From positions 124,001 to 188,000 of the IMG/VR virus record IMGVR_UViG_3300023174_002543: 64,000 bases of DNA; one strand, given 5' to 3'. Below the pieces are notes generated by a model. It had not been told where the DNA came from. It worked only from the letters and a program-made list of their open reading frames with translations, and made no database searches. Within the stretch, counting starts at the first letter, position 1; every line of letters begins with the position of its first letter. A program made the position numbers and the translations under genes. This document shows, one piece after another, positions 1 through 64,000 of this stretch.

Positions 1-1
1 A

Positions 2-3000
2 ACAGTTACAAATAATAATGTGATATTATCAACGTATACCAATCCGTATACAACAATGAAGTTGCCATTCTTATTAAGTGCTCAAAATGGATATGGTATC
101 AATGCCGGCACCGTAGTAAGAGATAATAGTATATTTAACACTTCATTACAAAGTACCAGCACTAGTTATGTAACATATATGGCTGCAGTAAGTCCTTTTG
201 GAGTGACCCCCACTCTACTAGTTGGTCAATCAGCCATGCAACGTGATGAAAGTATCAACAGCCTAGTTCCACAAACAATTACCACAACAGCCACAATAAT
301 GCCTTATGTAACACCATTCAGTGGTAATGCAGTTGCATTTAACGGCAGTACAAGTTATATTACTGGTACTAACTTATACAACAGTTTGGGCGGGGACTTC
401 ACAATTGAATTCTTTATGATGGCAGGTCCACAAACTGCTACAGTCGGTGGATTACTGTTAGGCAGAAACATAAGCTGGTCTACTACAAATAATAATTATT
501 ATATCATGTGTAGTTCACCCGGTGGAGTTGGGAAAAACTCATTACAAACTATACAAATTTATAACCCGCTTATTAGTATAACTTCACCTGTGTATTTAGG
601 ATTAACCTCGGTTTGTGATAGCAAATGGCATCATATTGCTATTGTAAGAATTAATGGTATTGTAAAAATATACATCGATGGAGTATTAGATACAAGTCCG
701 TTTAGTAGCTTTGCGAATACGGGTATTTGGGACTATAGCAATTATACTATTGGTAGTAATCCAAATGACGCTGGGTCAACAGTAGCCCAATTAGCATACA
801 ACGGTATGTTAAGTAACTTGCGTATTATTAATGGTACCGGTATTTACACAGGCACGTTCACCCCTCCTACAAATAACTTAACAACATCACAATCTAGTAG
901 AACAAATGTTGTTCAATATACATCAACAACACCAAGTTCAACAGGTTATAGTTTGCAATTTAATTCAGCGACTGGTAGTTATCTAACTACAACCTATTCC
1001 CCTGTACTAAGTTTAGGAACAAATGACTATACGATTGAGTTCTGGCACTTCTTATCAGGTAAATCAGCAGCAAATCAACCTTGTTTGTTCAGTAATGCTA
1101 ATAGTTCTAGTGCTGGCGTTTTAAATATGTATGCCGGACATGCTAGTGCCAATGTACTAAAATATCAACTTGCATTTAACACTCAGTCGGTAATAGCTAC
1201 TTATATAACCATGCAAAGTGTATCAAATATCATCTATGGCAAGTGGACACATATTGCATTGGTAAGAAGATCAGGGGTTGTGTATCTATATATTAATGGT
1301 ACACTTGATTCTACTAGCGGTTTAGGTAATTATTCTGTATACAGTTCTCAATGGTACATAGGTAATGATGTGACAAATTCAGCTTTAGGATATATTTCTG
1401 GCTTCATCAGCAACTTCCGTGTCACAAACGGTCTAGCAGTTTATACCGGTAACTTTACAGTACCAACTAGTGCATTAACAACAACACAAAGTTCAGGTAC
1501 AAACATTGCTGCAATAACCAATACAAGTCTGGCTAATGGTGGTGCAATATCTATTGTAGCCAGTGGTTCACAATATATAAATACCACCATGGTATTAACA
1601 ACTGCAACCACTAACATGACAGTTGAGGCTTGGGTAAATTTCACTTTATTCCCAACGTCAAATACTTGGATAGGTGGCACTGCAACTATTTTTAGTACAA
1701 GCGGTAATAGTTATTCAAGCGGTATACATTTTGTATTAGGTTCAACTAATATATATGTTGTAATAACAAATACTGTATACGGTGGTTATGCACACAACAT
1801 GGTTGCTGGAACTTGGTATCATCTTGCGTATGTTATAAATAACGGGGTCGTTACATTCTTTATAAATGGTATTTCTGTGGGTAGTATATCAGGTATCCCT
1901 GTTACTTTTGGAGCACCTAGTTATTCTGTAATAGGTGCATCTGATACCAGCGGATCATATGGTATCGGTAGTATTGGTGGCGGTAGCGTTGGGTACATTA
2001 GTAACCTAAGAGTATTAAAAGCAACTGCATTATATACCGGTAACTTTGTACCAAGCACCAGCCCACTAACTAACACCCAAAGTGCAGTAACTAATATCAG
2101 TGCAATCACAGGCACAAATACAAGTTTATTGTTACAAAGTTCTGCTACAACTGATGCAAGCGCAAATGCATTTACACTAACAGTTGGCGGAAGCCCAAGC
2201 GTTAATACTTCTGTGTTCCCCAAGTTTACAGTGACAAATGCATCTAGTGCATACTTTCAATCAAACGGAATTACTACTCAGTATGCATCACTAAGAGCTC
2301 CTACTGCTACTAGTATTCTTGGCACAGGTACATTTACAGTTGAATGCTGGATATATCCTATACCATTCTTGGCAGCTACATCAGCATATCAAGTTATTAT
2401 AGATAATGATACGGCTTCAGGATTAAATGCATTTAGTATAAATCCAAATGGTACTATATTTTACGGTCTAACTCTTAGTACAGTATTAGGAACAACCTCA
2501 TCGCTATACACAGTAAAATTTAATGCTTGGAATCATTTAGCATTGGTGAGAAATGTTACACCGGCGTCAAGCATAGCAACCATATATATTAATGGTGTAG
2601 CAGGATATGCCGGTACAGATACTACAAGTTATAACGGCGGTATTGTTCGTATAGGTACTCAGCGTTCAGGCATTACATTCCCTTATACAGGCTATATATC
2701 TAATCTAAGAATTGTTAATGGTGTTGCTGTTTATACAAGTAATTTTACAACTCCTACAGCACCTTTAACTGTTACTCAAAGTGCAAACATTAACGGTAAC
2801 CCAAGTACTGCACTAGCAATTAATACATATGCAGGCAATTTTAACGGTACTTCACAATATCTAACAGTTCCTACTAGTGCAACTGCAAACGTGATACCAT
2901 TGATATTAGGTAATAGTAATTTTACTATTGAATGTTGGATTTATCCATTAACCTCAAGTCAAAGTACATGGTTTATTGATTTTAGACCTACTATAGAGGG

Positions 3001-6000
3001 TGCATATCCTGCATTAGGATTAACTAGTGGTACAATTTATTATTTTGTTAATAGTGCAACTAAAATCACTGGGTCAGTTGCTGGCTTGTATCAATGGACT
3101 CATGTAGCAGTAGTAAGAAACACCAATATAACTACACTATATATTAATGGCGCCGGTGTAGGTTCATTCACTGATACTACAACATATCTGCTTAATCAAA
3201 ATGTAAGCCCTCCGGTCATAGGTACATATGGTGTTACACGTGGTGGTACTGGATTTGTTGGCTATATAAGCAACGTGCGTATTGTTAATGGTACATCGGT
3301 ATATAATAGTGCGTTTACACCCCCTACTACTCAGTTAACTGCTACTCAAAATGCAGGAACAAATATCAGTCCAATTGGCTCACTAATAACTACCAATGGA
3401 TATTATAGTAATTTCTTCAATGGTTCTACAAGTCAATATTTGTCAGTGCCAGGGCAAGCCTTAGTATTTGGTACCCTACCATTTACAGTTGAAGTTTGGA
3501 TTTATACAACATCTCAAAACGGACCGGCAATTATCGATAACATGATAAGCACATCAGGTTCATATTCTATTGGACAGTGGTACTTTGCACTTACTACTAC
3601 TACAGGGTATCCAGTATTTTATTATGCAACAGGTGTTTCTACTCTTGTTACAATTACTTCTGCCATAAGTGCTCCTATCGGTCAATGGACTCATCTTGCT
3701 GCAGTAAGAACGGGCACAGGTACAAATGGATTCACTATTTACGTTAACGGTCTTGTAGGTGTAACTACAACAATAAGTGCTTCAATAGGTGCATTTAATA
3801 CAACCACTTCAAATACAATTGGGTTGATGACAAGTCCTAGAAATGCACCCGTAGCAGGATTTCTATCTAACGTAAGGGTAACAACTGGTTTAGGCGTATA
3901 TACAGGAGTATTCAGCCCGCAATTCACACCACTGACTAACACTCAAAGTATAGTAACTAGTACACAAAGTAGTTTACTAGCATTGCGAACAACTTCTATC
4001 ATTGATGAAAGTACGAATGCATTTACATTAACATCAGTTGGCTCACCCGCAACAAGTGGTAGCGTAACACCGTTCGTAACAACTAATGGATACAGTGTAT
4101 TGTTTACACCTAATCAATTCTTGGCTGCAGCCCCATTGAGTAGTATATATCAAGTGTTTACCGGGGATTTTACTGTTGAATTCTGGGCATACTGTACAAA
4201 TTCTTCAACTGTTAATTGTTTGTTTATGAATTACAATGGAACAAGTGATATCAGTTTCTACATGGGTTTTACCCCCGTTGCAGGGCAACTCAGTTATGGT
4301 GGCTATAATACATACACTACATTAAGTGCAGCAGCCACATCTGTATTGTTCAACGTATGGACACACATTGCATATGTTAGAATTAATAGTGTCGAAACTG
4401 TGTATTTTAACGGTGTCTCTGTATCAACAAGTACACGTACTTTAAACTTTGCCACCGGTACTTTATATGTTGGTATTAATCCAGCAATTGGTCAATACTT
4501 CAGCGGCTACATGAGTAATTTTAGAGTTATTAAAGGACTCGGTGTTTATACTGGTAACTTTACACCTTCTACTACCCCATTAACTACAACGCAAAGTTCA
4601 AGTACAAACATTCAAGCAATTACAGGTACGGCACCTGCAAACGGTAATAGTGTTAATTTTAATGGTAGTTCATATTTGAATACTACTGGTAATAGTCAAC
4701 TTGAATTTGGTAATAATACATATACGATTGAATTTTGGTTCTATCTTACTTCAGTATCAGTATATCAACATCTATATGATTTAAGAGGTTCCGGTCCCAA
4801 TAACATAGCATCTTATGTTTATTGCCAAACTAATGGCTCTATATATTATGGCATTGGTAGTAATACGACAGTAATACCAGGATCAAGTACTGCTGTTGCT
4901 GTACAAACATGGTATCATCTAGCGATTGTAAGAACGAGCCAATCAACCAATGGCGTTACTATGTACTTAAACGGTATAAATGTTGGTGTTGGTACTGATG
5001 CTAATACTCATTTACAGTACGGATTACGTTTAGGTGCAGCTAGTCCCTCAGCCACAGCGTTTGCTACTGGTTACATGAGTAACTTTAGAATATTGATTGA
5101 TACTGCTTTGTATACAAGTAATTTTGCAATGCCAAATAATACATTAACTGCAATAACAAACACTAGAGTACTAGCATTACAAAATTCAACCACCACGGAT
5201 GCAAGTGCAAATAATTTTACATTTACTGCAACCGGTACAGTAACATTAACTACAACAATATCACCGTATATTTATACTACTAATTGGTTGATAATGCAAA
5301 ATTCACCTACTACTGATGCAAGTATTTATAATTCAACCCCTAGCAATTCAGGCGGAGCCGTTATTTCTATAAGGTCTCCCTTTATAGTAACTAACGGATA
5401 CAGTACACAGTTTACAGGTAGCAGCCAATATATTCAAGCGCCAAGCGATGCAGCGTTTACATTTGGTACAAATGACTTTACAATTGAAGGTTGGATATAT
5501 CTAAGTACCAATACATCAACTGGTACACTTTATGATGGTAGAACTGCAACTAACTCACTTAGCCCGGTAATTTATATTGATTCCAATCGAGTATACTATG
5601 CAGTTGGTAGTACTATTGTTATTACTGGAAGTTTTATAGCGTCTGCAACTTGGTATCATATTGCAATATCTCGTTTTTCAGGTAGTACAAGTTTATATGT
5701 AAACGGTCTACAAACAAGTAACATATATGCAGATACTAATAACTATGTAATTGGCGCACCGTATATTGGTACTGGATATAACTCAAGCAACCCATTAACA
5801 GGTTATATCAGTAATATTCGTGTAGTTAAAACTGCATTGTATAATAATAGTTTTATTCAATCAACTGTACCACTAGTTGCTACAGTAGGTGGAAATATCA
5901 GTGCGATTTCGGCACTTACTGCTACTAACGGTTATTATGCTTCTGCGTTTGGCGGTGCTAACGGTCTATCAATATCAACTGTAAGTGCTATATATGCATT

Positions 6001-9000
6001 AGGAACAACATATACAATTGAGATGTGGCACTATAGAATGAGCAACACATCTGCTGGATCATTTACAAGTGCATTGATACTAGTTGGAACAACAAATCTT
6101 GGAACTGCTTGTACAGGATTCCTACTTACATACAACACCAGTGGTGTTATTAATTTCTTTGACAGTAGTAATGCCACAGTAATTAACTACGCTAATGCAA
6201 CTACTAATATACCGTTGTATACTTGGACACATATTGCTGTAGTACGAAATAGCACCACAACAGTTACATTATATGTTAACGGTGTTAGCGTTGCAACAGG
6301 AACTAGTTCAGCAACTCAAGCAACTAACTCATCTGTATTCATAGGTGGTGATACTGCTAATCAAGGTAGATTTACAGGATATATAAGTAATTTACGTATT
6401 GTTAAAGGTGTAGCAGTATATACTGGTGCATTTACAACACCCACTGGTCCTCTATCTACTATTCAATCTAGTGGTACAAATATTTCTGCATTAGTTGGAA
6501 CAGAAACAAGTTTATTAACATGCCGAAGTTCAACTATTGTGGACAACAGTACAAACAGTGCCACAAACACTATTACAAATACCGGTATAGTTGGTACAGC
6601 AATTGCTATTGGATTGTTTGGTAATAACTCCGGTGTAGTATTATTAACCAGTCAAAGTTCAACTATAGTTGATAATAGTGTTTATGCAGCTCCAATGACA
6701 AATACTGGATCAGTTCTCATTCAGCCAGTAATTAACTTGTATGCAAATAAGGGCGCAACACAATTATTAGCACTACAGACTAATAATAATGTAACATTAG
6801 ATACCAGTATCAATGCATATGCTCTTGTAAATAATGGTACTACAACTACATTGCCTGCAGCAGGATTATTTGGTACAGCAGTCGTTAATTTGTTAGCACT
6901 ACAATCATCATTGACTACTGATGCCGGTTATTATGCAACTACACTAACACCAAGTGGATTGGTACAGTTTGATGCACTATCACCTTATGCAGCACTCAAC
7001 GGTAATAGTATATTCTTTAATGGTGATAACCAATATATTCAGGCACCAAGCAATGCTGCGTTCACATTCGGCACAGGTGACTTTACTATTGAAGGTTGGA
7101 TATATCTAATTGGTAATACTAAAACGGGTACATTATATGACGGTAGAACTGGTTTAACTACAGTAAGTCCGCAAGTCTATATAAACAATAATATTGTATA
7201 CTACGCAGTTGCCAATGTTAATCGTATTACCGGACCTACAATAAATATTGCTACCTGGTATCATATTGCAGTAGTAAGAATTTCAGGCATCACAGAGTTA
7301 TTTGTTAATGGTAATCAATTTGGTATCGATTATATTGATACTAATAACTATGTTATTGGATCCCCTCTAATTGGTCAAGGTTATAATAATAGTAATTCGC
7401 TAATAGGATACATCAGTAATGTACGTGTAGTTAAAGGAACCGGAGTATATGTAAGTCGATTTATTACACCTATAACAACACTAACAAATACACAGGCCAG
7501 TAGCACAAATACAAAAGCATTAGTTGCATTACCTACTTCAGGTTATTACAGTGGTTATTTTGGTTCAACTACACAAGCATATTGTGTCGTTACTACACCA
7601 ACAACTATGCTTACACTATCAGGTAGTGCATTTACAATTGAAGCATGGGTATACTTTACTGATTGGGGAAATGTTGTTAGTCTTGTGTATGGTGCAGGAT
7701 TCTTTAGTACTGGAAACAGTGCCGGCTTTAACATTGTCTTTGCAGGCACAGTTTCTTCATATACCGGTGTAACAATATATGCAGCAAGTGGTACGGTAAA
7801 CAACTTATTTCCCTATGCTTTCCAATTAGGCACATGGTATCATGTTGCGGTTACAAGAACCATTAATGGATTATACAACGCATTTGTCAATGGAACAAAT
7901 ATAGGAAATTATACTAGTACTAGTACTTGGGTAGATCCTACAAGTCAAAGCATAGCACTTAGTTATTCGCCAAGTGCCTATTATTTCTCTGGCTTTATAA
8001 GTAATCTTAGAATTACAATGGGTCAAGCAATATATATCGGTACTTATGCATCATTTACACCAAGTACTAATATATTGACAACCACACAAAGTGCAAATAC
8101 AAATGGTAGTCCAAGTCTTGCAATTGCACAGTCAACTAGTGCCGGTTATTATAATTTAGGGTTCGTTGGTAATGCTTCACAATACTTGACATTATCTGGT
8201 GCAGGACATGTATTTGGTATAAACCCATTCACTATTGAATGTTGGGTATATGCAATAAGTTTTGCCACCAATATGCCAATAATTGATAACTTTACTAGTA
8301 ATACAGCAGGTTCATATATTATTGGTAGTTGGAGATTATATTTGAGTGCTACCAGCGGTGTACCTACTTTTATATACGCAACTAGTGTTTCTGCAACTAG
8401 TGCGTTTAGTACATTGATTGGGCCCTCACTAAAATCATGGACACATATTGCAGTGGTAAGAACTAGTGCAAGTGTTGGTGGATTTAATATATATATCAAC
8501 GGAGTATCAGGTCAAGCAAATACCCTAAGCCAATCGATTGGTGCAGTCAACAGTAATACACAAATTGGTGCAGGTAAGGATGGTTACCCATTCAATGGAT
8601 ATATTACCAATATAAGATTAACAAATGGCGTGGCATTATATACTAATTTGTTTGTACCACAAACTACACCTTTCACTGCAATACAAACGGCACAAACTCC
8701 TGTTATAAGTTCATTGTTGGCATTACAAAACTCTGTTACAACTGACGCAAGTGCGAATACATTTACATTAACTGCTACAGGTAGTCCAACTGTTAGTTCA
8801 ACCGTTGTTCCTTATATGCCAGTTACTAACGGATATAGTGTTTACTTTAATGGTTCTAGTTATGTATCATTAACCACGCAAACTGCTTTTGGACTAGGTA
8901 CAGGGGACTTTACAATTGAAGTATGGATATATCCTACTCTAAATCCTGCTAACGGTATAGGTGCAATTGCTGACTTTAGGACAGGTGCCACTGCAACTGC

Positions 9001-12000
9001 TACATCAATAAGAATTAATAATGCTAGACAACTACTGTTTTATGACGGCCCACAAAATAATGATGCTATATTTACCAATACTACTGTTGCTCTCAATCAA
9101 TGGAGTCATATTGCTTATACAAGAATAGGTAATTTAGTTACTGGATACATCAACGGTGTAGTTGCTGGATCAGTGGCAGTAACTAGTAATTTAGGATCAA
9201 CTCAACCAATATGGATTGGTAATAATCAAACTGCTGGTTATAATTTCAATGGTTACATGAGTAATTTCCGCCTAGTAAAGGGTCTAGCAGTATACACCGG
9301 TGCATTTACTCCTCCAACAAGTCCATTAGCAACTACACAAAGTTCAGGTACAAATATTGTTGCACTACCGGGTGGTAGTACTACATTCTATAATTCATTC
9401 AACGGTACTAGTCAATATTTAACTACACCAAATAATACTGCATTCTCATTGAGTGGTGGTAGTTATACAATTGAATTATGGGCATATTGGAATAACATAT
9501 CCGGCGAGCAAGTAATCATTGAACGCTTTACTGCTGCCAGCGGTCCGGGATATACACTATATAAAACCGGTGGACACCAAATTCAATTGTATGGAAGCGC
9601 CACGGTAGTAACCAGCACTAGTACACTAGTAGCCGGAACTTGGTATCATATTGCAATATCTTATAATGGAACAAACACACGTGTATTCATTAATGGAACA
9701 CAAGAAGCTACTGCCACTTTAAACATCACAGACTCAGCTTCTCCACTAGTTATAGGTTCTCGTAATAGCGGAGCAAGTGCTTTCTTCAATGGATACATTT
9801 CCAATATAAGAATAGTAAAAGGTGTTGCAGTTTATACCGGTAACTTTACAGTACCAACTGCCCCATTAACTGCTACGCAATCTAGTGGTACAAACATCAG
9901 TGCTATTACTGCAGGTCAAACTGTATTACTAACTTGCCAAAGTTCACTCATTGTTGATAATAGTGCATCGTTGGTGACATTCACAAATCCGCTTGGTGTG
10001 ACAACTACACCTACATCATTGACACCTGTCTATGTACAATTGTTAATGTTACAAAATTCAGTGAATAATGATGCAAGTGTTAATAGTTTTAATGCAGGTA
10101 TTACCGGTACTCCAACAGTTAACACTACTAACATGACATATATGCCGTTCGTTAATACTAACGGACGTAGTGTACGCTTTACAGGTAGTACTCAGTATAT
10201 CAACGCACCAAGTAATGCGGTATATACATTTGGTACAGGTGACTTTACTATTGAAGGTTATATATACTTGGCTAGCGGCACTAGTGGCACATTGTTTGAT
10301 AACAGAACCGGCGCAACAACTGTTAGCCCACAAATTTATATAACTGCAAGTACCATTAATTATGCAGTATCTGGTACAAGCGTTATAGTAAGCCCAACTA
10401 TATTCTCTAGCACATGGTATCATGTTGCCGTAGTAAGAATATCAGGCGTTACTATACTATATGTTAATGGTATACAAGCAGGTGTTTCATATACAGATAG
10501 TAATGATTATGTAATTGGTAGTCCATTCATTGGCACAGGTTTTGGCAGTAGTAATCCATTGAATGGATATATTAGTAACTTGCGAGTAGTCAACGGCACT
10601 GGATTGTATACTAATACGTTTGTTGTTCCTACTATACCATTAACTGCAAATGCAGTAAGTAGTGTTATAACTAATCTACCCGCACCAATAACTAGTAATG
10701 GATATTATGCTACTGCATATTCAGGATTAACAAGTCAATATCTATCAGTACCTGGTACACCGTTTGTATTCAGTACTAATGCATTTACAGTTGAATGCTG
10801 GGTTTACATAAATTCATTAGCCGCACAACAAACACTAGTTGATAATTTCGTAACCGGACCTAGTGGATCGTTCACGCCAAATCAATGGCAACTCTATATT
10901 ACAACTAGTGGTACAGTTGCCTTCAACTATGCAACCAATGCATCTACAGTATTGACTCCAACAACTACAACTACGGTAAGTCTTGGCGTATGGACACATA
11001 TTGCAGTAGTTAGAACAAGTACAAGTACAAATGGATTTGTAATTTATATCAATGGTATTGCAGGTGTAATTGGTACAGTAAGTTTTGGATTAGGTGTTAA
11101 CGTAACAAGTAGTATAGGTATACAAACTTATAGTAAAACATTACCTATGACTGGCTTTATAAGTAATTTAAGAATTACTAACTTGGCAGTTTATACAGGT
11201 ACGTTTACTCCACAAACTTCCCCATTATCGTTAACTCAAGTAGGTGGTAGTTCAACTAACGCAATTACCGGTACTCAAACATCGTTATTAGTATTACAGA
11301 ATACAGTTACAACTGATGCAAGTACAAATAATTTAACATTAACCGCAACTGGTAATCCAGTTATCTCACTAGTTATATCGCCGTACCCAACATCAGTAGC
11401 TAATAATTATAGTGCAAGTTTTAACGGAACTACAACGCAATATCTAATTACATCGGCACAAACAAGTTCTACATATTTTGGTACAGGTGATTTTACTATT
11501 GAAGCATGGGTGTATTTAACATCAACCCCCTCACAGAATGCATCAATTACTTGCGTTAACGCTGATTGGCAAATAAGTTGGAACGTAAGTGGTTTCTGTT
11601 TCATGCCTGACGGGTCTGTTAGAAAAGTCAATACAAATAACTTAGCAGCCATATCAAATAATACATGGTATCATGTGGCATTTACTAGACAATCAAATAC
11701 TCTTAAATCATATTTAAATGGTGCCTTGGCAATGACGGATACAGATTCTGGAAATTATACTAGTTTAAACGGTATTCGCATTGGTGCAAATAGAAGTAAC
11801 AACGTAGGATTCCCCGGATATATCAATAATTTACGTATAATTAAAGGTACTGTGGTCTATACTGGTAACTTTGCTGTACCTACAACTGCATTAGGAATTA
11901 TACAAAATTCAAGTACTAACATTTCTGCATTAACTGGCAGTGAAACAATATTATTATCTGTACAATCTAGTACAATTACTGATAATTCTCTTACTGGCTT

Positions 12001-14410
12001 TACTATAACTAATAATAGTGCTGTTACAACGACCAATAGTGTACGACCTAGTCTTTTAATAGCAGTTACTAATGGAAGTAGTGTATACTTCACGGGTAGT
12101 ACTCGATATGTAAGAGCACCAAGTAACGCAGTATTTACATTTGGTACAGGTGACTTTACTATTGAAGGTTGGGTATACTTAAATGCTGCCGCAACCAGTG
12201 GTACATTATATGATGGTAGAACAGGTGCTTCAACCACAAGCCCTCAAATTTATATTGCATCAAATGTAGTAAATTATGCAGTTGCAGGTTCTAGCGTAAT
12301 TACTGGTGCAACATTAAGTACAATAACTTGGTATCATATTGCTGTAGTTAAAATTTCTGGTATCACTAAGCTATATGTTAATGGCACACAATCAGGTAGT
12401 ACATATACCGATAGTAATGATTATGTAATTGGTAGTCCATTCATTGGTACAGGTTTTGGTAGTAGTAATCCATTAAATGGATTTATATCTAATCTACGTG
12501 TAGTTAAGGGCGTCGGTGTCTATCCTAATAATTTTAATACTTCTTCATTACCGTTTAATTCTACTCAAGTATCAGTGAGCGGTTCTGGTGTTAACACAAT
12601 TACGGGTACATCGGTTTCACTATTAACCGCGCAAAATGCAACTATTGTTGATAACAGTACATTTGCAGTTACCATTACAAACGTTGGTACAGTTGTTCCT
12701 GCAGTGGCATTTGGATTGTTCAATAACTCAGGTGTTTCGTTATTAACTGCACAAAATAGTACATTTGTTGATAATAGCGTTAACGGTGTTACAATTACAA
12801 ATACTGTATCACCTGCAGTGACTACTCAACAGTTATATGGGTTGTTTGGAACCAGCTTGACTACCCTATTGGCACTACAAAATAGTAACAGTCTAACTAT
12901 AGAAGCAAGTGTGAATGCCCTTGCGGTGTCAGTGAGTGGTGTAGCAATAATGGAAAAATCATTTAGTGCAATTGGCGGATATGTAGTACCTTCATTGTTA
13001 ACTGCACAATCAGGAAATACCATAGACAATAGCGTAAACTCATCAATATTCACTATTACAAATAATTATGCTTTATACCAAACAACTGTAACACCATATG
13101 GTGCATTAACACCGGTAGCATTATTAACTGCACAGGGTAACGTGTTACTAAGTGACGCATCTGGGTACCACTCAAATGTCAATCCAGTAGTTGCTGCATC
13201 CATAATGTCGAATACGGCTAACGTAACTATTAACACAACGCATGGGCCATTCAATAATGATGTTCCATTATTAACATTCCAAAATGCATTGGTAACCGAC
13301 TATGGCAATAACAGAACACAAATGACCACAGTTGGTTCGGGTATAGCACCAACCGATGCAAGTCCATTCAGTAGTAAATCATTGACAAGTTTCTTAGTAC
13401 CATATGGTTATAATGATATTAGTATTAGTAATACTGCAACTACGGGTAACACATATCTTCTTAATAATGCAAATATTGCATCAGCGAGCACATTACTAAA
13501 TCCGTTTGTCATCCCAACTAGTGCAGTAACTGTTTTAGCACTACAAACTAGTAATATTCTAATAGAATCTAGTATTAATAACGGAACATTTACTACTGCA
13601 AATACTACACCTACAAGCAATGCGTTTAGTCCATTCGGTACATATTATAGCAATGGAATGATTACATTGAACGTTAGTGGTACTACGTATGCCAATCTTA
13701 ATGTTACCAGTTCAACACCGGCGCCTAGCAGTACAAGTAATTATTCAATTGCAATATCATCAACTTCAAATATTGGAAATAGAGAGGTATCAGGTGGTGC
13801 TATTACTCAAGGAGCAGGATCTTTGGGATATGGATTTAGTTATGCTAATGCAAACATAGTAATTGCTGATGTTGCAAACAGTAACTTGGCAGAGTCATTT
13901 GGTAATGCTAACATAGCAACTGCAAATTATCGCATATCTTATGACGGTGCTATAACTATTAGCACTGGGTACGGATTGCCCAATGTAGGGAATCTCACAC
14001 TTAATATACTAGATAGTGCAAACATTACTTTGGATGAATCGCGGGCTAATGCAAATATAGCAAATACTAATTACTTTAAGTCCTATGACGATGTTCTTGA
14101 CAGTACAGGTTTTGGTCTACCTAATATAGGTCCAAGTAATGTAACACTATTCATTAGTAATGTAGCAGGTAGTAACTTGGCTGAAACATTAATAAGTAAT
14201 AATTTAGGTAATGCTAATTATTATCGTCAATCAGACACTATACTATCTTCTCAGGCTGTTTCAAGTTATATACCCACACCGGTTGGTGGTGTAATATTGT
14301 TAATAACATATTCATATACTGACGGTGTTCCTATTGTAGCAGCAAACGTACAAAGTGGAAGTGGAAGTGGAACATTTGCTGCCAATACACAGATTTGGAC
14401 ACAGACTTAA
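2..14410 (+). CDS. Giant LamG/concanavalin A-like repeat protein (putative tail fibre/adhesin), 5'-truncated by the window edge
   Basis: Frame is open from base 2, so the GTG at 20 is not a proven start. 19 repeats of F.G..YL...GT.DFTIE.W ... W[YT]H[IVL]A[VI]VR ... G[YF]ISN.R; extremely T/S/N/G-rich with few charged residues. Confidence 0.9.
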   Translation, partial: TVTNNNVILSTYTNPYTTMKLPFLLSAQNGYGINAGTVVRDNSIFNTSLQSTSTSYVTYMAAVSPFGVTPTLLVGQSAMQRDESINSLVPQTITTTATIMPYVTPFSGNAVAFNGSTSYITGTNLYNSLGGDFTIEFFMMAGPQTATVGGLLLGRNISWSTTNNNYYIMCSSPGGVGKNSLQTIQIYNPLISITSPVYLGLTSVCDSKWHHIAIVRINGIVKIYIDGVLDTSPFSSFANTGIWDYSNYTIGSNPNDAGSTVAQLAYNGMLSNLRIINGTGIYTGTFTPPTNNLTTSQSSRTNVVQYTSTTPSSTGYSLQFNSATGSYLTTTYSPVLSLGTNDYTIEFWHFLSGKSAANQPCLFSNANSSSAGVLNMYAGHASANVLKYQLAFNTQSVIATYITMQSVSNIIYGKWTHIALVRRSGVVYLYINGTLDSTSGLGNYSVYSSQWYIGNDVTNSALGYISGFISNFRVTNGLAVYTGNFTVPTSALTTTQSSGTNIAAITNTSLANGGAISIVASGSQYINTTMVLTTATTNMTVEAWVNFTLFPTSNTWIGGTATIFSTSGNSYSSGIHFVLGSTNIYVVITNTVYGGYAHNMVAGTWYHLAYVINNGVVTFFINGISVGSISGIPVTFGAPSYSVIGASDTSGSYGIGSIGGGSVGYISNLRVLKATALYTGNFVPSTSPLTNTQSAVTNISAITGTNTSLLLQSSATTDASANAFTLTVGGSPSVNTSVFPKFTVTNASSAYFQSNGITTQYASLRAPTATSILGTGTFTVECWIYPIPFLAATSAYQVIIDNDTASGLNAFSINPNGTIFYGLTLSTVLGTTSSLYTVKFNAWNHLALVRNVTPASSIATIYINGVAGYAGTDTTSYNGGIVRIGTQRSGITFPYTGYISNLRIVNGVAVYTSNFTTPTAPLTVTQSANINGNPSTALAINTYAGNFNGTSQYLTVPTSATANVIPLILGNSNFTIECWIYPLTSSQSTWFIDFRPTIEGAYPALGLTSGTIYYFVNSATKITGSVAGLYQWTHVAVVRNTNITTLYINGAGVGSFTDTTTYLLNQNVSPPVIGTYGVTRGGTGFVGYISNVRIVNGTSVYNSAFTPPTTQLTATQNAGTNISPIGSLITTNGYYSNFFNGSTSQYLSVPGQALVFGTLPFTVEVWIYTTSQNGPAIIDNMISTSGSYSIGQWYFALTTTTGYPVFYYATGVSTLVTITSAISAPIGQWTHLAAVRTGTGTNGFTIYVNGLVGVTTTISASIGAFNTTTSNTIGLMTSPRNAPVAGFLSNVRVTTGLGVYTGVFSPQFTPLTNTQSIVTSTQSSLLALRTTSIIDESTNAFTLTSVGSPATSGSVTPFVTTNGYSVLFTPNQFLAAAPLSSIYQVFTGDFTVEFWAYCTNSSTVNCLFMNYNGTSDISFYMGFTPVAGQLSYGGYNTYTTLSAAATSVLFNVWTHIAYVRINSVETVYFNGVSVSTSTRTLNFATGTLYVGINPAIGQYFSGYMSNFRVIKGLGVYTGNFTPSTTPLTTTQSSSTNIQAITGTAPANGNSVNFNGSSYLNTTGNSQLEFGNNTYTIEFWFYLTSVSVYQHLYDLRGSGPNNIASYVYCQTNGSIYYGIGSNTTVIPGSSTAVAVQTWYHLAIVRTSQSTNGVTMYLNGINVGVGTDANTHLQYGLRLGAASPSATAFATGYMSNFRILIDTALYTSNFAMPNNTLTAITNTRVLALQNSTTTDASANNFTFTATGTVTLTTTISPYIYTTNWLIMQNSPTTDASIYNSTPSNSGGAVISIRSPFIVTNGYSTQFTGSSQYIQAPSDAAFTFGTNDFTIEGWIYLSTNTSTGTLYDGRTATNSLSPVIYIDSNRVYYAVGSTIVITGSFIASATWYHIAISRFSGSTSLYVNGLQTSNIYADTNNYVIGAPYIGTGYNSSNPLTGYISNIRVVKTALYNNSFIQSTVPLVATVGGNISAISALTATNGYYASAFGGANGLSISTVSAIYALGTTYTIEMWHYRMSNTSAGSFTSALILVGTTNLGTACTGFLLTYNTSGVINFFDSSNATVINYANATTNIPLYTWTHIAVVRNSTTTVTLYVNGVSVATGTSSATQATNSSVFIGGDTANQGRFTGYISNLRIVKGVAVYTGAFTTPTGPLSTIQSSGTNISALVGTETSLLTCRSSTIVDNSTNSATNTITNTGIVGTAIAIGLFGNNSGVVLLTSQSSTIVDNSVYAAPMTNTGSVLIQPVINLYANKGATQLLALQTNNNVTLDTSINAYALVNNGTTTTLPAAGLFGTAVVNLLALQSSLTTDAGYYATTLTPSGLVQFDALSPYAALNGNSIFFNGDNQYIQAPSNAAFTFGTGDFTIEGWIYLIGNTKTGTLYDGRTGLTTVSPQVYINNNIVYYAVANVNRITGPTINIATWYHIAVVRISGITELFVNGNQFGIDYIDTNNYVIGSPLIGQGYNNSNSLIGYISNVRVVKGTGVYVSRFITPITTLTNTQASSTNTKALVALPTSGYYSGYFGSTTQAYCVVTTPTTMLTLSGSAFTIEAWVYFTDWGNVVSLVYGAGFFSTGNSAGFNIVFAGTVSSYTGVTIYAASGTVNNLFPYAFQLGTWYHVAVTRTINGLYNAFVNGTNIGNYTSTSTWVDPTSQSIALSYSPSAYYFSGFISNLRITMGQAIYIGTYASFTPSTNILTTTQSANTNGSPSLAIAQSTSAGYYNLGFVGNASQYLTLSGAGHVFGINPFTIECWVYAISFATNMPIIDNFTSNTAGSYIIGSWRLYLSATSGVPTFIYATSVSATSAFSTLIGPSLKSWTHIAVVRTSASVGGFNIYINGVSGQANTLSQSIGAVNSNTQIGAGKDGYPFNGYITNIRLTNGVALYTNLFVPQTTPFTAIQTAQTPVISSLLALQNSVTTDASANTFTLTATGSPTVSSTVVPYMPVTNGYSVYFNGSSYVSLTTQTAFGLGTGDFTIEVWIYPTLNPANGIGAIADFRTGATATATSIRINNARQLLFYDGPQNNDAIFTNTTVALNQWSHIAYTRIGNLVTGYINGVVAGSVAVTSNLGSTQPIWIGNNQTAGYNFNGYMSNFRLVKGLAVYTGAFTPPTSPLATTQSSGTNIVALPGGSTTFYNSFNGTSQYLTTPNNTAFSLSGGSYTIELWAYWNNISGEQVIIERFTAASGPGYTLYKTGGHQIQLYGSATVVTSTSTLVAGTWYHIAISYNGTNTRVFINGTQEATATLNITDSASPLVIGSRNSGASAFFNGYISNIRIVKGVAVYTGNFTVPTAPLTATQSSGTNISAITAGQTVLLTCQSSLIVDNSASLVTFTNPLGVTTTPTSLTPVYVQLLMLQNSVNNDASVNSFNAGITGTPTVNTTNMTYMPFVNTNGRSVRFTGSTQYINAPSNAVYTFGTGDFTIEGYIYLASGTSGTLFDNRTGATTVSPQIYITASTINYAVSGTSVIVSPTIFSSTWYHVAVVRISGVTILYVNGIQAGVSYTDSNDYVIGSPFIGTGFGSSNPLNGYISNLRVVNGTGLYTNTFVVPTIPLTANAVSSVITNLPAPITSNGYYATAYSGLTSQYLSVPGTPFVFSTNAFTVECWVYINSLAAQQTLVDNFVTGPSGSFTPNQWQLYITTSGTVAFNYATNASTVLTPTTTTTVSLGVWTHIAVVRTSTSTNGFVIYINGIAGVIGTVSFGLGVNVTSSIGIQTYSKTLPMTGFISNLRITNLAVYTGTFTPQTSPLSLTQVGGSSTNAITGTQTSLLVLQNTVTTDASTNNLTLTATGNPVISLVISPYPTSVANNYSASFNGTTTQYLITSAQTSSTYFGTGDFTIEAWVYLTSTPSQNASITCVNADWQISWNVSGFCFMPDGSVRKVNTNNLAAISNNTWYHVAFTRQSNTLKSYLNGALAMTDTDSGNYTSLNGIRIGANRSNNVGFPGYINNLRIIKGTVVYTGNFAVPTTALGIIQNSSTNISALTGSETILLSVQSSTITDNSLTGFTITNNSAVTTTNSVRPSLLIAVTNGSSVYFTGSTRYVRAPSNAVFTFGTGDFTIEGWVYLNAAATSGTLYDGRTGASTTSPQIYIASNVVNYAVAGSSVITGATLSTITWYHIAVVKISGITKLYVNGTQSGSTYTDSNDYVIGSPFIGTGFGSSNPLNGFISNLRVVKGVGVYPNNFNTSSLPFNSTQVSVSGSGVNTITGTSVSLLTAQNATIVDNSTFAVTITNVGTVVPAVAFGLFNNSGVSLLTAQNSTFVDNSVNGVTITNTVSPAVTTQQLYGLFGTSLTTLLALQNSNSLTIEASVNALAVSVSGVAIMEKSFSAIGGYVVPSLLTAQSGNTIDNSVNSSIFTITNNYALYQTTVTPYGALTPVALLTAQGNVLLSDASGYHSNVNPVVAASIMSNTANVTINTTHGPFNNDVPLLTFQNALVTDYGNNRTQMTTVGSGIAPTDASPFSSKSLTSFLVPYGYNDISISNTATTGNTYLLNNANIASASTLLNPFVIPTSAVTVLALQTSNILIESSINNGTFTTANTTPTSNAFSPFGTYYSNGMITLNVSGTTYANLNVTSSTPAPSSTSNYSIAISSTSNIGNREVSGGAITQGAGSLGYGFSYANANIVIADVANSNLAESFGNANIATANYRISYDGAITISTGYGLPNVGNLTLNILDSANITLDESRANANIANTNYFKSYDDVLDSTGFGLPNIGPSNVTLFISNVAGSNLAETLISNNLGNANYYRQSDTILSSQAVSSYIPTPVGGVILLITYSYTDGVPIVAANVQSGSGSGTFAANTQIWTQT

Positions 14411-14449
14411 TAAATTATCTAGTAATCATAGTTTGATAAGTACATTGCA

Positions 14450-14887
14450 ATGAATGTATTCCAATTAAATTATGATTCTAGGTTACGTAGTTGGTACGAA
14501 CTTAGAACTGCGGTCGAATCACTAGATACCAAAAATAAATGCATAGAAATTGATAAATGGTGGCAAAAAGCCCCATTAGTAAACCATTACCTGCATATAC
14601 TAGATGTTGAAACATGGCCAGGTCCTTGGGATCTTTTGGTAGAAAATACCTATTGTACGGTTGCAAGAGCACTAGGAATATGTTATACTCTATCACTTGT
14701 AGGAATAACTGACATAAAAATGGTAGAAGCAACAGATAAAATGGGTGAAGATGTAGTATTAGTCCTAGTTGACAACGCAAAATATGTACTTAATTACTGG
14801 CCCGATACGGTCATAAGTAATACTCAAGCAGATTTTACCATAAAACGTAATATAAACATTACACACTTAGACAAAAAACTACAATAA
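14450..14887 (+). CDS. Hypothetical protein, possibly transglutaminase-like Cys protease (BTLCP/LapG-like) fold
   Basis: Clean 145-aa ORF between the giant gene and nrdA. WPGPWDLL..NTYC..ARA.GI.Y.L resembles the BTLCP W.TP.E.L...GDCED.AIAKY.L segment (weak). Confidence 0.45.
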   Translation: MNVFQLNYDSRLRSWYELRTAVESLDTKNKCIEIDKWWQKAPLVNHYLHILDVETWPGPWDLLVENTYCTVARALGICYTLSLVGITDIKMVEATDKMGEDVVLVLVDNAKYVLNYWPDTVISNTQADFTIKRNINITHLDKKLQ

Positions 14888-14897
14888 GGCATAACAG

Positions 14898-17231
14898 ATG
14901 AACAACATAAATGTCGTTAAGCGTAATGGAGAAACTGTTCCATTAGACATATCAAAAATTCAAAGACAAGTGGCATATGATTGCAAGGGTATAGACAACG
15001 TAAGCCCAAGTATGATAGAGATTAAATCACAAATAGAATTACACGACGGTATAAGTACTAAAACAATTGATGAACTATTGCTTAAAGCAATGGTCAATTT
15101 AATTGATGAAACGGAAAACTCAGACATTAATAATGTCAATTATCAATATGTAGCAGGACGCCAAAAAGTATCTATGCTACGTAAAGAAGTATATGGTCAA
15201 TATGAACCACCCAAACTTTATGAAATAGTTAAAAAGAATACTGAATTGGGAATGTATACGACAGAATTATTAGATTGGTATACGGAAGATGAATGGAATA
15301 TTATTGATTTGTTCATCGACCATTCCAAAGATGAAAATTACACATATGCCGCCATTGCACAATTATGCGAAAAATATCTAGTGCAAAATCGTGCCACTAG
15401 TAAAATATTCGAGACCCCTCAAGTACGTTATGCAATAGCAGCCGCCACTGCGTTCCACAATGAACCCAAAGAAAAGAGATTAAAATATGTTAAAGAATAT
15501 TACGAATGTGCCAGTGATGGCCAGTTTACTCTTGCTACTCCTGTGCTGGCCGGCCTTGGTACTACTACAAAACAATTTAGTAGTTGCGTACTTATTAGTA
15601 GTGATGATACTTTGGATAGCATCTTTGCCGCCGGTGAAATGATGGCCAAGTATGCTAGTAAACGTGCTGGCATAGGATTAGAAATAGGTCGTATTAGACC
15701 ACTTGGTGCACCTATTCGTGGCGGAGAGATTAAACATACAGGTATGATTCCATTTTTAAAGAAATGGTTTAGTGACCTACGTAGTTGCAGTCAGGGCGGA
15801 ATACGTAATGCATCATGCACAGTTACATTCCCTATCTGGCATGCACAGTTTGAAGATTTAATCGTACTAAAGAACAATCAGGGTACAGAAGAAACACGTG
15901 TACGTCAAATGGATTACAGCGTTGTAATCAATAAAATGTTCTTTAACCGTTTCAAAAACAATGAGAACATTACGTTATTTGATCCGGCTGAAGTACCTGA
16001 CTTATATGAAGCATATTATAGAGATAGTGCCGAGTTTGAAAAACTTTATAAAATGTATGAAACTAAACGTGGCATCACTAAAAAAGTGTTACCAGCAGTT
16101 GAAATATTTAAAAATGGTATACTAAAAGAACGTACCGATACGGGTCGTATCTATCTAGTATTCATTGACAACGTAATTAATCAAGGTCCGTTTGATACAA
16201 AACTTGACCCGATTTATCAGAGTAACTTATGCCAAGAAATACTATTACCTACTAAACCCTTTCAACGCATTGAAGACGAGGCAGGGCGTATTGCACTATG
16301 TACATTAGGCAGTATTAACTGGGGTGCATTTAAATCAGCCCAAGATATGCGTAAAAGTTGTAGAGTATTAGTTAGAAGTTTAAGTAATCTCCTTAGCTAT
16401 CAAGATTTCCTTTCAATACAAAGTAAATTAGCTAACTTAGACTTTGAGCCTCTTGGTGTAGGCGTTACAAATTTAGCATATTGGCATGCAAAGCGTGGAT
16501 TCAAATACGGAGAGTCAATCGCACTAAGTGAAGTTAAACGTTGGATGGAACATCAAGCATTTTACTTAACAGAAGCCAGTGTAGAATTAGCCCAAGAACG
16601 TGGTGCATGTAAACGTAGCCAACATACATTCTACGGACAGGGCATCTTCCCTTGGGAACGTAGGGCAGAGGGTGTTAATGAATTAACTGACTTTACTCCT
16701 AGTACTAATTTAGATTGGGAAACACTTCGCCAAAATCTATTGCGTTATGGTATCAGAAATGCTACGCTAATGGCTGTGGCACCGGTCGAATCCAGCTCAG
16801 TTGTGTTAAACTCCACCAACGGAATTGAAATGCCGATGGAATTGATTTCTGTGAAGGAATCAAAAGCTGGATCGTTTGTACAAGTTGTGCCAGAGTACAA
16901 ACGTTTAAAGAATCGCTATCAATTGATGTGGGATCAAAAGGATTGTATTGAATACTTAAAGACTTCGGCAGTTTTAGCAGTATACATTGACCAATCACTA
17001 AGTACTAATACGTTTTACAATCCTGCATATTTTGAAGGTGGTAAAGTTCCTGCAACATTGATTACAAAGAATTTAATGTTGGCATATAAATGGGGATTAA
17101 AAACAATTTATTACAGCCTAATCAACAAGATGGGCAGTAAAGCGGGATTAACTGAAACTGACAATGTAGTTCAGTTTCCATTACAACTTGATGAGTTGGA
17201 TGAAGAAAACTGTGAGGCATGTGTATTGTAA
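14898..17231 (+). CDS. nrdA: Ribonucleotide reductase class Ia alpha subunit with N-terminal ATP cone
   Basis: N-terminal VVKRNG ATP cone; FSSCVL, QSNLCQEI, LCTLGS, APVESSS, GLKTIYY motifs; C-terminal CEAC. Confidence 0.97.
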   Translation: MNNINVVKRNGETVPLDISKIQRQVAYDCKGIDNVSPSMIEIKSQIELHDGISTKTIDELLLKAMVNLIDETENSDINNVNYQYVAGRQKVSMLRKEVYGQYEPPKLYEIVKKNTELGMYTTELLDWYTEDEWNIIDLFIDHSKDENYTYAAIAQLCEKYLVQNRATSKIFETPQVRYAIAAATAFHNEPKEKRLKYVKEYYECASDGQFTLATPVLAGLGTTTKQFSSCVLISSDDTLDSIFAAGEMMAKYASKRAGIGLEIGRIRPLGAPIRGGEIKHTGMIPFLKKWFSDLRSCSQGGIRNASCTVTFPIWHAQFEDLIVLKNNQGTEETRVRQMDYSVVINKMFFNRFKNNENITLFDPAEVPDLYEAYYRDSAEFEKLYKMYETKRGITKKVLPAVEIFKNGILKERTDTGRIYLVFIDNVINQGPFDTKLDPIYQSNLCQEILLPTKPFQRIEDEAGRIALCTLGSINWGAFKSAQDMRKSCRVLVRSLSNLLSYQDFLSIQSKLANLDFEPLGVGVTNLAYWHAKRGFKYGESIALSEVKRWMEHQAFYLTEASVELAQERGACKRSQHTFYGQGIFPWERRAEGVNELTDFTPSTNLDWETLRQNLLRYGIRNATLMAVAPVESSSVVLNSTNGIEMPMELISVKESKAGSFVQVVPEYKRLKNRYQLMWDQKDCIEYLKTSAVLAVYIDQSLSTNTFYNPAYFEGGKVPATLITKNLMLAYKWGLKTIYYSLINKMGSKAGLTETDNVVQFPLQLDELDEENCEACVL

Positions 17232-17458
17232 TGTTAGTAGAATTTAATGATGAACTGTTAACTTTAACTAATGAAGAAAAGTTAAAAATATTATTAGCCT
17301 ATCATAATCTCCCAATGGATTGCAAGATAGATAAAGAAGATATACCTATGATTATAATGGCGCTTAATCAAGATGACGTTGAAAGTGTTAAAGTAGATGA
17401 TGAGGGCGCAATAGAAATAGAATATTCCGGAAACGAATGGCAGAATCAATATGAGTAA
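17231..17458 (+). CDS. Small acidic hypothetical protein between nrdA and nrdB
   Basis: ATG at 17231 overlaps the nrdA stop (TAATG); its end overlaps the nrdB start. Confidence 0.65.
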   Translation: MLVEFNDELLTLTNEEKLKILLAYHNLPMDCKIDKEDIPMIIMALNQDDVESVKVDDEGAIEIEYSGNEWQNQYE

Positions 17459-18551
17459 AAAACAATATAATTTAAGTAAACAGACAAATTACCTACATCG
17501 CACTATGTTTCTTGACCCAGAAGGTCCTGTAACCGTACAGCGATTTGAAGAAGTCAAGTACCCAAGACTTGCCAAATATGAAGAAACTGCACGTGGCTTC
17601 TTTTGGGTACCGGAAGAAATTAGTTTAACTAAAGATAAGATTGACCACAAAGATAGTAGCGATGCAATTAAGCATATCTTTACTAGCAACTTGTTAAGAC
17701 AAACTGCGCTTGATAGTATTCAGGGTCGTGCACCAAGTCAAGTATTCAGTCCAGTCATCAGTATCCCTGAATTAGAAGCACTAGTAAGTAACTGGAGTTT
17801 CTTTGAGACTAATATACACTCAAAATCTTACAGTCATATTATTCGTAATGTTTATGGTGTACCTAAAGAAGAATTCAATAAAATTCACGATACAAAAGAA
17901 ATAGTTGAAATGGCAAGTAACGTAGGAGACTACTATGAAAAGTTACACCAATTAAATTGCTTCAAAGAAACAGGCACAGAAGTTACTGAGAGTCACCACA
18001 TTAAAGCAATATGGATGGCATTGAATGCTAGTTATGCACTAGAAGCACTACGCTTCATGGTAAGTTTTGCAACAAGTCTTGCTATGGTAGAGAACAAGAT
18101 TTACATTGGTAACGGAAACATTATCAGTTTGATTTTACAAGACGAATTGTTGCATACAGAATGGACAGCATGGTTAATCAATAACGTAGTTAAAGATGAC
18201 CCAAGATTTGTTATTGCTAAACAGCAATGTGAACGTGAAGTTTATCAATTGTATATGGATGTTATACGTGAAGAAAAAGAATGGGCACAATACTTATTCA
18301 GTAAGGGTGTTGTAATTGGATTGAACGCTGATATACTAAGTGATTTTGTAGACTATACTGCATTTACTAGATTAAAAGATATTGGAATCAAATATAACGA
18401 GAATCATCCTAAGCATTCACCTATTCCATGGTTTAACAAACACGTAAACATTAATAAGAAACAAAGTGCATTACAAGAAACCGAATCAACTAATTATGTG
18501 GTGGGTGTAATGTCAGATAGTGTATCATATGAGGAGTTACCGACACTATGA
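17451..18551 (+). CDS. nrdB: Ribonucleotide reductase class Ia beta subunit
   Basis: FFWVPEEI; di-iron ligands LDSIQ, FETNIHSKSY (includes radical Tyr), EALRF, QDELLH; C-terminal QETE..NY. Confidence 0.97.
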   Translation: MSKKQYNLSKQTNYLHRTMFLDPEGPVTVQRFEEVKYPRLAKYEETARGFFWVPEEISLTKDKIDHKDSSDAIKHIFTSNLLRQTALDSIQGRAPSQVFSPVISIPELEALVSNWSFFETNIHSKSYSHIIRNVYGVPKEEFNKIHDTKEIVEMASNVGDYYEKLHQLNCFKETGTEVTESHHIKAIWMALNASYALEALRFMVSFATSLAMVENKIYIGNGNIISLILQDELLHTEWTAWLINNVVKDDPRFVIAKQQCEREVYQLYMDVIREEKEWAQYLFSKGVVIGLNADILSDFVDYTAFTRLKDIGIKYNENHPKHSPIPWFNKHVNINKKQSALQETESTNYVVGVMSDSVSYEELPTL

Positions 18552-18985
18552 TAGAAAAAGATATTAGAAACACAATAAACATGATTGACGAAAATACTGC
18601 CTTTCATGAAGATCCAGTAGTCACTTTTGCTAGTTTAGCGCACGACCAATGGCGTAAGAACTATGACCCCACTGGTACAAAACCTAGAATTAAAAAGAAT
18701 AGTGATGGGAGTGAGGGTGATATAAATCAACCTTTTAATAAAATTCATTCTGATTGGCAAAAAGAAAACTTAGCCGCCGGAGAAGCAGCTTTAGACGCAG
18801 TTAAAAAATTCCCAGATGATGATGAAAAAGCCGCTGAGTTTATTCACATTCAATGGATGAGACGTAATCCTAAGGCAGACTACAATGCGGCACAACATGT
18901 TCCATATAATGAATTATCTTATGAAGAAAAAGAAAAAGACAGATTACATGTCATAGTGATGAGAAAAATAATAGGAGTGTTATAA
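18548..18985 (+). CDS. RyR (ryanodine receptor repeat)-like domain protein
   Basis: Two units: AHDQW...INQPFNKIHSDWQKENL and IHIQW...HVPYNELSYEEKEKDR, the RyR signature. Confidence 0.7.
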   Translation: MIEKDIRNTINMIDENTAFHEDPVVTFASLAHDQWRKNYDPTGTKPRIKKNSDGSEGDINQPFNKIHSDWQKENLAAGEAALDAVKKFPDDDEKAAEFIHIQWMRRNPKADYNAAQHVPYNELSYEEKEKDRLHVIVMRKIIGVL

Positions 18986-18989
18986 AGAA

Positions 18990-19286
18990 ATGAACGAATT
19001 ATACGAAAAATTAACCAAAGAACAAAAACAATATCGTTTTGAACAAGCTAAAATACATACAGATTATATTGTTAATGAATCACAAAAACAAGGATACAAA
19101 CAAGCAGTAGATACAACTAAAAATGTATATGAAAAATTCAAACAAATTGAACAAAAAGAACGTTGCCTAAGAGTTAAGTTTTTAGATTGGCTATCAGCCA
19201 AACTATTATCATGGAGTAAGAGTGTACATCAAATGTCAGTTAGTATTGACAGTCCATGCGTTATTAGATTACCAGAAAAGAAATAA
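18990..19286 (+). CDS. Hypothetical protein
   Basis: Tightly packed 98-aa ORF in the operon. Confidence 0.7.
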   Translation: MNELYEKLTKEQKQYRFEQAKIHTDYIVNESQKQGYKQAVDTTKNVYEKFKQIEQKERCLRVKFLDWLSAKLLSWSKSVHQMSVSIDSPCVIRLPEKK

Positions 19287-19289
19287 GGT

Positions 19290-19904
19290 ATGAAAATAGA
19301 TGAACTAAGAAGTGTAGAACCTAAAGACTCTTTGGGAATGTTGACTTTTAATTCAAGTGTGATGAAAGAAATACTTAGCACAGCTAAACAGTTACCAAAT
19401 AGTCCTTATTTCTATTCTGTTATACCTAGCGGAGGAAATCAATCATCAAATGATGATGATGTGTGCTTAATAAGCCCTGATAAAAAGTTAGTAGGAGTAT
19501 TGACTATTCAAATTGCTGAAGATACTGCTTACGTAATGGGAGTAGAAATTAGCAAAAATATGAGGGGCAAGGGTTTAGCTACTAGCTTATATGGTATAGT
19601 ATTATCAATACTTAAATTAAATCTAGTATCAGATTCTACACAGACCCCTGGTGGTGCAAGGACATGGGTCAGTTTAAGTAAAATACCCAATGTATCAGTC
19701 ATGGGTTTGATGTACAATCCTTCACCCGAAGAAATCAAAACACTAGGAGCTAGAAATTTACGAGGTGGAGGCACAGCCTATGTTTTTCCGGTAACTGTCG
19801 TAAACGACACTATAGTTCCTGTAAATAGTAGTGAAACTAAACTATACTCACCCACTGATACTAAATTTAAATTAATAGCATTTTACAATAAAAAAGTAAT
19901 ATGA
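19290..19904 (+). CDS. GNAT-like acetyltransferase-fold protein
   Basis: VEIS..MRGKGLATSLY acetyl-CoA binding motif A; SDSTQTPGGARTW. Confidence 0.55.
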   Translation: MKIDELRSVEPKDSLGMLTFNSSVMKEILSTAKQLPNSPYFYSVIPSGGNQSSNDDDVCLISPDKKLVGVLTIQIAEDTAYVMGVEISKNMRGKGLATSLYGIVLSILKLNLVSDSTQTPGGARTWVSLSKIPNVSVMGLMYNPSPEEIKTLGARNLRGGGTAYVFPVTVVNDTIVPVNSSETKLYSPTDTKFKLIAFYNKKVI

Positions 19905-19960
19905 AAGCACATGTAGGAATGATGAGAAAAATAATAGGACAAATTTAAAAGGAGTTAGAT

Positions 19961-20104
19961 ATGATAGAGACATTAATTTATATAGCAATAGGAGCATTTT
20001 TAGGTTGGAATTTCCCTCAACCACAATATGCAAAAGACTTTCAAACCAAATACTTACAAAAGTATATTGACAAGTTAAAAATGATATTATTTTTCTGGAG
20101 ATAA
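19961..20104 (+). CDS. Small membrane protein, 47 aa (not in ORF track)
   Basis: AAGGAG RBS; MIETLIYIAIGAFLGWNFPQP has an N-terminal TM helix. Confidence 0.65.
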   Translation: MIETLIYIAIGAFLGWNFPQPQYAKDFQTKYLQKYIDKLKMILFFWR

Positions 20105-20106
20105 TT

Positions 20107-20319
20107 ATGAACGCAATAAGAAGTATGTTAAGTGATGACACCGGAGCAGTAAGCAGTAAGCGTACTATCACCTTTTTGTCATTTTTGCTATGTGCCGCCG
20201 GGTTCATTGCTAACACGTGGTTTGAAACTAAAATAGACGCAGGACTATTCAATAGTATTATGTACATGGTTATCGGTGGACTAGGATTTACAGCAAGCGA
20301 AAAGTTTGCGGCTAAATAA
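20107..20319 (+). CDS. Small two-TM membrane protein (holin-like)
   Basis: SSKR followed by two hydrophobic segments. Confidence 0.55.
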   Translation: MNAIRSMLSDDTGAVSSKRTITFLSFLLCAAGFIANTWFETKIDAGLFNSIMYMVIGGLGFTASEKFAAK

Positions 20320-20327
20320 GGATTGAT

Positions 20328-20555
20328 ATGACAGCAATTGTATGGAGCAAAGACCAGTGCCCTTTCTGCGACCAAGCCAAAAGTCTATTAACTAGCAGAG
20401 GGATACAATATGAAGAACGTAATGTATCACGTGACTGGACAAAAGAACAACTATTAGAGGCAGTACCAACTGCCCGATCAGTACCCCAAATATTTTTAGA
20501 TGAAGAATATATTGGTGGATTTAACGAACTAAGAAAGAAATTAAATGACGTATGA
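20328..20555 (+). CDS. grxC: Glutaredoxin
   Basis: CPFC active site; RSVPQIFL..EYIGGF. Confidence 0.93.
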   Translation: MTAIVWSKDQCPFCDQAKSLLTSRGIQYEERNVSRDWTKEQLLEAVPTARSVPQIFLDEEYIGGFNELRKKLNDV

Positions 20556-20844
20556 AGTCGGTCAAGTTTACACCATTAAGTTGAACAGTGGCGAAGAGTT
20601 AGTTGCTAAAGTAATTGAGATTACAGACACCCAATTATCTATTACAGATCCATTAAGTATTGCTCAAGGACCTAAGGGAATGACACTAATTCCAAGTATG
20701 TTTACTTGTGATCCTGAGAAACCTATCAGACTAAATACTAGTAGTGTTACGTTATATGGATTTACTGAAGACAATGTAAAGGATCAGTATATCACTATGA
20801 CGACAGGTATACAATTACCTGACAAAAAAATTATAATGGGATAA
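20545..20844 (+). CDS. Sm-like-fold hypothetical protein of T4-like phages
   Basis: IKLNSGEELVAKV N-terminal motif. Confidence 0.6.
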   Translation: MTYEVGQVYTIKLNSGEELVAKVIEITDTQLSITDPLSIAQGPKGMTLIPSMFTCDPEKPIRLNTSSVTLYGFTEDNVKDQYITMTTGIQLPDKKIIMG

Positions 20845-21125
20845 TGCCAAGATTAAGCCGTCAGAACGACCAAAACAATGTAGGTGGAAAGATTATTAGA
20901 GGGTCACAAACCGTCTTAGTTGATAATATTCCGGCTGGATTGCACGTAAGTAAAATTACTCCGCACTCACCATTTGGTACTCCTCACCCACCGCATGCGG
21001 CGTCGGTTACAACAACCGGTAGTAATTATATATTGATTGACAATGTTCCTGTATTAATGGTTGGATCAAGTACTAGTTGTGGTCATCCTATTGCAACCGG
21101 TAGTCCAACAGTGGAGATAAAATGA
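20844..21125 (+). CDS. PAAR-motif baseplate spike tip protein (T4 gp5.4-like)
   Basis: 93 aa; GSQTVLVDNIP, PH..HPPH, GS...IDNVP..VG.ST.CGH...GSPTV; His/His/Cys Zn ligands. Confidence 0.85.
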   Translation: MPRLSRQNDQNNVGGKIIRGSQTVLVDNIPAGLHVSKITPHSPFGTPHPPHAASVTTTGSNYILIDNVPVLMVGSSTSCGHPIATGSPTVEIK

Positions 21126-23365
21126 GTACTTATACCCCGATGAATCTTAATTGTATTGGGTCCTTTTTAAATAATCAAGGACTCAGTATTAATCCAGAGG
21201 CTGCAAGTTACATGGGTTATTACAATAATGGTACTTATAGTGCAGGCACTGTGACCGGCGGGACTTTTTTAGAAATAACCGCGCAAATTTTTAATCTAGC
21301 GTTTGACGCAAGATACCCAGTTAGAACTATGGGGCAATTAGTAGTTGGTAGAAAATATTATATTAGGTCATTAGGTACGCCAGGATTATATACTGATTTT
21401 ACTTTAGTAGGTGCAGCAGTAAATCGTATAGGAATAATATTTAAAGCAGTAGGCACCGGCGGTGATATAGCCGGCACAAATGGTACATGTAATGAAGTAT
21501 CTAGCGTTGACCAAACAGGTATGACATTAGGACAATATACTAATTTGTTAACAATGGGGTCAGCAGTACCCATATTAACTAATACACCGCCTTATTATTA
21601 TACTACTGATTTCTATACTACAAATTGTAGATATGGATTTATAGGTGAATTTGCGGTACAAGCATATGAAGAATTCTATATTAATAACGGATCCTATAGT
21701 GATTTCTTTAATTCAGTCAGTACGATATTAGGATATAAAGATACTACAAACGGAGTAATAGACAGTCTTACATTAAGTCTTACTCACTTAGATGGTATAT
21801 ATTCAAATATGAATGATTTGATTACTAGTGATATTACAGGTGTAAGTATAAGTACATTCTTTTGGGGGCAAGATTTAATTAGATTGGGTCGTGCTTTAGA
21901 TTTACAAACTATTCAAAGTTTTGGAAATCCAGATAATCTATTACGCACATTGGCTAAGAATAAGGCTATTACCACAGGACTTAACGTGGTATTTGCAGCA
22001 GCTGGTATTAATCCTGACGATATTACACATATAATTAATGGTAAATCTGCAACTAATGAACAACAAAAGTTATTATACGCATGTTTTTGTTTGGTTACAG
22101 GTAGTGATTTAGATGAAATATTAATGCCATTGAATTGTCATACTGAGGATCTAGATAGTCTAGCAGATTTATTAAATCTCAAAAAGATTTTCCCTAAGAG
22201 TTATGAAACATTAACCTTCCCTCAATATAATAGTGAGCCAAGACAGACCAATAGTAAAACATATTATCTATTGTATGAGGGAACACAAGTTAATAGAATA
22301 CCTAGTTTAACATACGGTGAAAGGTTATTTGGAATATTACCTAGTGACCTTGCATATGCAGTAGATGCATTTAGTATGAGTATGAGACAAATTAAAAATA
22401 TTCAAAATATAGATATTGAAAAATTTGCTCAGGTAGTTACTAACTTAGAAAATGTAAATGATTTGTCAGTAAATGGTACTAGTACTCCAACGAATAAAAC
22501 TGCGATTGAAGCTGCATTGAGTAAGATAGCATATGGGTCAAGTACTAGTGGAAAGTTCTTAACAATAGACTTCTTTGGATGCATAACTAATTTATATTAT
22601 CCATGGAGCCAAGTACAAGAGGCAATAACTGCATTAGCAGAGTTGCCTGAGGTTGTAGAGCTGCAGGGGCATTTGCAAACTATATATAATGCATTAAATG
22701 TAGGCTTAGGTACATTCACCGTACAAAAGTTTATTGACCAAGTACAACCTTCAATTGACCAAATTAATCTACTAGTAACTAGTATCTTTAATGCACACAG
22801 AGACTTAATTGCACCCATAAATGATTTATATAATCGTATGGGCGCTGGTTTATCCAGAGAGCAATATATTAGAAAATTAGCAATACCCGGTGGTGCTGAG
22901 TTTATTAGCAGTTCATCCACTGATGTTTATTCTTTTATAAACAGTTTAAGCACTTATTCTTCGGAAACCGAACCAGGAGAAACTGCTGTTGTTATAGAAA
23001 ACATAGCAGACGGTGCAACCTTAGGAGGACAAAGTTTAATCGGTAGTATGCGTGAGGCACGCAATAGTCAGCGTATGGGTTTAATGGGTGGTGAATTAGA
23101 TAATCTAGTTCAACGTACACCTATTAATGTACCTGTCGCTAATGGGACCAGAGCTACATTATCAACAACCACTGGTAATGTAGAAATTTCCGTAGTCAAT
23201 GGCGGCCCTATGGCAGGAAGCCTAGGCGGAAGTCCCCAGTCAACACTAATACCTAGTAATTTAAATATACTAAACATGGCAACAGGCCCGTCGGTATTAG
23301 TGCCCAGTGCAGCAGTAGCACATGTATCAGCATGTAATTGCGATTGCTGGGATTTATTACAATAA
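21122..23365 (+). CDS. Large hypothetical protein, probably structural
   Basis: 747-aa ORF coupled to the PAAR gene; ends CNCDCWDLL; no recognised family. Confidence 0.6.
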   Translation: MSTYTPMNLNCIGSFLNNQGLSINPEAASYMGYYNNGTYSAGTVTGGTFLEITAQIFNLAFDARYPVRTMGQLVVGRKYYIRSLGTPGLYTDFTLVGAAVNRIGIIFKAVGTGGDIAGTNGTCNEVSSVDQTGMTLGQYTNLLTMGSAVPILTNTPPYYYTTDFYTTNCRYGFIGEFAVQAYEEFYINNGSYSDFFNSVSTILGYKDTTNGVIDSLTLSLTHLDGIYSNMNDLITSDITGVSISTFFWGQDLIRLGRALDLQTIQSFGNPDNLLRTLAKNKAITTGLNVVFAAAGINPDDITHIINGKSATNEQQKLLYACFCLVTGSDLDEILMPLNCHTEDLDSLADLLNLKKIFPKSYETLTFPQYNSEPRQTNSKTYYLLYEGTQVNRIPSLTYGERLFGILPSDLAYAVDAFSMSMRQIKNIQNIDIEKFAQVVTNLENVNDLSVNGTSTPTNKTAIEAALSKIAYGSSTSGKFLTIDFFGCITNLYYPWSQVQEAITALAELPEVVELQGHLQTIYNALNVGLGTFTVQKFIDQVQPSIDQINLLVTSIFNAHRDLIAPINDLYNRMGAGLSREQYIRKLAIPGGAEFISSSSTDVYSFINSLSTYSSETEPGETAVVIENIADGATLGGQSLIGSMREARNSQRMGLMGGELDNLVQRTPINVPVANGTRATLSTTTGNVEISVVNGGPMAGSLGGSPQSTLIPSNLNILNMATGPSVLVPSAAVAHVSACNCDCWDLLQ

Positions 23366-23460
23366 TAGTTATCTATACTATCGTATAGTTTTATCCGTTA
23401 ATATATCTATATATATTAATTGATAGTATAATAGTATTGGTACCTTTAGAAAGGATTCTT

Positions 23461-24057
23461 ATGACAAAAATCATTAGTGGGAAAAATGTCTTAATGTCTG
23501 TAGTAGTTTTATTACTTACAATGATGACATTTAATCAGAATGTACGTGAGGAAGTTATACGTGCAGAACTTAAAGTAGCAAAGTTTGTTGACCCAAAGCA
23601 AATTATCTGTATGGCTACTAATATATTCTATGAAGCAGGAAGTGAAAGCACGGCCGGTAAAGCCGCCGTAGCACGTGTTACATTAAATCGGGTTAATAGT
23701 GGATTTGCTAGTACACCATGCAACGTAGTATATCAAACAACAGTCCGCGATGACAGGAAATTCTGTCAATTTAGCTGGGTATGTGAGGGTAAAGGCAACC
23801 CAAATAAAAATAGTCAAAGTTACCAGGCTAGTTTACAAGTAGCCTATGAAGTGTTAGTATTAGATAAGTATAAAGATGTAGTACCGAAAAATACATTATT
23901 CTTCCATAACAAAACGGTCGAACCTGACTGGGAACACTATGAAAGAGTTCAAGTAATCGGGAATCATATATTCTATAGTAAGAAAAAGAAAGCTAAGAAA
24001 ACACATGACCGACGACACCAAGTTAGAGCCGAAAGTGAGTTACAGTCCGGATCGTAA
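23461..24057 (+). CDS. Cell wall hydrolase, SleB/Hydrolase_2 family
   Basis: CMATNIFYEA.SE...GK.AVA.VTLNRV, CQFSW, FFHN, IGNHIFY; N-terminal hydrophobic segment. Start moved to the ATG at 23461. Confidence 0.9.
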   Translation: MTKIISGKNVLMSVVVLLLTMMTFNQNVREEVIRAELKVAKFVDPKQIICMATNIFYEAGSESTAGKAAVARVTLNRVNSGFASTPCNVVYQTTVRDDRKFCQFSWVCEGKGNPNKNSQSYQASLQVAYEVLVLDKYKDVVPKNTLFFHNKTVEPDWEHYERVQVIGNHIFYSKKKKAKKTHDRRHQVRAESELQSGS

Positions 24058-24565
24058 TACTTTTCAGGAACAATCTTACCTAGATAATAAAGCAGAAAAG
24101 GGTGAAGAACCTGATACTGCTTATCTAGAAATGTTTAAAAGTATTAGGCTAAATGAAAAGAATAAAATGCGGGATCCAGAGTGGCGTAAAAACAATATGG
24201 AATACGATTTACGTATTGCAGACTGGATGCTAGATAAAGTACGTAATAGTGATACCTACGCACAGAATCTATACGCTGCATTGTGTAATAACAATTTTAT
24301 TCAAAATGACGTATGGCCTATATTATTAGAAAAAGAATGGGGTTGTAGTTGGCGGCATGCCGGTGGAATTGTTGCGGACATGAAAGAAAAGGGTGATTAT
24401 ATTGACTGGTACTGTAGTGGTATAGGTGATGGATTAGGTAATGGTGACATTGATGGCACTAGAGGATATGTACCTGAAGGTCAAATAACAGATGAGATTA
24501 GAACAGATTTATTAAAGCTAGGCTGGATCATAGCACCAGGGGGCGATAATGAGTTATATTCCTAA
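24005..24565 (+). CDS. Hypothetical protein
   Basis: 186-aa ORF; YAQNLYAALCNN, SWRHAGGIVAD, DWYCSG. Confidence 0.7.
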   Translation: MTDDTKLEPKVSYSPDRNTFQEQSYLDNKAEKGEEPDTAYLEMFKSIRLNEKNKMRDPEWRKNNMEYDLRIADWMLDKVRNSDTYAQNLYAALCNNNFIQNDVWPILLEKEWGCSWRHAGGIVADMKEKGDYIDWYCSGIGDGLGNGDIDGTRGYVPEGQITDEIRTDLLKLGWIIAPGGDNELYS

Positions 24566-24757
24566 ATATCCAGACGTTAAGAAGGCTATAAAAGAGATAG
24601 CTTCTACTAGGATGAGTATCCAACAAAAACTTAATCATATTAAATCAACAGATAAGTCGGAACTTATTTTGGCTATTAAAACAATGTTGAATAAAGATAG
24701 AAAATAATTCAACCATGTTAGTTCACATTAAATATTATTATATTTAAAAGGACTAAC

Positions 24758-25621
24758 ATGCCAAAAGCAGCAAAAAAAGAAGCTAATAAAACAGCTTTTG
24801 AAACATTTAAGCCAAAACTAGATTTAGTGCAAGCCAGACCAGGGCCCATGTATGTATATAAGAATGACCAATTTGTAAGTAAGGCTATTAAAGTATATGG
24901 TGAATATTGCCATGCTGAAGTAGATATTATGAAATTGTTTGTTGAAAAAGATACGATGTATATTGACGTTGGGGTAAACATTGGCTATCATGCACTAGCA
25001 GTACACAAAGAAACAGAATGTTCAGTTATTGGGTTTGAACCTAATCCAACACACTTTGCAATAGCCGCAGAAAATTGTAAAGACTTGCCTATTCAAATCT
25101 TTAACGCCGCATTAGGATCACGAAAAGATACTATTAAAATGACTGACGTTACTATAGATGATGCGGGTAATTATGGTGAAACTAAACAAGATGATGAAGG
25201 TACTATTGAAGCAGAGTGTATCACATTAGATTCATTAAACGTACCCAAAGTATCTGTTATGAAGATTGACGTTGAGGGCTTTGAGTTAGGTGTAATGAAG
25301 GGCGGTGAGCAAACAATCAATAAGTACAGACCTGTTATATTCTATGAGGCATTGGGATTAGATTGGACTGGATGCTTTGACTTTTTAGAAGGTAAAGGGT
25401 ACGCACAATATTGGGTAGCTTGTTTAAATACTCCATTGAAGTCCAATACATTTATCCCCAAAGACCCTAACAATGATCCAGGATTCGGTATGGGCGGAGT
25501 TACTAATATATTAGCTATCCCATTAGAGAAGCCACAGGTAGGTAACTTAATGCCAGTTAAACAAAATGAAACATACGGTGAGTGTGCTAAACGAATCAAA
25601 TCATATGTAATGGCATTCTAA
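24758..25621 (+). CDS. FkbM-family SAM-dependent methyltransferase
   Basis: YIDVGVNIGYH, GFEPNP, NAALG, MKIDVEGFELGVMKG. Confidence 0.9.
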   Translation: MPKAAKKEANKTAFETFKPKLDLVQARPGPMYVYKNDQFVSKAIKVYGEYCHAEVDIMKLFVEKDTMYIDVGVNIGYHALAVHKETECSVIGFEPNPTHFAIAAENCKDLPIQIFNAALGSRKDTIKMTDVTIDDAGNYGETKQDDEGTIEAECITLDSLNVPKVSVMKIDVEGFELGVMKGGEQTINKYRPVIFYEALGLDWTGCFDFLEGKGYAQYWVACLNTPLKSNTFIPKDPNNDPGFGMGGVTNILAIPLEKPQVGNLMPVKQNETYGECAKRIKSYVMAF

Positions 25622-25622
25622 T

Positions 25623-26324
25623 ATGGATATTAAGATTCCAAGCGTTACCCCCTTAGGAGTACCTATCGTAACGATAGGGGTTTGGATGAGCGGTGGAGTA
25701 GATAGCACTTTAATGTGCTATCTATTAGCAAAAAAGATTAAAGAACAAAATCTACCAGTTAAGATACAACCAGTTTCAGTAGATAACAAAAGACCATTTG
25801 CTTATATCGCAGGTACTGTTAGACAGAAAATAGAAGAATTATTAGATTGTAGTGACATTTTTCTTGAGCATTTATTCTATACTCCTCCTGATGATATTAA
25901 TAAATGGACTCAGAAAGAATTTAAACAAGAGTTCTTAGATAGAAACTACGACAATTTTAAGAATGACCGTATGCAAGCATTATATACGGGAACAACTCTT
26001 AATCCTCCACAAGATATACAATTAAAGTTCAATTATGGTATATTACCTGACATTGAAGCAATCCGAGGGGAAGGGGTACCCAAGATTATTGAGAAATATA
26101 GTGTACATGAAGTGGAGGGTATGACTAAAGAATTCATAGAAATACGTCCTTTCTTGGAAATAAATAAACAAGGTATACATCAATTATACATAGATAATAA
26201 TATCATGGACTCATTATTTCCATTAACTAGAAGCTGTGAAGATATTACCCCCGGAGTCGTTCATGGGCATTGTGGAATATGTTGGTGGTGCGAGGAACGT
26301 AAATGGGGCTTTAATACACTATGA
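25623..26324 (+). CDS. QueC-like PP-loop ATPase (adenine nucleotide alpha hydrolase)
   Basis: MSGGVDSTL PP-loop; TRSC...HCGICWWCEER Zn cluster. Confidence 0.75.
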   Translation: MDIKIPSVTPLGVPIVTIGVWMSGGVDSTLMCYLLAKKIKEQNLPVKIQPVSVDNKRPFAYIAGTVRQKIEELLDCSDIFLEHLFYTPPDDINKWTQKEFKQEFLDRNYDNFKNDRMQALYTGTTLNPPQDIQLKFNYGILPDIEAIRGEGVPKIIEKYSVHEVEGMTKEFIEIRPFLEINKQGIHQLYIDNNIMDSLFPLTRSCEDITPGVVHGHCGICWWCEERKWGFNTL

Positions 26325-26893
26325 ATTTCATTACTAAAACAGATTTTACAGCCGATTATACATTAATGCATAAAGACTTAACAGACTTTATCAATAATGT
26401 GGGCTGGCCTGAGGCTCAGACTATTAATGGTAAGTATTATTCAGGAAATCAAATTGGATTAAAATGTCGTAAAGACGCTGAACATCCATTAATAGATAGT
26501 AATGGTAGTTTATATGACAAAGTTAATCAAGTCTTTGTTGCCCAAGAAAGTGACTTTAATGAGTGGGTAGATGTTGCCCCAAGCTATACTAAAACAGTTA
26601 TTGAACAATTAGAAATCGCACATAATGTTAAGTTTGGTCGTATACGATATATGAGATTAATGACCAAGAATGGATTAAGCGTACATTACGATACAGAGCC
26701 TAGATACCATTATGTACTTGAAACTAATATTAATGCTTTCTTTGGCGAAAAGACTGAGGGTGAGTTAGCCGCAAAGTGTTATCATATTCCGTCCGATGGT
26801 AATTTTTATCAAGTAGATACTACCCGCAATCATTTTGTATATAATGGTGGCTGGGAACCAAGAATACATCTAGTATTAAATGTCCTTAGATGA
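26321..26893 (+). CDS. Asp/Asn beta-hydroxylase-like 2OG-Fe(II) dioxygenase
   Basis: RIRYMRL...SVHYD (HxD), DT..NHFVYNGG..PRIHLV. Confidence 0.75.
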   Translation: MNFITKTDFTADYTLMHKDLTDFINNVGWPEAQTINGKYYSGNQIGLKCRKDAEHPLIDSNGSLYDKVNQVFVAQESDFNEWVDVAPSYTKTVIEQLEIAHNVKFGRIRYMRLMTKNGLSVHYDTEPRYHYVLETNINAFFGEKTEGELAAKCYHIPSDGNFYQVDTTRNHFVYNGGWEPRIHLVLNVLR

Positions 26894-27464
26894 ATTTCGT
26901 TTAGTCACTAAAGATTCCTCAGAATGGCTAAGCATTTACGACTATGCACGTAATGACAAATCACATGAACTCTGGGAAAACTATCAAAATATAGACTTAG
27001 ATACGTATGAACATATGATTGTTCAATTGCGTGATAATAAACCTATTAGTTTTCACGGTATATTCAATAATAATAGATGGCCCGGTAATGTTTCCCGTGT
27101 ATGCAATAGATTATATACATTACCCGAATATAGAGATTTAAAGTGTTCTACGACGGGTGACAGTATTAAGTTTGACTGTGATAACTATGATAAATGGGGT
27201 AAGGATATATTGTTCATTAGTAGAGGTATTCAATATAATGATATACAAACCAGTTATAAAAAGTTTGCATTAAGCGTTCGTTGGGCAAGAAAATATACAG
27301 GATATAATTGGGTGCATGATGATAGACTATATAAATGCTGTAATAATGAATGTAAAGAATGCTACCAGTTCTGCTTATGGTATGACCCTAAAAACATACG
27401 TCATACACTAGATATACACAGTATTAGTATAGATGAGTGGAATTTATTGCCTATATCCAATTAA
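26880..27464 (+). CDS. Hypothetical protein (possible acyltransferase-like fold)
   Basis: SRVCNRLYTLPEYR resembles a GNAT strand; weak. Confidence 0.5.
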   Translation: MSLDEFRLVTKDSSEWLSIYDYARNDKSHELWENYQNIDLDTYEHMIVQLRDNKPISFHGIFNNNRWPGNVSRVCNRLYTLPEYRDLKCSTTGDSIKFDCDNYDKWGKDILFISRGIQYNDIQTSYKKFALSVRWARKYTGYNWVHDDRLYKCCNNECKECYQFCLWYDPKNIRHTLDIHSISIDEWNLLPISN

Positions 27465-28052
27465 CATATAGCGTGTATACATCGGTAACTCTAGCTTCTC
27501 ACTAAAAATCACGTTAATATTACTTTGCTTTTTAAATTCGTCTAAGTTCTCGCAAGTTCTTATATGTTCGTCTATCTTGTAGTTATTACTCTGTAAAACA
27601 AGCATACTTTTGCTCGGTAGCCTAGATAGCCATAAGTCGTACTGTTTTTGAGTTATGTGCTCGCAGCTAGTGTTTATAATGATATCGGCTGTTGTATTCA
27701 CATCTAGCATATCGCCCGTAATAGCCTCAAAGCGTTGTTCTATTTCTTCCATCTTATTCATAGCATAGGCCACTTGTTGGCAGTGCGGATCAATGTCTAT
27801 ACTACGTATTTTACTGATAGGGATATTGCTACAAAATAACAGACTAGATAATGTACCGACCCACCCGCCGTGTATATCGATAGATAATAATTCTTTATTA
27901 ATGTGAGGGCGTATAACAAATTCTAGTCTGTCTATGAGCCATTCTTTACTTTTTAACTGCCCACTCCAAAATGCATCCATTGTACGCATAGGGTTATTAC
28001 TTTGGCGTATTGCTTGCATCCAGTGATGTATGTGGTCTATGTCTATTTTCAT
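27444..28052 (-). CDS. Class I SAM methyltransferase-like protein
   Basis: IHGGWVGTL, IRSIDIDP, IINTSCEH, LVLQSNN. ATG at 28052 overlaps the upstream TGA. Confidence 0.7.
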   Translation of the reverse strand: MKIDIDHIHHWMQAIRQSNNPMRTMDAFWSGQLKSKEWLIDRLEFVIRPHINKELLSIDIHGGWVGTLSSLLFCSNIPISKIRSIDIDPHCQQVAYAMNKMEEIEQRFEAITGDMLDVNTTADIIINTSCEHITQKQYDLWLSRLPSKSMLVLQSNNYKIDEHIRTCENLDEFKKQSNINVIFSEKLELPMYTRYMLIGYRQ

Positions 28053-29659
28053 TGATTGTCCTGATATTTCTGTTTTAACCAATTATAATCATTGATTTTC
28101 ATTAGTTTTTCTTTATCTTTGCTATTACGCATTCCATATTTCTGTCCTAGTATAGCGCCGGCTAATGCATATATACCGTAATCTCTGTCTCTACCCACGC
28201 TAGTCCAGATATCTAATCTATTTTGCGTTTCATTGTCAATTTGTCCATTGATTATTCTACTAGATAATTTAACACATTCACGGAAACTACTACGCCATGT
28301 AGTAAATGGATCAACGTTAAACTTAGTAATATTGCTAACGACCATAATTGGTTCGTAATTTTTACTAATACTAGTAGTCATATCGGGTTTTTCTATATTA
28401 TAATAATTATTAAACTTCTTTAATACACTTGTTCTAGGTAATAACTTAACACCACCATACCCATATACTAAATCATTGATTGGATTAATACTACGCCAAA
28501 CACGTACACGTTCATAATCATAGAATCCCACAACATAATCAAAGTTAAACTCGGGTACTATTTCACTATCTCCATCAACTACCCAAAAATAGTCACTAGT
28601 GCATAACTTAGCGGCTTCAATATGTGCTTTATATATACCCTGTACTCCGTGAATTCGTTTTATTCTAGGGAATCGTTTTACTAGTTTATTATAGTTTTCA
28701 TCGGCTTTTGGTTCATCATAGCTAATGAATACAATATCGTATTCTGTACTAGTGGGAGTCATTAAAAACGTCTGTGGGCTACGATATATAGGCTTAACTG
28801 TTTTCTTATATTCTATGCTATCCAATGTAGAATATATGTAAGTTATTCTATGGTCATCAGTTAATCCTTTAATTAAATTACCATATATGTTTCCATAGTT
28901 TAATGGTTCTTTATTAAACTTTGCTGAAACTATATCAAACACATCATTTAAATAATCAAAATCATTAATTTTTTCAATATTAAATGTTTCTCTATGTAAC
29001 CAATGCACAGCACATCTAGCACCCAATATAGCATAGACTCCGTTAACTACATCCATACCTATATGCATCCAGTTCCATAGTCTGTCATAATTGCGCCAAT
29101 CAAGTTCGGTTAGTTTATATCTGATTTCCCCGTCATTTAAGCATAACTTAATACCCTCACGGAATCCAGCACGAAATGCTTGTAATGGGGTTTTATTAAT
29201 AACTACTGTGCTACCATATTCATTAAGTTGTAGATATTTGGTAAAGTCAAAGTCTATTTTTGTATTAGTGTTATGACTTTCCTCATGTGTTTTCATATCT
29301 AATAATAGCTGTACGGGCCATACTTTAATTCCACCGTTACCATAACATGTTCCGTTAACTATGTTTAATCCACTGTAACTCAATACGTGATTGTTTAAAT
29401 CTACATCATCCTTTAATATAATGGTTTTATCATAAAAATCATCATTGACTAGATTATCTCCGTCTACTATAATTACGTTTGATGATATATCTTTAACTAA
29501 GTTAGCAACCATTTTATGTGCGCGGTCACTGCCCTTAACTCCATGCACCCTATATACATATTTAGGGCTTATCTTAGATAAATGGTTATAGTTTTCTTCC
29601 GCATTGGGTTCATCATAACTTAAAAAAACGGTAGGGTAGTCTTTTGGGTCGAATATCAT
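28049..29659 (-). CDS. Tandem two-domain glycosyltransferase-like protein
   Basis: Two copies of VF[LI]SYDEP.A.ENY...R.HGV.G...AH...[IV]VDGD (DxD) ...NG..YG.GG[IV]K...[FW]R..FRE..KL. Confidence 0.7.
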   Translation of the reverse strand: MIFDPKDYPTVFLSYDEPNAEENYNHLSKISPKYVYRVHGVKGSDRAHKMVANLVKDISSNVIIVDGDNLVNDDFYDKTIILKDDVDLNNHVLSYSGLNIVNGTCYGNGGIKVWPVQLLLDMKTHEESHNTNTKIDFDFTKYLQLNEYGSTVVINKTPLQAFRAGFREGIKLCLNDGEIRYKLTELDWRNYDRLWNWMHIGMDVVNGVYAILGARCAVHWLHRETFNIEKINDFDYLNDVFDIVSAKFNKEPLNYGNIYGNLIKGLTDDHRITYIYSTLDSIEYKKTVKPIYRSPQTFLMTPTSTEYDIVFISYDEPKADENYNKLVKRFPRIKRIHGVQGIYKAHIEAAKLCTSDYFWVVDGDSEIVPEFNFDYVVGFYDYERVRVWRSINPINDLVYGYGGVKLLPRTSVLKKFNNYYNIEKPDMTTSISKNYEPIMVVSNITKFNVDPFTTWRSSFRECVKLSSRIINGQIDNETQNRLDIWTSVGRDRDYGIYALAGAILGQKYGMRNSKDKEKLMKINDYNWLKQKYQDNQ

Positions 29660-30358
29660 TTAATCCACTCTTCCTATTATTTGGGTATAGTAATTCTTTG
29701 CTATAGTCTCACACCCTTCTACATTGGGATGCTTACAACTTTGTGCATACTGATTGTTATTTGCTATAAAATCCGATAGTGTTTTATAATTAGTGTCTGG
29801 GTTAAGAAATGATTCGTTATATAGTAGTTGTCGTTTATCAGGTCCTACTAAATGACCAAATACATCATAATGGTCACATACACTATAATAGAATTTGCAC
29901 TTTACTTTATTTCTAATATATTCGTTATATGCAATTATTCTGTATATTTCTTGGTCAGCATCATAAAAACTATCTTTATACGTATTAATTAGTTGATTTA
30001 ATTTTTGAGATGACATATTGTCATACCAAGATACTTCATATTCTTTGTCAGTATTTTTAACAAGCGAGTCCTTTAGCCAAATTGGTGCAATATGATTAGT
30101 GTGTATTTTTTCTATATGCGCCCATTGAAATATAATAATATCGTCTGCATGCGGAAAAACACTGTTTGTAGTAAACTTAGACAATATTTGATAGTTACAT
30201 GCGCCCGCCCAACTTTTATTGTTAAGATCCATGTTCAATAGTTTTGCAAGATAAAATGGTATTGAATTTTCAGTAATCCATTTATGTGCGTTGGGGTTGT
30301 TACCGTCACTTGTACCGTATAAACCATAACTGCAACCGTAAAAATGTAATGTAGGCAT
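29660..30358 (-). CDS. SGNH-hydrolase-like protein
   Basis: FYGCSYG, NKSWAGACN, HPN..G near the C-terminus. Confidence 0.6.
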   Translation of the reverse strand: MPTLHFYGCSYGLYGTSDGNNPNAHKWITENSIPFYLAKLLNMDLNNKSWAGACNYQILSKFTTNSVFPHADDIIIFQWAHIEKIHTNHIAPIWLKDSLVKNTDKEYEVSWYDNMSSQKLNQLINTYKDSFYDADQEIYRIIAYNEYIRNKVKCKFYYSVCDHYDVFGHLVGPDKRQLLYNESFLNPDTNYKTLSDFIANNNQYAQSCKHPNVEGCETIAKNYYTQIIGRVD

Positions 30359-30423
30359 GAAAATATTTATTGACTATTTACGTACTAGATAAAATTAAAT
30401 GGGTAAACAAGTTGAAAAAAATG

Positions 30424-30452
30424 TTGACACTAAAAGAATTTTGATATATACT
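30424..30452 (+). promoter_or_regulatory. Sigma70 promoter at the head of the RNA hub
   Basis: TTGACA-17 nt-TATACT. Confidence 0.8.
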
Positions 30453-30527
30453 ACACACATGAATTGCAAAAGGCATAAAAACAATGCTTATTTCAAAGAA
30501 TTTTTAACCAGGACTAAATAAAAGACT

Positions 30528-30668
30528 ATGATGAATAAATCTTGTAACATGCAGAAACATAACGGACAATGGCTAACGCTAGCCATATCGTTTGTACCAG
30601 CATATCCTACAAGTATTCGCGGCGCAAATGAGTCAATCGACAATTTAAGAGGCCCGGGGACTAGGTAA
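30528..30668 (+). CDS. Putative 46-aa leader peptide (MMNKSCNMQKHNGQWLTLAISFVPAYPTSIRGANESIDNLRGPGTR)
   Basis: TAAATA 7 nt upstream (30515-30520); followed by a terminator. Confidence 0.45.
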   Translation: MMNKSCNMQKHNGQWLTLAISFVPAYPTSIRGANESIDNLRGPGTR

Positions 30669-30697
30669 CAAGTTTAACATCATAAACACATTTATCT

Positions 30698-30736
30698 AAC
30701 CCCTGGGAAACTAAAAAGTCTCAGGGGTTTTTGTTT
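30698..30736 (+). terminator. Intrinsic terminator (possible attenuator)
   Basis: 11-bp stem AACCCCTGGGA/TCTCAGGGGTT followed by a U-rich tail. Confidence 0.75.
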
Positions 30737-30764
30737 GTGTGTTGTAATAAAACAACAATGGAGT

Positions 30765-30793
30765 TTGACAACAAATGAAAAATGAATTACAAT
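30765..30793 (+). promoter_or_regulatory. Sigma70 promoter preceded by TGTTG-N8-CAACA (30740-30757)
   Basis: TTGACA-17 nt-TACAAT. Confidence 0.7.
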
Positions 30794-30940
30794 TGGTTGC
30801 TTCTGATAAGGTAAATTGGTTCAAGAATCATACTATGTCAGAGGAACAACGAAAAAAATTGATTGAAGACAAATTAAAACGTGCCTTCAAACGAGTAGAG
30901 TTAGACAGCAAAATTAAAGTTTTGCCCAAGTAATCTCAAA

Positions 30941-31063
30941 GTGGTAGTAGTAACGAGGACTACATTACACACTATAAACAGTAATAAACGGGCGGACAGT
31001 ATACATGAAATTCATGGCGACAACGTGGAAAGTAAGACTACTGGTTAGGGTATCGACCCTAAC
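30941..31063 (+). ncRNA. Candidate structured ncRNA
   Basis: Non-coding; several hairpins including GTTAGGG-tatcga-CCCTAAC. Confidence 0.4.
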
Positions 31064-31169
31064 ATAGCATCGAAAGATGCTATTCTAAAACATATTTTAG
31101 TGGAACAACTGGTACTATAACTACCTACCCACACGACTCGGGAGTACTGAATGTGTTTTAGAATAGCAT
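31064..31169 (+). ncRNA. Long-stem clamp element with alternative 5' hairpin
   Basis: 19-bp stem 31077-31095/31151-31169; ATAGCAT at 31064 competes for the same ATGCTAT. Confidence 0.55.
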
Positions 31170-31233
31170 AGTGCGAGGAAAAGAATCACACCTCCTGACG
31201 GGTGAAGTACGCACTTGACTATTAAAAACATGT

Positions 31234-31307
31234 TGGCGTATAGTGTAATGGTAACACCACAGACTTTGACTCTGTTATTCTAGGTTCGAGTCCTAGTACG
31301 CCTGCCA
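31234..31307 (+). tRNA. tRNA-Gln(TTG)
   Basis: Cloverleaf; ACAGA-ctTTGac-TCTGT; GGTTCGA; CCA. Confidence 0.93.
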
Positions 31308-31312
31308 AATTT

Positions 31313-31387
31313 GGGCTGTTAGTGATAATGGGAGCACGGGGGCTTTGCACGTCCTAGGTAAGAGTTCGATTCTCTTACGGTCCACCA
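31313..31387 (+). tRNA. tRNA-Ala(TGC)
   Basis: G3.U70 identity pair; loop ttTGCac; CCA. Confidence 0.9.
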
Positions 31388-31485
31388 AACATTCTCCCTT
31401 GCATATGGAGTACAATGTGATAAGTTATATGCAGTCTACAGACCTCTGCTTTCCTGGTTGTGCAGCAAACAATCAGGCCTAATTT

Positions 31486-31562
31486 GCGACCATAGTTCAT
31501 TTGGATAGAATACAACGCTACGAACGTTGGGGTGGGAGGTTCGAATCCTTCTGGTCGCACCA
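31486..31562 (+). tRNA. tRNA-Arg(ACG)
   Basis: CAACG-ctACGaa-CGTTG; CCA. Confidence 0.93.
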
Positions 31563-31563
31563 T

Positions 31564-31637
31564 GCTCTCATAGTATAAAGGCATTACACTACATTGGTAA
31601 TGTAGAAACACTGGATCGTTACCAGTTGGGAGCACCA
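31564..31637 (+). tRNA. tRNA-Thr(GGT)
   Basis: CTACA-ttGGTaa-TGTAG; T-loop GATCGTT variant; CCA. Confidence 0.9.
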
Positions 31638-31705
31638 TTATAGAAACATACTCTAACTTTATTGTGACACGTGGGTTCATCCATGAAGTATGTTTCTATA
31701 ATGGT
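31634..31705 (+). ncRNA. Clamp hairpin pairing tRNA-Thr ACCA with the 5' end of the next tRNA
   Basis: Perfect 19-bp inverted repeat ACCATTATAGAAACATACT/AGTATGTTTCTATAATGGT. Confidence 0.7.
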
Positions 31706-31778
31706 TGAGTAGCATAGTGGCTAATGCACCACCTTCATACGGTGTTTATCGTCGGTTCGAGTCCGACCTCAACTACCA
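31703..31778 (+). tRNA. tRNA-Met(CAT), probably elongator
   Basis: Loop ttCATac; cloverleaf; CCA. Confidence 0.85.
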
Positions 31779-31780
31779 GA

Positions 31781-31936
31781 TTTCTGAGATAGACGATAGG
31801 TTTGAGTCCCTGCCAATCTAGCCACAGTGTGGTGTACTGTGGTAACACTACAGTATGATTGAAGCCGGTTAGTTAAACTTGCCTATACGAGACAATCATG
31901 TGAGTCCTCCCAGGAGGATAGTGTGGCTCTCAGAAA
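31781..31936 (+). ncRNA. Candidate multi-branch ncRNA
   Basis: Closing TTTCTGAGA/TCTCAGAAA; inner AGCCACA/TGTGGCT, TACTGT..ACAGTA, ATGATTG/CAATCAT, TCCT/AGGA. Confidence 0.55.
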
Positions 31937-31944
31937 CCTATATA

Positions 31945-32019
31945 GGGTCTTTGGTGAAATGGATATCATCTCGGTCTTCGAAACCGAGGGTGGGAGTTCG
32001 ATCCTCTCAAGACCCGCCA
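31945..32019 (+). tRNA. tRNA-Arg(TCG)
   Basis: TCGGT-ctTCGaa-ACCGA; CCA. Confidence 0.92.
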
Positions 32020-32032
32020 ACAAGGAGTTATT

Positions 32033-32386
32033 ATGGATTTTACTTTAGATGAATCTTGTATTTGTGATGTACAAATTAAAGAAGTATATAGTGTATTCAA
32101 AGGTAGAAATCCTGATAGTCTTACACCAGATGAGTTGATGAGGATACTTAAAGGTACAGATAAGATGACAAGTGTGTTTTCTAAGGATCATCCAGAATTT
32201 AATAGATTTAGAGAACAGTTAGGTGTTGAAGGTTACATAAGAATAGAACGTGGTTGGTGGAATGGTGATAGAGTGTTAAAGCCATTTACATTGAACGGTG
32301 TGAAATTTATAGTAGGTGACCAGTTTTCTTCAGCATGTGCAATGAAACATCACCTAGAGTTTGCAAGAAAATATAACCGAGTATAG
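32033..32386 (+). CDS. Hypothetical protein inside the tRNA array
   Basis: AAGGAG RBS; last codons overlap the tRNA-Pro 5' end. Confidence 0.75.
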   Translation: MDFTLDESCICDVQIKEVYSVFKGRNPDSLTPDELMRILKGTDKMTSVFSKDHPEFNRFREQLGVEGYIRIERGWWNGDRVLKPFTLNGVKFIVGDQFSSACAMKHHLEFARKYNRV

Positions 32387-32452
32387 CGTAATCAGGTAGC
32401 GTTCATGGTTTGGGACCATGCGGTCAAGGTTCAAATCCTTGTACTCGGACCA
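32377..32452 (+). tRNA. tRNA-Pro(TGG)
   Basis: CATGG-ttTGGga-CCATG; CCA. Confidence 0.92.
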
Positions 32453-32457
32453 ATTTA

Positions 32458-32549
32458 GGAAAGTAATGCAGGTGGGATGGTCCGCCGACGAGCCTTGAAA
32501 ACTCGGTTCTCAGAAATGGGATGGGGTTCGACTCCTCTGCTTTCCGCCA
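32458..32549 (+). tRNA. tRNA-Ser(TGA) with 8/4 acceptor/T-stem structure
   Basis: GGAAAGTA/TGCTTTCC 8 bp; GGGG/CCTC 4-bp T-stem; long V-arm; G73; CCA. Confidence 0.85.
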
Positions 32550-32558
32550 ATAACATAT

Positions 32559-32634
32559 GGTGTTGGTAGCTCAATGGTAGAGCCCTGGATTGTGATTCCA
32601 GTTGTTGCGAGTTCGAGTCTCGTCCTTCACCCCA
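32559..32634 (+). tRNA. tRNA-His(GTG) with encoded G-1
   Basis: CTGGA-ttGTGat-TCCAG; G-1:C73; CCA. Confidence 0.92.
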
Positions 32635-32643
32635 ATTTTAAAT

Positions 32644-32735
32644 GCCAGCGAGACTTGGTAGTCAGAGAGGTCTTATACACCTTTTAGCGCCAGATTAGCG
32701 TTCTTGAGTGAGTTCGATTCTCACCGCTGGTACCA
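32644..32735 (+). tRNA. tRNA with TAT anticodon (Ile, AUA reader), long variable arm, minimal D-loop
   Basis: GCCAGCG/CGCTGGT; GACT-tggt-AGTC; AGGT-ctTATac-ACCT; long V-arm; CCA. Confidence 0.8.
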
Positions 32736-32739
32736 ATAT

Positions 32740-32803
<64 letters not shown>

Positions 32804-32815
<12 letters not shown>

Positions 32816-33001
32816 TTCAGGATTCAAAATGAATTCGGCTTTTTCAAGTACAGGATCAGGTATATATTCTTGTATATCAAGTTTAGGATCAGGTACAAAT
32901 GTAGTACTAGTAGTCCATGATGAAGTTGGTTTATATGGCTCATTACTAAAACGATATAGTATATCGTAATTGTTAAGAGTTTTTTCAAATGAACGTGCCA
33001 T
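32804..33001 (-). CDS. Small antisense hypothetical protein within the tRNA array
   Basis: TATAAATA on the minus strand 5 nt upstream of the ATG; internal PDP.L repeat. Confidence 0.55.
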
Positions 33002-33013
33002 AACATTATTTAT

Positions 33014-33090
33014 ACCCCAGTGACGTAATTGGCAAACGTGTCTCTCTCAAAAGGAGAATTCTGCAGGTTCAAATCCTGCCTGGGGTACCA
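33014..33090 (+). tRNA. tRNA-Leu(CAA) with short variable loop
   Basis: TCTCT-ctCAAaa-GGAGA; 5-nt V-loop; CCA. Confidence 0.88.
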
Positions 33091-33136
33091 ATCGTGTTAA
33101 ATAATATTAGTGACAACAACATAGAAGGAGAAAGTA

Positions 33137-33697
33137 ATGTCTGTTTTAGCACTAGATGTGTCAGGAGTTCCAAGACAATGGATCTCTAAAGATGACGCAA
33201 TCACCTATCATGCCAAAAATGCAGTAGCATGGGCACTAGGTGAAGTTGTAGCAAAGTATCGCGGTGGATTTCAAAAGTCCGGCGAGATGAGTTACATTGA
33301 ATCACAAAGTATAATTGCTATTAAAGGACATGGCTTCAATCCATATAAACATTCAACCGTTGCATTAACAAACAGAACATTGTTTGGTCGTGACCGGCAT
33401 GTGTGTGCATATTGTGGAGTACATTATCCGAACTATCATAATCTAAGTAGGGACCACATTGTCCCTAAATTTTTAGGTGGTGAAAACACTTGGATGAATG
33501 TGGTTACTGCTTGCCGTGAATGTAATAGCAAGAAAGGTCATAAGACATTGAAAGAATCACGTATGGAATTACTGTATGTGCCTTATGCACCTAATCACTA
33601 TGAAAACATGATACTGCAACAACGTAACATACTTGCGGATCAAATGGAATATCTGTTAGCAGGTGTCCCAAAACATAGTAGAATCTTACTATCGTAG
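33137..33697 (+). CDS. HNH endonuclease-domain protein
   Basis: RD.H.CAYCG, SRDHIVPK..GG.N.W.NVVTAC..CN.KK; AAGGAG RBS. Confidence 0.9.
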   Translation: MSVLALDVSGVPRQWISKDDAITYHAKNAVAWALGEVVAKYRGGFQKSGEMSYIESQSIIAIKGHGFNPYKHSTVALTNRTLFGRDRHVCAYCGVHYPNYHNLSRDHIVPKFLGGENTWMNVVTACRECNSKKGHKTLKESRMELLYVPYAPNHYENMILQQRNILADQMEYLLAGVPKHSRILLS

Positions 33698-33704
33698 AAG
33701 GATT

Positions 33705-33745
33705 TCACCGAGATGGTTGACAATAAATTATCTCGGTGATACAAT
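33705..33745 (+). promoter_or_regulatory. Sigma70 promoter with a 10-bp inverted repeat flanking the -35
   Basis: TTGACA(33717)-17-TACAAT; TCACCGAGAT/ATCTCGGTGA. Confidence 0.75.
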
Positions 33746-33764
33746 ACACATTAAATAAAAAGAC

Positions 33765-33839
33765 GCCGACTTAGCACAGTGGTAGTGCAATCGCCTTGTA
33801 AGCGATAGGTCATCAGTTCGAATCCGATAGTCGGCACCA
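33765..33839 (+). tRNA. tRNA-Thr(TGT)
   Basis: ATCGC-ctTGTaa-GCGAT; CCA. Confidence 0.92.
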
Positions 33840-33846
33840 AATTTAT

Positions 33847-33922
33847 TCCTCGATAGCTCAGTTGGTAGAGTGCCGGACTGTTAATCCGTTGGTCCCTGGT
33901 TCGAGCCCAGGTCGAGGAGCCA
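33847..33922 (+). tRNA. tRNA-Asn(GTT)
   Basis: CGGA-ctGTTaa-TCCG; CCA. Confidence 0.94.
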
Positions 33923-33941
33923 ATTACTCAATGGAGAAATT

Positions 33942-34136
33942 ATGTTAGTTAGTGAAAACGCAGGTTATAAATTGTATTGTGAAGTTCGCAAACTTGATAT
34001 ACATCCTCAGGATAATCATGTCCGAATCTATACAACTTATGATTGGGCTAAGAACCCAGATGCTGAACAAAATAAATTAGAGTTATTCCTTAGTGATAAT
34101 GAATTAGAGGTACTTAGACAATCATTGACTGCTTAA
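33942..34136 (+). CDS. Hypothetical protein
   Basis: GGAG RBS; 64 aa. Confidence 0.7.
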   Translation: MLVSENAGYKLYCEVRKLDIHPQDNHVRIYTTYDWAKNPDAEQNKLELFLSDNELEVLRQSLTA

Positions 34137-34723
34137 TTGTTTTGTATAAACAATTGCCAGTCTTCAAAGCTATAGTGATAGTTTTCCAAAACTTCTAACA
34201 TCTTATCAAACACTAGTAATGTTCGTTTGTGACCAGCAAGTTCAGTTTGTACTTGTGTTATTTTTGTTTCAACAATAGATTTTAGAAAATTATCACCCTC
34301 ATCTTGTTTCAATTTAATTTTTTTACTGATAATGGTTAATTTTCTTATGAGTTCATTGCACATGCCAATACCCTTGGTTGTATTACGTTGTGCTTCATAA
34401 ATATCAACTTTCATCTTTAATATTAAATCATCAAGTTCAGGGTTGATTTGCTGAGTAAAATGATTTATCATATTAGAAAGTCTATTTTTGACTTCATTGC
34501 TGATATTAGTGTCCTCATAATAATTGCCGGTACTATCATAATGCTGGCGTTTTATAGGATCAATTAGTGTTTCATACGCTTCTTTGATTCGTATGAATTT
34601 TTTTTCATCACCCCCTTTGTCGGGATGATTGATTTGAGCAAGCGTTCTATATTTTTGTTTGATTTCTTCAAAGGTACAATTTTTTGGTAATTCTAATTCA
34701 TCATAAAGGGTATTGGTATCCAT
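34133..34723 (-). CDS. DnaJ-domain (J-domain) protein
   Basis: LYDELEL...IKQKYR.LAQINHPDKGGD...IKEAYETL.DP..R..YD; TAAATA 4 nt upstream. Confidence 0.9.
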   Translation of the reverse strand: MDTNTLYDELELPKNCTFEEIKQKYRTLAQINHPDKGGDEKKFIRIKEAYETLIDPIKRQHYDSTGNYYEDTNISNEVKNRLSNMINHFTQQINPELDDLILKMKVDIYEAQRNTTKGIGMCNELIRKLTIISKKIKLKQDEGDNFLKSIVETKITQVQTELAGHKRTLLVFDKMLEVLENYHYSFEDWQLFIQNN

Positions 34724-34734
34724 AACATATTTAT

Positions 34735-34809
34735 CTGGCGTTCGTTCAACGGATAGGACATCATTCTTCTAAAGTGATTATAGTGGTTCGATTCCACTAC
34801 GCCGGACCA
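34735..34809 (+). tRNA. tRNA-Arg(TCT)
   Basis: TCATT-ctTCTaa-AGTGA; CCA. Confidence 0.92.
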
Positions 34810-34823
34810 ATCATAAATAATTC

Positions 34824-35528
34824 ATGCGAACAACATCCCAAATAGAAAAGATTAAGTCTGATATAATTCAACCTTATGTAGTTGATAACTTTCTTACGGA
34901 TGATGAAGTTCAATATCTTATTAATATATTTGAGTCCAGAGACTTAGAACCTGCTAAAGTGTATAAGAATACAGGCCCAACAACATTAGATATATTAGAG
35001 ATAATGGATGATAGTGTTATACAAAATGTATTAACAAAAGTAAAAAATGAAATAGGTGATTTTGCACTTACTGCAGGGTTATTTTTCTATACAAATTATC
35101 CACACATAATTCACAACGATGACACGTTTGAATTACCTGATAGTGTGTATAGAGCAATAACTATCCCATTGAAACTATATGGGAATGGTAATGGTTATCC
35201 TAGACTTTGTATGTTTGACCAGTTTTATTTTCATGGTCCTGCAAAGTTCTTTAAAGGTGAAACACACATTGATTCATTCTTTAATAAATGTCTTTATGAT
35301 TATAAAGATGTAGATGGAATAGTAGATACACCGATCAATGATACTGAAAATTTATTAACTCATCTAAAGCCAGAATGGTTAGATGGGTTAAGCATTCATT
35401 CTACCTTTGAATGGAAACCAACTAGTGCAATAATATTTGACAGTGTTAGATTACATAGTGCAAGTGACTTTAGGTCATTGGGCTATAATTTTAAGTTGGG
35501 TCTTAGTATCTTTACAAAACATGGTTGA
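34824..35528 (+). CDS. 2OG-Fe(II) dioxygenase-like protein
   Basis: IIHND (HxD), IIFDS.RLH.ASDF. Confidence 0.6.
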   Translation: MRTTSQIEKIKSDIIQPYVVDNFLTDDEVQYLINIFESRDLEPAKVYKNTGPTTLDILEIMDDSVIQNVLTKVKNEIGDFALTAGLFFYTNYPHIIHNDDTFELPDSVYRAITIPLKLYGNGNGYPRLCMFDQFYFHGPAKFFKGETHIDSFFNKCLYDYKDVDGIVDTPINDTENLLTHLKPEWLDGLSIHSTFEWKPTSAIIFDSVRLHSASDFRSLGYNFKLGLSIFTKHG

Positions 35529-36027
35529 ATACTTTAAAAAACTTGATATTGTTTTACCTGACTTAGATTTCAATGATATGAATTCGGGTGAAGTATTACA
35601 TAATCCTAGAGGATTAGACTTTACTTATTATAAGATTAAGGAAGAATATATACCTTCATTGACTCTCACATTACCAGTAGAGTATAGAGATAAAGTTTCT
35701 TTAATCGTTTATGTTATAGTAGGTGGACCTTATGTATTTCTTCCACATAGAGATAAAGCAGGTAAAACTGCAATTAACTATTATATAAAAACAGGACCTA
35801 GTGAAACTTCATTTTATGAAGCCAAAACTGAAAACCCTAGATATGTAGTTATTGATGGTGAAGAGTATGAGGGATGGTTTGATTATGATGACATTACTAA
35901 GGTAGCAAGTTTTCAAGCAAACACCAATGACTGTTATAAGTTGTCTATTGGCTCTATGCACGATTTGAAATTATACACAGAAGAAAAAAGACACTTCATA
36001 CAATTTATATTTGAAGAAGAACTATGA
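35521..36027 (+). CDS. 2OG-Fe(II) dioxygenase-like protein
   Basis: LPHRD...TAINYY...MHD..RHFIQ. Start moved to the ATG at 35521. Confidence 0.55.
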   Translation: MVEYFKKLDIVLPDLDFNDMNSGEVLHNPRGLDFTYYKIKEEYIPSLTLTLPVEYRDKVSLIVYVIVGGPYVFLPHRDKAGKTAINYYIKTGPSETSFYEAKTENPRYVVIDGEEYEGWFDYDDITKVASFQANTNDCYKLSIGSMHDLKLYTEEKRHFIQFIFEEEL

Positions 36028-36683
36028 ACATTGGGTTTTACGGTCATAGCAATTGTGCATACAGGTCACCGGATAGTTTTTTAGATTTGGTTGCAACACA
36101 TTACAATGGTAAAGTTGTAAACAAGGGATGCAAACAGGGCAGTGAAGAACGTATTCTATTTGAATTAAAGAAAACAAAACATATAGATGTTGCAGTAATT
36201 TTTCACTGCCATCATAATGCATTATTCATTCCCAATAGTGATAGAGATGTACATGCGATAGATGTAACATATAATCGGGCAACTGATTTGTTTCGTACAA
36301 CTCATTTAGATACTGAGTTTGAAAAAGAGAACAGCCCAAAGTTTATCAATTTGTTTAAGAATGATGATAACCTATTGAATGTTATTGATACATATAAGAA
36401 TTATCTATATCATCAGGATCTAGAACTAAACAGATATTACGGTGCTTTAATGCAAATTGACCAATATCTAGCATATAAGAAAATTAAAGCAATTCACGTA
36501 ATAGATAAACGTTGTGCCATACCATTATGGTTCAAGTTTAATGGTTATGTGGATGATACCATAATGCAAATTTGTGAACAAGAGTTGGCAAAAAACCCTT
36601 TCTTTGTGAATTGTGTCAGTAAACACGGTAATGTGTTGATTGCTGATAAAATTATTCAAATAATTGAATCGTATAAATACTAA
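36024..36683 (+). CDS. Hypothetical protein, SGNH-like
   Basis: FYGHSNC, NKGCKQGSEERI; C-terminal GN.LIA. Confidence 0.5.
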   Translation: MNIGFYGHSNCAYRSPDSFLDLVATHYNGKVVNKGCKQGSEERILFELKKTKHIDVAVIFHCHHNALFIPNSDRDVHAIDVTYNRATDLFRTTHLDTEFEKENSPKFINLFKNDDNLLNVIDTYKNYLYHQDLELNRYYGALMQIDQYLAYKKIKAIHVIDKRCAIPLWFKFNGYVDDTIMQICEQELAKNPFFVNCVSKHGNVLIADKIIQIIESYKY

Positions 36684-36684
36684 T

Positions 36685-36758
36685 GCGGTTTGTGGTAGAG
36701 CGGTCTTACGCCTGCGTGAAACACAGGAGACGGAGGTTCGAATCCCCCGGCCGCCCCA
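36685..36758 (+). tRNA. Atypical tRNA-like element (apparent GAA anticodon, C73)
   Basis: T-arm GGAGG-TTCGAAT-CCCCC and CCA end, but irregular acceptor and anticodon arm (G32, C31.A39). Confidence 0.5.
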
Positions 36759-36780
36759 AAAACATGAATTGTGAATAATT

Positions 36781-37203
36781 ATGACTAACTATAAAATATT
36801 TGAATATACCTATGATAAAGATAGTTTATTATCTTTGTATAATTCATTAAAAGATGAAGGTAAATCTAAAGTTGAGTTATGCTTTAATACAGCAGATTTA
36901 ACTGACGTACCGCATGATATCCTCCCTAATATGGATATCTATGAAAGAACATTGGCTATCGGAGAATATGGATTGGCAGAATTATTATCCGATACCGGAT
37001 ATCATGTTAATCCAGGCAATAATGGATTAATAATTTTCCCAGTGTCTGGTGTAATTAATTTTACATTTGAAGATGGAACTAGTATTGATATTACTCAACC
37101 TACATATACAAACGGTAAAGTAAGTCATACATACAGTCCAAAAGACGGTTCTGCTGTTTTCTTTGCTATTAAGATTCCATCTGATGTAGCATGGGAGGAT
37201 TAA
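36781..37203 (+). CDS. Hypothetical protein (degenerate cupin/2OG-like)
   Basis: GYHVN..NNGLIIFPV...HTY. Confidence 0.5.
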   Translation: MTNYKIFEYTYDKDSLLSLYNSLKDEGKSKVELCFNTADLTDVPHDILPNMDIYERTLAIGEYGLAELLSDTGYHVNPGNNGLIIFPVSGVINFTFEDGTSIDITQPTYTNGKVSHTYSPKDGSAVFFAIKIPSDVAWED

Positions 37204-37709
37204 TATTCTACCCGAATATTGATTTTGATTATTCTTACTTAACTCAATTAGTATACACATCAAAACCAATAGAAGGTAGACCCAATCATCATAGATTGGT
37301 AGCAGACGATAATTATCTAGTAAGTATCAGGGAAAGATATAATTTTCTTAGCCCGATATACAATGTGTATGTAATGCCAGATGGGCTACCGGTGCATACA
37401 GACGCCGGAAGAAAATGCACACTAAACATTCCCTTAGTTAATTGTAAAGATACAATAACTATAGTTTACCAATCAATAGATACTGAAACAGTATATGATA
37501 GTAGCAAAGTGGTAAACAAACTTAATTTAACAGAAAATCTAACAGAATTGTATAGATTTGAATTAGATAGACCTATGTTATTCAATACTACTTATCCACA
37601 TGAAGTAGTTACTAATGGTAAAGAAAGAATTTCTATTAGTTGGAGTCTTATGCCAGAGATAACATTTGACGAGGCTGTAGCACTTTTTAATGAGTGTGAG
37701 CAAGACTAG
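37191..37709 (+). CDS. 2OG-Fe(II) dioxygenase-like protein
   Basis: LPVHTD.GR.C.LNIPL...LFNT.YPHEV...RISISW. Confidence 0.65.
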   Translation: MGGLIFYPNIDFDYSYLTQLVYTSKPIEGRPNHHRLVADDNYLVSIRERYNFLSPIYNVYVMPDGLPVHTDAGRKCTLNIPLVNCKDTITIVYQSIDTETVYDSSKVVNKLNLTENLTELYRFELDRPMLFNTTYPHEVVTNGKERISISWSLMPEITFDEAVALFNECEQD

Positions 37710-38382
37710 CAATTACCTTTTTTACATTTGCTGTAGTAAAAGGTATATTAAGAATTAAATGGTGACTGTCGTTAACCCAACTAATGGTGCGATGTGTCAT
37801 ACGTGTGTTAACATAATATAGTTGACCTTGTTGTATATTCATCTTTTTGTCGTCCATTAACCAATCATATTGTAATGGGCCGCAATTGTTTAAAAATGCA
37901 ACTAGCCTAAAACATTCACGTGGCATACTTGGTGCATCACGGTGAGGAACAAAATATCCACCTATGTCACTACGTATAATCATAGAGCGACCAAGAGGTT
38001 GCCATTGTTCCAATACCGAATGTAAACTAGGACAACGATTATATACATCGGTTGGTGTGTTGAATTCTAATTCACTTAATTGACGACCGGCAGCATAACT
38101 TGCTTCGGCAAGGCTTGTATTTTCTTTGTGAGATTTACCGGGCAATGCCATTAATGTCATTGCTTTACGATTGTTGGGTCTATCTGTGCGAGGCAAATAA
38201 TTTACCCAATCATTGTCAAATTGACTAATCTCTTGCATATACTTGCCTGTGTCAATATACATGTTAAGTGGCTCAAAGTTACCTAAGTTAAGTAATGCTA
38301 ATTCATTAGCCATTATTTCGTGTGTAACATTAGTCGGGTCATATTCTTGGGGTCTGCCGCTGATTCCTGGTGGTACAAGCAT
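37687..38382 (-). CDS. Asp/Asn beta-hydroxylase-like 2OG-Fe(II) dioxygenase
   Basis: GGYFVPHRD, YYVNTRMTHRTISW...HLILN. Confidence 0.7.
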   Translation of the reverse strand: MLVPPGISGRPQEYDPTNVTHEIMANELALLNLGNFEPLNMYIDTGKYMQEISQFDNDWVNYLPRTDRPNNRKAMTLMALPGKSHKENTSLAEASYAAGRQLSELEFNTPTDVYNRCPSLHSVLEQWQPLGRSMIIRSDIGGYFVPHRDAPSMPRECFRLVAFLNNCGPLQYDWLMDDKKMNIQQGQLYYVNTRMTHRTISWVNDSHHLILNIPFTTANVKKVIASLAHTH

Positions 38383-38393
38383 TATAATGTTCT

Positions 38394-39050
38394 TTAAATA
38401 TAAGTTATCATTTGATCCATTGTAGGTCTTCTGTTCCTTGTATGGATATTTCTAATTGAAGAATCTAGATTTTTCAGGTCAAACCCAATTTCTATACCGT
38501 CTTTATAAACTTTAGAAATTGGATAATCACTGTGGTCACTGGTTGCGTAACCAAATCCAAGAGTGATGATAGCACTATGTTCTGGTTTGTTTAATCTGTC
38601 AGCAATTTCTCTGCCACCTATACAACCACAAAATCCAGTGCTAACACCTAATTCTTCGGCTTGACACATTGCCATAGTAGCACTAACTATGCAATCATTG
38701 TTAGTACGAAGGAATTCGTTTTCGGTATATGAATTCATTGGTTGATTGAATTGTTTGCCTAGCCAAATCATTACAATGGGTGCAGCCATTTGACCATTAT
38801 ATCTACGTAAACCAGGACCTTGCTTGGCTCTAATCATATCCAAGCAACTAGTATCTTCGTAGTATAACCATTGTTTAAACTCTTTGCCAGCAGGACTATC
38901 AGTAAGCACTATAATTTCATAGTCATAGTGACCTTGTTTGCTTGGTGCAAGATATGCACATTCAAGGATAGCATTAATTTTTTCGTTTTCTACAGTTTGG
39001 TCATTCCACCATTTTGCTGTATAACGGGTTCGCAAATAATCTAATAACAT
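38394..39050 (-). CDS. Nitroreductase-family protein
   Basis: RTRYTAKWW...ILECAYLAPSKQG; MCQAEELGVSTGFCG. Start moved to the ATG at 39050, 5 nt after TATAAATA. Confidence 0.8.
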   Translation of the reverse strand: MLLDYLRTRYTAKWWNDQTVENEKINAILECAYLAPSKQGHYDYEIIVLTDSPAGKEFKQWLYYEDTSCLDMIRAKQGPGLRRYNGQMAAPIVMIWLGKQFNQPMNSYTENEFLRTNNDCIVSATMAMCQAEELGVSTGFCGCIGGREIADRLNKPEHSAIITLGFGYATSDHSDYPISKVYKDGIEIGFDLKNLDSSIRNIHTRNRRPTMDQMITYI

Positions 39051-39091
39051 AGAAATATTTATACGTTTAAATGCCCATGAGAAACAATTAG

Positions 39092-39246
39092 TGTTGTTTT
39101 TTTGCAACAAACAGTTTGACAAGATATCCAACTTAGTATATAATTCATTTATGAATTGAGAAATTGATTCGCTGGGTGAATTGAAGAATTTGTTGTAATA
39201 ATACAACACAAAAAGATTTGACAATAAATCCAATTAGATGTATAAT
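39092..39246 (+). promoter_or_regulatory. Tandem duplicated sigma70 promoters, each preceded by TGTTG-N8-CAACA
   Basis: TTGACA 39116/TATAAT 39139 and TTGACA 39218/TATAAT 39241. Confidence 0.8.
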
Positions 39247-39296
39247 ACATTTAATGAGTTGAGAAATCAACATGTTCTTTAAAAAGTTAATTTTTC

Positions 39297-39559
39297 ATAT
39301 AGCCCTGTTTAAGTTACAGGGACTATATGCAAACACATTGGGTTACCTTCCCAGTAGGTAACTTAGATAGTGAGTAACCAGTTGACGGACTGGCACTTCT
39401 GAGTTACACGAAACCTTGAGACTATTAGTTATAGTAGTCAGGAGGACGCTGGAACAAGTTGGCACGTAATGTGGTTGACAAACAAGTCCGTGGACGGCAC
39501 GGTAGGGCAGGATCAAAACTGTTATTTTTGTCAAACACCCCAATGTCTTTTCATATAGT
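39297..39559 (+). ncRNA. Candidate multi-branch ncRNA closed by a clamp stem
   Basis: 18/20-bp stem 39322-39341/39540-39559; competing 5' hairpin 39297-39328; several inner hairpins. Confidence 0.6.
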
Positions 39560-39560
39560 G

Positions 39561-39689
39561 TGTTATTAGTTCTATCCTCTGTAAGCACAGAGGCAAACTA
39601 GATGCGTTATGTAACCTATCCGATAAACAGTAATCGGCCGTAAAGCTGTTGAGGGTAGGCAAATAGTGCAGTGGATAGAACTAATAATA
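39561..39689 (+). ncRNA. Candidate ncRNA with H-type pseudoknot
   Basis: Perfect 15-bp closing stem 39563-39577/39673-39687; CCGAT/ATCGG hairpin whose loop AACAG pairs with CTGTT. Confidence 0.6.
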
Positions 39690-39692
39690 TTT

Positions 39693-39769
39693 GCACCGTT
39701 AGCGCAGTTGGTTAGCGCACCGCCCTGTCACGGCGGGGGTCAGGGGTTCGAGTCCCCTACGGTGCGCCA
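39693..39769 (+). tRNA. tRNA-Asp(GTC)
   Basis: CCGCC-ctGTCac-GGCGG; CCA. Confidence 0.95.
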
Positions 39770-39776
39770 AGTTTTT

Positions 39777-39852
39777 GCTGGGTTCGTCTATCGGTTTAGG
39801 ACACATGCCTTTCACGTATGTAAGACGGGTTCGATTCCCGTACCCAGTACCA
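39777..39852 (+). tRNA. tRNA-Glu(TTC)
   Basis: CATGC-ctTTCac-GTATG; CCA. Confidence 0.93.
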
Positions 39853-39858
39853 AGTTTT

Positions 39859-39943
39859 GGAGATGTAGGAAAATTGGTAACCCCAGGAGACTGTAAATCT
39901 TCCGCCTCTGGCACTGTTGGTTCAACTCCAACCGTCTCCACCA
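39859..39943 (+). tRNA. tRNA-Tyr(GTA)
   Basis: AGA-ctGTAaa-TCT; long V-arm; CCA. Confidence 0.92.
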
Positions 39944-39964
39944 GAAACATGTTAGTAAAGAATT

Positions 39965-40825
39965 TGGGGGCATAGCCTCTTTAAGATAAGTCACGTGAGT
40001 GACCCAAAGCAGTATCCTCCTACAGGACTGCGCCAGTAATGGTCTATCTATGCAAGCCTGCTCTCACCCGCGAGGGTGCGTTCACTGATAAGACCGGTGG
40101 ATGTAACAGTAAAGCAAGTGTGTTGGAAAGAATGTCTGTTTATGTTCCCGTGAGGGTAAGACAGGCGGACAGAGAGTAACAGGTGGTGCTGACCTCAACA
40201 CAAAACCAACTTGTCAATTGGTAAGAGAAAGGGTAGTGTATTGATTCGAAGGGTCGCTCCTAAGAGTTCGTATGCAGTTTGAGTGTTTGATGGATATGTA
40301 GTAATACATATACATTGGTCGCAAAAAACTACTGATTACTCCGCGAGAGGAAAGGTACGTGGCGTGTTGTATTTTGTAGTCCAAAAGATTATGAAGCAAC
40401 TGAGACAGCACATCACAGTAGGTTGTTATAGGCTAATGGTAGGCCGATTTCCTTTTAAGAAATAGACTGTTGGTTCAACTCCAACTAACATTATAAAAAC
40501 GCAAAGTCTGTCTCGGTGGTATGTGAAAAACATCTAATACTTGAGTGGCAACACAATCAAGTCTGACGTAACTCGCAAGGTGAAATCAGTTTATGCAGGA
40601 AGTATCGTAACTACTTAGCGGTAGTGAATGGCTCTAAAGGTCAACGGTGTAGAAAGCGTAGAATAGCATATCATGTCAAGTCTAATGCCTGACTTAAAAC
40701 GGCGATGTTGGTAACAGACTAGGATATGTAGTAATACAGTCTTAGTGGAAATCAGAAGAAAGTAGGCTCGCAAGGCTTACAATAATGTCTGAGGTGTTAC
40801 TCGGTAAGCATGTATTCTCAGTGCT
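39965..40825 (+). ncRNA. Large ornate ncRNA, GOLLD-like (about 860 nt); boundaries approximate
   Basis: Long non-coding stretch inside the tRNA array with many GNRA-capped hairpins (ccc-GCGA-ggg, ccc-GTGA-ggg, gctc-GCAA-ggc, atatgta-GTAA-tacatat). Size and context match GOLLD; not tested against Rfam. Confidence 0.6.
40422..40493 (+). tRNA. CCA-less tRNA-Lys(TTT) embedded in the large ncRNA
   Basis: GGCT-aatggta-GGCC D-arm; ATTTC-ctTTTaa-GAAAT; GTTGG-ttcaact-CCAAC; weak acceptor; no CCA. Confidence 0.75.
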
Positions 40826-40829
40826 CCAC

Positions 40830-40930
40830 TTTATATAAAAACATACTGGACGCCACACAACGGCGGTCTAGCGTCAACTAGGCGATGTTACGTTTGACGA
40901 TGTAACAGATTTAGTGTGTTTCTATATAAA
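40830..40930 (+). ncRNA. Clamp element enclosing three hairpins (four-way junction)
   Basis: 17/18-bp stem 40830-40847/40913-40930; inner GACGCC/GGCGGTC, CTAG/CTAG, TGTTAC/GTAACA. Confidence 0.6.
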
Positions 40931-40934
40931 GGTT

Positions 40935-41147
40935 TTGTAAGTGTCAGCAAGAGAATGTCACGCTATAAAAGTTTCTTCGAAGGACTGATATAGTAAAAGG
41001 GGACGGGTTCAACTCCCGGTGGATCGGAAGATCCGCGCAGATTGGTTGCTAACTGGACTAGTATCCCAAGTGACGTACCGAGTCCTGGCCCGGGCTTTAT
41101 GCAAATCAGGTGAATGGTGTCAATAACGATGGTGGCACAACTTACAA
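40935..41147 (+). ncRNA. Candidate structured ncRNA (about 210 nt)
   Basis: Closing TTGTAAG-TGTC/GGCAC-aa-CTTACAA; T-loop-like GGG-TTCAACT-CCC; GGATC-ggaa-GATCC. Confidence 0.55.
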
Positions 41148-41156
41148 ATTTAATAT

Positions 41157-41244
41157 GGAGTATTGGCCGACCGGTTAAGGCAACGGATTGCTAATCCGTC
41201 GTTCAGAAATGGGCGAGTAGGTTCGATTCCTACATACTCCGCCA
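41157..41244 (+). tRNA. tRNA-Ser(GCT)
   Basis: ACGGA-ttGCTaa-TCCGT; long V-arm; CCA. Confidence 0.94.
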
Positions 41245-41266
41245 AAACGTTCCGTTGTCAACGGAT

Positions 41267-41504
41267 ACTCTGACCCAGAGGATGAGAAGTGATGTGACAA
41301 TCACGGGTGGTTCTGAAACGGAAAAGTTTCACACAGAAGCCATGATTGAACATGGATGTATGTGCGGTCTAACCAAACCGGCGTTAGCAATACGAGAACG
41401 GTCCCTGTCGGGAAGCGGGTGGAGGTCGTGCGTGATGTTGTCGTGGATTATTCGTCTAGTCCGATGATTGATGCGATATAATTACCGCCGAGGGATGTCA
41501 GAGC
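41267..41504 (+). ncRNA. Candidate structured ncRNA (about 240 nt)
   Basis: Closing CTCTGAC/GTCAGAG; inner GGTTCTG/CAGAAGCC, GAAAC/GTTTC, CGGT/ACCG, CGTT/AACG, TCCC/GGGA. Confidence 0.55.
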
Positions 41505-41512
41505 ATTTATAT

Positions 41513-41590
41513 GTAGGAGTGGCAGAGCGGCCCATTGCAACGGATTGCAAATCCGTAAAACCGTGAGTTCAAATCTCACCTCCTACTCCA
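41513..41590 (+). tRNA. tRNA-Cys(GCA)
   Basis: ACGGA-ttGCAaa-TCCGT; U73; CCA. Confidence 0.92.
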
Positions 41591-41609
41591 AATATTGAAA
41601 GGAAATGTA

Positions 41610-41990
41610 ATGTATTATGATTATGAATCGTCTGCTAAGTTAACAGACATGGTAGGTAAAGTGTTTACCTCAGTTAAAGAAACTGGTGATACTATGGTGT
41701 TTGAAAATGCAACTGACCGTTATGTTTTCTTTCACTCACAAGATTGTTGCGAATCAGTTAGCATCAATGATATAGTAGGTGATTTGTCTGACCTAGTAGG
41801 GGAACCTCTATTAGTGGCAGATGAAGTGTCTGGAGAAGCTCCGGTTGGATTTGAAGATGAATATCACGAATCAGTAACTTGGACATTTTACAAATTTGCT
41901 ACTCGCAAAGGGTATGTGGATGTACGATGGCTAGGTGAATCTAATGGGTACTATAGCGAAAGCGTAGACCTAGGTTACGAAAAAGTTTAA
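41610..41990 (+). CDS. Hypothetical protein
   Basis: GAAAGGA RBS; HSQDCCESV, WTFYKFAT.KG...RW.GESNGYYSE. Confidence 0.8.
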   Translation: MYYDYESSAKLTDMVGKVFTSVKETGDTMVFENATDRYVFFHSQDCCESVSINDIVGDLSDLVGEPLLVADEVSGEAPVGFEDEYHESVTWTFYKFATRKGYVDVRWLGESNGYYSESVDLGYEKV

Positions 41991-42004
41991 CAAAAGGAAA
42001 TGAC

Positions 42005-42061
42005 ATGAAACGAGGTAAGAAATAGTGTCATCATAGACTTCCGTAGGTCTATGATTGGCAC
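42005..42061 (+). other. Minigene MKRGKK-stop followed by a 14-bp hairpin
   Basis: AAAGGA RBS; ATG 42005; TAG 42023-42025; GTGTCA-TCATAGAC/GTCTATGA-t-TGGCAC. Confidence 0.45.
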
Positions 42062-42084
42062 GTAAAATCAATCATACGACTTAT

Positions 42085-42161
42085 GGAAGCATAACTCAAC
42101 TGGCTAGAGTATCGGACTTTTAATCCGAGAGTTGTGGGTTCGAGTCCCACTGCTTCTACCA
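42085..42161 (+). tRNA. tRNA-Lys(TTT)
   Basis: TCGGA-ctTTTaa-TCCGA; CCA. Confidence 0.94.
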
Positions 42162-42239
42162 TATAAGAACATACTGCCTTCTGGTGAGTAAGATAACAAT
42201 GCTTACAATAAAAGTCCAAGTAGTGTGTTCCTATATGGT
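42158..42239 (+). ncRNA. Clamp hairpin sequestering tRNA-Lys ACCA
   Basis: 17/18-bp ACCATATAAGAACATACT/AGTGTGTTCCTATATGGT. Confidence 0.65.
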
Positions 42240-42251
42240 ATAAATATTTTT

Positions 42252-42473
42252 ATGATAAATGAATTTAAATTTTTATTCACAAATAAAGAAGAATATCATC
42301 GTAGGTATGATATTTGCAAAAGTTGTGATAGGTTCAATAGCTTAACCAAGCAATGTAAAGAATGTAATTGCTTTATGCCAATGAAATGTAAGATAAGCAA
42401 TTTGCCCTGCCCCTTAGGCTATTGGGCTAATGCAATAGATGTATCTGAAACAGATAATTTAGAAACGTTATAA
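42252..42473 (+). CDS. Small Cys-rich metal-binding protein (DUF6171-like)
   Basis: R...CKSC......QCKECNCFM..K......CP...W; TATAAATA 5 nt upstream. Confidence 0.75.
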   Translation: MINEFKFLFTNKEEYHRRYDICKSCDRFNSLTKQCKECNCFMPMKCKISNLPCPLGYWANAIDVSETDNLETL

Positions 42474-42475
42474 AA

Positions 42476-42549
42476 GTCTCCTTGGTGTAACGGCAGCATG
42501 ATGGTCTCCAAAACCATTCGTGGGGGTTCAAATCCCTCAGGGGACGCCA
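42476..42549 (+). tRNA. tRNA-Trp(CCA)
   Basis: ATGGT-ctCCAaa-ACCAT; CCA. Confidence 0.93.
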
Positions 42550-42551
42550 AA

Positions 42552-42752
42552 TTATTTTCTAAACTCAAGTTCCTTGAGTTTTTTGATTACTAAATCAAAA
42601 GTATGTGAATCATTTAATGATAGACTAGCAATTAGGGCAAGAAGGATACCCTGTTCATACAACAGTTGTTGTTCTCTTGTATTAAAATTCTTTTTATTAG
42701 AAATATATACAAGATGTTCTCGCAGGCGTTCTGCTATTTTTAATGGATCCAT
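42552..42752 (-). CDS. Small antisense hypothetical protein within the tRNA array
   Basis: Minus-strand TATAAATA 4 nt upstream of the ATG. Confidence 0.65.
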   Translation of the reverse strand: MDPLKIAERLREHLVYISNKKNFNTREQQLLYEQGILLALIASLSLNDSHTFDLVIKKLKELEFRK

Positions 42753-42765
42753 ATATTATTTATAA

Positions 42766-42842
42766 GCCTCAATAGCTCATTTGGTTAGAGCACCGTCTTG
42801 ATAAGGCGGGGGTGCCTAGTTCGAATCTAGGTTGAGGCACCA
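42766..42842 (+). tRNA. tRNA-Ile(GAT)
   Basis: CCGTC-ttGATaa-GGCGG; CCA. Confidence 0.94.
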
Positions 42843-42848
42843 GAATAT

Positions 42849-42877
42849 TTGACAAGTACTAACTAGTGCTATATAAT
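42849..42877 (+). promoter_or_regulatory. Sigma70 promoter
   Basis: TTGACA-17-TATAAT. Confidence 0.8.
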
Positions 42878-42888
42878 AGAGACATGTT

Positions 42889-42965
<77 letters not shown>

Positions 42966-42982
42966 CCTAATAAGAAAGTATC

Positions 42983-43399
42983 ATGGATTTAACAAAAGAA
43001 GACGGCGACAAACGCAATAGTTTACCTTATCCAATGGAGTTAGGTAGTCCTGCATTTGCACCCATCGATGTTAAAAAAGAAAGTGATGTGTTATACAATG
43101 CTGGCAAATTACATGCCAAGCAAGAGTATGATAGAATCATGGAACAAGTAGAAGTTCTAAGACGCCAAGCAGAAAGTTTGGAGCATAGAATGCAAGTAAG
43201 TGACATGATGCATAATATTACTATTACCTTTAAGCCGGTGCATGGTAAGATTTATTATGTGTATTTGGATACACTTAAAAATAAACACTGGCTTTCACTG
43301 AACCATCCTAATAGTTGGTCAGCACTAGGTATACATCATAAATTTGTAGTTGCTGTCCAACTAATGGGTGATAGTAATTGGCAAAAAGTAGAAATTTAA
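42983..43399 (+). CDS. DUF2452-like hypothetical protein
   Basis: PYP.ELGSPAF; coiled coil AKQEYDRI.EQ; FKPVHGKIYYVY. Confidence 0.7.
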   Translation: MDLTKEDGDKRNSLPYPMELGSPAFAPIDVKKESDVLYNAGKLHAKQEYDRIMEQVEVLRRQAESLEHRMQVSDMMHNITITFKPVHGKIYYVYLDTLKNKHWLSLNHPNSWSALGIHHKFVVAVQLMGDSNWQKVEI

Positions 43400-43400
43400 T

Positions 43401-43474
43401 GCGGGGTTAGTTTAATGGTAAAACAGCAGATTTCCAATCTTCGGTCGAGAGTTCGATTCTCTCACTCCGCTCCA
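43401..43474 (+). tRNA. tRNA-Gly(TCC)
   Basis: Loop ttTCCaa; U73; CCA. Confidence 0.9.
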
Positions 43475-43670
43475 ATCAATAGGAATATTATTTATGAATA
43501 TGAAAATTACATACGACAATCCTGATAACTTACAAGAAGACAGTACTCCTATACCGGAGGACGCTAAAAAAGGTCTTGCAATTCCATTTCATGTTCAGAT
43601 TGGACTACAAGAATCAATACCGGTATCAATAAGTACTACTCAAGTTCCAATAGAACCAAGTGAGAAATAG

Positions 43671-43910
43671 TTGACAGACTACATAACAACATTTTTTGCA
43701 ATCTTTTTACTTGATATTGTTTACACATACTACTTAAGATGTGTGGCAAATGATAACGTGTTAGGTGCAAGTTTTTGGAGTGTAGCCTGTTATATCTTAG
43801 GAAGTGTGGCAGTTATAAATTACACAACCAATCATTGGTTAATGATTCCAGCAATGGCTGGTGCGTTTTGTGGCACCTTTATTGGAATGAAGATTAGAAA
43901 GAAAGATTGA
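43671..43910 (+). CDS. Small membrane protein
   Basis: Three hydrophobic segments; TTG start. Confidence 0.65.
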   Translation: MTDYITTFFAIFLLDIVYTYYLRCVANDNVLGASFWSVACYILGSVAVINYTTNHWLMIPAMAGAFCGTFIGMKIRKKD

Positions 43911-43912
43911 TT

Positions 43913-43996
43913 GCCCCGGTGGTGGAATGGTAGACACGTTGGTCTTAGAAGCCAATGTCGAAAGGCGTGCGAGTTCGAGTCTCGCCTGGGGCACCA
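43913..43996 (+). tRNA. tRNA-Leu(TAG)
   Basis: TTGGT-ctTAGaa-GCCAA; long V-arm; CCA. Confidence 0.94.
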
Positions 43997-44000
43997 AATT

Positions 44001-44084
44001 GCGAGAGTGGTGGAATGGTATACACAGCAGACTTAAAATCTGCCGCCGAAGGGCTTACGGGTTCGAGTCCCGTCTCTCGTACCA
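44001..44084 (+). tRNA. tRNA-Leu(TAA)
   Basis: GCAGA-ctTAAaa-TCTGC; long V-arm; CCA. Confidence 0.94.
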
Positions 44085-44189
44085 TTATAGAGTACAGGCT
44101 CTTTATAAATCCTGTCTTTGCGTGGAACCGAGCAACGCTACTGCTTGTATAAGCATCGGTTCATATTACTACTATAGATAAATAGTAGT

Positions 44190-44366
44190 ATGAAATTCAA
44201 TATATTCATCAATAATAAACTATATAAAACAGTTACCGTTCAGGGCGACACTTTTAATCCTACTTCAATTTGGCCTCAAATTGAAGCCGATAAAAAATCC
44301 GGACTATTAAGTAGTTACAATGTCAGCGAACAACTGTCTATCAAAGTAGAAAAAGTCAAAAATTAA
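44190..44366 (+). CDS. Small hypothetical protein, 58 aa (not in ORF track)
   Basis: TAAATA 5 nt upstream; MKFNIFINNKLYKTV. Confidence 0.55.
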   Translation: MKFNIFINNKLYKTVTVQGDTFNPTSIWPQIEADKKSGLLSSYNVSEQLSIKVEKVKN

Positions 44367-44369
44367 TCT

Positions 44370-44444
44370 ACATGATTAACTCAGTGGTAGAGTCCTGTCC
44401 TGACTCGACAGTGGTCAATAGTTCGAATCTATTATCATGTACCA
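44370..44444 (+). tRNA. tRNA-Val(GAC) with unusual U37
   Basis: CTGTC-ctGACtc-GACAG; ACATGAT/ATCATGT; CCA. Confidence 0.85.
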
Positions 44445-44494
44445 AAACACTTGCAAGTATTTTAAATCAGTGCTATACTTGCGTATAAATATTT

Positions 44495-44569
44495 CGTGGG
44501 GTGGAGAAGTAGTATCTCACTAGTCTCATAAGCTAGAGAACGGCGGTGCGATTCCGTCCCCCGCAACCA
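44495..44569 (+). tRNA. Initiator-like tRNA-Met(CAT)
   Basis: C1.A72 mismatch; loop ctCATaa; lacks the three G-C anticodon-stem pairs; CCA. Confidence 0.75.
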
Positions 44570-44587
44570 AACAACTAAAGGAAAATA

Positions 44588-44857
44588 ATGAAAGTAAGAG
44601 CAAGACATATTTTAGTACCGACGCTTAATGAAGCAGTTGAAGTCTTTAACAAGATTAAAGAAGGTGAAGATTTTGGTGCTGTAGCACGTAAAATGTCAAA
44701 GTGTCCTAGTGGTCAAAATGGTGGCGACTTGGGTGAGTTTGGTCACGGTCAAATGGTTAAGCCTTTTGAAGATGCCTCATTCGGGTTAGAGGTAGGTCAA
44801 CTGAGCGAACCTGTTCAAACACAGTTCGGTTATCATTTAATTCAACGTACAGGATAA
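44588..44857 (+). CDS. ppiC: Parvulin-type peptidyl-prolyl cis-trans isomerase
   Basis: ARHILV, SKCPSGQNGGDLGEF..GQMVKPFEDA, PVQTQFGYHLI. Confidence 0.95.
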   Translation: MKVRARHILVPTLNEAVEVFNKIKEGEDFGAVARKMSKCPSGQNGGDLGEFGHGQMVKPFEDASFGLEVGQLSEPVQTQFGYHLIQRTG

Positions 44858-44859
44858 TT

Positions 44860-45021
44860 ATGACTTGTAGGGGATATGATTCTAAAACCGTTAAAATCGG
44901 CAAAGATGTGAAACGTGCCGCGGCATTAATTCATGACCAACATAAACGCGGTGAGTTCATTCGCAGTTTTGTAAAAATTGCACAGAGTGAATCACGTACT
45001 GGTCGTAAAGACAGCAAGTAA
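44860..45021 (+). CDS. Small basic hypothetical protein, 53 aa (not in ORF track)
   Basis: MTCRGYDSKTVKIGKDVKRAAALI...; coupled to ppiC. Confidence 0.6.
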   Translation: MTCRGYDSKTVKIGKDVKRAAALIHDQHKRGEFIRSFVKIAQSESRTGRKDSK

Positions 45022-45041
45022 TATTTCTTAGAAAGATTATC

Positions 45042-45226
45042 ATGCAAATTAGAGTTAAAGAAAATGTAGAAGACTTTGGCAAATGCGGTTGCGGTCGTAG
45101 TCCAATTGGTAAATGCATTGGCTGGCATTAGGATTAACTGAAGAAGCATTTCGTCATGCACAAATGCTTTGGATGGAAGAAGAATTACGTAAAGATGCAG
45201 AAATTGAAAATCTAAACAAAGAATAA
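45042..45226 (+). pseudogene. Frameshifted CDGSH-like Fe-S/Zn finger gene
   Basis: CGCGRSP.GKCIGWH then TAG at 45129; a plausible continuation GLTEEAF...NKE lies in another frame to 45226. Confidence 0.55.
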
Positions 45227-45227
45227 C

Positions 45228-45303
45228 GCATCCTTAACTCAGTTGGTAGAGTGTCGCCTTTACACGGCGAATGTCGGCGGTTCGAGCCCGTCAGGATGTA
45301 CCA
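45228..45303 (+). tRNA. tRNA-Val(TAC)
   Basis: TCGCC-ttTACac-GGCGA; CCA. Confidence 0.94.
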
Positions 45304-45318
45304 GAATAAATACACATT

Positions 45319-45504
45319 ATGAACAACGAAAATCAAAATAAATTATCTGACGAAGTTATCACATGCGTTACCTTTCTAGTTGACGATAGTGATAATGATA
45401 GTGTACAATCTGAATCTACACTAGTAGGACTTGATACTAAGCGCAAGCCTACTAATGTTAGTCAACCCGGTAAACATGTAAATGTCATCAGTGAAAAAGT
45501 TTAA
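45319..45504 (+). CDS. Hypothetical protein
   Basis: 61-aa ORF between tRNAs. Confidence 0.5.
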   Translation: MNNENQNKLSDEVITCVTFLVDDSDNDSVQSESTLVGLDTKRKPTNVSQPGKHVNVISEKV

Positions 45505-45505
45505 T

Positions 45506-45579
45506 GCGGGATTAGTTTAATGGTCAAACGAAACCTTGCCAAGGTTTAGTCAGGAGTTCGATTCTCCTATCCCGCTCCA
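45506..45579 (+). tRNA. tRNA-Gly(GCC)
   Basis: AAACC-ttGCCaa-GGTTT; CCA. Confidence 0.94.
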
Positions 45580-45599
45580 AATAACAACGAAAGAAAATT

Positions 45600-45848
45600 A
45601 TGCCAAGACAATGTAGTGAAGCCGCAGTACAATCAGTAGGTAATCGTTATGACTTAGTTCTTATTGCAAGTGCAAGAGTAAGAGAACTAGTAAGAGGTGA
45701 TATGCCTAAGTTAACAACAACGGCTAAACCCAGTGTTACTGCATTACTTGAAATTGAAAATGGTTTAGTTGGACGTGAGTATCTTAAGAAAATTAAAGAT
45801 GAACCACGCAAAGAACGTAAGTACGACAAGTACGATAGTAGATATTAA
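45600..45848 (+). CDS. rpoZ: RNA polymerase omega subunit homolog
   Basis: VGNRYDLVLIASARVREL..G..P......KPSVTALLEIE.GLVG matches the RpoZ pattern. Confidence 0.85.
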   Translation: MPRQCSEAAVQSVGNRYDLVLIASARVRELVRGDMPKLTTTAKPSVTALLEIENGLVGREYLKKIKDEPRKERKYDKYDSRY

Positions 45849-45854
45849 AAATTT

Positions 45855-45930
45855 GGGGGTGTAGCTCACCAGGGAGAGCGGTTCCTTTGCAAGGAATAGG
45901 TAGCGGGTTCGAGTCCTGTCACCTCCACCA
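45855..45930 (+). tRNA. tRNA-Ala(TGC), second copy
   Basis: G3.U70; GTTCC-ttTGCaa-GGAAT; CCA. Confidence 0.93.
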
Positions 45931-45936
45931 AGATAA

Positions 45937-46028
45937 GGAAGCGTGGCCGAGCCCGGTTTAAGGTACCTGACTTGAAATCAGACGAGGGGGCAACCTCTCC
46001 GTGAGTTCGAATCTCACCGCTTCCGCCA
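45937..46028 (+). tRNA. tRNA-Ser(TGA), canonical 7/5
   Basis: CTGA-ctTGAaa-TCAG; long V-arm; CCA. Confidence 0.93.
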
Positions 46029-46032
46029 AGTA

Positions 46033-46069
46033 ATGGTCATAGTATTAATTTACTATGACCATTTTTTTT
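46033..46069 (+). terminator. Intrinsic terminator ending the tRNA array
   Basis: ATGGTCATAGTA/TACTATGACCAT followed by T7. Confidence 0.9.
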
Positions 46070-46143
46070 GTCCCTATTACCTTGACAATAACATAATTGG
46101 GTTTTTGACATTGACCTAACTATGTAGATAAATATTATAATGG

Positions 46144-46305
46144 TTTTATAAGTGTTCTATATTGCACCCTGCTGATAAGACAGGCCCTGTTTGTGAAAAA
46201 GATATTAGAATACTTATAAAAACACCCTAGCCAAACATTGCAAACATTTGAGTTTACATACTCCTAGTTCTTTAATACTTTTTAGCGCATCTAGGGTGTT
46301 TTTAT
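46144..46305 (+). ncRNA. Two overlapping, mutually exclusive long stems
   Basis: 16 bp 46144-46159/46206-46221 and perfect 15 bp 46216-46230/46291-46305 share ATAAAA; TAAATA at 46129. Confidence 0.5.
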
Positions 46306-46311
46306 TTGCGC

Positions 46312-46340
46312 TTGACAATAATTCCCAAATCACGTATAAT
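46312..46340 (+). promoter_or_regulatory. Sigma70 early promoter
   Basis: TTGACA-17-TATAAT. Confidence 0.85.
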
Positions 46341-46362
46341 ACTCACAATGAAGGAGAATAGT

Positions 46363-46857
46363 ATGCCATGGATTCAAAACGTAGCACTTAGTGATATCAA
46401 AAAAGGGTTTCATATTGACCCCGGACCCAACAACCTGTTGATTCAGATTGTTGATACAGGTATGGAATTTCCTGAACCAAAATATAAATTCAATAGTGTG
46501 CATCAATTTCAATTTTTAGATTTGGAAAAGAATGATTTGTGCATTGAACCAGAAATGAAAATCAGTGACGACCAAGCAAATAGTTTGGTAATACTACTAA
46601 AGCAAGCATTGCTTAATCGTAGTAATGTAATTGTGCATTGTGTTGCAGGTGTGTGTCGTAGCGGTGCAGTATGCGAAGTTGGTGTAATGATGGGTTTTGA
46701 TGACACAGAAGTTTTTCGTAGCCCTAACTTGTTAGTGAAACACAAAATGATGAAAGTGTTGGGTTTAACTTATGATGAGAATGAACCTCATACTATCAAT
46801 GGTATAACATTAGATTCTGGGCTAATTGTGCCTAAGAATTATGAAGGTGATATATGA
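46363..46857 (+). CDS. Protein tyrosine/dual-specificity phosphatase-like protein
   Basis: VHCVAGVCRSGA (CX5R); AAGGAG RBS before the ATG at 46363. Confidence 0.85.
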   Translation: MPWIQNVALSDIKKGFHIDPGPNNLLIQIVDTGMEFPEPKYKFNSVHQFQFLDLEKNDLCIEPEMKISDDQANSLVILLKQALLNRSNVIVHCVAGVCRSGAVCEVGVMMGFDDTEVFRSPNLLVKHKMMKVLGLTYDENEPHTINGITLDSGLIVPKNYEGDI

Positions 46858-47171
46858 AAGTATTGCGTAAGTTAGTACGTGATGGGCATGTTGCAATACT
46901 AATCAGTTCTGATTATGGTAGTGGTTGGTATAGTTGGAATCCTGACTATCCTGAAATACTTTTTGATCCGGCAATGATTAGACTTGTAGAGGAAAATAAA
47001 TTTGATGAATTAGAAATTTATGTTACACTGAAGTATCCAGAAATACATAAACATGCATTACGTGATTTAGAAGTTGAGTGGGTACGTGAGGGTGCAGAGT
47101 TTCGCATTAAAGAACATGATGGTGCTGAAACTATTGAATTTAAAGATGAAGTAGATTGGATTGTAGCATGA
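46854..47171 (+). CDS. Hypothetical protein
   Basis: SSDYGSGWYSWN; FRIKEHDGAE. Confidence 0.75.
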   Translation: MKVLRKLVRDGHVAILISSDYGSGWYSWNPDYPEILFDPAMIRLVEENKFDELEIYVTLKYPEIHKHALRDLEVEWVREGAEFRIKEHDGAETIEFKDEVDWIVA

Positions 47172-47401
47172 CATATATTGTAGAACACAACGAATTTGAA
47201 AAAGAATTCGTATCACTTGACATGGCAATGGACTATGCTAAGACATTAGATGTGTTTGTTGTCATTAAAGGTGACGATGGGTTAGAGATTGCAGGTAAGT
47301 TTGGTGTTGATAGCGTTGAGAACGGCAAAACACCCGATGGCATTGCATATACATGGAATAAAGAAAGTCGTATTGGTCGAGTACAGAAGGAGCGGTCATG
47401 A
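47168..47401 (+). CDS. Hypothetical protein
   Basis: ATGA-coupled ORF. Confidence 0.7.
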   Translation: MTYIVEHNEFEKEFVSLDMAMDYAKTLDVFVVIKGDDGLEIAGKFGVDSVENGKTPDGIAYTWNKESRIGRVQKERS

Positions 47402-47871
47402 ACAAGTGTTATCAGTTAATAGGTGTGCCTGGTGCAGGTAAAAGTACTTGGTATAAAAATCAAGACTGGCTAGGCAAGGATAAAAAGGATCACAAGTATG
47501 TTTCTACTGACCAGCATGTTGAAGGATATGCTCAGGATCAAGGTAAGACCTACCGTGAAGTCTTTGAAGAATACATGCCTATTGCTATTAAGCAAATGAT
47601 GGTCAATGTTAACATGGCTTCGGCAATGCGATTGGACATTGTTTGGGATCAAACTAGTACTACATTAAAAAGTCGTACTCGCAAGTTTAATGCTTTACCG
47701 GACTATGACCATGTTGCTGTTGTATTTTCTACGCCCGATTTAAAAGAATTAAAACGTAGATTAAACAGTCGTCCAGGTAAAGTTATTCCTTGGGAAGTAG
47801 TACAGGGTATGATTGACAATTGGGAAGAGCCTACCCTTGAAGAAGGCTTTAAAGAAATTTGGAGAGTATAA
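47398..47871 (+). CDS. P-loop kinase, polynucleotide kinase-like (AAA_33)
   Basis: LIGVPGAGKSTW, VSTD, VWDQT, R...R. Confidence 0.85.
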   Translation: MNKCYQLIGVPGAGKSTWYKNQDWLGKDKKDHKYVSTDQHVEGYAQDQGKTYREVFEEYMPIAIKQMMVNVNMASAMRLDIVWDQTSTTLKSRTRKFNALPDYDHVAVVFSTPDLKELKRRLNSRPGKVIPWEVVQGMIDNWEEPTLEEGFKEIWRV

Positions 47872-48452
47872 TGCCATCAGTATTTTTAGTTAGTGATACT
47901 CACTTTGGACATTTAGGTGTATGTAAATTTACACGTAACGATGGGGTGACAAAGTTACGCCCATGGACTGATCCAGATGAAATGGATGAAGAAATGGTAA
48001 AGCGTTGGAACGAACGTGTGAAGCCTAGTGATAAAGTATATCACTTAGGTGATGTAGTCATCAACCGCAAAGCATTAAAGATTATGCACCGCTTAAATGG
48101 TGACAAAGTTTTAATTCGTGGTAACCATGATATTTTCCGTGACACTGAATACCGTGAACACTTCCGTGAATTACGTGCTTATCATGTTATGAATGGAATG
48201 ATATTAAGTCATATACCTATACACGAAGAAAGTTTAGGTAGATTTGGTGTTAACATTCATGGTCACCTACATGCCAATCGTGTAATGACAAGTAAGCATA
48301 AAGGTTCTACTCCTATAGTGGATGTTAGGTATCATTGCGTATGCGTAGAACAAACAGACTTTGCACCTATACTCTTTGAAGATGTTATCAAACGCATTGA
48401 AGAGGAAGGTGGTTCAATTGGGTTTAAGAGTGGTAATGGACCTACTATGTAG
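47871..48452 (+). CDS. Calcineurin-like metallophosphoesterase
   Basis: SDTHFGH, YHLGDV, RGNHD, LSHIP, IHGHLH. Confidence 0.92.
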   Translation: MPSVFLVSDTHFGHLGVCKFTRNDGVTKLRPWTDPDEMDEEMVKRWNERVKPSDKVYHLGDVVINRKALKIMHRLNGDKVLIRGNHDIFRDTEYREHFRELRAYHVMNGMILSHIPIHEESLGRFGVNIHGHLHANRVMTSKHKGSTPIVDVRYHCVCVEQTDFAPILFEDVIKRIEEEGGSIGFKSGNGPTM

Positions 48453-48512
48453 TTCTAAAGTATATTATTATTCATATAAATGGGTATAAATATATATCAA
48501 GGGGGATAAGTT

Positions 48513-48665
48513 ATGAAACAAAAGAAGTTAATTCGTAAAATGTATCAGGCTTGTTTTACTCACGATGTAGAAAAGGAAAAGGCTCTTTATCTTAAAGAAT
48601 TGCATAAAATCTTCAAGCACCGCGCAGAAGGCAAAACTTTTACACACAAATGGACAGTAGTCTAA
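48513..48665 (+). CDS. Small basic hypothetical protein, 50 aa (not in ORF track)
   Basis: TATAAATA at 48485 and GGGGG RBS. Confidence 0.6.
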   Translation: MKQKKLIRKMYQACFTHDVEKEKALYLKELHKIFKHRAEGKTFTHKWTVV

Positions 48666-48666
48666 T

Positions 48667-48694
48667 AAAAAAGGGCTCTCAAGAGCCCTTTTTT
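48667..48694. terminator. Bidirectional intrinsic terminator
   Basis: AAAAAGGGCTC-tcaa-GAGCCCTTTTTTT. Confidence 0.9.
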
Positions 48695-48752
48695 TGTCTA
48701 TTCAACCTTAACTATTGCTAATCAGTCATTATTAAAATATAATAAATATCTA

Positions 48753-49523
48753 ATGACTAAGTTTTTAATAACTCTATTATTCTTACCACTAAGTGTGTTT
48801 GCACACACAAATTCGGTAGTATATAACATAACAAATAACCAAATTGTTTCAGGATCATTAGATAGTAGTGAGGTGTCTATTGCTAGTATTAGTAAATTGA
48901 TGACCGTATATACTGTACTGAAACAAGAACAAGACCTTGACGAACGTTTAACAGTGGACAATACAAAAACTCCTACTACAAGATTGAATAAAGGAATGAA
49001 ACTAACTAGATTAGAACTAATTAATTTAGCACTAATATCTAGCGATAATAAGGCAGCAATTACATTATCACAAAATTTTCCCGGTGGTCAACCTCATTTC
49101 ATTCGTACAATGAATCAAAATACTAGAGAATTGGGAATGAAACACACTGGTTTTGTAGAACCAACTGGATTAAGTCCCATGAACTATTCAAGTATAGAGG
49201 ATATAGTCAAACTTACCCAAGCTGTAAGTCAGTTTGATTTAGTACAAGAAGCCGCCAGGTCAACTAAATCAGTAGCATTGCCCGCTAAGACTAAAAAGGG
49301 TAAGAAACCTGTAAAGGTCAGTGGCAGACCAACAAGTCACTATTTTGGTAAAGATGGTATAATTACAATCAAAACGGGTTTTACTAATGCCGCAGGATTT
49401 TGTATTACTATGCTTGTGCAAGCAAATGACCAATTATATAATATAACGGTCCTAGGGGCAAAATCTAAACAAGAACGTGAACGTATTATTAAGAAATCTT
49501 TGGATAAAATTTACAACGCATAA
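48753..49523 (+). CDS. D-Ala-D-Ala carboxypeptidase/endopeptidase (peptidase S11, PbpG/DacC-like) with signal peptide
   Basis: ASISKLMT (SxxK), SSDN (SxN), FVEPTGLS, IKTGFT..AG.C. Confidence 0.92.
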   Translation: MTKFLITLLFLPLSVFAHTNSVVYNITNNQIVSGSLDSSEVSIASISKLMTVYTVLKQEQDLDERLTVDNTKTPTTRLNKGMKLTRLELINLALISSDNKAAITLSQNFPGGQPHFIRTMNQNTRELGMKHTGFVEPTGLSPMNYSSIEDIVKLTQAVSQFDLVQEAARSTKSVALPAKTKKGKKPVKVSGRPTSHYFGKDGIITIKTGFTNAAGFCITMLVQANDQLYNITVLGAKSKQERERIIKKSLDKIYNA

Positions 49524-49560
49524 AATACTCATATTATAATTGTGGCATAAATAGCATTAT

Positions 49561-50022
49561 ATGCTAACATTTATCAAAGAAATCGGAAACGCCTTATTAG
49601 ACTTTATCAAAGATGATCCTGTACGTCCTGAGATCCCAACTGATTTTCGTGTTACTAACGGTAGAATGGTGGCAGCACTAGTAGATGAAGAACAGCCCGA
49701 AGCTATGGTATGTGTTAGTTTTCACGACTTTGTTCCAGAAGATGTTAAAGATTTAAACACTACCGCAGTTGTACCTACTACCGCAGTATTCTATACTATT
49801 TGGAGTTATAAAGCAGGTAAGGGTAAAGAGTTACTTATTCAAGCAGTAAGAGAAATACAAAAGACTCATCCAAGCGTAACTCGTTTTGTAACATTAAGTC
49901 CTAAGACTGAAGTGGCAAGACGATTCCATCTACGTAATGGTGCTATCGTTTTCCGTGAAAACATAGACACTACTAATTACGAATATATCAAACCAACTGA
50001 AGTACTTGACACAACTAAATAG
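49561..50022 (+). CDS. Hypothetical protein (GNAT-like fold possible)
   Basis: DDPVRP, FYTIWSY..GKGKEL, TLSP.T..A..FHL.NGA. Confidence 0.7.
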   Translation: MLTFIKEIGNALLDFIKDDPVRPEIPTDFRVTNGRMVAALVDEEQPEAMVCVSFHDFVPEDVKDLNTTAVVPTTAVFYTIWSYKAGKGKELLIQAVREIQKTHPSVTRFVTLSPKTEVARRFHLRNGAIVFRENIDTTNYEYIKPTEVLDTTK

Positions 50023-50025
50023 TTT

Positions 50026-50466
50026 GTGAACATATATTTCTATTATAAAAATAATAAACCTTGTACTAGGCGTGAAGATATAATTTCACGATTGACCAAT
50101 GCCATATCAAAAATAATAGATTTGCCTGATAGCTTAGAAGTTTGCATCTATCCTCTAGGTAAAAACGTATACGGCGGTATAGACAAGTACTACACAAACC
50201 GACTAGCACTTAACTACGATTTAGATTATAATTCTATTCCCCTCATCCTCACGCACGAATTAATTCACGTAAGCCAAAAGCATACAAAAATGCTTGAAAT
50301 AAAAAACAATGGACACTACTATTGGTATGGGATCCCCTATACTAAGGTACTTCCTGAGGAAATGTCGTATGAAGAATATAGAAATTTACCATGGGAACTA
50401 GATGTACAACGTAGAGAAACAAAAGTACTACAAATGGCATTAGAGTTAGCAGTGTCAAAAACTTGA
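50026..50466 (+). CDS. Zn-metalloprotease-like protein
   Basis: LTHELIHVSQ (HExxH); Y..LPWE.DV. Confidence 0.75.
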   Translation: MNIYFYYKNNKPCTRREDIISRLTNAISKIIDLPDSLEVCIYPLGKNVYGGIDKYYTNRLALNYDLDYNSIPLILTHELIHVSQKHTKMLEIKNNGHYYWYGIPYTKVLPEEMSYEEYRNLPWELDVQRRETKVLQMALELAVSKT

Positions 50467-50520
50467 CAATAAATCGTTTCGGGTATAAAATAGCATTTCA
50501 ATCACATGAAAGGGCCAGTT

Positions 50521-50739
50521 ATGTCTTACGATATTGATATGTTTGTGAACACTAACAAAGCATACATCACTTTTGAGGACCAGTCAGACGAGGACCAGTG
50601 TCAATCTCAATTTGAGAAACTTATCAACTTTGATAAAGTTAATACAGAAGCATACCCTGTGCTTGTCTATGAAATGAATACTAAAGCAGTAGCTTGGTAT
50701 GACATTGAAATGTTCACCGGGTTTGCAAAAGTAAACTAA
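50521..50739 (+). CDS. Hypothetical protein (early)
   Basis: Directly downstream of a promoter cassette. Confidence 0.7.
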   Translation: MSYDIDMFVNTNKAYITFEDQSDEDQCQSQFEKLINFDKVNTEAYPVLVYEMNTKAVAWYDIEMFTGFAKVN

Positions 50740-50818
50740 AAGTATTATATACTCAAAACTTGACAATAAATCACATTGGGTATACAATGCATTTATCAAT
50801 TCACTAAAGGAGCTATTC

Positions 50819-51142
50819 ATGTTTGAAAAAGAAACTGAACACAAATCTGCCGGCAAATTTGCTTGGTTCGCTGAACGTGATGCACGTATGCGTAGTGCAG
50901 TAAATAGTTCTCTTTTTTCTGATAGTCAAAAACTCAGGGCCGAACGAGTCAAATTGGCCCTTGAAATTGTATATAATGCTGATAAATTTTATATTGAATT
51001 TCGTAAGAAATTTATTAGTGTTAAAGTACAAAATCCTAGGGTCAAAGATAGTAAGACATTGGCCCTGCTTGAACAAGACTACAAGAGTGAAGGTTACACA
51101 AAAGTATTAACCAAGCAGGGTTTTACATACAGAATTTCTTAA
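50819..51142 (+). CDS. Hypothetical protein (early)
   Basis: AAGGAG RBS after a promoter cassette. Confidence 0.75.
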   Translation: MFEKETEHKSAGKFAWFAERDARMRSAVNSSLFSDSQKLRAERVKLALEIVYNADKFYIEFRKKFISVKVQNPRVKDSKTLALLEQDYKSEGYTKVLTKQGFTYRIS

Positions 51143-51278
51143 TAAAAATGAATACTTATGTATTCATTTGTATGTCAGGTGCTCTAGGACCAATTCTATA
51201 GTTGGCCTCGAACTCTGACACACAAACAAAGAAAATCTACAGGTTGACAATAAATCGGATTGGGTATATAATACATCT

Positions 51279-51617
51279 ATGAATTCGAAAATTACCCGCA
51301 AACGTAGAACAGACCGCAATCAAGTGATATACTTTATTCAAGATAAAGTAACACTTGAGTACTACATTGGTTTGACTGCTGTTTGCTTTGCAGGTAATGT
51401 TCGTAAGACATTGACACGCCGTATGCAAAAACACATGCAACGTGCCTTGACTGAGAACAAAAATTGGGGTTTGTCACGTGCCTTGCGTGAACGTGGTGCT
51501 GATAGTTTTGTATTTGGGGTTATTGAGGTTGTGCGTGGTAAGCGTCCTGCTCATGCCCGCGAGACAGAATTAATTAACACATTGCGTCCAGCATTAAACA
51601 CATTTGGAGTAAAATGA
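51279..51617 (+). CDS. GIY-YIG domain protein
   Basis: VIYFI......YYIGLT; R..KH; A...E..LI. Confidence 0.8.
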   Translation: MNSKITRKRRTDRNQVIYFIQDKVTLEYYIGLTAVCFAGNVRKTLTRRMQKHMQRALTENKNWGLSRALRERGADSFVFGVIEVVRGKRPAHARETELINTLRPALNTFGVK

Positions 51618-51786
51618 TGAACAAACGAATTGAACAAGGTAAAGAACCTTCAACCAAGGATGTTGAAAAGCGTATGAAAGAAACGAACAACAAAAGTTTC
51701 TATCAAGTCCGTGAAAAAATGCGGAATGAAGAATATGGACCCTTGCCCCCTGGATATTCATCTTGGGGAATGTATTGGAAATCGCA

Positions 51787-53392
51787 ATGAACGAACGAAT
51801 TAAAGAACTTATGGAGCAGGCTGGGCTATACGATTTCGTTATTGAGTCAATGGGCATTGATGAAGAAATGGAAAAGTTCGCCGATTCGCTTGTATGGGAA
51901 TGTATGAAAATCTGTGAAGATGTTATGAAAAAAGATAATTCTGCACTTGGCTGTTGGAGTGAAATCAAAAGAACATTTCGGAGTTGAAGAATGAAATTAA
52001 ACGATATCATACAATGGACCGGTGCAGTATTCATTATTGCAGGACACGTGTGTAATGCAATTGGTCCTAGTGTTTATCCCTACAATATTGTAGCATTCAC
52101 ATTAGGCACTATCATGTTTATGGCATGGACTATCCGTGTAAAGAATCGTCCTCAACTAATCGTAAACATTGTGGCAATTGTCACTTGTTTAATAGGTTTA
52201 ATTAACGCATGGAAATAATATGAATACACTATTAATCAATAAATTGAAATCCCAATGTATCGTCCGTGAACAACGCGGTACTACTGCATTTAACAGTTAC
52301 ATGGTAGACCGTTTTGATACAGAAAGGTTCGCTGAGTTGGTTGTTAAGGAGTGTATGCAAACGCTAATTGACAACGGATATGATGATGCGTATGATTGTT
52401 TAAATAAAGAAGTATTAAATGAGAAACACAATTGATATTGTGGTGTATGTTTGTATGTTTATCGCTTTATACCACAATTTGACTAGCATACCACATCCAC
52501 AACCTGTTAGAGAAATCAGGGGTTTGTTAGAAAAGTTTCAGTATGAATTACCAAATTAAGATAGGACAAAGATATGTATGAATTGATTTTTACAATGTTA
52601 ATTATTACTAAAACAGGACTGCCTGGATTTAACATAGAACAGGTTTCTAGGTTCCAGACAATAGAAGAATGCGAAAAGGCTAAGGGGTCTATGCAGTCCT
52701 ATATTGATAAATTAGTAAGTGAGGGGAAAGTATTCCCCGGCATATTTGATTGTAGAAGGATTGCAAGATGAATGAATTTGAAAAAATAGTTGATAATCCA
52801 TTTACCTATATTGTGGCATGCTTGATAATAAGTTTGTTCGGATTTAGTTTAGGATTATTGATAGGATTAGTATGACTGACAAAAAATTAAAAGTTATATT
52901 TGCTCCTGGAGCCTTTGATAATTTTGATGGAACTCAGGAAGAATTAGATGAACTAATGGCGGAGATTACTGGACTAGTAGAGTCCGGTGAAATCAATGAA
53001 AAATCTAGGTTGTTAACTGAGGAAGACTTTGAAGAAATGGACGATGAGACATTAGAATTACTTGCCAAACAATTAGGTATGGTAGAAGATGATGAATCTC
53101 CTGATAGGAAATTACACTAATGATTAACATCAATTTTAAAATTGACAATCCTTTTATAGATAGGTTTGCTAACCTATTCAATCATAATGGCATGTTAACC
53201 AAATACAAAGCATGGGAGTTTGAAGTGTTAAAGGTTAACTGTATAGTTAATTTTTCATTAAGTCTTACGACAAAGACAGACCATGCTGGATTACAACTTG
53301 AATTTGGTTTGCTAGGGTATGAATTGTGTTTTATAGTGTACGATACCCGGCACTGGGATTATGACAAGAATACTTGGCAAATATGTAACTAA
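51787..53392 (+). CDS. Run of small early hypothetical genes (51787-51987, 51991-52218, 52220-52435, 52574-52771, 52872-53120, 53120-53392 and smaller)
   Basis: Densely packed, co-oriented ORFs. Two share an MN...L...[KR]FA..[LV]V.ECM motif; 51991 is a small membrane protein. Confidence 0.7.
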
Positions 53393-53504
53393 AAAGTATT
53401 ACCTTTTTGTTGCATAAAAACAACAGGCCTATAAGGCCTATATTTGACAATAAATCACTTTGGGTATATAATAGAGTCTTATTCAGTTGATTCAAGGAGT
53501 TTTT

Positions 53505-53738
53505 ATGTCAGCAACGATTCAATTTCCGTATTATAGTATGTATACTGATGTAGGCAATACTGCAATTCATGCTATTGTACTTACCGCTAAAAGTGCAAAA
53601 TTGTCTTGGGTTCAAACTTACAAGGCTTTGAGTGAATTGGCAAAAAGTGATCCTGACATGTTTGGTGAGGCAATGGATACAATGGTTCGTGAAATGGTTT
53701 ATGATGCAATTGGTTCTAGCGAAAACTTTTATCTGTAA
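53505..53738 (+). CDS. Hypothetical protein (early)
   Basis: AAGGAG RBS in a promoter cassette. Confidence 0.75.
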   Translation: MSATIQFPYYSMYTDVGNTAIHAIVLTAKSAKLSWVQTYKALSELAKSDPDMFGEAMDTMVREMVYDAIGSSENFYL

Positions 53739-53752
53739 TTAAAGGAAACAAA

Positions 53753-54019
53753 ATGAAAGCACTTCAAAAATACATCGACCAAAAAAATGCATGGAATGCA
53801 ATTTTCAAAGGTACTCAATATGAGATTAAGAGTGCCGAAGGTCGCAAACGTATTGCACAAAGTATTGATGCCGAACTGAGTCCGGAGAATTTGACCTGTG
53901 ACGGTGAACTTCCTCGTAGTCAAGTACAAGCCCGTTATCGTGCGTTGACTTCCGCGGCTAAGGATCTAATCAAATTGGATCCTAGTGTTGCACAATATAT
54001 GTATGAATTTTCGGAGTAA
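53753..54019 (+). CDS. Hypothetical protein (early)
   Basis: AAAGGA RBS; LSPENLTCDGE motif. Confidence 0.8.
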   Translation: MKALQKYIDQKNAWNAIFKGTQYEIKSAEGRKRIAQSIDAELSPENLTCDGELPRSQVQARYRALTSAAKDLIKLDPSVAQYMYEFSE

Positions 54020-54024
54020 TAATC

Positions 54025-54240
54025 ATGGAAAAAATTGCTATTATGATTGGGGCAATTGTCATTGCTATTGCAGGACTATTGTTACTTAGTTTCTTACTAA
54101 GTTGGCCGGTGTACATGCTTTGGAATGGTTGTTTGGTCGGAGCCGTTGCAGGAGTTAATGAAGTGTCCTGGCTGCAGGCTTGGGGAATTACGGTGTTGTT
54201 TGGATTTTTGTTTAAAACTACAGTGAGTAATTCAAAATGA
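54025..54240 (+). CDS. Small membrane protein
   Basis: Two hydrophobic segments; LWN...SW.QAWG. Confidence 0.75.
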   Translation: MEKIAIMIGAIVIAIAGLLLLSFLLSWPVYMLWNGCLVGAVAGVNEVSWLQAWGITVLFGFLFKTTVSNSK

Positions 54241-54399
54241 CCAATGCAGAGAAAATGAAATTGGCAATTGAAAAATTAGAAGAAGCCAGAGAACTAATGG
54301 CTGATGCATTTGATGATGAAGATTTTTTACAGAATCATGTTATTTTCATTGATACTATGATTGACGAAATAGGTTACTATATGGGTGAGGAGTTAGAAA

Positions 54400-54573
54400 A
54401 TGAGTAAAATGGCTGATTTGATGTTGGATGTTGAAATGATGATTGAACAGGGAACCCACCCTACTTTAATCGCTCAACGGCTTAATATACCTATTACTTG
54501 GGTGTATGATACACTTGAACAAATGGAACCAAATGAAGAAGAACTAAGTCCCTTTTCAACAATAAATTCATAA
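54400..54573 (+). CDS. Small helix-turn-helix-like protein, 57 aa (not in ORF track)
   Basis: GAGGAG RBS; G.HPTLIAQRLNIPITWVYDTL fits an HTH pattern. Confidence 0.6.
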   Translation: MSKMADLMLDVEMMIEQGTHPTLIAQRLNIPITWVYDTLEQMEPNEEELSPFSTINS

Positions 54574-54574
54574 A

Positions 54575-54599
54575 CAGGGCACTTCGGTGCTCTTTTTTA
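54575..54599 (+). terminator. Intrinsic terminator
   Basis: AGGGCAC-ttcg-GTGCTCT followed by T-run. Confidence 0.8.
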
Positions 54600-54662
54600 T
54601 TGACAAATTCCCTAGTATAGTATATACTAGCACTTGAAACAATTATTCGCTTAGAGGAAAAA

Positions 54663-55724
54663 ATGAGTTATTTTTTGAAGTCTGGTAATACCTATCGTGT
54701 TGCAAGTGATGAGGCAATGGACATTCATCGCAAACTGCCCGCCGGCAATTATGTTATTAAACTAAATGAAATGACAGGAGAATTATATTTGGAGGGTATT
54801 GATGATTTCAATATCCCAAGTAAAATCTATGGCAACTGCCTAAAGCATACAGATAAAATTCTTAGAACCTTTATGGATCGTGATAACGCAACTGGTGTAA
54901 TGATGACCGGTGAAAAAGGTAGTGGTAAAACATTGCTTACCAAGAATGTCTCTATTCAATTGGCTAAACAGGGTATCCCTACAATTGTTATCAATGCTCC
55001 CTGGAATGGTGATAAGTTTAACACATTTATTCAAAATATTGAACAGCCTTGCGCTATTCTGTTTGATGAATTTGAAAAGACTTATAATGAACGTGATGAG
55101 CAAGAAGCTATTCTGACATTGTTGGATGGTGTATTTCCAACTAAGAAGTTATTCATGTTGACTTGTAATGACAAGTGGCGTGTTGATTCTCACATGCGTA
55201 ATCGTCCAGGTCGTATCTATTACATGATTGACTTCAAAGGTTTGGATGCAGACTTCATCCGTCAATACTGTAATGATAATTTGGATAACAAGGTTCACAT
55301 TGAAACTATTGTTAACGTTGGTAGTTTGTTTGCCGAATTTAATTTTGATATGCTGAAAGCATTAGTTGAAGAAATGAATCGCTATAACGAATCTCCGCAA
55401 GAGGCATTGGAAATGCTTAACGCTAAGCCTGAGTTTGATAGTGGTACTGAGTACAGCGTTAAGATTGTACACAACGGTAAGGAAATCAAAGAAACTCGCC
55501 GAGATAAATTTGCAGGTAATCCACTACAACCAAAAGGTGTTGACATTGAGTTTGATAGTGATCCAGATAATGATGAAGGTGAGTACATTTGGAAGACTTT
55601 CAAGCCTGATGCATTGATTCACGTTGATGGTCGTAAAGGTGAGTTTACTTTCCAAGACAATGGAACCACTGTTACATTGACCAAAATCGAAAAGAAAGTG
55701 TACCATCTATACGATGCATTTTGA
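54663..55724 (+). CDS. AAA+ ATPase
   Basis: GEKGSGKT Walker A; ILFDEFEK Walker B; LTLLDG, TCN, RPGRI. Confidence 0.92.
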   Translation: MSYFLKSGNTYRVASDEAMDIHRKLPAGNYVIKLNEMTGELYLEGIDDFNIPSKIYGNCLKHTDKILRTFMDRDNATGVMMTGEKGSGKTLLTKNVSIQLAKQGIPTIVINAPWNGDKFNTFIQNIEQPCAILFDEFEKTYNERDEQEAILTLLDGVFPTKKLFMLTCNDKWRVDSHMRNRPGRIYYMIDFKGLDADFIRQYCNDNLDNKVHIETIVNVGSLFAEFNFDMLKALVEEMNRYNESPQEALEMLNAKPEFDSGTEYSVKIVHNGKEIKETRRDKFAGNPLQPKGVDIEFDSDPDNDEGEYIWKTFKPDALIHVDGRKGEFTFQDNGTTVTLTKIEKKVYHLYDAF

Positions 55725-55905
55725 TGGAGTTATGAATGTATAAATTTTTTGAATGGTGTAGATATTATCATACTGAGATTACATGGTTCATTATTGGTTT
55801 TTTAGTTTACGCTGGATTGGATGAACTAAGTCACGGTAATATTGTAGCCGCCCTAATAAATTTTGGTTTGGCTTTTTTAAATTATTCATTTTATAGAAAG
55901 AATTA

Positions 55906-58122
55906 ATGAGTCCAAATAGAATAGCAGAATTTGTAAAACCATTTCTTGTATTAATATCGGTTTTATTTGTATTAGTATTCTTTTATGGAGTACTTACTGG
56001 TGAAGATGATGATAATGATTTTACTGTCACCGTTGTCTATGATTGCAATACCGTATTGGCTAACAAGAATGACTATTCTAATAGTTTAGTTGACACTTGT
56101 GAAAGATTGCGGATAAGTTCTCTATGAATTCAAAAGAGGAAGTTATTTATAGTATGTGCGTAACATATCGCCCAGATTATGAAATAAGAAAAGAACCCAA
56201 TGATCCAAGTTGGCTAGTTGGAATGACAGAGGATGAAGCCAAAATGCTTTACAAAGTAATGGAATCATTGTATAATGATGACTTAGAGCCTGTATTAAAG
56301 AGAATGTTAAATCGCAATAACTTATTTGGAGAGAGAAATGCATCTTGCAGACGTAAACGAAAAACTAAATCATAAGATTGTCAGTGGTAGTGACTATACT
56401 TGGAACTGCTATCCCAATGCACGATATATGGAATATGAAAGTGAATATGCACATGTTTCAGTTATTTTTAGTACAGTAAACCAAGAAGTATATGAGGCTG
56501 AAGTTTCTGTTAAACGTGATGCATGGCCCAAAGATTCACGCCCATATCGTTGGTTAAATCCCGATAGTAAAGACTTTATGATTGCCGAAGCCGAACAACG
56601 TAGTATTGATTGGCAACAAGCATGGGACGATGTTAAGTGGATAGACTTGGACGTGGAACAAGACTTTTTTGAAAAAGCAGTTGCTATTTTTAATGGTGAA
56701 GAATTTGATACTCGTATTCAAGTGCCCGTAGATTTGGATGATGATGTGATGTTGAAACTGTGTATGGAAGCACACAAACGTGATATTACACTAAACAAAA
56801 TGGTTGAAGAAATTTTACAAAAAATGATTGACAAACATAATGAATAATATACTATATGGAATTTTTAATTGGATAAAAGATGATTACAAAAGCAATAGAC
56901 TACGTTTTTGTTTTGAGGTTTTGGCTTGGGCTATATCTATTGGCTGTGCTATCACTATGGCCGTCACCGTGCCTAATCCTCCTCTTCTCATCTTGTACCC
57001 AATTTGGATTGCAGGTTGTGCTATATACGCTGGGTGCGCTTATACTAGGCGTTCCTTTGGTATGCTTGCTAATTATGTCTTACTTACAACCATCGACGGA
57101 ATCGGACTCATAAGGATGTTAACATGAATGAAAAACACATTGTAAGATTACAAGAAGACCCTGTAACAGGAGATCTGATATTGCCCTTCCCTGAGGGCAT
57201 GTTAGAACAAATGGGATGGGATATCGGTGATACACTTAAATTTAAAACACACAAAGACGGTAGCTTTACCTTGACTAAAAAAGAAAAACAAGAAACACAA
57301 TGGGTGCTTGTTGAATGTGTCAGTACATTCCGTCAACGTTATATGGTTGAAGTACCTGTTGGTATTGACAAGTATGGCAAAGACAAAGCTGAATGGGCAT
57401 TAGATACTGTCACTATGCAGGAAGCCAAAGAGTTTAGTCAAGAATATATTGGTGAACAGATTGTTAGCCATCGTGTTGTCTCTAAAGAAGAAGCACTGGC
57501 ATTATGTGATAAAGACAATGATTATGGTAGTACCTGGCCCGAGGAGACAAAAATCAAAAACTTTTTTACAACTTGGAAAGAACAGGAAGAAGAATGAATA
57601 TCTCTACTGAATGGACAGATAAAGATTGGAACAAACTTGACAAGTGGTTGAGGGGAGTCCTGCAAACTGAAACAGTTACTGTAACTTTTACTAAGAAGGA
57701 TGGTACTGAACGTATAATGAATTGCACAACTAATCCTGATATTGTTCCTAAGGTTGAAGTTAAGGAAGATGCGAAGCCTCGCAAAGTATCAGAAACAACT
57801 ATGCGTGTGTTTGATACAGATATTAAAGAGTGGCGCAGTTTTACTACAAAATCGATTAAACATTTGAGTGTTACATTTGACTTTGGAGCAAAAGATGATA
57901 AGGTATGATGAAGATTGTAAAGTAACATGTGTTGATAATAAAGAAACTGTTACCGCAGAAGTATTAGAGTTTAGACCTCAATTATCGCTTAGTGTAAGCC
58001 TGCACCGTAGTATTAAATTGGTACTAAAGTATTCGACTAGTAGTGACGAGTACCAAGGTGATATGTACGGTAGAACTTTTGTTTCTAAAGGTCCTAAAGC
58101 CACTCATTACACTACCGGACGA
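55906..58122 (+). CDS. Run of small hypothetical genes (55906-56127, 56124-56375, 56338-56847, 56840-57127, 57124-57597, 57594-57908, 57895-58125)
   Basis: Translationally coupled. 57124 has an AbrB-like N-terminus (DLILPFPE.ML..GW..GD.L); 57594 resembles the T4 WYL-like family (VTFTKKDGTERIM.CT...WRSF); 56840 is a membrane protein. Confidence 0.7.
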
Positions 58123-58163
58123 TAACGGTTGACAATAAATACGGGTTGTGCTATACTACTCGT

Positions 58164-58783
58164 ATGAAAAATAAAACACTATCTTTCACTATTGAACAAC
58201 CCAAACACAGGGCTCACCGTGTATTATTCCAAGAAAATACACCTTTCAAACCTAAGGTTGTGCAAAGCAAAATTGTGTACAATCGTAAACCTAAACATAA
58301 AGGAAATCAAAATGAGTATTAAAACAAAAGCACTACTTCAGGCAGTCGCCGCAGTTGTATTAATTATTGGCACTTCAATGGGCACAATTTATTTATTGTC
58401 TATGCTAGATCCACAAGCACCTGCTATTGTTAGTATTGGAATGCTACTGGGTGTGTTTCTATACATGACGTATGGTTTTATTCTAAATCGATTAGAATCA
58501 AAAGAAATTTTAGATAAACTTAATTCAACCAAATAAGCAAGGAGTCAACATGACTACAGGTGTATGTCCGGTCTGTAATGGAACTGGAAAAGATGAAAAC
58601 GACCGCGAATGTAGGAATTGCGGCGGGCAACAAATGTATGGTAGGGCTACTGGTAAAGTCAATTTACGACAAGATGGAACTCCATGTAAACATGAATACA
58701 CAAGTACTAATATTGGTCGTTGTCTAACTGCATACAAATGTATTCATTGTTCTTATAAATTTGACATTGATTCAGGCGACTAA
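58164..58783 (+). CDS. Three small early genes (58164-58322 basic, 58312-58536 membrane, 58550-58783 Zn-finger)
   Basis: First ATG 6 nt after the -10 box; last ORF has CPVCNGTG, CRNCGG, CKH and CIHC. Confidence 0.65.
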
Positions 58784-58850
58784 AAGGTTGACAATAAATC
58801 ACTTTGGGTATATAATAGAGTCTTATTCAGTTGATTAAAGGAGTTTTCAA

Positions 58851-59153
58851 ATGGAACGTCTTACACAAATCCAGCAAGTAAATCAAGCAATTATGTTTGG
58901 TAATTTCACTAATACAGAACTTGATAGCATCATCTCCGCAATTAAATTTGCTCGTTCAGGCATTGCTAAACAAAACAAGCAAGCCATGACAATTGGATCG
59001 ATTGTCAAATTTACAAGTAGCCGTTCTGGTGCTACTATCACGGGTACTGTGAAAAAGATAAACAGAAAATACATCCTTGTAAATGAACAAAAAGCAGGCA
59101 GTCTAATTGGTTCAACTTGGAGAGTCCCTGCTAACATGCTAGAAGTTGCGTAA
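58851..59153 (+). CDS. Hypothetical protein (SH3-like C-terminus)
   Basis: AAGGAG RBS; G..VKF......TG.VKKINRK...W.VP..ML. Confidence 0.8.
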   Translation: MERLTQIQQVNQAIMFGNFTNTELDSIISAIKFARSGIAKQNKQAMTIGSIVKFTSSRSGATITGTVKKINRKYILVNEQKAGSLIGSTWRVPANMLEVA

Positions 59154-59230
59154 AAACAACAGACCCAAATTTGACAATAAATCAATTTGGGTATATAATA
59201 TAGTCTTGTTCAGTTGATAAAGGATCTCAG

Positions 59231-59431
59231 ATGGCTTATGTCTCTTACAAAACAAATCAAAATTATGGTCCTCGTAAGGGCTTAGAAGGTCCTTTTCAAT
59301 ATCCAAATGGTCAGGTATTGTATTATGACCCTAAAGAAGGGGCATACTATGATCCATCTACAGACTTTTATGTCCCTGATCAGGATGTTGCAGAATTACA
59401 ACGGTCTATCTTTGACATTTTGCGTAAATAA
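59231..59431 (+). CDS. Hypothetical protein
   Basis: GLEGPF.Y.NG.VLYYDPKEG.YYDP.TDFY. Confidence 0.8.
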   Translation: MAYVSYKTNQNYGPRKGLEGPFQYPNGQVLYYDPKEGAYYDPSTDFYVPDQDVAELQRSIFDILRK

Positions 59432-59501
59432 TCCAAAGGTTGACAATAAATCACTTTGGGTATATAATAGAATCTTAAACAGTCGAAACAAGGAGTAACA
59501 A

Positions 59502-59912
59502 ATGGCTTATATGTCTCAGGAACGCAAATCAGAAATCGCCCCTAAAGTTAAATCCATTCTTAACAAGTTTGGTATCAAGGGCTCACTGAGTGTCCGTCAT
59601 CATTCTACATTGTCACTGACCTTGAAGTCAGGTAAAATTGACTTTATCGCAAACTCCAATCGTGTGTGTGGATCCGATCACTACCAAGTCGCACGTGGTT
59701 TCAAGCCTAATTCAAGTAATTATGACTCTATCAACCCTTACTGGTTCCATGAACATTACGACGGTGATGCTAAGGCATTTCTCACCGAAGTGTTGGAAGC
59801 AATGAACGATGGTAATTGGGACAAGAGCGATATCCAATCCGATTACTTTAACGTAGGTTGGTATGTTGAAGTGCATATCGGTAAATGGAACAAGCCCTAC
59901 ATTGTGGGCTAA
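59502..59912 (+). CDS. Hypothetical protein
   Basis: AAGGAG RBS; DIQSDYFNVGWY. Confidence 0.8.
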   Translation: MAYMSQERKSEIAPKVKSILNKFGIKGSLSVRHHSTLSLTLKSGKIDFIANSNRVCGSDHYQVARGFKPNSSNYDSINPYWFHEHYDGDAKAFLTEVLEAMNDGNWDKSDIQSDYFNVGWYVEVHIGKWNKPYIVG

Positions 59913-60029
59913 TCAACAAGATTTTGGTAACACAAATGGTTGACAATAAAGACTGTTTGTGTTATCATTATAACTGTGCTGAAAAGCATAAATTTTTTAA
60001 CTTAACTTAATTTTCAAAGGAAAATCAAA

Positions 60030-60395
60030 ATGGCAAAAGACACTTTCAAAGTAGCCGGCATTACTGTTCACAATGGTAACGCTAAAGTTCGTTTTACTGA
60101 TGACATGGTCCGTCGTGTCAAACAATTCGGTAAAGGTGGTGCAACTCGTATTGACTTGGTTGAATTGCCGAGCGAGATGACTAAGGTTGAGGCATTGAAG
60201 TATTTGCAGGCGCATACAGACTTTCAAAGTGCTGATGACCAAGCATTGATTAGTGACAGTCTAGCAGACCGTGAGAAGGCTCCTAAAGCTGTTAAAGTTA
60301 AAGTTACTAAGGCAAACAAGCCTAGCATGGCAAGTATTAAAGCCAAAGCTACTGCTAAGAAAGCAGAAACTACAGAAACAGAAACTACTGTTTGA
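60030..60395 (+). CDS. Hypothetical protein with Lys/Ala-rich (histone-like) tail
   Basis: KAPKAVKVKVTKANKP...KAKATAKKA; followed by hairpin AGGGGC-gcaat-GCCCCT. Confidence 0.75.
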   Translation: MAKDTFKVAGITVHNGNAKVRFTDDMVRRVKQFGKGGATRIDLVELPSEMTKVEALKYLQAHTDFQSADDQALISDSLADREKAPKAVKVKVTKANKPSMASIKAKATAKKAETTETETTV

Positions 60396-60438
60396 TGTAT
60401 AAGGGGCGCAATGCCCCTATTACCTTTAAGGAAATAAA

Positions 60439-60848
60439 ATGCAAGTATCAGATAAATTATCTAAATCAAATGATAACGTAAACGTATATTTTTACGATAA
60501 CGGTTTCATGGTTGAAGTGTCCGGTCAGGATCATAATGACGATTGGAAGACTGCAAAAATTATGTGCAATACACTAGATGAAGTTATGGCTGTCATCAAG
60601 GAAGCACATGAAATGGAACGCAATTAATGAACTTTGATAGCTGGACTAGACTAAGCGACTTTGCTAACAGGCGCCATCGGTTTGATCCTAATAGCAAAGA
60701 AGATTTAAAAGAGTTTTCTTATTTTAAGAAACACAGTCGATGGCGTGACACTTGTCCATTCTTTTTAGAATGGCCCTATCAGGATATCTCTACAATGTGC
60801 AATTCAAAGTATGCAGATTTCATGTTAACAAAACTTACTAAGAAATAA
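60439..60848 (+). CDS. Two small hypothetical genes (60439-60627, 60627-60848)
   Basis: AAGGA RBS; TAATG coupling. Confidence 0.7.
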
Positions 60849-60875
60849 AAAAGCCCCTTACATGGGGCTTTTTTT
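60848..60875. terminator. Bidirectional terminator between convergent blocks
   Basis: AAAAAGCCCC-ttacat-GGGGCTTTTTT. Confidence 0.9.
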
Positions 60876-62460
60876 ATGTTAATGTAGCATAATGCCAATC
60901 ACCACCATAGTAGATACCTATTCTATTATTAGCACTATCAATAGCAAACGTACCGTTAATAGGAGTACCGGTCGGCATACCTAAACTTTGTACTAAGAAG
61001 CCTTTGAAAGCCGGCAAACCAAAAGTACTTCCACCAACAAACATATTACCTACTGTATACTGACTACCAAACATGGTATATGATGTTGTACTCAAACTGA
61101 TAATATTTGCATTTGCACTAATGATGTTACCATTTGTGTATCCATATAATTCTTTTATAGTAGCATTTCCTGAGGTAGTTATGCTTGTTAATGTACCCAC
61201 ACTAGTAATATTAGGTTGTGATGCAACCGTTACAGTACCTGATGTAGTGGAATTATCGACTGTACCAGTTACATTAGCACCAGTAATACTAGTCAATAAA
61301 CTACCGTTACCAGTGAAATAGTTACTTGTTGTTAAGTTACCTAAGGTAGCATTAGACGCTTTTAGATTGCCACTTACGTTTGCAAAATTAGTTATTGATA
61401 AATTATTACCACCTATGTTACCGGTTACTGTAACGTTAGAACTGACTGATACATTAGTAAATGTACCATTAGCAGGAGTTGTGCCACCTATGATACCATT
61501 AACATTGCCTGTTAAATTACCACTTAATGATGTTGCACCAAATGTACCAGTTAATGAAAGGTTACCTGCGCTGATATTACCTGTAGTAATAATATTACCT
61601 ACAGTTAAATTACCTGTTGCTGACATAGGACCAGTGCTAACTATATTAGCGCCGGTTACTTTTGTAAATACTGCATTCGCAGGTAGTTCTATACTTAAAG
61701 TACCACTGCTTGTTATTGGACTACCGGTGATAGTTAGTGACTGACTTTGTACATCAATGCGTGTTACAGTACCAACACTTGGATTAATGCCTGAAATTGT
61801 AATTGCACCTGTGTTGCCACTCAATGAAATACCCGGGCCTGCAGTTAGCTTAGTTACTCCGGTGTTAGTTATACTAATAGTACCGGAATCAATGATCGGG
61901 CTACCTGCAATACCAATACCATCGCCGGCAGTAACTGCTACCCTAGTAACTGTACCGGATGTACTTATATTACTAATACCTACAATACGACCATATTGGT
62001 CAATGGTTAATGTTGGGCTAACATATGTACCGGGATTAAAATCAGCACTTGTTGGAATAGCAGGCAATTCAATAGAAATAATACCACGACTAATAATTGG
62101 ACTACCGCTAATGTTCAATGTAGTACTACGAATACCAACGTTAGTCACACCTGCTACTACACCACTTAAACTACCACTGACACTTATAGTTACGTTTCCG
62201 TTACTATTATCCAATGTAATACCTGTACCGGATGTAAGTTTAGTAACCCCTGTATTAAGTATGCTTAGTGAATTGGCACTGGGATTAGTTACTAATATGC
62301 CAGTACTGCCCGTGACGGTTAAATACGGGCTAGAATTGGTGAATAGATTTTCAAAGTTTGTTTCTACTTTAGTAAAGGCGGTATATAAATCATCAGAACC
62401 CGTAGCCTGATTTTGTACCCCTACATTAATTATTTGTCTTCCTGGAATTGTATCTGCCAT
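60874..62460 (-). CDS. Virion structural/fibre protein with a T4 gp9/gp10-like N-terminal motif
   Basis: INVG.QNQATGSDDLYTAFTKV.TNFE.L; repeated TGVT.L..G.GI.L and GNIT beta-repeats. Confidence 0.75.
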   Translation of the reverse strand: MADTIPGRQIINVGVQNQATGSDDLYTAFTKVETNFENLFTNSSPYLTVTGSTGILVTNPSANSLSILNTGVTKLTSGTGITLDNSNGNVTISVSGSLSGVVAGVTNVGIRSTTLNISGSPIISRGIISIELPAIPTSADFNPGTYVSPTLTIDQYGRIVGISNISTSGTVTRVAVTAGDGIGIAGSPIIDSGTISITNTGVTKLTAGPGISLSGNTGAITISGINPSVGTVTRIDVQSQSLTITGSPITSSGTLSIELPANAVFTKVTGANIVSTGPMSATGNLTVGNIITTGNISAGNLSLTGTFGATSLSGNLTGNVNGIIGGTTPANGTFTNVSVSSNVTVTGNIGGNNLSITNFANVSGNLKASNATLGNLTTSNYFTGNGSLLTSITGANVTGTVDNSTTSGTVTVASQPNITSVGTLTSITTSGNATIKELYGYTNGNIISANANIISLSTTSYTMFGSQYTVGNMFVGGSTFGLPAFKGFLVQSLGMPTGTPINGTFAIDSANNRIGIYYGGDWHYATLT

Positions 62461-62491
62461 TTTATCACCCTATTGAGTATTTATCTTAAAT

Positions 62492-62815
62492 CTAAACGCT
62501 AAATGAACTTCCGCATCCACATGTACTTACCGTATTGGGATTGCTTATCTTAAATTCCGACCCCATTAAGTCCTCTGTATAATCAATTTCCGCGCCTTGC
62601 ACATATTGAGCCGACATTGAGTCAACCAGGACACTTGTGGAACCTATCTCAAATTCAAAGTCATCTTCGTTTTTCATTTCATCTAGTGTAAAGCCATAAC
62701 TAAATCCAGCACATCCTCCACCTTGCACAAACATACGTAGTTTGAGATCAGGATTGTTTTCCTCTGCTAAAATATCTGCTATCTTAACTTGTGCTGATTG
62801 TGTTATTGTTATCAT
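62492..62815 (-). CDS. erpA: A-type Fe-S cluster carrier (ErpA/IscA, HesB family)
   Basis: [32 protein letters not shown]...TCGCGSSF. Confidence 0.93.
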
Positions 62816-63357
62816 ATATATCCTCTTACTTTATCAAAGAAACTTGGTTTATTTACTTCTGGACCTTTTACGTCACCATGACGTTTATGTTGGCTAGCAT
62901 AATCATAGTACTTACCAACAACATCAAATCCTGGTTTAAAGAATATAGCTGCGGGTGGTCTGCTCATACGTAACATACCTACACGTTCTTTACCTTCTGG
63001 TGCAGTAACAATACCCTTTGTATTGTAGTCAACTTTTTGCAACCATGCATTGGGTTTTAACTTCACAAGCCAGACGTATGGATGCTCCCCGGCAAACAAA
63101 CTATCTGCATTAATATATTCTTTTAAGGGATAGAACCAAAGAGCCGGACGTCCCTTCCCTGCACCGATATAGTCTACACTAAAGTCAGGATCTTCTAGGT
63201 CGGGACTACGACCAAACTTTTGTTTTGCACTGAATGCTAATTGGTCCAATCTAGTGAAACGCACAAAGTATTCACCAGAACCATGTTTACGTACATCACG
63301 CATAATTTGATCCTTGATGCTGACCTTGGCTTCAGTAATAAATTCAGTAGCTCTCAT
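62812..63357 (-). CDS. Hypothetical protein with an [10 protein letters not shown]-terminus
   Basis: 181-aa ORF; N-terminal motif typical of phage head-packaged proteins (inference). Confidence 0.7.
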
Positions 63358-63361
63358 TATT

Positions 63362-64000
63362 TTATTTCTTTATAGGTTTCCAATGGAATATAATCATACC
63401 CATATTAGGATATTCTTCATGTTGCCATTTTGGTCCTAATATATTCTGAATTACTGGGACGAAATATTTACGATACAAACTAGCACGGTTATCGCCTTTG
63501 GCAGTAAATGATATAGCCGGCGGCCGAGCCTTAGCCATGTATTCAGGCAACTGCTTTTTAACAATATTGAGAACTGTGCTTAATATCTTAATCGTTGATT
63601 TACTAGCCGAAGTAGGCATCTCGGGTGCATCATAATCTCCATTCACTGTAAACGTAATATGTAATGTGTCATTAAATTCACTACGGTCAAAGAATACATC
63701 TACCCAATGATTATCTACTGTAGAATGAAATAGGCTGCGCTTTCTTTTGTTATTGGGTTTATATTCACTAGGACTATCACCTAATTCAGTAAGTTGTTTT
63801 TGTGGTTTGATACGTGTTAATGTATAGATCGCGGCACTGGGATAATCTTTTCTTGTCAAATCGTAACCGGTACCAGTGATATATCTTTGAAGCATTCTAT
63901 CATACAGTCTAGCTCTACTGCCTGTAGGGTCATCATCTTTTTCTGCACTGAAATTCAACATCACCGGTTTACGCTTGGCAATGAATTGTTGCATGGCAGT
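63362..64000 (-). CDS. Hypothetical protein with two tandem repeated domains, probably truncated by the right edge
   Basis: Frame is open to the edge; [FY].AK..P...[NS]F.A...SR..LY occurs twice. Confidence 0.65.
   Translation of the reverse strand, partial: TAMQQFIAKRKPVMLNFSAEKDDDPTGSRARLYDRMLQRYITGTGYDLTRKDYPSAAIYTLTRIKPQKQLTELGDSPSEYKPNNKRKRSLFHSTVDNHWVDVFFDRSEFNDTLHITFTVNGDYDAPEMPTSASKSTIKILSTVLNIVKKQLPEYMAKARPPAISFTAKGDNRASLYRKYFVPVIQNILGPKWQHEEYPNMGMIIFHWKPIKK

Follow-up and report, generated by a model that had tools for sequence, protein, structure and literature searches.

Matching numbers of cores and edge hairpins in giant phage LamG proteins: a candidate case of nested domain self-insertion

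Core and segment balance in a giant LamG protein

The giant LamG protein that opens the window (the whole stretch of 64,000 nucleotides analysed, positions 124,001 to 188,000 of IMG/VR record IMGVR_UViG_3300023174_002543) is built from beta-sandwich cores and from a short segment with the motif LL..Q....D.S.N..T..G, and the two elements occur in closely matching numbers although they are often far apart in the chain. The best overall explanation, and one that we hold to be somewhat favoured, is a 34-domain LamG array in which the segments are hairpins that would dock on the cores as nested domain insertion. Nested insertion, unlike a string of independent domains, predicts this 1:1 ratio in spite of distance in the sequence, with spare segments lying after cores that have none of their own. 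Whether phage LamG arrays obey a bracket grammar, with one edge hairpin for each core, stacked after the cores (permuted) or before them (canonical), and with the polypeptide forming a branched, self-inserted tree of depth 6-9 with out-and-back tethers, is a wider proposition that we regard as evenly poised. A search of the literature found no description of this architecture, and a split, nested LamG array is probably a new domain architecture.

In the proposed architecture each beta-sandwich core would require one short hairpin segment, which may precede the core (the ordinary order) or follow it (circular permutation). Cores joined by linkers of 11-15 aa would lack a hairpin of their own, and an equal number would be supplied farther down the chain. 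The chain would run out along the cores and then return, adding a hairpin to each core from the last back to the first, and the resulting topology would be that of nested domain insertion.

The gene and its elements

The reading frame is open from nt 2 of the window through a stop codon at 14408-14410, giving an in-window part of 4,802 aa. The full gene was recovered on IMGVR_UViG_3300023174_002543 (24,462 nt, 8,153 aa), and its ATG start, at L084:9947, precedes the window by 10,053 nt, or 3,351 aa. The window protein has 19 stretches matching Laminin_G_3 (PF13385; E = 1.7e-270), scoring 885.7 bits against a curated Pfam cut-off of 27.6. With Pfam used for the cores and a segment HMM plus inspection for the segments, the window portion was found to hold 19 cores and 22 segments, the latter starting at window aa 24, 72, 709, 1325, 1723, 1762, 2171, 2214, 2255, 2297, 2905, 3309, 3347, 3762, 3984, 4207, 4247, 4289, 4332, 4374, 4423 and 4512. 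The full-length protein has 34 cores and 32 segments detected by HMM, a segment total that becomes 33-36 after manual curation. The linkers connecting segment-less cores are merely 11-15 aa long, and therefore a hidden segment has no space there. No family match was found for the C-terminal region of ~258 aa. The features of the window, in nucleotides, are as follows.

2..14410, plus strand: C-terminal 4,802 codons and stop of the giant gene (open frame)
65..313, plus: segments aa 24 and 72, the last two of a three-segment run whose first member is upstream of the window
317..892, plus: LamG core 1 (core 16 of the full gene), segment directly before it
938..1489, plus: LamG core 2, segment-less, 14-aa linker
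1532..2080, plus: LamG core 3, segment-less, 13-aa linker
2120..2224, plus: segment aa 709
2231..2779, plus: LamG core 4
2819..3349, plus: LamG core 5, segment-less
3389..3946, plus: LamG core 6, segment-less
3968..4072, plus: segment aa 1325
4079..4594, plus: LamG core 7
4637..5155, plus: LamG core 8, segment-less
5162..5383, plus: segments aa 1723 (spare) and 1762 (directly before core 9)
5387..5884, plus: LamG core 9
5924..6466, plus: LamG core 10, segment-less
6506..6988, plus: four-segment run, aa 2171, 2214 and 2255 (spare) and 2297 (directly before core 11)
6995..7495, plus: LamG core 11
7535..8089, plus: LamG core 12, segment-less
8138..8686, plus: LamG core 13, segment-less
8708..8812, plus: segment aa 2905
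8822..9340, plus: LamG core 14
9380..9880, plus: LamG core 15, segment-less; modelled with the next segment
9920..10138, plus: segments aa 3309 (first strand modelled into the core-15 domain by AlphaFold2) and 3347
10157..10651, plus: LamG core 16
10691..11239, plus: LamG core 17, segment-less
11279..11383, plus: segment aa 3762
11399..11905, plus: LamG core 18
11945..12049, plus: segment aa 3984
12065..12568, plus: LamG core 19, the last core
12614..13633, plus: terminal run of seven segments (aa 4207-4544); an eighth, degenerate one may lie between aa 4423 and 4512
13634..14407, plus: C-terminal region of ~258 aa, non-LamG, with short internal repeats of its own

Predicted fold and circular permutants

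An AlphaFold2 model of the segment-less core 15 together with segment aa 3309, based on an alignment of 62 rows, reached a mean pLDDT of 87.7 and a pTM of 0.87. Its fold is that of the LamG/pentraxin two-sheet jelly-roll beta-sandwich, and Foldseek matched it with a probability of 1.00 to the LamG-like module of PAPP-A, laminin LG5, agrin and pentraxins. Sequence searches of the PDB gave distant LamG matches only, the best being 4qvs (E = 1.7e-09) with an alignment that starts past the segment. The first strand of the segment (residues 196-200) was modelled as a beta-strand with a pLDDT of ~98 and, as there is no other long strand outside core 15, its partner must be a strand of the core. A segment that follows a segment-less core is confidently predicted to pack into the sandwich of that core, in the sense that docking is feasible and not that it wins a competition, the construct having no N-terminal hairpin and its docking site thus being vacant. 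Another model, covering a segment, core 19, the terminal run and the C-terminus, had a mean pLDDT of 40 from a shallow alignment of 14 whole-protein rows; the terminal segment run scored 25-45 against 50-83 for the core, a weak indication that the run, lacking partner cores, has no confident fold of its own. An alignment for a segment-core-core-segment construct was not used, MAFFT having split single-unit rows over both cores or skipped core 1.

One search matched ~2,000 relatives. Complete stand-alone proteins with the order segment-core (P0139 and P0161) were found alongside complete stand-alone proteins with the order core-segment (P0087, P0095, P0104, P0111 and P0119). Segment-core order was also seen in P0143 and P0170 and repeated core-segment order in P0089, P0109, P0198 and P0220, the last of which begins with 'MA', passes directly into a core and ends just past a segment. 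As the same two elements make complete proteins in both orders, natural circular permutants exist. The original prediction had taken the segment to be the hairpin that completes the LamG sandwich and had allowed it to follow the core, and both the two complete orders and the core-15 model bear this out. No violation of the 1:1 rule was met with among the small complete proteins checked, and no complete small protein with two cores followed by two segments was present among the matches listed (120 of 2,163).

Balance of cores and segments across homologs

In many relatives segment and core alternate strictly, whereas in the window protein and several relatives the cores are set apart from the segments, with tight core runs followed by segment runs, so that the two parts of a domain would be separated by other complete domains. 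Natural segment-core units sit between the open cores and the spare segments. Core and segment totals are equal in P0018 (16/16), P0027 (13/13), P0031 (12/12), P0033 (14/14) and P0026 (15/15). The match extends to single blocks, n tight cores being followed by n spare segments in the informative homologs, P0018 (7/7), P0027 (3/3 and 6/6) and P0031 (1/1 and 3/3). Under a strict count the tight cores and the spare segments of the full window protein number 14 each, in a string that never becomes negative and ends at 0, and the same count gives 11/11 in P0008, 6/6 in P0017 and 4/4 in P0043. Over 75 architectures the numbers of tight cores and spare segments were correlated with a Pearson r of 0.89, the homologs not being statistically independent. 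At a block that appears to correspond between proteins, as judged by the look of the architecture strings, the pairs of tight cores and spare segments are (0,0) in P0030, (2,2) in P0054, (3,3) in P0031 and (7,7) in P0018, which suggests that the two numbers change together.

The balance is less sharp in the window's own clade, where segment detection is imperfect and the agreement is good to within ~2 (34 cores, 33-36 segments). For close homologs the automated count came out between +5 and -5, varying with the treatment of ambiguous linkers. Core-core linkers of ~52 aa were found to contain diverged segments overlooked by the first segment HMM. An impression that many homologs end in two cores without a closer was discarded, a diverged canonical hairpin being present in the last linker. 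Inferring segments from linker length over-counts where other inserts are present, and such proteins were set aside. A scan of metagenomes with the terminal segment run returned short segment matches only.

Element order and bracket depth

The order first read from the window, ssCCCsCCCsCCssCCssssCCCsCCssCCsCsCsssssss (C, core; s, segment), was reproduced exactly with Pfam, the segment HMM and inspection. When each core is counted as +1 and each segment as -1, beginning after the first two segments of the window, the six depth peaks of 6 and the closing final run that had been claimed are recovered within the window, the final run ending at -1. Surplus closers had been assigned to domains upstream, and 3,351 aa with further cores do precede the window. 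The claim that depth is capped at 6 had to be abandoned: the full-length gene reaches 9 and close homologs 7-11, and the apparent cap arises because the window truncates the gene. For 34 pairs in random balanced order, the expected maximum height of the bracket string is ~9, about the same as in the full gene.

The bracket analysis of the full-length gene called for by the original prediction gave a depth that was never negative and that ended at +2 (34 cores, 32 HMM segments). By the ballot theorem a random order of 34 cores and 32 segments stays non-negative with a probability of 3/35 = 0.086, and non-negativity alone is a weak test against chance. It becomes weaker still if segments are free to pair with the core on either side, since any balanced string then permits a non-crossing pairing; the argument is then carried by totals and local blocks that balance. 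The strong signal is the agreement of the two numbers from homolog to homolog. Treating segments as closers only, as had been proposed, proved too strict, being contradicted by P0018, P0027 and P0031. In these three proteins the numbers balance only if a segment lying immediately ahead of a core acts as its ordinary N-terminal hairpin; only the spare segments then close earlier cores. The idea that Q-type segments never serve the next core was likewise rejected on the numbers of P0031 and P0018.

A mirror arrangement is found in the canonical subfamily, where stacking is confined to the first strand and takes place ahead of the cores. P0050, with 13 cores, has 3,1,0,0,2,1,0,2,2,0,2,0,0 first strands per linker (13/13), and L085, with seven cores, has 2,0,2,0,1,1,1 (7/7), as tallied by hand, a regex tally coming out too low. 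Both strings are perfectly balanced and nested. The role of the hairpin, the 1:1 numbers and the mirror grammar give partial support to the nested insertion originally put forward, whereas the depth cap and the closers-only rule do not stand. Distant spare segments would dock on open cores, presumably within one chain, and a last-in-first-out pairing is proposed from the counts and order of the elements.

Alternative explanations

It could be that each core folds by itself, with the segments serving as optional spacers, their runs forming an independent repeat or stalk domain, and no complementation at a distance. The core alone covers the Laminin_G_3 profile almost end to end (positions 1-142 of 151), and Foldseek aligns 160-180 core residues to solved LamG/pentraxin domains without the segment. 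Small strands in each run segment of the 14-row AlphaFold2 model would also suit such a stalk; the same model, however, gave the run no confident fold, and AlphaFold2 places a following segment inside its core at high confidence. Self-folding cores would also leave unexplained why n tight cores are answered by n spare segments and why totals match (16/16, 13/13 and 12/12, with 13/13 and 7/7 in the mirror arrangement), and there are complete core-segment proteins in which the segment could belong to no other core. We consider this account improbable.

A little less improbable, though still unlikely, is that one-to-one strand complementation is real but takes place between chains or in another order, as domain swapping in a multimeric fibre, where for example the open cores of one copy would be zipped up by the terminal run of its neighbour. 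Oligomers are usual among phage fibres, the number balance fits this arrangement equally well, and some intrachain pairs in the window protein would span ~3,700 residues. Exchange between chains, however, requires neither that spare segments lie directly after a core run nor that block sizes match locally (7/7, 6/6, 3/3), and in the small core-segment proteins the rule is kept within a single chain.

Comparison with known systems

Circular permutation is known in the concanavalin-A-like lectins from the comparison of concanavalin A with favin and other legume lectins. These belong to the same jelly-roll superfamily as the LamG array, have adjacent N and C termini and, like the array, present one fold with differing chain start points. 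The permutation of concanavalin A is post-translational, whereas here it is encoded in the gene, the moving piece is a hairpin of only ~35 aa and both orders are found side by side in one polypeptide. In domain insertion one domain is placed in a loop of another, giving discontinuous domains. The proposed array shares with it two pieces of one domain separated by at least one complete domain, and an inserted unit whose termini are adjacent. To our knowledge, known insertions involve one or a few levels and unlike domains, whereas here the same domain would insert into itself repeatedly and in branched fashion, to a bracket depth of 6-9 (full gene). In the chaperone-usher pili, donor-strand complementation supplies a strand in trans from the next subunit to an Ig-like fold. 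By analogy, an incomplete beta-sandwich would be completed in the array too by a strand from elsewhere, one strand per fold, but apparently in cis, to judge by the order, and in a LamG fold. Ordinary tandem Laminin_G_3 arrays of phage and bacterial surface proteins are of the same Pfam family and have the same core and tail motifs, but alternate segment and core, unlike the segregated elements of the window protein and several relatives.

Should the pairing prove real, this would be the deepest known insertion of a domain into its own copies, and a natural case of beta-strand complementation in cis across thousands of residues. Giant phage proteins of this class, which is large, common and unannotated, could then be read by the simple rule of one hairpin per core; domain callers that assume plain tandem LamG repeats overlook half of the logic in them. 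A true bracket grammar would affect both the order of folding and mechanical strength. In the permuted type no closer precedes its opener in the chain, which raises the question of co-translational folding, and it may also be asked whether double tethers give the virion a lectin brush that is stiff or withstands force. Should there be no such pairing, the equal numbers would still have to be explained in another way.

Genomic context and putative role

The array is encoded by a jumbo-phage gene on a 367-kb viral contig. A gene for a virion structural protein (phrog_5838, E = 1e-296) lies upstream on the same strand. The giant LamG array is probably virion-associated, with a putative role in multivalent glycan binding on the virion, and is a candidate tail-fibre, receptor-binding or decoration protein. 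Downstream of the giant gene lie ribonucleotide reductase genes.

Order of elements in the giant gene

In the window the giant gene keeps to a single frame, which is already open at the first bases and reaches a stop at 14408-14410; in this frame a Pfam search matched 19 Laminin_G_3 stretches (cores), each carrying the motifs F.G..YL, W.H.A.VR and G.ISN.R...YT..F..PT.PL, and no other family. Short hairpin segments (motif LL..Q....D.S) were sought with an HMM trained on clear copies, weaker copies being added by inspection, and number 22. The order of cores (C) and segments (s) is ssCCCsCCCsCCssCCssssCCCsCCssCCsCsCsssssss, identical to that of the original prediction, whose bracket arithmetic, with cores as openers and segments as closers, is also correct in the window (depth peaks at 6 six times and the final run ends at -1). 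The linker before segment-less cores is only 11-15 residues long and therefore no diverged segment can hide there.

The source of the window is a viral contig of 367,104 bp (IMGVR_UViG_3300023174_002543), and tracing it upstream placed the start codon at L084:9947, in a locus preceding the window. The whole protein has 8,153 aa, 34 cores and 32 HMM-detected segments (33-36 by manual reading of all linkers) in the order CsCCsCsCCsCsCCsCCsCCsCsCsssCCCsCCCsCCssCCssssCCCsCCssCCsCsCsssssss. Its bracket count never falls below zero and ends at +2, so that the surplus closers of the window can be assigned to upstream domains, as had been supposed. A proposed ceiling of 6 on the depth was not upheld: depth reaches 9 in the full-length protein and 7-11 in close homologs, and a random balanced bracket string of this size has an expected maximum of ~9. 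The chance that a random 34/32 order stays non-negative is 0.086 and, if a segment can serve either neighbour, any balanced string pairs without crossings, so "never negative" is not a strong test; the argument is therefore carried by the totals and the local block sizes.

In the four-segment run (window 6506-6988) segment subtypes follow one another in the same order as where the terminal run begins (12614-13100), and 'GLFG/GLFN..SG' joints occur in both, so that segment runs appear to have been duplicated as blocks. The linker before full-gene core 14 (locus L080, full-protein aa 2863-2974) is 112 aa long and contains one segment, followed by what appear to be the first ~55 aa of a core (F.G..YL ... 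GDFTIE.W.YP), then broken off; this may be the remnant of a deleted core.

Balance of cores and segments across relatives

The strongest evidence is the bookkeeping of cores and segments across relatives, of which 86 giant ones were found in a search with the whole protein; scans returned 117 loci. With diverged segments and diverged canonical hairpins included, core/segment totals in relatives are 16/16 (P0018), 15/15 (P0026), 14/14 (P0033), 13/13 (P0027 and P0065) and 12/12 (P0031); such matches are trivial for simply alternating arrays and informative for those with tight core runs. When a segment directly before a core is assigned as that core's own hairpin, P0018 has 7 segment-less cores then 7 spare segments, P0027 has 3 then 3 plus 6 then 6, and P0031 has 1 then 1 plus 3 then 3. 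A strict automated count, taking as tight a core with a linker of <=22 aa (O) and as spare an HMM segment with another segment next (c), gave the following strings.

Strict strings of five relatives
P0017: OOOcccOOOccc
P0018: OcOOOOOOOccccccc
P0031: OcOOOccc
P0043: OOccOcOc
P0032: OcOc

The same count gave 11/11 for P0008 and 14/14 for the full window protein, whose string is never negative and ends at 0, with two items misclassified in opposite directions (manual ranges 13-16 for open cores and 15-17 for spare segments). Over 75 architectures open cores and spare segments correlated with a Pearson r of 0.89 in the strict count; the homologs share ancestry, and multiplying p-values over them would make the case look too strong. 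The automated core-segment difference in close homologs varied from +5 to -5 by method; segment detection is imperfect in diverged relatives, and inferring segments from linker length gives too many wherever there are other inserts. At an apparently corresponding block of the architecture strings the numbers are (0,0) in P0030, (2,2) in P0054, (3,3) in P0031 and (7,7) in P0018, and open cores and spare segments have therefore changed in number together.

A reading of distant relatives as cores without segments was ruled out by the diverged segments in their ~52 aa linkers, and that of terminal core-core pairs without a closer by a diverged canonical hairpin inside the last linker.

Small relatives and the mirror-image subfamily

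What the segment is has been settled by small complete relatives. P0139 and P0161 (~230-250 aa) have the ordinary order of N-terminal hairpin, one core and end. In P0087, P0095, P0104, P0111 and P0119, 16-30 residues are followed by one core and one segment, the protein ending a few residues later; with only one core available to the segment, such proteins are natural circular permutants. Both orders also occur in proteins with two or three cores, repeated segment-core in 71 + 31 of 120 among the matches listed and repeated core-segment in P0089, P0109, P0198 and P0220, the last passing from "MA" at once into a core and ending just past a segment. Segment number equalled core number in every small protein checked.

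In a large family of ~440 aa proteins (P0117, P0120-P0137 and similar), a short N-terminus leads into one core and one segment after it, and then into a C-terminal domain of ~200 aa that is conserved, non-LamG and ends in '...Y..(F/Y)(K/H).R(F/V)G(Y/I/F)'; here the permuted unit serves as a module attached to another domain.

In a canonical subfamily every core keeps the second hairpin half, and the first strand (W.NVSLLL.G type) is present in 0, 1, 2 or 3 copies per linker. Counted by hand, as a regex misses some copies, first strands before the 13 cores of P0050 number 3,1,0,0,2,1,0,2,2,0,2,0,0 (sum 13), and before the 7 cores of loci L085 (7850-12562) and L092 (307-5007) 2,0,2,0,1,1,1 (sum 7). 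If strands open a bracket and cores close one, each of the two strings nests perfectly and finishes at zero; the one-per-core rule therefore also applies where the stack precedes the cores.

Structure prediction

For AlphaFold2, segment-less core 15 was taken with its tight linker in front and the aa 3309 segment behind, with no N-terminal hairpin, and modelled from 62 clean "core plus following segment" units (mean pLDDT 87.7, pTM 0.87); Foldseek placed the result among LamG and pentraxin domains. The core tail (YTGNF...PL...) is at pLDDT 94-98. In the segment, residues 196-200 form the first strand, five residues long, at ~98, and what follows is at 86-89 as far as residue 220. As there is no other long strand outside the core, we infer that the strand's predicted partner is a core strand. 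Closure from behind is thus feasible in the model and AlphaFold2's preference, in a construct without competition for the site.

Another construct (segment at aa 3984, core 19, terminal run and C-terminus; 14 alignment rows) had a mean pLDDT of 40 (core 50-83; every segment, like the tail, 25-45), and no confident independent fold of the terminal run was predicted from this shallow alignment.

Proposed folding

Each LamG sandwich would need one edge strand or hairpin beside its C-terminal tail, which may come from in front or behind because the fold has its N and C termini side by side. A closed core-plus-segment unit would again have adjacent ends, since the segment's end is the usual joining point of the core's start, and could be accommodated by an outer core at its hairpin turn, making nesting geometrically plausible. 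Tight core runs followed by equal hairpin runs would then send the chain out and zip it back. What is shown comprises the element order, the matching numbers, complete proteins of both permutations and, at the first level, a closure predicted with confidence; that closure also occurs at a distance, within one chain and in last-in-first-out order is inferred.

Such out-and-back closure within one chain is probably the overall explanation. One-to-one complementation between chains, or in another order, would share the matching totals and is unlikely. Plain beads with independent segment runs seem quite improbable: they leave the equal numbers of tight cores and spare segments unexplained, and a spacer model does not predict the mirror case.

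Circular permutation in this superfamily, domain insertion and donor-strand complementation are already known. To our knowledge repeated self-insertion of one domain type, with a one-hairpin-per-core rule and two mirror forms, has no description, and literature searches turned up none.

Genomic context and possible function

Genes around the giant gene include the following.

L084 3473-6508, same strand as the giant gene: virion structural protein, 1,011 aa (phrog_5838, E = 1e-296)
Window 14898-17231: ribonucleoside-diphosphate reductase large subunit (phrog_84, E = 3.6e-268)
Window 17451-18551: ribonucleoside-diphosphate reductase small subunit (phrog_86, E = 1.2e-106)
Window 24758-25621: methyltransferase-like gene (phrog_8156, E = 1e-31)
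Window 25623-26324: weak QueC-like match adjoining the methyltransferase-like gene (E = 2.8e-05)

Some ~3.4 kb separate the virion protein gene from the start of the giant gene downstream of it, with four ORFs without PHROG matches between, and weak tail-fibre-like matches also occur upstream of the giant gene. The reductase genes are directly downstream, so the structural module ends at the giant gene. The methyltransferase-like and QueC-like genes may relate to DNA modification. A natural guess is that the giant protein is a virion fibre or decoration binding host glycans via many lectin domains. Precomputed Pfam labels place PF07953 (clostridial neurotoxin receptor-binding N-domain family) alongside Laminin_G_3 on nearly every relative, "faint" wherever hit strength is given; we take it for a cross-match between members of the concanavalin-A-like fold and see in it no sign of toxin function.

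The last ~258 aa of the giant protein (window 13634-14407) are non-LamG, with no Pfam match and low AlphaFold2 confidence in the 14-row construct. They carry short repeats of their own with a unit of ~40 aa ('NANIA.(A/T)NY' and 'G(Y/F)GLPN(V/I)G') and could form the anchor or tip of the protein.

Follow-up and report, generated by a model that had tools for sequence, protein, structure and literature searches.

A putative leader-peptide attenuator at the head of a phage tRNA gene array

Large phages often carry tens of tRNA genes, but how such arrays are regulated is essentially unknown. What, then, is the role of a short open reading frame (ORF) and a transcription terminator that stand immediately in front of the tRNA array of a lake phage? 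The window analyzed here is a 64,000-nt stretch of DNA (bases 124001-188000 of the 367-kb virus record IMGVR_UViG_3300023174_002543, which is rated complete). It has about 36% G+C, an ORF of at least 4802 codons, and 33 tRNA genes on the + strand between positions 31234 and 46028; the phage is a jumbo phage from freshwater metagenomes. An initial annotation, made from the sequence alone, proposed that the region just upstream of the first tRNA gene is a ribosome-mediated attenuator, with a leader ORF, an antiterminator and a terminator. Comparison with relatives suggests that these phages probably gate read-through into the array by how well the leader is translated, although this function is inferred from sequence alone.

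Sequence elements upstream of the tRNA array

Are the proposed elements present? They are, and the observation made in the initial annotation holds: the sequence TAAATA (30515-30520), the 46-codon ORF, the terminator, and the complementarity between the end of the ORF and the 5' arm of the terminator are all where they were described. The features of the region, all on the + strand, are as follows.

30424-30452, +: promoter P1, TTGACA-17-TATACT, sigma70 type, matching 11 of 12 consensus positions
30459-30505, +: variable 5' UTR, with a predicted start at about 30459 and a small hairpin; its length varies between relatives
30506-30527, +: nearly invariant 5' block AACCAGGACUAAAUAAAAGACU just before the ATG
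30528-30668, +: leader ORF, 46 codons plus TAA, with an ATG start
30549-30603, +: stem-loop inside the ORF (apical hairpin 30569-30586) followed by a U-rich tract; possible RNA polymerase pause hairpin
30603-30623, +: codons 26-32, peptide motif YPTSIRG
30624-30650, +: variable linker codons
30653-30659, +: 5' strand of the antiterminator outer helix, CCCGGGG
30662-30668, +: 5' strand of the antiterminator middle helix, UAGGUAA, including the stop codon (30666-30668)
30672-30687, +: apical hairpin of the antiterminator, GUUUA-ACAUCA-UAAAC
30692-30698, +: 3' strand of the antiterminator middle helix, UUAUCUA
30700-30727, +: intrinsic terminator hairpin, whose 5' arm (30700-30708) includes the 3' strand of the antiterminator outer helix (30701-30707)
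30728-30737, +: T-run TTTTTGTTTG
30765-30793, +: promoter P2, TTGACA-17-TACAAT, overlapping the start of ORF2
30775-30933, +: ORF2, a conserved small protein of 52 aa of unknown function
30934-31233, +: conserved structured non-coding RNA stretch before the first tRNA
31234-31307, +: tRNA-Gln(UUG), the first of the 33 tRNA genes

The full terminator hairpin pairs AACCCCUGGGA (30698-30708) with UCUCAGGGGUU (30719-30729), with 9 core pairs at 30700-08:30719-27, and is followed by the T-run. CCCGGGG at 30653-59 is complementary to CCCUGGG at 30701-07, giving 7 pairs with one G.U. One element requires correction. TAAATA is not supported as a −10 element; rather, it is part of an almost invariant block, CAGGACUAAAUAAA, 8-13 nt before the ATG, and a conserved sigma70-type promoter (P1) lies upstream. 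A match of at least 10/12 to this type of promoter is found within 140 nt upstream of the leader ATG in all 64 distinct upstream contexts, and the distance from the −10 element to the ATG is 18-77 nt.

Is the region related to anything already described? Nucleotide searches of public phage records, for near and distant matches, found only tRNA-Gln matches. A protein search with a 536-aa neighbor found one Ralstonia jumbo phage and was not informative for the leader, and a search for related loci using the 232-aa upstream neighbor returned nothing. Searches of Pfam, PHROGs and a protein atlas gave no family or fold lead for the leader peptide and nothing usable for ORF2, for which there was only a weak hit to phrog_12198. 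In a search of 30440-31240 against Rfam, the best hits were far below threshold (SpF39 with 26.6 bits against 60, His_leader with 16 bits against 49), there was no T-box hit, and no family matched the leader or the structured stretch at 30934-31233.

Relatives were instead found in metagenomes. A word-based protein search with the 46-aa product found 13 clusters of 38-57 aa at 66-91% identity, and their contigs were retrieved. Since finding relatives in this way favors intact ORFs, the viral contig collection was also scanned with four DNA patterns anchored on different parts of the element: an ORF-internal block plus the ORF end, the ORF-internal block alone, the non-coding 5' block plus the start, and the non-coding block after the stop plus the terminator arm. 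Together with the window, this gave 66 distinct full-length versions from freshwater phage contigs (individual sequences are referred to below by L-numbers). A scan of genome contigs gave one true hit, on a 13.5-kb contig binned into a lake Neisseriaceae MAG, plus two chance hits; the element has no bacterial home. It is single-copy in the phage genome.

A conserved reading frame and two competing RNA structures

There is evidence in support of translation of the leader ORF. First, the frame is open from the same ATG(ATG) to a TAA in all 66 distinct versions, regardless of which coding or non-coding block was used to find them. Second, all indels within the ORF are multiples of three (+3, −3, +6, −6, +9 and others), whereas the 31-nt spacer after the stop has several 1-nt indels. 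Third, pN/pS is 0.44. Fourth, the motif (Y)PTSIRG is kept in loci found through the 5' block alone, with synonymous variation at the Pro, Ser, Arg and Gly codons, and no RNA pairing accounts for its conservation. The ORF is therefore inferred to be translated, with part of its peptide sequence under selection. One point weighs against this: there is no Shine-Dalgarno motif at the spacing usual in this genome, which is mostly 5-7 nt, and the AGGA in the 5' block lies 14 nt from the ATG. The codons between the peptide motif and the antiterminator are variable, such that the distance from IRG to the stop is 11-18 codons and that from IRG to CCCGGGG is 19-35 nt.

The motif CCCGGGG, in the last codons of the ORF, is kept as RNA, not as peptide. 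One large clade (L049, L050, L056, L062, L063 and L067-L085) reads GGCCCGGGGA in a different frame, giving ..A/T-R-G-T-E* instead of ..G-P-G-T-R*, yet it keeps the nucleotide motif and places a TAA 7 nt after it, where the other clade places the TAA 6 nt after. Across the 66 sequences, the spacing from the G-run to the stop is 6 nt in 43, 7 nt in 21, 15 nt in one (L058, which has an extra G in the G-run and stops 9 nt later), and 24 nt in one (L089). Hence, what is conserved is an RNA strand together with the position at which the ribosome would stop relative to it, as predicted for a ribosome-operated switch. This is the strongest single argument for such a switch.

Does the antiterminator form? 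Folding of the nascent RNA from the ORF end to the terminator loop gives a composite hairpin that is larger than the one initially proposed, with the outer helix CCCGGGG:CCCUGGG, the middle helix UAGGUAA:UUAUCUA that contains the stop codon, and a small apical hairpin in which most relatives have a matched 1-nt deletion on both strands. This is the minimum-energy fold in 63 of 66 sequences, with a mean of −20.1 kcal/mol against −14.5 kcal/mol for the terminator hairpin. At least 6 pairs between the ORF end and the 5' arm of the terminator form in 63 of 66 versions, which is more than chance, as only 35% of controls with a composition-matched shuffled ORF end do the same, although composition alone does give this result in that 35%. 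On 30640-30733, the antiterminator conformer is −24.3 kcal/mol and the terminator conformer is −22.1 kcal/mol. The middle helix is compatible with both, so the real competition is between CCCGGGG and the 3' arm of the terminator for the 5' arm.

Conservation of this complementarity with compensatory change in related phages had been named beforehand as a test, and both were found. On a MAFFT alignment not fitted to the structure, 89.9% of cells are paired, 33 cells are changed on both sides, and the covariation score is 0.124 against a mean of 0.082 in shuffles (0 of 500 as high) and at most 0.066 when partners are slid. On an alignment fitted to the model, 91.2% are paired, 40 cells in 6 pairs are changed on both sides, and the score is 0.147 against 0.088 in shuffles (0 of 500 as high) and at most 0.069 with slid partners. 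The sequences are related, meaning that these counts are not independent events. Fitting did not repair a one-column offset of the clade with the 7-nt spacer; the 18-19 “unpaired” cells at two outer-helix pairs in both alignments are alignment artefacts, and those sequences pair fully in folds. Individual cases are also informative. For example, C30654:G30706 becomes U:A in L002 and, independently, in L051/L055, where the ORF end, UCUCGGGG, is an exact copy of the 3' arm of the terminator. In the middle helix, pair types AU/GC/GU, GC/AU and GU/AU are seen at three positions; in the other-frame clades G30664:C30696 becomes A:U and A30663:U30697 becomes G:C, and the helix is GGAAUAA:UUAUUUU or GAAUAA:UUAUUC. 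L066 has CCAGGG:CCCUGG, and the divergent L089 has a different helix of 7+6 bp, CCAGGGGUUCAUA:UAUGAAGCCCCUGG. In both L089 and L058, the stop lies further from the outer helix. Chance complementarity next to an ordinary terminator remains conceivable, because G/C-rich terminator arms often find partners nearby, but it is very unlikely given that the pairing is conserved in 63-65 of 66 versions, that compensatory changes occur in several lineages, and that the motif is kept across two reading frames.

The terminator itself, a G+C-rich stem of 9-11 bp, is similarly well supported. In the alignment, 98.4% of cells are paired, C:G changes to A:U in 16 sequences, and the G.U pair is resolved to G-C or A-U in others. 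At least 6 T are found in the 8 nt after the stem in 57 of 66 versions, whereas the other 9 have only 3-4 proximal T.

Other pairings were considered. The stem-loop inside the ORF covaries, with a score of 0.160 against 0.103 in shuffles (0 of 500 as high) and 63 cells changed on both sides. By contrast, a trp-like 1:2 pairing of the IRG codons with CCCGGGG shows no covariation (0.042 against 0.039) and was rejected as unsupported. The 5' block and start codon (30508-30548) are complementary to the block after the stop (30665-30706), with 88.6% of cells paired, but no pair is changed on both sides and the score equals that of the shuffles; this long-range helix is retained only as a possibility for the released RNA, which it may silence.

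Genomic context and the proposed mechanism

The downstream context of the element is constant. A same-strand tRNA array starts 340-1540 nt after the stop in all 54 distinct downstream contexts tabulated, and none of 69 upstream contexts has a tRNA within 4 kb. The upstream genes differ from relative to relative and lie on either strand. Between the terminator and the array lies P2, 30-60 nt after the terminator, with a match of at least 10/12 in 53 of 59 distinct downstream contexts, including the clade that lacks ORF2. The caveat in the initial annotation that a separate sigma70 promoter follows the terminator is thus correct and important, since the array does not depend on read-through. ORF2, a conserved protein of 48-55 aa, has no promoter of its own upstream of its start, and P2 transcripts would begin inside it; it is the gene whose expression should depend most on read-through, and it should be expressed only from P1 transcripts that pass the terminator. 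The stretch between ORF2 and the first tRNA is strongly structured (z = −3.97).

How might the element work? We favor a ribosome-dependent transcription attenuator, with somewhat better than even confidence that ribosomes operate the switch as described; confidence that the two competing structures and the ORF are real and under selection is high. In this model, host RNA polymerase starts at P1 and transcribes a translated leader. The antiterminator is transcribed before the terminator is complete and is at least as stable, so a leader with no ribosome, or with a lagging one, would let the polymerase read through into P2, ORF2, the structured RNA and the tRNA genes. A ribosome that keeps pace and reaches the stop codon would unwind the outer and middle helices, freeing the 5' arm to pair with 30719-27, and transcription would end at about 30733. 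The direction of the effect is argued from geometry: the stop codon is 32 nt before the terminator stem, and with a ribosome footprint of about 15 nt on either side, a ribosome at the stop cannot cover the terminator but must melt the antiterminator. For the same reason, a pyrBI-type logic, in which the ribosome shields the terminator, was rejected. Since no 1:2 pairing is supported, an untranslated leader is predicted to read through. The covarying hairpin inside the ORF, with its U-rich tract, could pause the polymerase until a ribosome arrives. The likeliest place for a programmed or conditional stall is (Y)PTSIRG, where a held ribosome would leave the antiterminator free. The comparative data establish the conservation of the ORF, both alternative structures and their covariation, the placement of the stop codon inside the antiterminator, the position at the head of the array, and the two promoters; translation itself, control of the outcome by ribosomes, the direction of the effect, any stalling and its site, and the signal that is sensed are inferred.

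The interpretation in the initial annotation is therefore only partly supported. The leader ORF, the terminator, the antiterminator and the position at the head of a tRNA array hold in the relatives examined. TAAATA does not hold as the promoter. Of the suggested stall sites, which remain hypothetical, Trp15 is invariant, but the PAYP prolines are only partly conserved and the “GP” is read in another frame in one clade. The suggested coupling of tRNA supply to translation speed is, given P2, at most a modulation of the P1-derived share.

Public expression data give no functional evidence. Runs that contain the stretch come from lake and freshwater metagenomes, and three metatranscriptomes and one doubtful run hold only contig fragments of relatives. 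One contig bridges the terminator (30625-30880) and others lie on 30947-31098, but DNA carry-over cannot be excluded, and neither ends, strand nor levels can be read from them.

Two alternative mechanisms deserve mention. A possible, although less favored, one is a stand-alone small gene, in which P1, the ORF and the terminator make a functional micro-protein, a stable ~275-nt RNA, or both, while P2 drives the array and the hairpin around the stop codon serves mRNA stability, translation termination or silencing of the released RNA. The unit has its own consensus promoter and terminator, with a second consensus promoter directly following; (Y)PTSIRG and the N-terminus are conserved as amino acids, which ordinary leader peptides are not; and the complete RNA folds significantly better than shuffles (z = −3.25), with the start codon paired to the region after the stop. 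However, a covarying structure that competes with the unit's own terminator is hard to explain unless termination is modulated, the element was never found away from the head of a tRNA array, ORF2 has no promoter of its own other than read-through, the long-range pairing does not covary, and the peptide has no family or fold lead. An unlikely alternative is that the switch is real but is set by a phage or host RNA-binding protein, or by a tRNA, with the ORF translated only incidentally. The two conformers are nearly isoenergetic, so any ligand that stabilizes one could decide the outcome, and the invariant 5' block and the internal covarying hairpin could be binding sites. Nevertheless, the stop codon stays 6-7 nt after the outer helix in 64 of 66 sequences, even where the frame differs, which points to the position of the ribosome as the constrained quantity; moreover, no T-box, riboswitch or leader family matches, and there is no conserved neighboring regulator gene, because the upstream genes vary.

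What are the implications if the model is correct? A conserved, compact and easily mutated module of about 310 nt (a promoter, a 46-codon leader, an antiterminator and a terminator) stands in front of the array in a whole group of uncultured freshwater jumbo phages, and both of the region's promoters are sigma70 consensus. If translation of the leader sets read-through, this would be the first leader-peptide attenuator found to control stable-RNA genes, and a direct link between the translational state of the infected cell and the phage's own supply of tRNAs. A more speculative possibility, which we consider doubtful, is that the leader encodes a new arrest-type sensor peptide with the core (Y)PTSIRG, and that stalling is set by the state of the translation apparatus, such as elongation capacity or the supply of Arg-tRNA(ACG). 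This would hold the ribosome short of the antiterminator and open P1-driven transcription into ORF2, the structured RNA and more than 30 tRNA genes, a phage-encoded feedback loop in which translation quality controls tRNA supply. The conserved motif may then add a member to the small set of natural ribosome-arrest sequences. The invariant Arg31 codon is CGY, and tRNA-Arg(ACG) is the first tRNA in 21 of 53 arrays (Gln(UUG) is first in 28) and the second in 11 more, but this is a curiosity rather than evidence.

Comparison with known systems

How does the element compare with systems already described? Full-text literature searches found no description of a leader-peptide attenuator in front of phage tRNA genes. 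The architecture is that of ribosome-mediated attenuators of amino-acid operons (trpL, hisL, pheL, leuL, thrL; Rfam leader families), with which it shares a short leader ORF inferred to be translated, an intrinsic terminator before the downstream genes, an antiterminator that shares a strand with the terminator, a stop codon placed so that a terminating ribosome would block the antiterminator and end transcription, and a possible pause hairpin inside the leader. It differs from them in having no run of regulatory codons, no supported 1:2 anti-antiterminator (making the circuit simpler than that of trp, in that an untranslated leader should read through rather than terminate), a leader peptide conserved as amino acids, carriage by a phage, a second promoter after the terminator, downstream genes that are tRNAs, a small ORF and a structured RNA rather than biosynthetic enzymes, and no sequence or structure match.

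Arrest-peptide sensors (SecM, TnaC, ErmCL/ErmBL, MifM) are similar in that the amino-acid sequence of a short ORF, rather than only its codons, is conserved, and in that the stall position would decide the fold of the downstream RNA. The amino-acid-level conservation of (Y)PTSIRG, 19-35 nt before CCCGGGG, suggests a nascent-chain effect. The motif ..PTSIRG(S/T/A).. shares the IRG core with the SecM arrest motifs HAPIRGSP and GIRAGP (PMC12526060). SecM-type motifs end in R-(A)-G-(S)-P, with Pro-tRNA in the A site, whereas the residues after IRG are S/A/T/N/Y/L and then N/D and so on, without the essential final Pro. The resemblance is a lead, not evidence of homology, and the output would be intrinsic termination rather than exposure of a Shine-Dalgarno sequence (SecM, Erm) or blocking of Rho (TnaC). 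In antibiotic- or proline-responsive leader-ORF attenuators, such as the mgtCBR leader ORFs (PMC3641672), translation of a leader ORF likewise chooses between alternative stem-loops that control transcription into the downstream genes, but here the context is different, the sensed signal is not known, and there is no homology. Lastly, the tandem promoters of bacterial stable-RNA operons (rrn P1/P2) also place two consensus promoters in front of stable-RNA genes, which allows one regulated and one basal input. Here, however, a leader inferred to be translated and a terminator lie between the two promoters, whereas bacterial rrn operons rely on Nus-factor antitermination rather than on a leader peptide.

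Elements from the leader to the first tRNA gene

30549-30603 (+), stem-loop inside the leader ORF, with its apical hairpin at 30569-30586
30765-30793 (+), consensus promoter P2
30775-30933 (+), ORF2, encoding a conserved 52-aa protein
30934-31233 (+), conserved, structured non-coding stretch

The stem-loop inside the leader ORF covaries among relatives and is followed by a U-rich tract, leaving open the possibility that it serves as a transcription pause site. Further downstream, P2 overlaps both the ribosome-binding region and the first codons of ORF2, so transcripts from P2 should start inside ORF2. P2 is kept even where ORF2 is lost. The stretch between ORF2 and the first tRNA is strongly structured (z = −3.97), and its sequence blocks are shared by all relatives, including the clade without ORF2. 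No Rfam family matches this stretch, while metatranscriptome contigs of relatives lie on 30947-31098. It is a candidate new RNA associated with the head of the array.

RNA and protein genes within the tRNA array

32458-32545 (+), weak tRNA-Sec-like match
32644-32735 (+), weak tRNA-Sec-like match
33137-33697 (+) and 34133-34723 (−), an HNH endonuclease gene and a DnaJ-domain gene
40359-40824 (+), GOLLD RNA (Rfam RF02032)
40422-40493, tRNA-Lys

The HNH endonuclease and DnaJ-domain genes are interspersed among the tRNA genes. The GOLLD RNA (201 bits, against a threshold of 150) also lies inside the array, with tRNA-Lys embedded in it. The two tRNA-Sec-like matches score only 31–33 bits, against a threshold of 47; the second is the 92-nt gene that ARAGORN calls tRNA-Ile(UAU), whereas the first is not called by ARAGORN.

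Other genes, and the leader on a binned contig

2-14410 (+), open reading frame of at least 4802 codons that runs off the start of the window
28049-29659 (−), gene for a 536-aa protein

The same leader plus a tRNA array sits on a 13.5-kb contig (L103) binned into a lake “Neisseriaceae bacterium” MAG, with the leader at 2686-2787 (−) and tRNAs at 758-2368. This is either a mis-binned phage contig or a weak hint to the host. The 536-aa protein has a weak glycosyltransferase-2 hit, and its only relative in the phage records is in Ralstonia jumbo phage RsoM2USA, at 39% identity.

What the first reader, a model, noticed from the sequence alone, without database searches (positions are those of the whole stretch)
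31634..31705. A hairpin locks the ACCA end of tRNA-Thr to the first three bases of tRNA-Met
Seen: a perfect 19-bp inverted repeat starts exactly with the ACCA of tRNA-Thr(GGT) and ends with GGT, the first three nt of the next tRNA. In the precursor it would hide the CCA end from 3' trimming and compete with the next acceptor stem. Inference: timed or conditional tRNA maturation, or protection of CCA ends from host CCA-cleaving defence nucleases until release.
Basis: partly seen in the sequence, partly recalled or inferred. Interest (0 to 1): 0.7.

Follow-up and report, generated by a model that had tools for sequence, protein, structure and literature searches.

The report
Conserved hairpins clamping phage tRNA ends
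The hairpin is real and belongs to a previously unrecognised, conserved family of RNA stem-loops in freshwater giant phages that begin exactly at the CCA end of certain phage tRNAs (mostly Lys, Glu and Gln), most likely spacers that must be cut out before those tRNAs can mature.

Summary
In detail: there is a perfect 19-bp inverted repeat at 31634-31652 / 31687-31705. It starts with the ACCA of tRNA-Thr(GGU) and ends with GGT, the first three bases of tRNA-Met. Simulated sequence never gave more than 15 bp.

It is not a one-off. The 367-kb phage genome holds four copies, all in the tRNA/GOLLD island. Related IMG/VR phage contigs hold about 130 more, and only two bacterial MAG contigs matched.

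All asymmetric copies lie in tRNA sense. Most start at C74 of an encoded CCA and end in TGG. The helix is 18-20 bp, covaries, and usually carries one fixed A.C mismatch. Loops are 5-104 nt and mostly unrelated.

Hairpins with different stem sequences follow the same CCA...TGG rule. They directly follow 64% of tRNA-Lys(UUU) genes, and 77% of CCA-anchored stems sit behind Lys(UUU), Glu(UUC) or Gln(UUG). About 20 other anticodons never have one.

Genes downstream have no promoter of their own, so transcription reads through. In metatranscriptomes the hairpin is far rarer than its flanks.

Best reading: an excised processing spacer in polycistronic precursors, probably cut by host RNase III. Timed release or protection from defence nucleases remains untested. 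No enzyme or cleavage site is shown.

The parts
31564..31637 (+). tRNA-Thr(GGU) with encoded CCA. Its last four bases (ACCA, 31634-31637) are the first four of the hairpin's 5' arm.
   Evidence: ARAGORN; Rfam tRNA model 55.2 bits. Its T-loop is atypical, and the body differs from the Thr tRNA at the same junction in L196 and L003.
31634..31705 (+). Hairpin I2, the finding itself. 5' arm 31634-31652, 34-nt loop 31653-31686 with a small T-arm-like hairpin, 3' arm 31687-31705. The 19 bp are perfect.
   Evidence: Covariance model R1 scores 50.3 bits, E 1.6e-8. Nearly identical hairpin copies (loops identical or differing by 1 nt) are in L152 and L196; a related copy with the same stem core and a loop sharing only its 3' half sits behind tRNA-Asn in L073.
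31703..31778 (+). tRNA-Met(CAU). Its G1-G2-U3 are the last three bases of the 3' arm.
   Evidence: ARAGORN. It is nearly identical in L196 and L003, although the hairpin before it differs.
42158..42239 (+). Hairpin I3. It starts at the ACCA of tRNA-Lys(UUU) (42085-42161). Core arms are 42162-42175 and 42222-42235, the loop is 46 nt, and it closes with TGGT. It has an A.C mismatch and a U.G wobble. A small ORF (42252-42473) and tRNA-Trp follow with no predicted promoter in between.
   Evidence: R1 scores 67.7 bits, E 2.8e-12. Fold. The promoter/terminator scan finds the next terminator-like site at 42561-42581 and the next promoter at 42849.
40829..40931 (+). Hairpin I5, directly 3' of the GOLLD RNA match (40359-40824, ending ...GCTCCA). 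The loop is 65 nt and well structured. The outer stem is TTTATA/TATAAA instead of CCA/TGG.
   Evidence: R1 scores 53 bits. Orthologous hairpins behind GOLLD in L002 and L073 show compensatory outer-stem changes. RNA depth is 64-343, against up to 2e5 for GOLLD and 3e4 downstream.
31075..31171 (+). Hairpin I1, a fourth and more diverged family member, 62 nt upstream of the first tRNA of the array.
   Evidence: the repeat finder I1. R1 scores 37.9 bits, E 7e-6. Fold -34.6 kcal/mol, z = -6.
46216..46305 (.). Possible distant relative: a perfect 15-bp stem with a 56-nt loop, lying after the terminator that ends the array. Membership is uncertain.
   Evidence: R1 scores 22-23 bits, E 0.01-0.02 on both strands. 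Sequence.

Best explanation
The hairpin is one copy of a conserved family of cis-acting RNA stem-loops. They lie inside the polycistronic tRNA/ncRNA transcripts of a clade of freshwater jumbo phages.

Each copy sits directly behind a stable RNA, usually a tRNA and once GOLLD. Its 18-20-bp helix starts at C74 of the encoded CCA and closes with UGG, which is often G1-G2 of the next tRNA.

It works as an excised spacer. The helix forms co-transcriptionally and holds the upstream CCA in duplex. Where a tRNA follows at once, it also holds the start of the next acceptor stem. A 19-bp stem is expected to block 3'-to-5' exonuclease trimming and probably hinders RNase P.

An endonuclease therefore has to cut it before either neighbour can mature. 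The most likely enzyme is the host's double-strand-specific RNase III, because the helix is about two turns long whatever its sequence. After a cut, the half-duplexes would melt. Ordinary trimming back to CCA and RNase P cleavage would then finish the job.

- **Shown:** the structure, its conservation and covariation, its fixed orientation, its anchoring at CCA, read-through transcription, and its low steady-state level.
- **Inferred:** that it is cut, which enzyme cuts it, and any effect on the order or timing of maturation.
For: 1. **Family and significance.** The core motif occurs only 3 times in the 367-kb genome, all in the tRNA island. The covariance model adds a fourth copy. IMG/VR relatives hold 126 copies, 93 of them unique.
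2. **Pairing is under selection.** In an alignment of 75 copies, 91.4% of cells are paired. Thirteen of 19 pairs change on both sides. None of 500 shuffles reaches the observed value, and slid controls give 27-58%.
3. **Orientation is fixed.** The A.C mismatch lies on the tRNA-sense strand in 94 copies and in the reverse orientation in none. Sense-strand folds are 1.6-9 kcal/mol more stable than antisense folds.
4. **Anchoring at CCA is independent of stem sequence.** 59 of 93 copies start 0-1 nt after a tRNA. Unrelated stems behind tRNA-Glu and tRNA-Gln also run exactly from C74 to TGG. For 1147 of 1162 other tRNAs, the longest stem starting at C74 is 9 bp or less.
5. **Helix length.** Measured from C74, the helix is 18-20 positions long in 69 of 88 cases.
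6. **It lies inside transcripts.** tRNA-Met begins within I2. The ORF and tRNA-Trp after I3 have no predicted promoter, and a terminator-like site follows only at 42561. Classic sigma-70 promoters and an intrinsic terminator elsewhere in the array point to host RNA polymerase.
7. **RNA data.** Metatranscriptome contigs carry a tRNA joined to a hairpin arm. Hairpin I5 has depth 64-343, against 2e4-2e5 for GOLLD and 3e4 for the RNA downstream in run X18.
Against: - Only about 6-7% of tRNA genes in these phages have such a hairpin (72 of 1273). It is therefore not a general requirement for tRNA maturation.
- The inner 9-10 bp are far more conserved in sequence than pairing alone needs. This hints at a sequence-specific partner, which E. 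coli-type RNase III is not.
- No RNase III, dsRBD or other candidate nuclease was found in the phage, and the host is unknown.
- The element is essentially absent from 185,579 bacterial and archaeal species genomes, so it does not copy a host signal.
- The RNA evidence comes from assembled contigs of mixed relatives. The dip over the variable loop may reflect sequence divergence, DNA carry-over cannot be excluded, and no cleavage ends were seen.
Confidence: 0.5

Rival explanations
1. The hairpin is a gate for particular tRNAs. It would keep phage tRNA-Lys(UUU), Glu(UUC) and Gln(UUG) as inert precursors until a specific cut releases them. These three are known in general to carry the thiolated wobble U. 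tRNA-Lys(UUU) is a documented target of the anticodon nuclease PrrC. Release would thus be timed, or would respond to host tRNA-targeting defence.
For: - Isotype bias is strong. Hairpins follow 36 of 56 Lys(UUU), 10 of 48 Gln(UUG) and 7 of 60 Glu(UUC) genes, and none of about 20 other anticodons.
- Counting all CCA-anchored long stems, 68 of 88 sit behind this trio, against 160 of 1226 tRNAs overall.
- Independent stem sequences converge on the same tRNAs.
- GOLLD, which here embeds a tRNA-Lys, is also followed by a copy.
- PrrC cleavage of tRNA-Lys(UUU), and phage tRNAs acting as counter-defence, are documented in PMC10264068.
Against: - No data bear on timing or conditionality.
- Counts are inflated by shared ancestry. 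The loci were collected around a gene next to tRNA-Lys or by the hairpin motif itself.
- The finding itself sits behind tRNA-Thr, and other copies follow Leu, Arg, Asn, Tyr and Val tRNAs.
- A precursor-only structure cannot protect the mature tRNA.
Confidence: 0.17
2. The hairpin is a selfish or recombinational DNA module with no role as RNA. It would resemble a MITE, or the PeSL cassettes of T4-type phages. The arms would be terminal inverted repeats or short homologies that let units and neighbouring tRNA genes shuffle between co-infecting phages.
For: - The same loop type lies behind different tRNAs in different contigs. Sixteen of 22 loop clusters have more than one upstream context.
- At the Thr-Met junction, W and L196 share the hairpin but not the Thr tRNA. 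L003 shares both tRNAs with L196 but has another hairpin.
- A metatranscriptome contig carries the I5 hairpin with unlike flanks.
- Arm sequence is highly conserved while the interior varies.
- An HNH endonuclease gene lies in the array.
Against: - There is no direct target duplication. The flanks are inverted complements (CCA/TGG).
- Orientation relative to transcription is 94 to 0.
- Copies within one genome have unrelated interiors, unlike MITEs.
- The outer stem covaries instead of being conserved.
- Unrelated stems obey the same CCA-to-TGG rule.
- No integrase or Y1 transposase was found, and the only TnpB-domain match was far below threshold.
- Shuffling can be explained by gene conversion between functional copies.
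Confidence: 0.15
3. The long stem is the closing helix of small RNA cassettes. The variable interior would be the product, a small structured RNA released from tRNA-driven transcripts. This would be analogous to the tRNA-pre-miRNA units of murine gammaherpesvirus 68, or to rRNAs excised from RNase III stems.
For: - Many interiors are well folded; I5's is -20.6 kcal/mol on its own.
- The tRNA-Glu-linked subfamily has a conserved 83-84-nt interior with compensatory changes.
- Several interiors carry T-arm-like hairpins.
- Tandem hairpins exist.
- Interiors are conserved between orthologs, as with I3 and L036.
Against: - Most interiors are unrelated to each other, and one is only 5 nt long.
- RNA depth over I5's interior is 100-1000 times lower than over its neighbours. 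The I2 loop bins 31660-31693 have zero depth in four runs. Divergence between relatives may contribute to both.
- No Rfam family matches any interior.
Confidence: 0.1
4. The hairpin is a transcription signal: a terminator or pause hairpin for the upstream RNA, and/or a promoter in the 3' arm (TATAAT in I2).
For: The position directly behind stable RNA genes suits a terminator. The I2 3' arm contains TATAAT. T-rich runs lie 5-12 nt after I3 and I5.
Against: - The stem is AU-rich, the loop is 32-104 nt, and no U-tract abuts the stem.
- The scan calls no terminator or promoter at any arm.
- tRNA-Met starts inside I2, and the ORF and tRNA-Trp behind I3 depend on read-through.
- The phage uses textbook intrinsic terminators elsewhere, at 46032-46070.
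Confidence: 0.03

Closest known systems
RNase III processing stems (rRNA operon stems around 16S/23S; phage T7 early-transcript sites; T4 tRNA-cluster species 1 RNA). From general knowledge.
   Same: A long duplex forms from sequences flanking or separating stable RNAs in a polycistronic transcript. It is about two helical turns long, carries a local mismatch, and is discarded after cutting.
   Different: - Here the duplex starts exactly at the CCA of a tRNA.
- Its inner half is conserved in sequence across many phages.
- It serves only a few tRNA species.
- Cleavage by RNase III has not been shown.
Theta (HDV-like) ribozymes directly 3' of tRNAs in gut phages (PMC10879173)
   Same: A cis-acting RNA element placed directly behind selected phage tRNAs that defines or frees the tRNA 3' end. 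It is specific to a phage clade.
   Different: - Theta ribozymes are self-cleaving double pseudoknots behind tRNAs that mostly lack CCA; only 4.5% encode it.
- Here the tRNAs encode CCA and the element is a plain long hairpin with variable interiors.
- No HDV-type Rfam match was found.
tRNA-pre-miRNA units (TMERs) of murine gammaherpesvirus 68. From general knowledge.
   Same: The architecture matches: a viral tRNA-type gene followed at once by one or two hairpins of about 20 bp, whose stems are more conserved than their loops.
   Different: That system is eukaryotic, using pol III, tRNase Z and Dicer. No evidence here shows that the arms or interiors accumulate as small RNAs.
Correia, ERIC and REP-type repeated palindromes of bacteria, and PeSL cassettes of T4-type phages. 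From general knowledge.
   Same: These are repeated imperfect palindromes in intergenic DNA that fold in transcripts. Some are RNase III or RNase E targets and some promote modular shuffling.
   Different: - Those elements have similar interiors, target duplications or promoter parts, and occur in both orientations.
- This family has unrelated interiors, a fixed orientation, CCA anchoring, and lies only in the tRNA island.
UGGN pairing with the tRNA NCCA end (T-box antiterminator bulge; RNase P RNA P15 loop). From general knowledge.
   Same: The same four-base interaction, UGG(U) with (A)CCA.
   Different: Those interactions act in trans on mature or nearly mature tRNA and serve for sensing or catalysis. 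Here the pairing is in cis, at the base of a long helix in the precursor.

Membership tests
RNase III substrate | Uninterrupted or nearly uninterrupted dsRNA helix of about two turns (about 20 bp) | tested here: met
   The helix from C74 is 18-20 positions long in 69 of 88 CCA-anchored hairpins, range 14-24. I2 is 19 bp and perfect.
RNase III substrate | Staggered cleavage by RNase III in vitro or in vivo | not testable with these tools
   Only assembled metatranscriptome contigs were available, and no read ends were seen.
RNase III substrate | An RNase III enzyme is available during infection | tested here: inconclusive
   None is encoded by the phage: PF14622, PF00636 and PF00035 gave no match. 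The host is unknown. Most bacteria have rnc (general knowledge).
Intrinsic (Rho-independent) terminator | Short GC-rich stem with a small loop, followed at once by a U-tract, with transcripts ending there | tested here: not met
   The stem is AU-rich, the loop is 34-65 nt, and no U-tract abuts it. The scan does not call it. tRNA-Met starts inside it.
HDV-like / theta ribozyme | Nested double-pseudoknot core, matched by HDV-type covariance models, behind CCA-less tRNAs | tested here: not met
   The Rfam scan at E up to 1 found no ribozyme family at any of the hairpins. The tRNAs encode CCA.
MITE / transposon remnant | Terminal inverted repeats | tested here: met
   Arms of 14-19 bp.
MITE / transposon remnant | Direct target-site duplication, similar interiors among copies, and both orientations | tested here: not met
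   The flanks are inverted complements (CCA/TGG). Interiors of the four copies in this genome are unrelated. Orientation is 94 to 0.
MITE / transposon remnant | A cognate transposase or recombinase | tested here: inconclusive
   No tyrosine integrase or Y1 transposase was found, and TnpB gave only a 15-bit sub-threshold match. Other transposase families were not searched.
Integron attC site | An IntI integrase and R/L core sites (RYYYAAC / GTTRRRY) in an imperfect hairpin | tested here: not met
   No PF00589 match. The arms do not fit the core-site consensus on reading the sequence.
Bacterial Y RNA (YrlA-like) | A long closing stem plus a tRNA-like domain, with a Ro60/Rsr (TROVE) partner | tested here: not met
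   No TROVE match and no Rfam hit. T-arm-like hairpins occur in only some interiors.
GOLLD RNA (is hairpin I5 part of it?) | Lies within the positions of the Rfam RF02032 model | tested here: not met
   The model match ends at its last position (416 of 416) at 40824. The hairpin starts at 40829. The same holds in L002 and L073.

The most novel reading that the evidence does not exclude
Two bold readings remain open.

1. The hairpins are a phage-specific release device for the thiolated-wobble tRNAs (Lys UUU, Glu UUC, Gln UUG), of which tRNA-Lys(UUU) is a documented target of anticodon-nuclease defence. The tRNAs would be stored as locked precursors and freed by a sequence-specific factor that reads the conserved inner helix and its A.C mismatch.
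2. Alternatively, or in addition, they form a tRNA-driven cassette system that expresses small RNAs. This would be a bacterial-virus counterpart of herpesvirus tRNA-pre-miRNA units.
Probability: 0.15. Interest if true: 0.85.

Novelty: new variant of a known kind. Interest (0 to 1): 0.62.

Why it matters
- **tRNA maturation in phages.** Phage tRNA arrays are common, but how their precursors are matured is poorly known beyond T4 and the recently described theta ribozymes. This family is a second, structurally different cis-element that sits exactly on phage tRNA 3' ends. It is conserved across more than a hundred copies.
- **Isotype bias.** It is selective for Lys(UUU), Glu(UUC) and Gln(UUG). 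tRNA-Lys(UUU) is a documented anticodon-nuclease target, and this trio recurs in discussions of tRNA-targeting defence.
- **GOLLD RNA.** It also marks the 3' boundary of GOLLD RNA. That gives a handle on how this RNA of unknown function is cut from its transcript.
- **Practical use.** It provides a searchable motif and a covariance model for annotating these phages.
- **Testability.** A simple, testable processing substrate is now available.

Tried and rejected
- **Cultured phages.** Megablast and blastn of the region against GenBank phages found no relatives beyond tRNA-level matches. The nearest cultured relative by a neighbouring protein is Ralstonia phage RsoM2USA at 39% identity. I did not examine its tRNA region.
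- **Rfam.** At E up to 1, no family matched any hairpin.
- **Neighbouring proteins.** The phage proteins next to the hairpins are DUFs (DUF7448, DUF6171, DUF2452), which gives no mechanistic lead.
- **Phage-encoded partners.** I looked for RNase III, dsRBD, Ro60, integrase, Y1 transposase and TnpB and found none.
- **Strand inference.** Inferring the working strand from wobble pairs alone fails. The sense strand has the A.C mismatch and the antisense strand has C.A mismatches, in about equal numbers. The strand inference therefore rests on fixed orientation, CCA anchoring and fold energies.
- **Tracking the discriminator.** The idea that the stem tracks the discriminator and position 72 is rejected as real covariation. 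Positions +4 and +5 are mostly T and a purine whatever the tRNA.
- **Interiors as decayed tRNAs.** This is not supported. There is no tRNA-model hit, and the median length is about 48 nt.

Full report
**1. The observation**

The repeat finder reports arms at 31634-31652 and 31687-31705. They are 19 nt long, 100% complementary, and 34 nt apart.

ARAGORN places tRNA-Thr(GGT) at 31564-31637 and tRNA-Met(CAT) at 31703-31778. The stem therefore begins with the ACCA of the first tRNA and ends with G1-G2-U3 of the second.

In 100 first-order Markov simulations of the window, the longest perfect inverted repeat with a loop of 150 nt or less was 15 bp. The minimum-free-energy fold of the 215-nt precursor contains both tRNAs and the complete hairpin. 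The tRNA-Met acceptor stem is reduced by three pairs.

**2. The setting**

The window lies in a 367,104-bp IMG/VR virus record from a freshwater metagenome. It carries 33 tRNA genes, all on the + strand, between 31234 and 46028. It also carries a GOLLD RNA at 40359-40824 (201 bits) with a tRNA-Lys embedded in it.

Textbook sigma-70 promoters (12 of 12 matches at 39116, 39218, 42849 and 46312) and a classic intrinsic terminator at 46032-46070 point to transcription by host RNA polymerase.

**3. The hairpin is one of a family**

- Two other inverted repeats in the island share the stem core TATAGAAACATACT / AGTATGTTTCTATA.
  - I3 (42154-42243) starts in the ACCA of tRNA-Lys(UUU).
  - I5 (40829-40931) starts 5 nt after the end of the GOLLD match.
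- The core occurs nowhere else in the genome.
- A covariance model built from 75 copies finds a fourth member at 31075-31171 (E 7e-6) and a doubtful one at 46216-46305.
- Loci fetched from IMG/VR, through a neighbouring protein and through the motif itself, hold 126 copies, 93 of them unique.
- A scan of one genome for each of 185,579 bacterial and archaeal species found only two hits. Both are short freshwater MAG contigs, and one of them is a 1.5-kb array of nine tRNAs.

The element therefore belongs to a phage clade, not to bacterial chromosomes.

**4. Anatomy of the family**

*Position.*
- When oriented by the neighbouring tRNAs, 59 of 93 unique copies begin 0-1 nt after an ARAGORN tRNA.
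- 74 are preceded by CCA, 78 are followed by TGG, and 71 have both.
- In 27 copies the next tRNA begins within 3 nt, so TGG supplies its G1-G2.
- Tandem hairpins with no tRNA between them keep the CCA/TGG closure (L167, L099).

*Pairing.*
- On the 75-copy alignment, the 19-pair helix is paired in 91.4% of cells.
- Thirteen pairs change on both sides.
- No shuffle out of 500 reaches the observed values, and slid controls reach 27-58%.
- The outer part covaries freely. Examples are TATA to TATT/AATA, TAGA/TCTA and TATG/CATA, and TACT/AGTA and ATTCT/AGAAT behind GOLLD in L002 and L073.
- The inner 9-10 bp (AAACAYAYT / AGTRTGTTT) are nearly invariant.

*The mismatch and orientation.*
- One position is deliberately unpaired. 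It is A.C in 61 of 75 copies, and elsewhere U.U or C.C.
- The A.C orientation is on the tRNA-sense strand in 94 copies and reversed in none.
- Sense-strand folds are more stable than antisense folds for all four copies in the window.

*Loops.* Loops are 5-104 nt long, with a median near 48. They are mostly unrelated, often folded, and sometimes end in a T-arm-like hairpin.

**5. The CCA rule does not depend on the stem sequence**

For every unique tRNA with an encoded CCA, I searched for stems that begin at C74. Besides the family, 15 tRNAs have stems of 14-21 bp. Some have quite different sequences, yet they run exactly from CCA to TGG. One example is CCATTTGTTTTGTTGACGTA ... TGCGTCAGCAAAACAAATGG behind tRNA-Glu, with a conserved 83-84-nt interior.

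The remaining 1147 of 1162 tRNAs have 9 bp or less. Helix length from C74 is 18-20 positions in 69 of 88 cases.

This recurrence argues that the working object is an RNA helix of about two turns abutting the tRNA 3' end. It argues against a DNA repeat as the working object.

**6. Which tRNAs**

| tRNA | unique genes directly followed by a hairpin |
|---|---|
| Lys(UUU) | 36 of 56 |
| Gln(UUG) | 10 of 48 |
| Thr(GGU) | 4 of 26 |
| Glu(UUC) | 7 of 60 |
| Leu(UAG) | 5 of 46 |
| about 20 other anticodons | 0 |
| all tRNAs | 72 of 1273 |

Counting all CCA-anchored long stems, 68 of 88 sit behind Lys(UUU), Glu(UUC) or Gln(UUG), against 160 of 1226 tRNAs overall. The nominal Fisher p is 1e-48.

That p value is inflated by shared ancestry. 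The loci were also collected near a tRNA-Lys-linked gene or by the motif itself, although every isotype was counted within the same loci.

**7. Transcription and RNA evidence**

- tRNA-Met starts inside I2.
- Behind I3 come a small ORF (42252-42473) and tRNA-Trp. There is no predicted promoter before them, and a terminator-like site lies only at 42561-42581.

The hairpins are therefore read through.

In freshwater metatranscriptomes (Logan contigs, relatives included):
- One contig carries tRNA-Thr followed by a family 5' arm.
- Another carries a family 3' arm followed by tRNA-Met.
- Over I5 the summed depth in run X18 is 64-343. It is 2e4-2e5 over GOLLD and about 3e4 over the RNA that follows.
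- The I2 loop bins 31660-31693 have zero depth in four runs.

This fits a spacer that is transcribed and then discarded. However, the variable loops of relatives will not align, and DNA carry-over cannot be excluded. This is supporting evidence, not proof.

**8. Modularity**

- Sixteen of 22 loop-sequence clusters occur behind more than one kind of upstream RNA.
- At the Thr-Met junction, W and L196 share the hairpin and tRNA-Met but not the Thr tRNA.
- L003 shares both tRNAs with L196 but has a standard-type hairpin with an unrelated 45-nt loop.

Units are therefore exchanged, probably by recombination or gene conversion through the conserved arms and tRNAs.

I found no integrase or Y1 transposase, and only a far sub-threshold TnpB-domain match. 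There is no target duplication. Orientation is fixed. These points speak against a transposon.

**9. Interpretation**

Three properties are those of a processing stem:
- a helix of about two turns,
- a position inside polycistronic precursors of stable RNAs,
- removal from the products.

The rRNA operons and phage T7 supply the classic examples, and RNase III is the usual enzyme (general knowledge).

A 19-bp helix that begins at C74 is expected to stop the 3' exonucleases that normally trim to CCA. It can stack on the acceptor stem next to the RNase P site. An endonucleolytic cut should therefore come first, which imposes an order on maturation.

Conditional release and protection from defence nucleases do not follow from it.

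Two facts keep confidence moderate:
- Few tRNAs carry the hairpin.
- The inner helix, with its fixed mismatch, is conserved beyond what pairing needs. This suggests a sequence-reading partner that I could not identify.

The phage encodes no RNase III, dsRBD or Ro60.

**10. Comparison and novelty**

The nearest published analogue in phages is the theta (HDV-like) ribozyme directly behind tRNAs of gut phages. It frees the 3' end of mostly CCA-less tRNAs (PMC10879173). The present element shares that position and its selectivity. It is otherwise different: a plain hairpin, behind tRNAs that encode CCA, with no ribozyme signature.

I found no description of it in Rfam or in the literature searches. 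I rate it a new variant of a known kind, namely a cis-acting processing stem, with an unusually precise relation to the CCA end and an unexplained isotype bias.

Noticed in passing
window 40359-40824 (and about 40250-40358): A GOLLD RNA (Rfam RF02032, 201 bits) with a tRNA-Lys(UUU) embedded at 40422-40493. That tRNA lacks an encoded CCA and is followed by TTATAAAAACG, which resembles the hairpin 5' arm. Summed depth in one metatranscriptome reaches up to 2e5.
   Followed up: partly
window 40932-41100: An unannotated, GC-richer stretch begins GTTTTGTAAGTGTCAGCAAGAGAA right after hairpin I5. Its metatranscriptome depth is very high (about 3e4 in X18). In relatives the same start sequence follows tRNA-Met or tRNA-Lys directly. 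It has no Rfam match and is probably an unknown abundant ncRNA.
   Followed up: partly
window 41328-41481: Another stretch with high RNA depth (up to 7.9e3 in X17) lies between tRNA-Ser and tRNA-Cys. It overlaps only a doubtful 70-aa TTG ORF and may be a further ncRNA.
   Followed up: no
window 31779-31944: The 166-nt spacer between tRNA-Met and tRNA-Arg has a 12-bp closing inverted repeat (31778-31789 / 31928-31939). RNA contigs of a relative cover it. It may be another small structured RNA.
   Followed up: no
L014 5635-5760; also L021, L030, L104: A second hairpin type lies behind tRNA-Glu(UUC). It has a 20-bp stem from CCA to TGG with an unrelated sequence. Its 83-84-nt interior is conserved and shows compensatory changes, for example GGG/CCC, GTG/CAC and GAG/CTC around TAAACGTCAA. 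This is a candidate small RNA.
   Followed up: partly
window 31564-31637: tRNA-Thr(GGU) has an atypical T-loop (GGATCGTTACC). It differs throughout from the Thr tRNA at the same junction in close relatives, although the hairpin and tRNA-Met behind it are the same as in L196.
   Followed up: partly
window 32644-32735 and 32458-32545: ARAGORN calls a 92-nt tRNA-Ile(TAT), and Rfam gives weak tRNA-Sec-like matches to it and to the stretch just upstream. These may be long or unusual tRNA-like genes.
   Followed up: no
window 33137-33697: An HNH endonuclease gene (phrog_16726, E 1.5e-29) lies inside the tRNA array.
   Followed up: no
L011 7509-7928: A related phage contig encodes a tmRNA of the betaproteobacterial type (Rfam RF01850, 118 bits). 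This hints that the hosts of this clade are Betaproteobacteria.
   Followed up: no
L204 (MAG contig CAZQNP010000058.1, 1478 bp): A contig binned to Candidatus Planktophila consists of nine tRNA genes plus a family hairpin behind tRNA-Lys(UUU). It looks like a phage tRNA array that was mis-binned.
   Followed up: partly

Follow-up and report, generated by a model that had tools for sequence, protein, structure and literature searches.

The question raised by this locus is whether a phage-encoded tRNA that combines a UAU anticodon with a long extra arm is a genuine tRNA and, if it is, what it contributes to the reading of AUA codons. The initial annotation, made from the sequence alone, had described this gene together with a tRNA-Arg(UCG), alongside the normal tRNA-Ile2(CAU) and tRNA-Arg(ACG). 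It proposed that the two tRNAs bypass host modification enzymes at codons common in this AT-rich genome, and that the long arm might cause the UAU tRNA to be charged with Leu or Ser. We analyzed a window of 64,000 nucleotides corresponding to bases 124001-188000 of the IMG/VR virus record IMGVR_UViG_3300023174_002543. The whole record (367,104 bp, 36.5% G+C, estimated to be complete) represents a freshwater jumbo phage, and near-identical DNA occurs in freshwater and lake metagenomes. The observation itself was confirmed and turned out to be stronger than initially stated. The interpretation, in contrast, was only partly supported.

Initially, we identified tRNA genes in the window. ARAGORN found 33 of them, all on the + strand, between positions 31234 and 46028, including both tRNAs in question, which lie inside an array of 33-34 tRNA genes. 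Rfam at its curated thresholds recovered 32 of these genes and, in addition, a GOLLD RNA. The only ARAGORN prediction not recovered is the UAU tRNA: the gene does not reach the 29-bit gathering threshold of the general tRNA model (RF00005) and is also absent from the list of matches with E<=0.001 for the whole genome. Its best Rfam match is tRNA-Sec (RF01852), scoring 32.6 bits against a cut-off of 47 bits. Weak Rfam matches to YrlA in the same region span the T arm of one tRNA and the D arm of the next, and we treated them as artefacts of tandem tRNAs. The companion tRNAs mentioned in the initial annotation are also present. All features are listed in Table 1.

Table 1. Coordinates of the features discussed in the text (positions within the 64,000-nt window)
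Feature	Position	Strand	Description	Support
Five-arm tRNA(UAU)	32644-32735	+	92 nt, CCA encoded	ARAGORN; minimum-free-energy fold; covariation over 65 distinct homologues
Acceptor stem	32644-32650 with 32725-31	+	7 bp, G1.U72	As above
Linker	32651	+	A8, single base	As above
D stem	32652-55 with 32660-63	+	4 bp	As above; invariant, no covariation
D loop	32656-59	+	UGGU	As above
Base after D stem	32664	+	A	As above
Anticodon stem	32665-71 with 32679-85	+	7 bp	As above
Anticodon loop	32672-78	+	CUUAUAC	As above
Anticodon	32674-32676	+	UAU in a canonical loop (Y32 U33 U34 A35 U36 A37 N38)	UAU in every intact family member
Extra arm	32686-32702	+	Stem 32686-90 with 32698-702 (5 bp); loop CAGAUUA 32691-97 with invariant G-A-U at 32693-95; directly abuts the anticodon stem	Stem covaries (pairs 45:59 and 47:57)
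Connector	32703-32707	+	CUUGA, 5 nt between extra arm and T stem; last two bases, G-A, invariant	Alignment of 65 sequences
T stem	32708-12 with 32720-24	+	5 bp	As for the whole tRNA
Discriminator	32732	+	A73	As for the whole tRNA
CCA	32733-35	+		As for the whole tRNA
tRNA-Arg(UCG)	31945-32019	+	75 nt, canonical class I, G73, CCA encoded	ARAGORN; Rfam tRNA 58.1 bits
tRNA-Ser(UGA)-like gene, (8/4)	32458-32549	+	8-bp acceptor stem, 4-bp T stem, long arm, G73, CCA	tRNA-Sec model 31.1 bits; below Rfam thresholds; not called by ARAGORN
tRNA-Ile2(CAU)-type gene	42889-42965	+	TilS-dependent AUA decoder of the same array	G3, an Ile(CAU) discriminator (PMC1635315); best E. coli match annotated tRNA-Ile, 88% identity
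tRNA-Ile(GAU)	42766-42842	+	Canonical AUU/AUC decoder	ARAGORN; Rfam
tRNA-Arg(ACG)	31486-31562	+	Needs host TadA to form inosine at position 34	ARAGORN; Rfam
CAU tRNA, initiator-like	44495-44569	+	C1xA72	
CAU tRNA, elongator Met-like	31703-31778	+		
Weak YrlA match	32684-32792			Rfam
Weak YrlA match	32499-32617			Rfam

The failure of the general tRNA model might suggest a prediction artefact or a decaying pseudogene, and two related contigs do carry truncated copies. To address this possibility, we asked whether the predicted structure is conserved. The minimum-free-energy fold (-30.9 kcal/mol, z = -2.84) consists of five helices, because a second hairpin immediately follows the anticodon arm. 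In an alignment of 65 distinct homologues this structure pairs in 99.6% of cells, and 17 of 28 pairs show changes on both sides. None of 500 shuffles reached any of the observed values, and shifted registers drop to about 42% pairing. Every helix is supported by covariation except the D stem, which never varies. A73 is present in all 65 sequences and G1.U72 in 61 of 65. The hallmarks of a canonical functional tRNA (a 7-bp acceptor stem, a 5-bp T stem with a TPsiC-type loop, GG in the D loop, a 7-nt anticodon loop with U33 and a purine at position 37, and a discriminator base) are all present and conserved, with CCA encoded here and in 30 of 67 distinct copies. The artefact or pseudogene explanation is thus contradicted by covariation and strict conservation across at least 160 contigs from very different phages, and we consider it all but excluded.

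We next explored how widely this tRNA is distributed. A megablast search of isolated phages with the tRNA array gave only generic tRNA hits. However, a blastn search of isolated phages with the tRNA found homologues in three cultured species: Sinorhizobium phage Phosso, where the gene is annotated as tRNA-Ile(tat), and Synechococcus phages S-SRM01 and S-SKS1, where it is not annotated. We then performed three pattern scans of IMG/VR, each constraining different parts of the molecule. The resulting counts are lower bounds. The scan that constrained the D arm and the extra-arm loop but left the anticodon free gave 105 distinct sequences, all with UAU. In the scan that constrained the D arm and UAU but left the extra arm free, 126 of 131 hits kept GAUUAG in the extra-arm loop, 3 had GAUCAG and 2 were truncated copies; no intact natural variant lacked the extra arm. 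In the scan that constrained only the extra-arm loop and the T arm, 150 of 150 hits had UAU, and the D loop was N-G-G-N. Altogether, the family is found on more than 160 viral contigs. In contrast, the same motif occurs in only 5 of 185,579 bacterial species genomes (Aquiluna twice, Haliscomenobacter, Nostoc twice). All five are metagenome-derived or draft assemblies, and these contigs may well be phage DNA.

The family splits into two subfamilies. One encodes CCA and has a 5-bp extra arm; it includes the gene in the window, Phosso and other large-phage contigs. The other, the cyanophage type, lacks CCA and has a 4-bp extra arm. In general, the stems drift freely, whereas three single-stranded elements are frozen: the anticodon loop Y-U-U-A-U-A-N, the D loop N-G-G-N and the extra-arm loop C-(A/C)-G-A-U-(U/C)-A (CCGAUUA in S-SKS1-type copies). 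The extra arm differs from the variable arms of the array's own Leu, Ser and Tyr tRNAs, which end in tetraloops and have different connectors. It starts without a spacer after the anticodon stem, ends in a conserved 7-nt loop and is followed by 5 nt, the length of a class I variable loop. The 4-nt D loop is likewise unlike those of the array's class II tRNAs. Therefore, the molecule can equally be described as a class I tRNA with two tandem anticodon-type arms, the second of which displays G-A-U, the anticodon of the major tRNA-Ile. The only variation in that second loop is at the positions equivalent to 33 and 37. While this is a direct reading of the sequences, what the arm does is a matter of inference.

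To find out what AUA means in these phages, we first examined codon usage (no alternative genetic code was applied). ATA is used 2481 times in 109,344 codons, that is, 22.7 per 1000 codons and 33% of Ile codons. We then compared the ORFs of this genome with roughly 1 Mb of related viral DNA, masking ATA as X in both query and subject so that the alignments could not be biased. ATA aligned to Ile in 29% of cases (plus 5% to ATA), to Leu in 15% and to Val in 14%. The corresponding values for ATT and ATC were 39-40%, 13-16% and 11-16%, while Leu codons aligned to Ile in about 10% (9-16%), to Leu in 45-55% and to Val in 5-9%. Ser was not among the main partners of ATA. In evolutionary terms, ATA is therefore an Ile codon.

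These results bear directly on the idea that LeuRS or SerRS, neither of which reads the anticodon, might recognize the long arm, so that AUA would be partly read as Leu or Ser. Several observations speak for this idea. A long extra arm together with A73 resembles Leu identity in some systems, nematode nev-tRNA(UAU) is charged only with Leu (PMC3333845), and allo-tRNAs are charged by SerRS whatever their anticodon (PMC7609411). However, the Ile to Leu ratio in ATA columns is about 1.9, as opposed to about 0.2 for Leu codons. A73 is invariant in all 65 intact distinct copies, whereas Ser tRNAs, including those of the array, have G73, so that the gene does not fit the criterion for Ser identity, G73 plus a long arm. 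The D arm is unlike that of tRNA-Leu. Since ATA makes up 2.3% of all codons, a Ser-inserting tRNA would be highly damaging and is very unlikely. A Leu-inserting one is disfavored but not excluded. Overall, we regard mischarging as improbable.

Which functions depend on the host was assessed by searching the phage genome for the relevant enzymes. It has no match to the class I synthetase family that includes IleRS (the Ile/Leu/Val/Met family) and none to the TilS PP-loop family. Its single deaminase-fold ORF (G000:199297-199815, G000 denoting the phage genome) is dCMP-deaminase/ComEB-like and scores 26 bits against a 150-bit cut-off for TadA. Any charging must therefore come from host enzymes. 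The tRNA-Ile2(CAU) and tRNA-Arg(ACG) do depend on host TilS and TadA, as the initial annotation assumed, and a U34 tRNA would remove the dependence on TilS. A modification-independent reading is thus reasonable for the UAU tRNA.

The same reading is unnecessary for tRNA-Arg(UCG). CGA (2.5 per 1000) is rare and CGG (0.5 per 1000) is even rarer, so that the claim of codons common in this genome does not hold for this tRNA. It is better explained as part of a complete set. The array has a U34 tRNA in every four-codon box (Ala, Gly, Pro, Thr, Val, Ser, Leu-CUN and Arg-CGN) and, by standard wobble rules, covers all 61 sense codons; in the absence of a CCG tRNA, UCG is what covers CGG. A blastn search of isolated phages with tRNA-Arg(UCG) gave no match. 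Nevertheless, 15 Arg(tcg) genes, against 19 Arg(acg), occur in the related viral loci, many with a compensatory C1-G72 in place of G1-C72. With a canonical cloverleaf, C35 and G36, tRNA-Arg(UCG) is an ordinary tRNA.

The initial annotation missed the family itself with its invariant extra-arm loop, as well as a second noncanonical tRNA next door, the (8/4) tRNA-Ser(UGA)-like gene. Homologues of the latter in Pseudomonas phage PHB09 and mycobacteriophages Bromden and LeBron show covarying stems, and this class has been described in phages (PMC5389517).

We then compared the five-arm tRNA with the closest known systems. Nematode nev-tRNA-Ile(UAU) (Hamashima et al. 2012, PMC3333845) also has a long extra arm and a UAU anticodon, coexists with normal Ile tRNAs and corresponds to the AUA codon. 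However, it is eukaryotic, derives from tRNA-Leu with a normal class II D arm and is charged with Leu in vitro, whereas ATA columns in these phages are Ile-like. Allo-tRNA(UAU) of Acidobacteria and soil metagenomes (Mukai et al. 2017, PMC5389517) shares the tRNA-Sec-like shape, the long arm, the UAU anticodon and possible five-stem junctions, and is likewise missed by standard tRNA finders. Yet allo-tRNAs have a 12-bp acceptor branch in an 8/4 or 9/3 configuration, while the present family is 7/5 by covariation, with position 8 an unpaired, near-invariant A; it is the neighboring Ser(UGA)-like gene that fits the 8/4 criterion. Moreover, allo-tRNA-UAU species often carry destabilizing mutations, lie near toxin-antitoxin genes and were inactive in E. 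coli translation, whereas this family is cleanly paired, sits in phage tRNA arrays and has A73. Mycoplasma mobile tRNA-Ile2(UAU) and the B. subtilis tilS-deletion suppressor (PMC3575796, PMC3919564) share TilS-independent AUA decoding through U34, but they are normal class I tRNAs, and M. mobile needed a co-adapted IleRS (Arg865) and ribosome. The phage tRNA would have to work with unadapted hosts of several phyla. Phage T4 tRNA-Ile is also an AUA decoder within a tRNA cluster, but it has a CAU anticodon and a class I shape and so depends on host TilS, resembling the CAU gene of the window rather than the UAU gene. Finally, tRNA-Sec shares the 4-nt UGGU D loop, the long arm and the lengthened anticodon stem, but has a UCA anticodon and an 8/5 (13-bp) acceptor/T branch. 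None of these systems matches the 7/5 configuration with a 1-nt linker, a 4-nt D loop and an abutting extra arm with an invariant loop. Literature searches, although they did not cover everything published, found no description of a long-armed phage tRNA(UAU), so the family is apparently undescribed.

Taken together, the best explanation is that the gene encodes a functional tRNA of a widespread family carried almost only by phages, made during infection as part of a self-sufficient tRNA set. In this view, it decodes AUA through an unmodified or lightly modified U34, without the TilS lysidinylation still required by the co-resident tRNA-Ile2(CAU), and is most probably charged with Ile by the host IleRS. 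The extra arm, with its freely covarying stem and fixed loop, would be a sequence-specific recognition module for a protein that may help charging or control U34 modification and AUG misreading. We assign this reading a probability of roughly 0.55. The existence of the gene, the conservation of its structure, the essentially phage-restricted distribution, the high frequency of ATA and its Ile-like evolutionary meaning follow from the data, whereas expression, the charged amino acid and the role of the extra arm are inferred. As to expression, short contigs from lake metatranscriptome libraries lie on relatives' copies, and one starts exactly at G1, but such assembled contigs can neither prove transcription nor map ends and are only weakly suggestive. 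As to Ile identity for bacterial IleRS, A73, A35, U36 and A37 (the t6A site) are invariant, position 38 is A in most copies and C here, and position 34 is U rather than G or lysidine. E. coli IleRS charges a UAU tRNA poorly, and an unmodified UAU tRNA misreads AUG on E. coli ribosomes (PMC3575796). Simple Ile decoding therefore needs an additional explanation. It also counts against this reading that the long-armed UAU tRNAs known elsewhere are either charged with Leu (nev-tRNA) or inactive in E. coli translation (allo-tRNA-UAU).

Genomic context complicates the picture further. In cyanophage-type contigs, the five-arm tRNA is followed within 5 nt by a CAU tRNA in 33 cases. The acceptor stem of the latter often carries C4-G69/C5-G68 or A3, signatures associated with tRNA-Ile(CAU), which suggests a co-transcribed AUA-decoding pair. 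However, a similarity search against E. coli tRNAs gave no match, and the Ile2 assignment rests on the acceptor-stem signatures alone. In addition, seven related loci carry a normal 73-75-nt tRNA(UAU) beside the five-arm one, which argues against plain redundancy. The five-arm design may solve the charging or misreading problem, or it may do something else. It could, for example, be a decoy or replacement for a host tRNA-targeting defense, a regulator, or a substrate or cofactor for another enzyme, with the UAU and GAU loops serving as recognition sites rather than decoding elements. Coexistence with other AUA decoders, the invariance of the extra-arm loop (typical of a protein-binding site) and the failure of allo-tRNA-UAU species in translation assays, for which other roles were proposed (PMC5389517), are in line with this possibility. 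On the other hand, the anticodon loop is perfectly canonical, A73 is conserved, CCA is encoded in about half the copies and the gene always sits inside tRNA arrays. We also clustered all ORFs in about 130 related loci in search of a partner enzyme. The top clusters were lineage-specific hypothetical proteins, a ferritin-like protein, a phosphatase and a weak Phd/YefM match, none of which spans the subfamilies. Similarly, the complement of the extra-arm loop is not enriched in the genome. A non-decoding or non-redundant role thus remains possible but is less likely than AUA decoding.

Within the decoding model, a more speculative and rather unlikely variant cannot be ruled out, namely, that the family represents a 'two-headed' tRNA. 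The canonical UAU arm would do the decoding, while the second hairpin, in the place and register of a class I anticodon arm, would display G-A-U in a loop made unfit for decoding (no U33, a pyrimidine at position 37). It would act as a built-in surrogate identity element, letting ordinary bacterial IleRS enzymes charge a U34 tRNA they would otherwise reject. Phages would thereby gain a portable, TilS-independent AUA decoder that works across host phyla.

Because the family is missed by Rfam's tRNA model and its copies in two reference cyanophage genomes are not annotated, phage tRNA inventories and codon-adaptation analyses may undercount it. A tRNA scaffold that tolerates, and probably uses, an additional sequence-specific arm is also of interest for tRNA engineering. 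AUA is the one sense codon that nearly all bacteria read only after an essential tRNA modification, lysidine made by TilS, and AT-rich phages infecting GC-richer hosts need many AUA decoders. A conserved, phage-only tRNA design that reads AUA with U34 would be a new natural answer to two problems: how IleRS can charge a UAU tRNA, and how AUG misreading is avoided.

We first considered the tRNA array as a whole. By wobble rules, its 33-34 tRNAs cover all 20 amino acids and all 61 sense codons. Interspersed among the tRNA genes are an HNH endonuclease ORF, a DnaJ-domain ORF on the opposite strand, and DUF7448 and DUF2452 ORFs. The array also contains a full-length GOLLD RNA (Rfam RF02032, 201 bits), within which a tRNA-Lys(UUU) lacking CCA is nested. 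The 'giant gene' mentioned in the initial annotation corresponds to an ORF of at least 4,802 aa that runs off the start of the window. Outside the window, the same phage genome (G000) encodes a 172-aa zinc deaminase ORF, which is dCMP-deaminase/ComEB-like rather than TadA. The coordinates of these and the other features considered here are collected in the table below.

Coordinates and strands of additional features in the window, in the phage genome (G000) and in related viral loci (L numbers)
Feature	Location	Coordinates	Strand
ORF of at least 4,802 aa	window	2-14410	+
tRNA array	window	31234-46028	
(8/4) tRNA with UGA anticodon	window	32458-32549	+
tRNA-His	window	32559-32634 (G-1 at 32559)	+
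Class I-shaped tRNA with CAA anticodon	window	33014-33090	+
HNH endonuclease ORF	window	33137-33697	
DnaJ-domain ORF	window	34133-34723	-
tRNA-like sequence	window	36685-36755	+
GOLLD RNA	window	40359-40824	+
tRNA-Lys(UUU) nested in GOLLD RNA	window	40422-40493	
Zinc deaminase ORF	G000:C1, outside the window	199297-199815	-
Five-arm tRNA(UAU) and CAU tRNA, example	L083	2050-2334	
Five-arm tRNA(UAU) and CAU tRNA, example	L003	1495-1660	
Truncated five-arm tRNA	L131	4410-4520 (approximate)	+
Truncated five-arm tRNA	L133	560-660 (approximate)	-

A second non-canonical tRNA is located between tRNA-Pro and tRNA-His. It has an 8-bp acceptor stem, a 4-bp T stem, a long arm, G73, CCA and the anticodon loop CUUGAAA (UGA, Ser). 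This gene is missed by ARAGORN and falls below Rfam thresholds, scoring 31.1 bits on the tRNA-Sec model. It matches the (8/4) tRNA-Ser class reported in phages (Mukai et al. 2017), and its unannotated homologues occur in Pseudomonas phage PHB09 and mycobacteriophages Bromden and LeBron. The tRNA-His has an encoded G-1 and two U.U mismatches in the acceptor stem, at 4:69 and 5:68. In addition, we observed an intergenic tRNA-like sequence with a good T arm but a degenerate anticodon arm. It scores 25.1 bits on the Rfam tRNA model, which is below threshold, and its fold is no better than that of shuffled sequence (z = 0.19). This sequence may represent a decayed tRNA.

In the related viral loci (for example, L083 and L003), the five-arm tRNA(UAU) of cyanophage-type contigs is fused within 5 nt to a CAU tRNA (33 cases). 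Seven loci additionally carry a normal 73-75-nt tRNA(UAU). Two loci (L131 and L133) contain truncated copies of the five-arm tRNA, in which the 5' half, through the UAU arm, runs directly into the neighbouring CAU tRNA with no extra arm or T arm. These copies are probably deletion remnants.

The array in the window includes a 77-nt class I-shaped tRNA that has the Leu anticodon CAA, A73 and a 5-nt variable loop. Short (about 75 nt) tRNAs with UAA or CAA anticodons are common in the related viral arrays (31 and 19 ARAGORN calls, respectively; loci L005-L134), where they occur alongside normal long-armed tRNA-Leu. Therefore, these phages carry Leu-anticodon tRNAs without the long arm as well as an Ile-anticodon tRNA with one.
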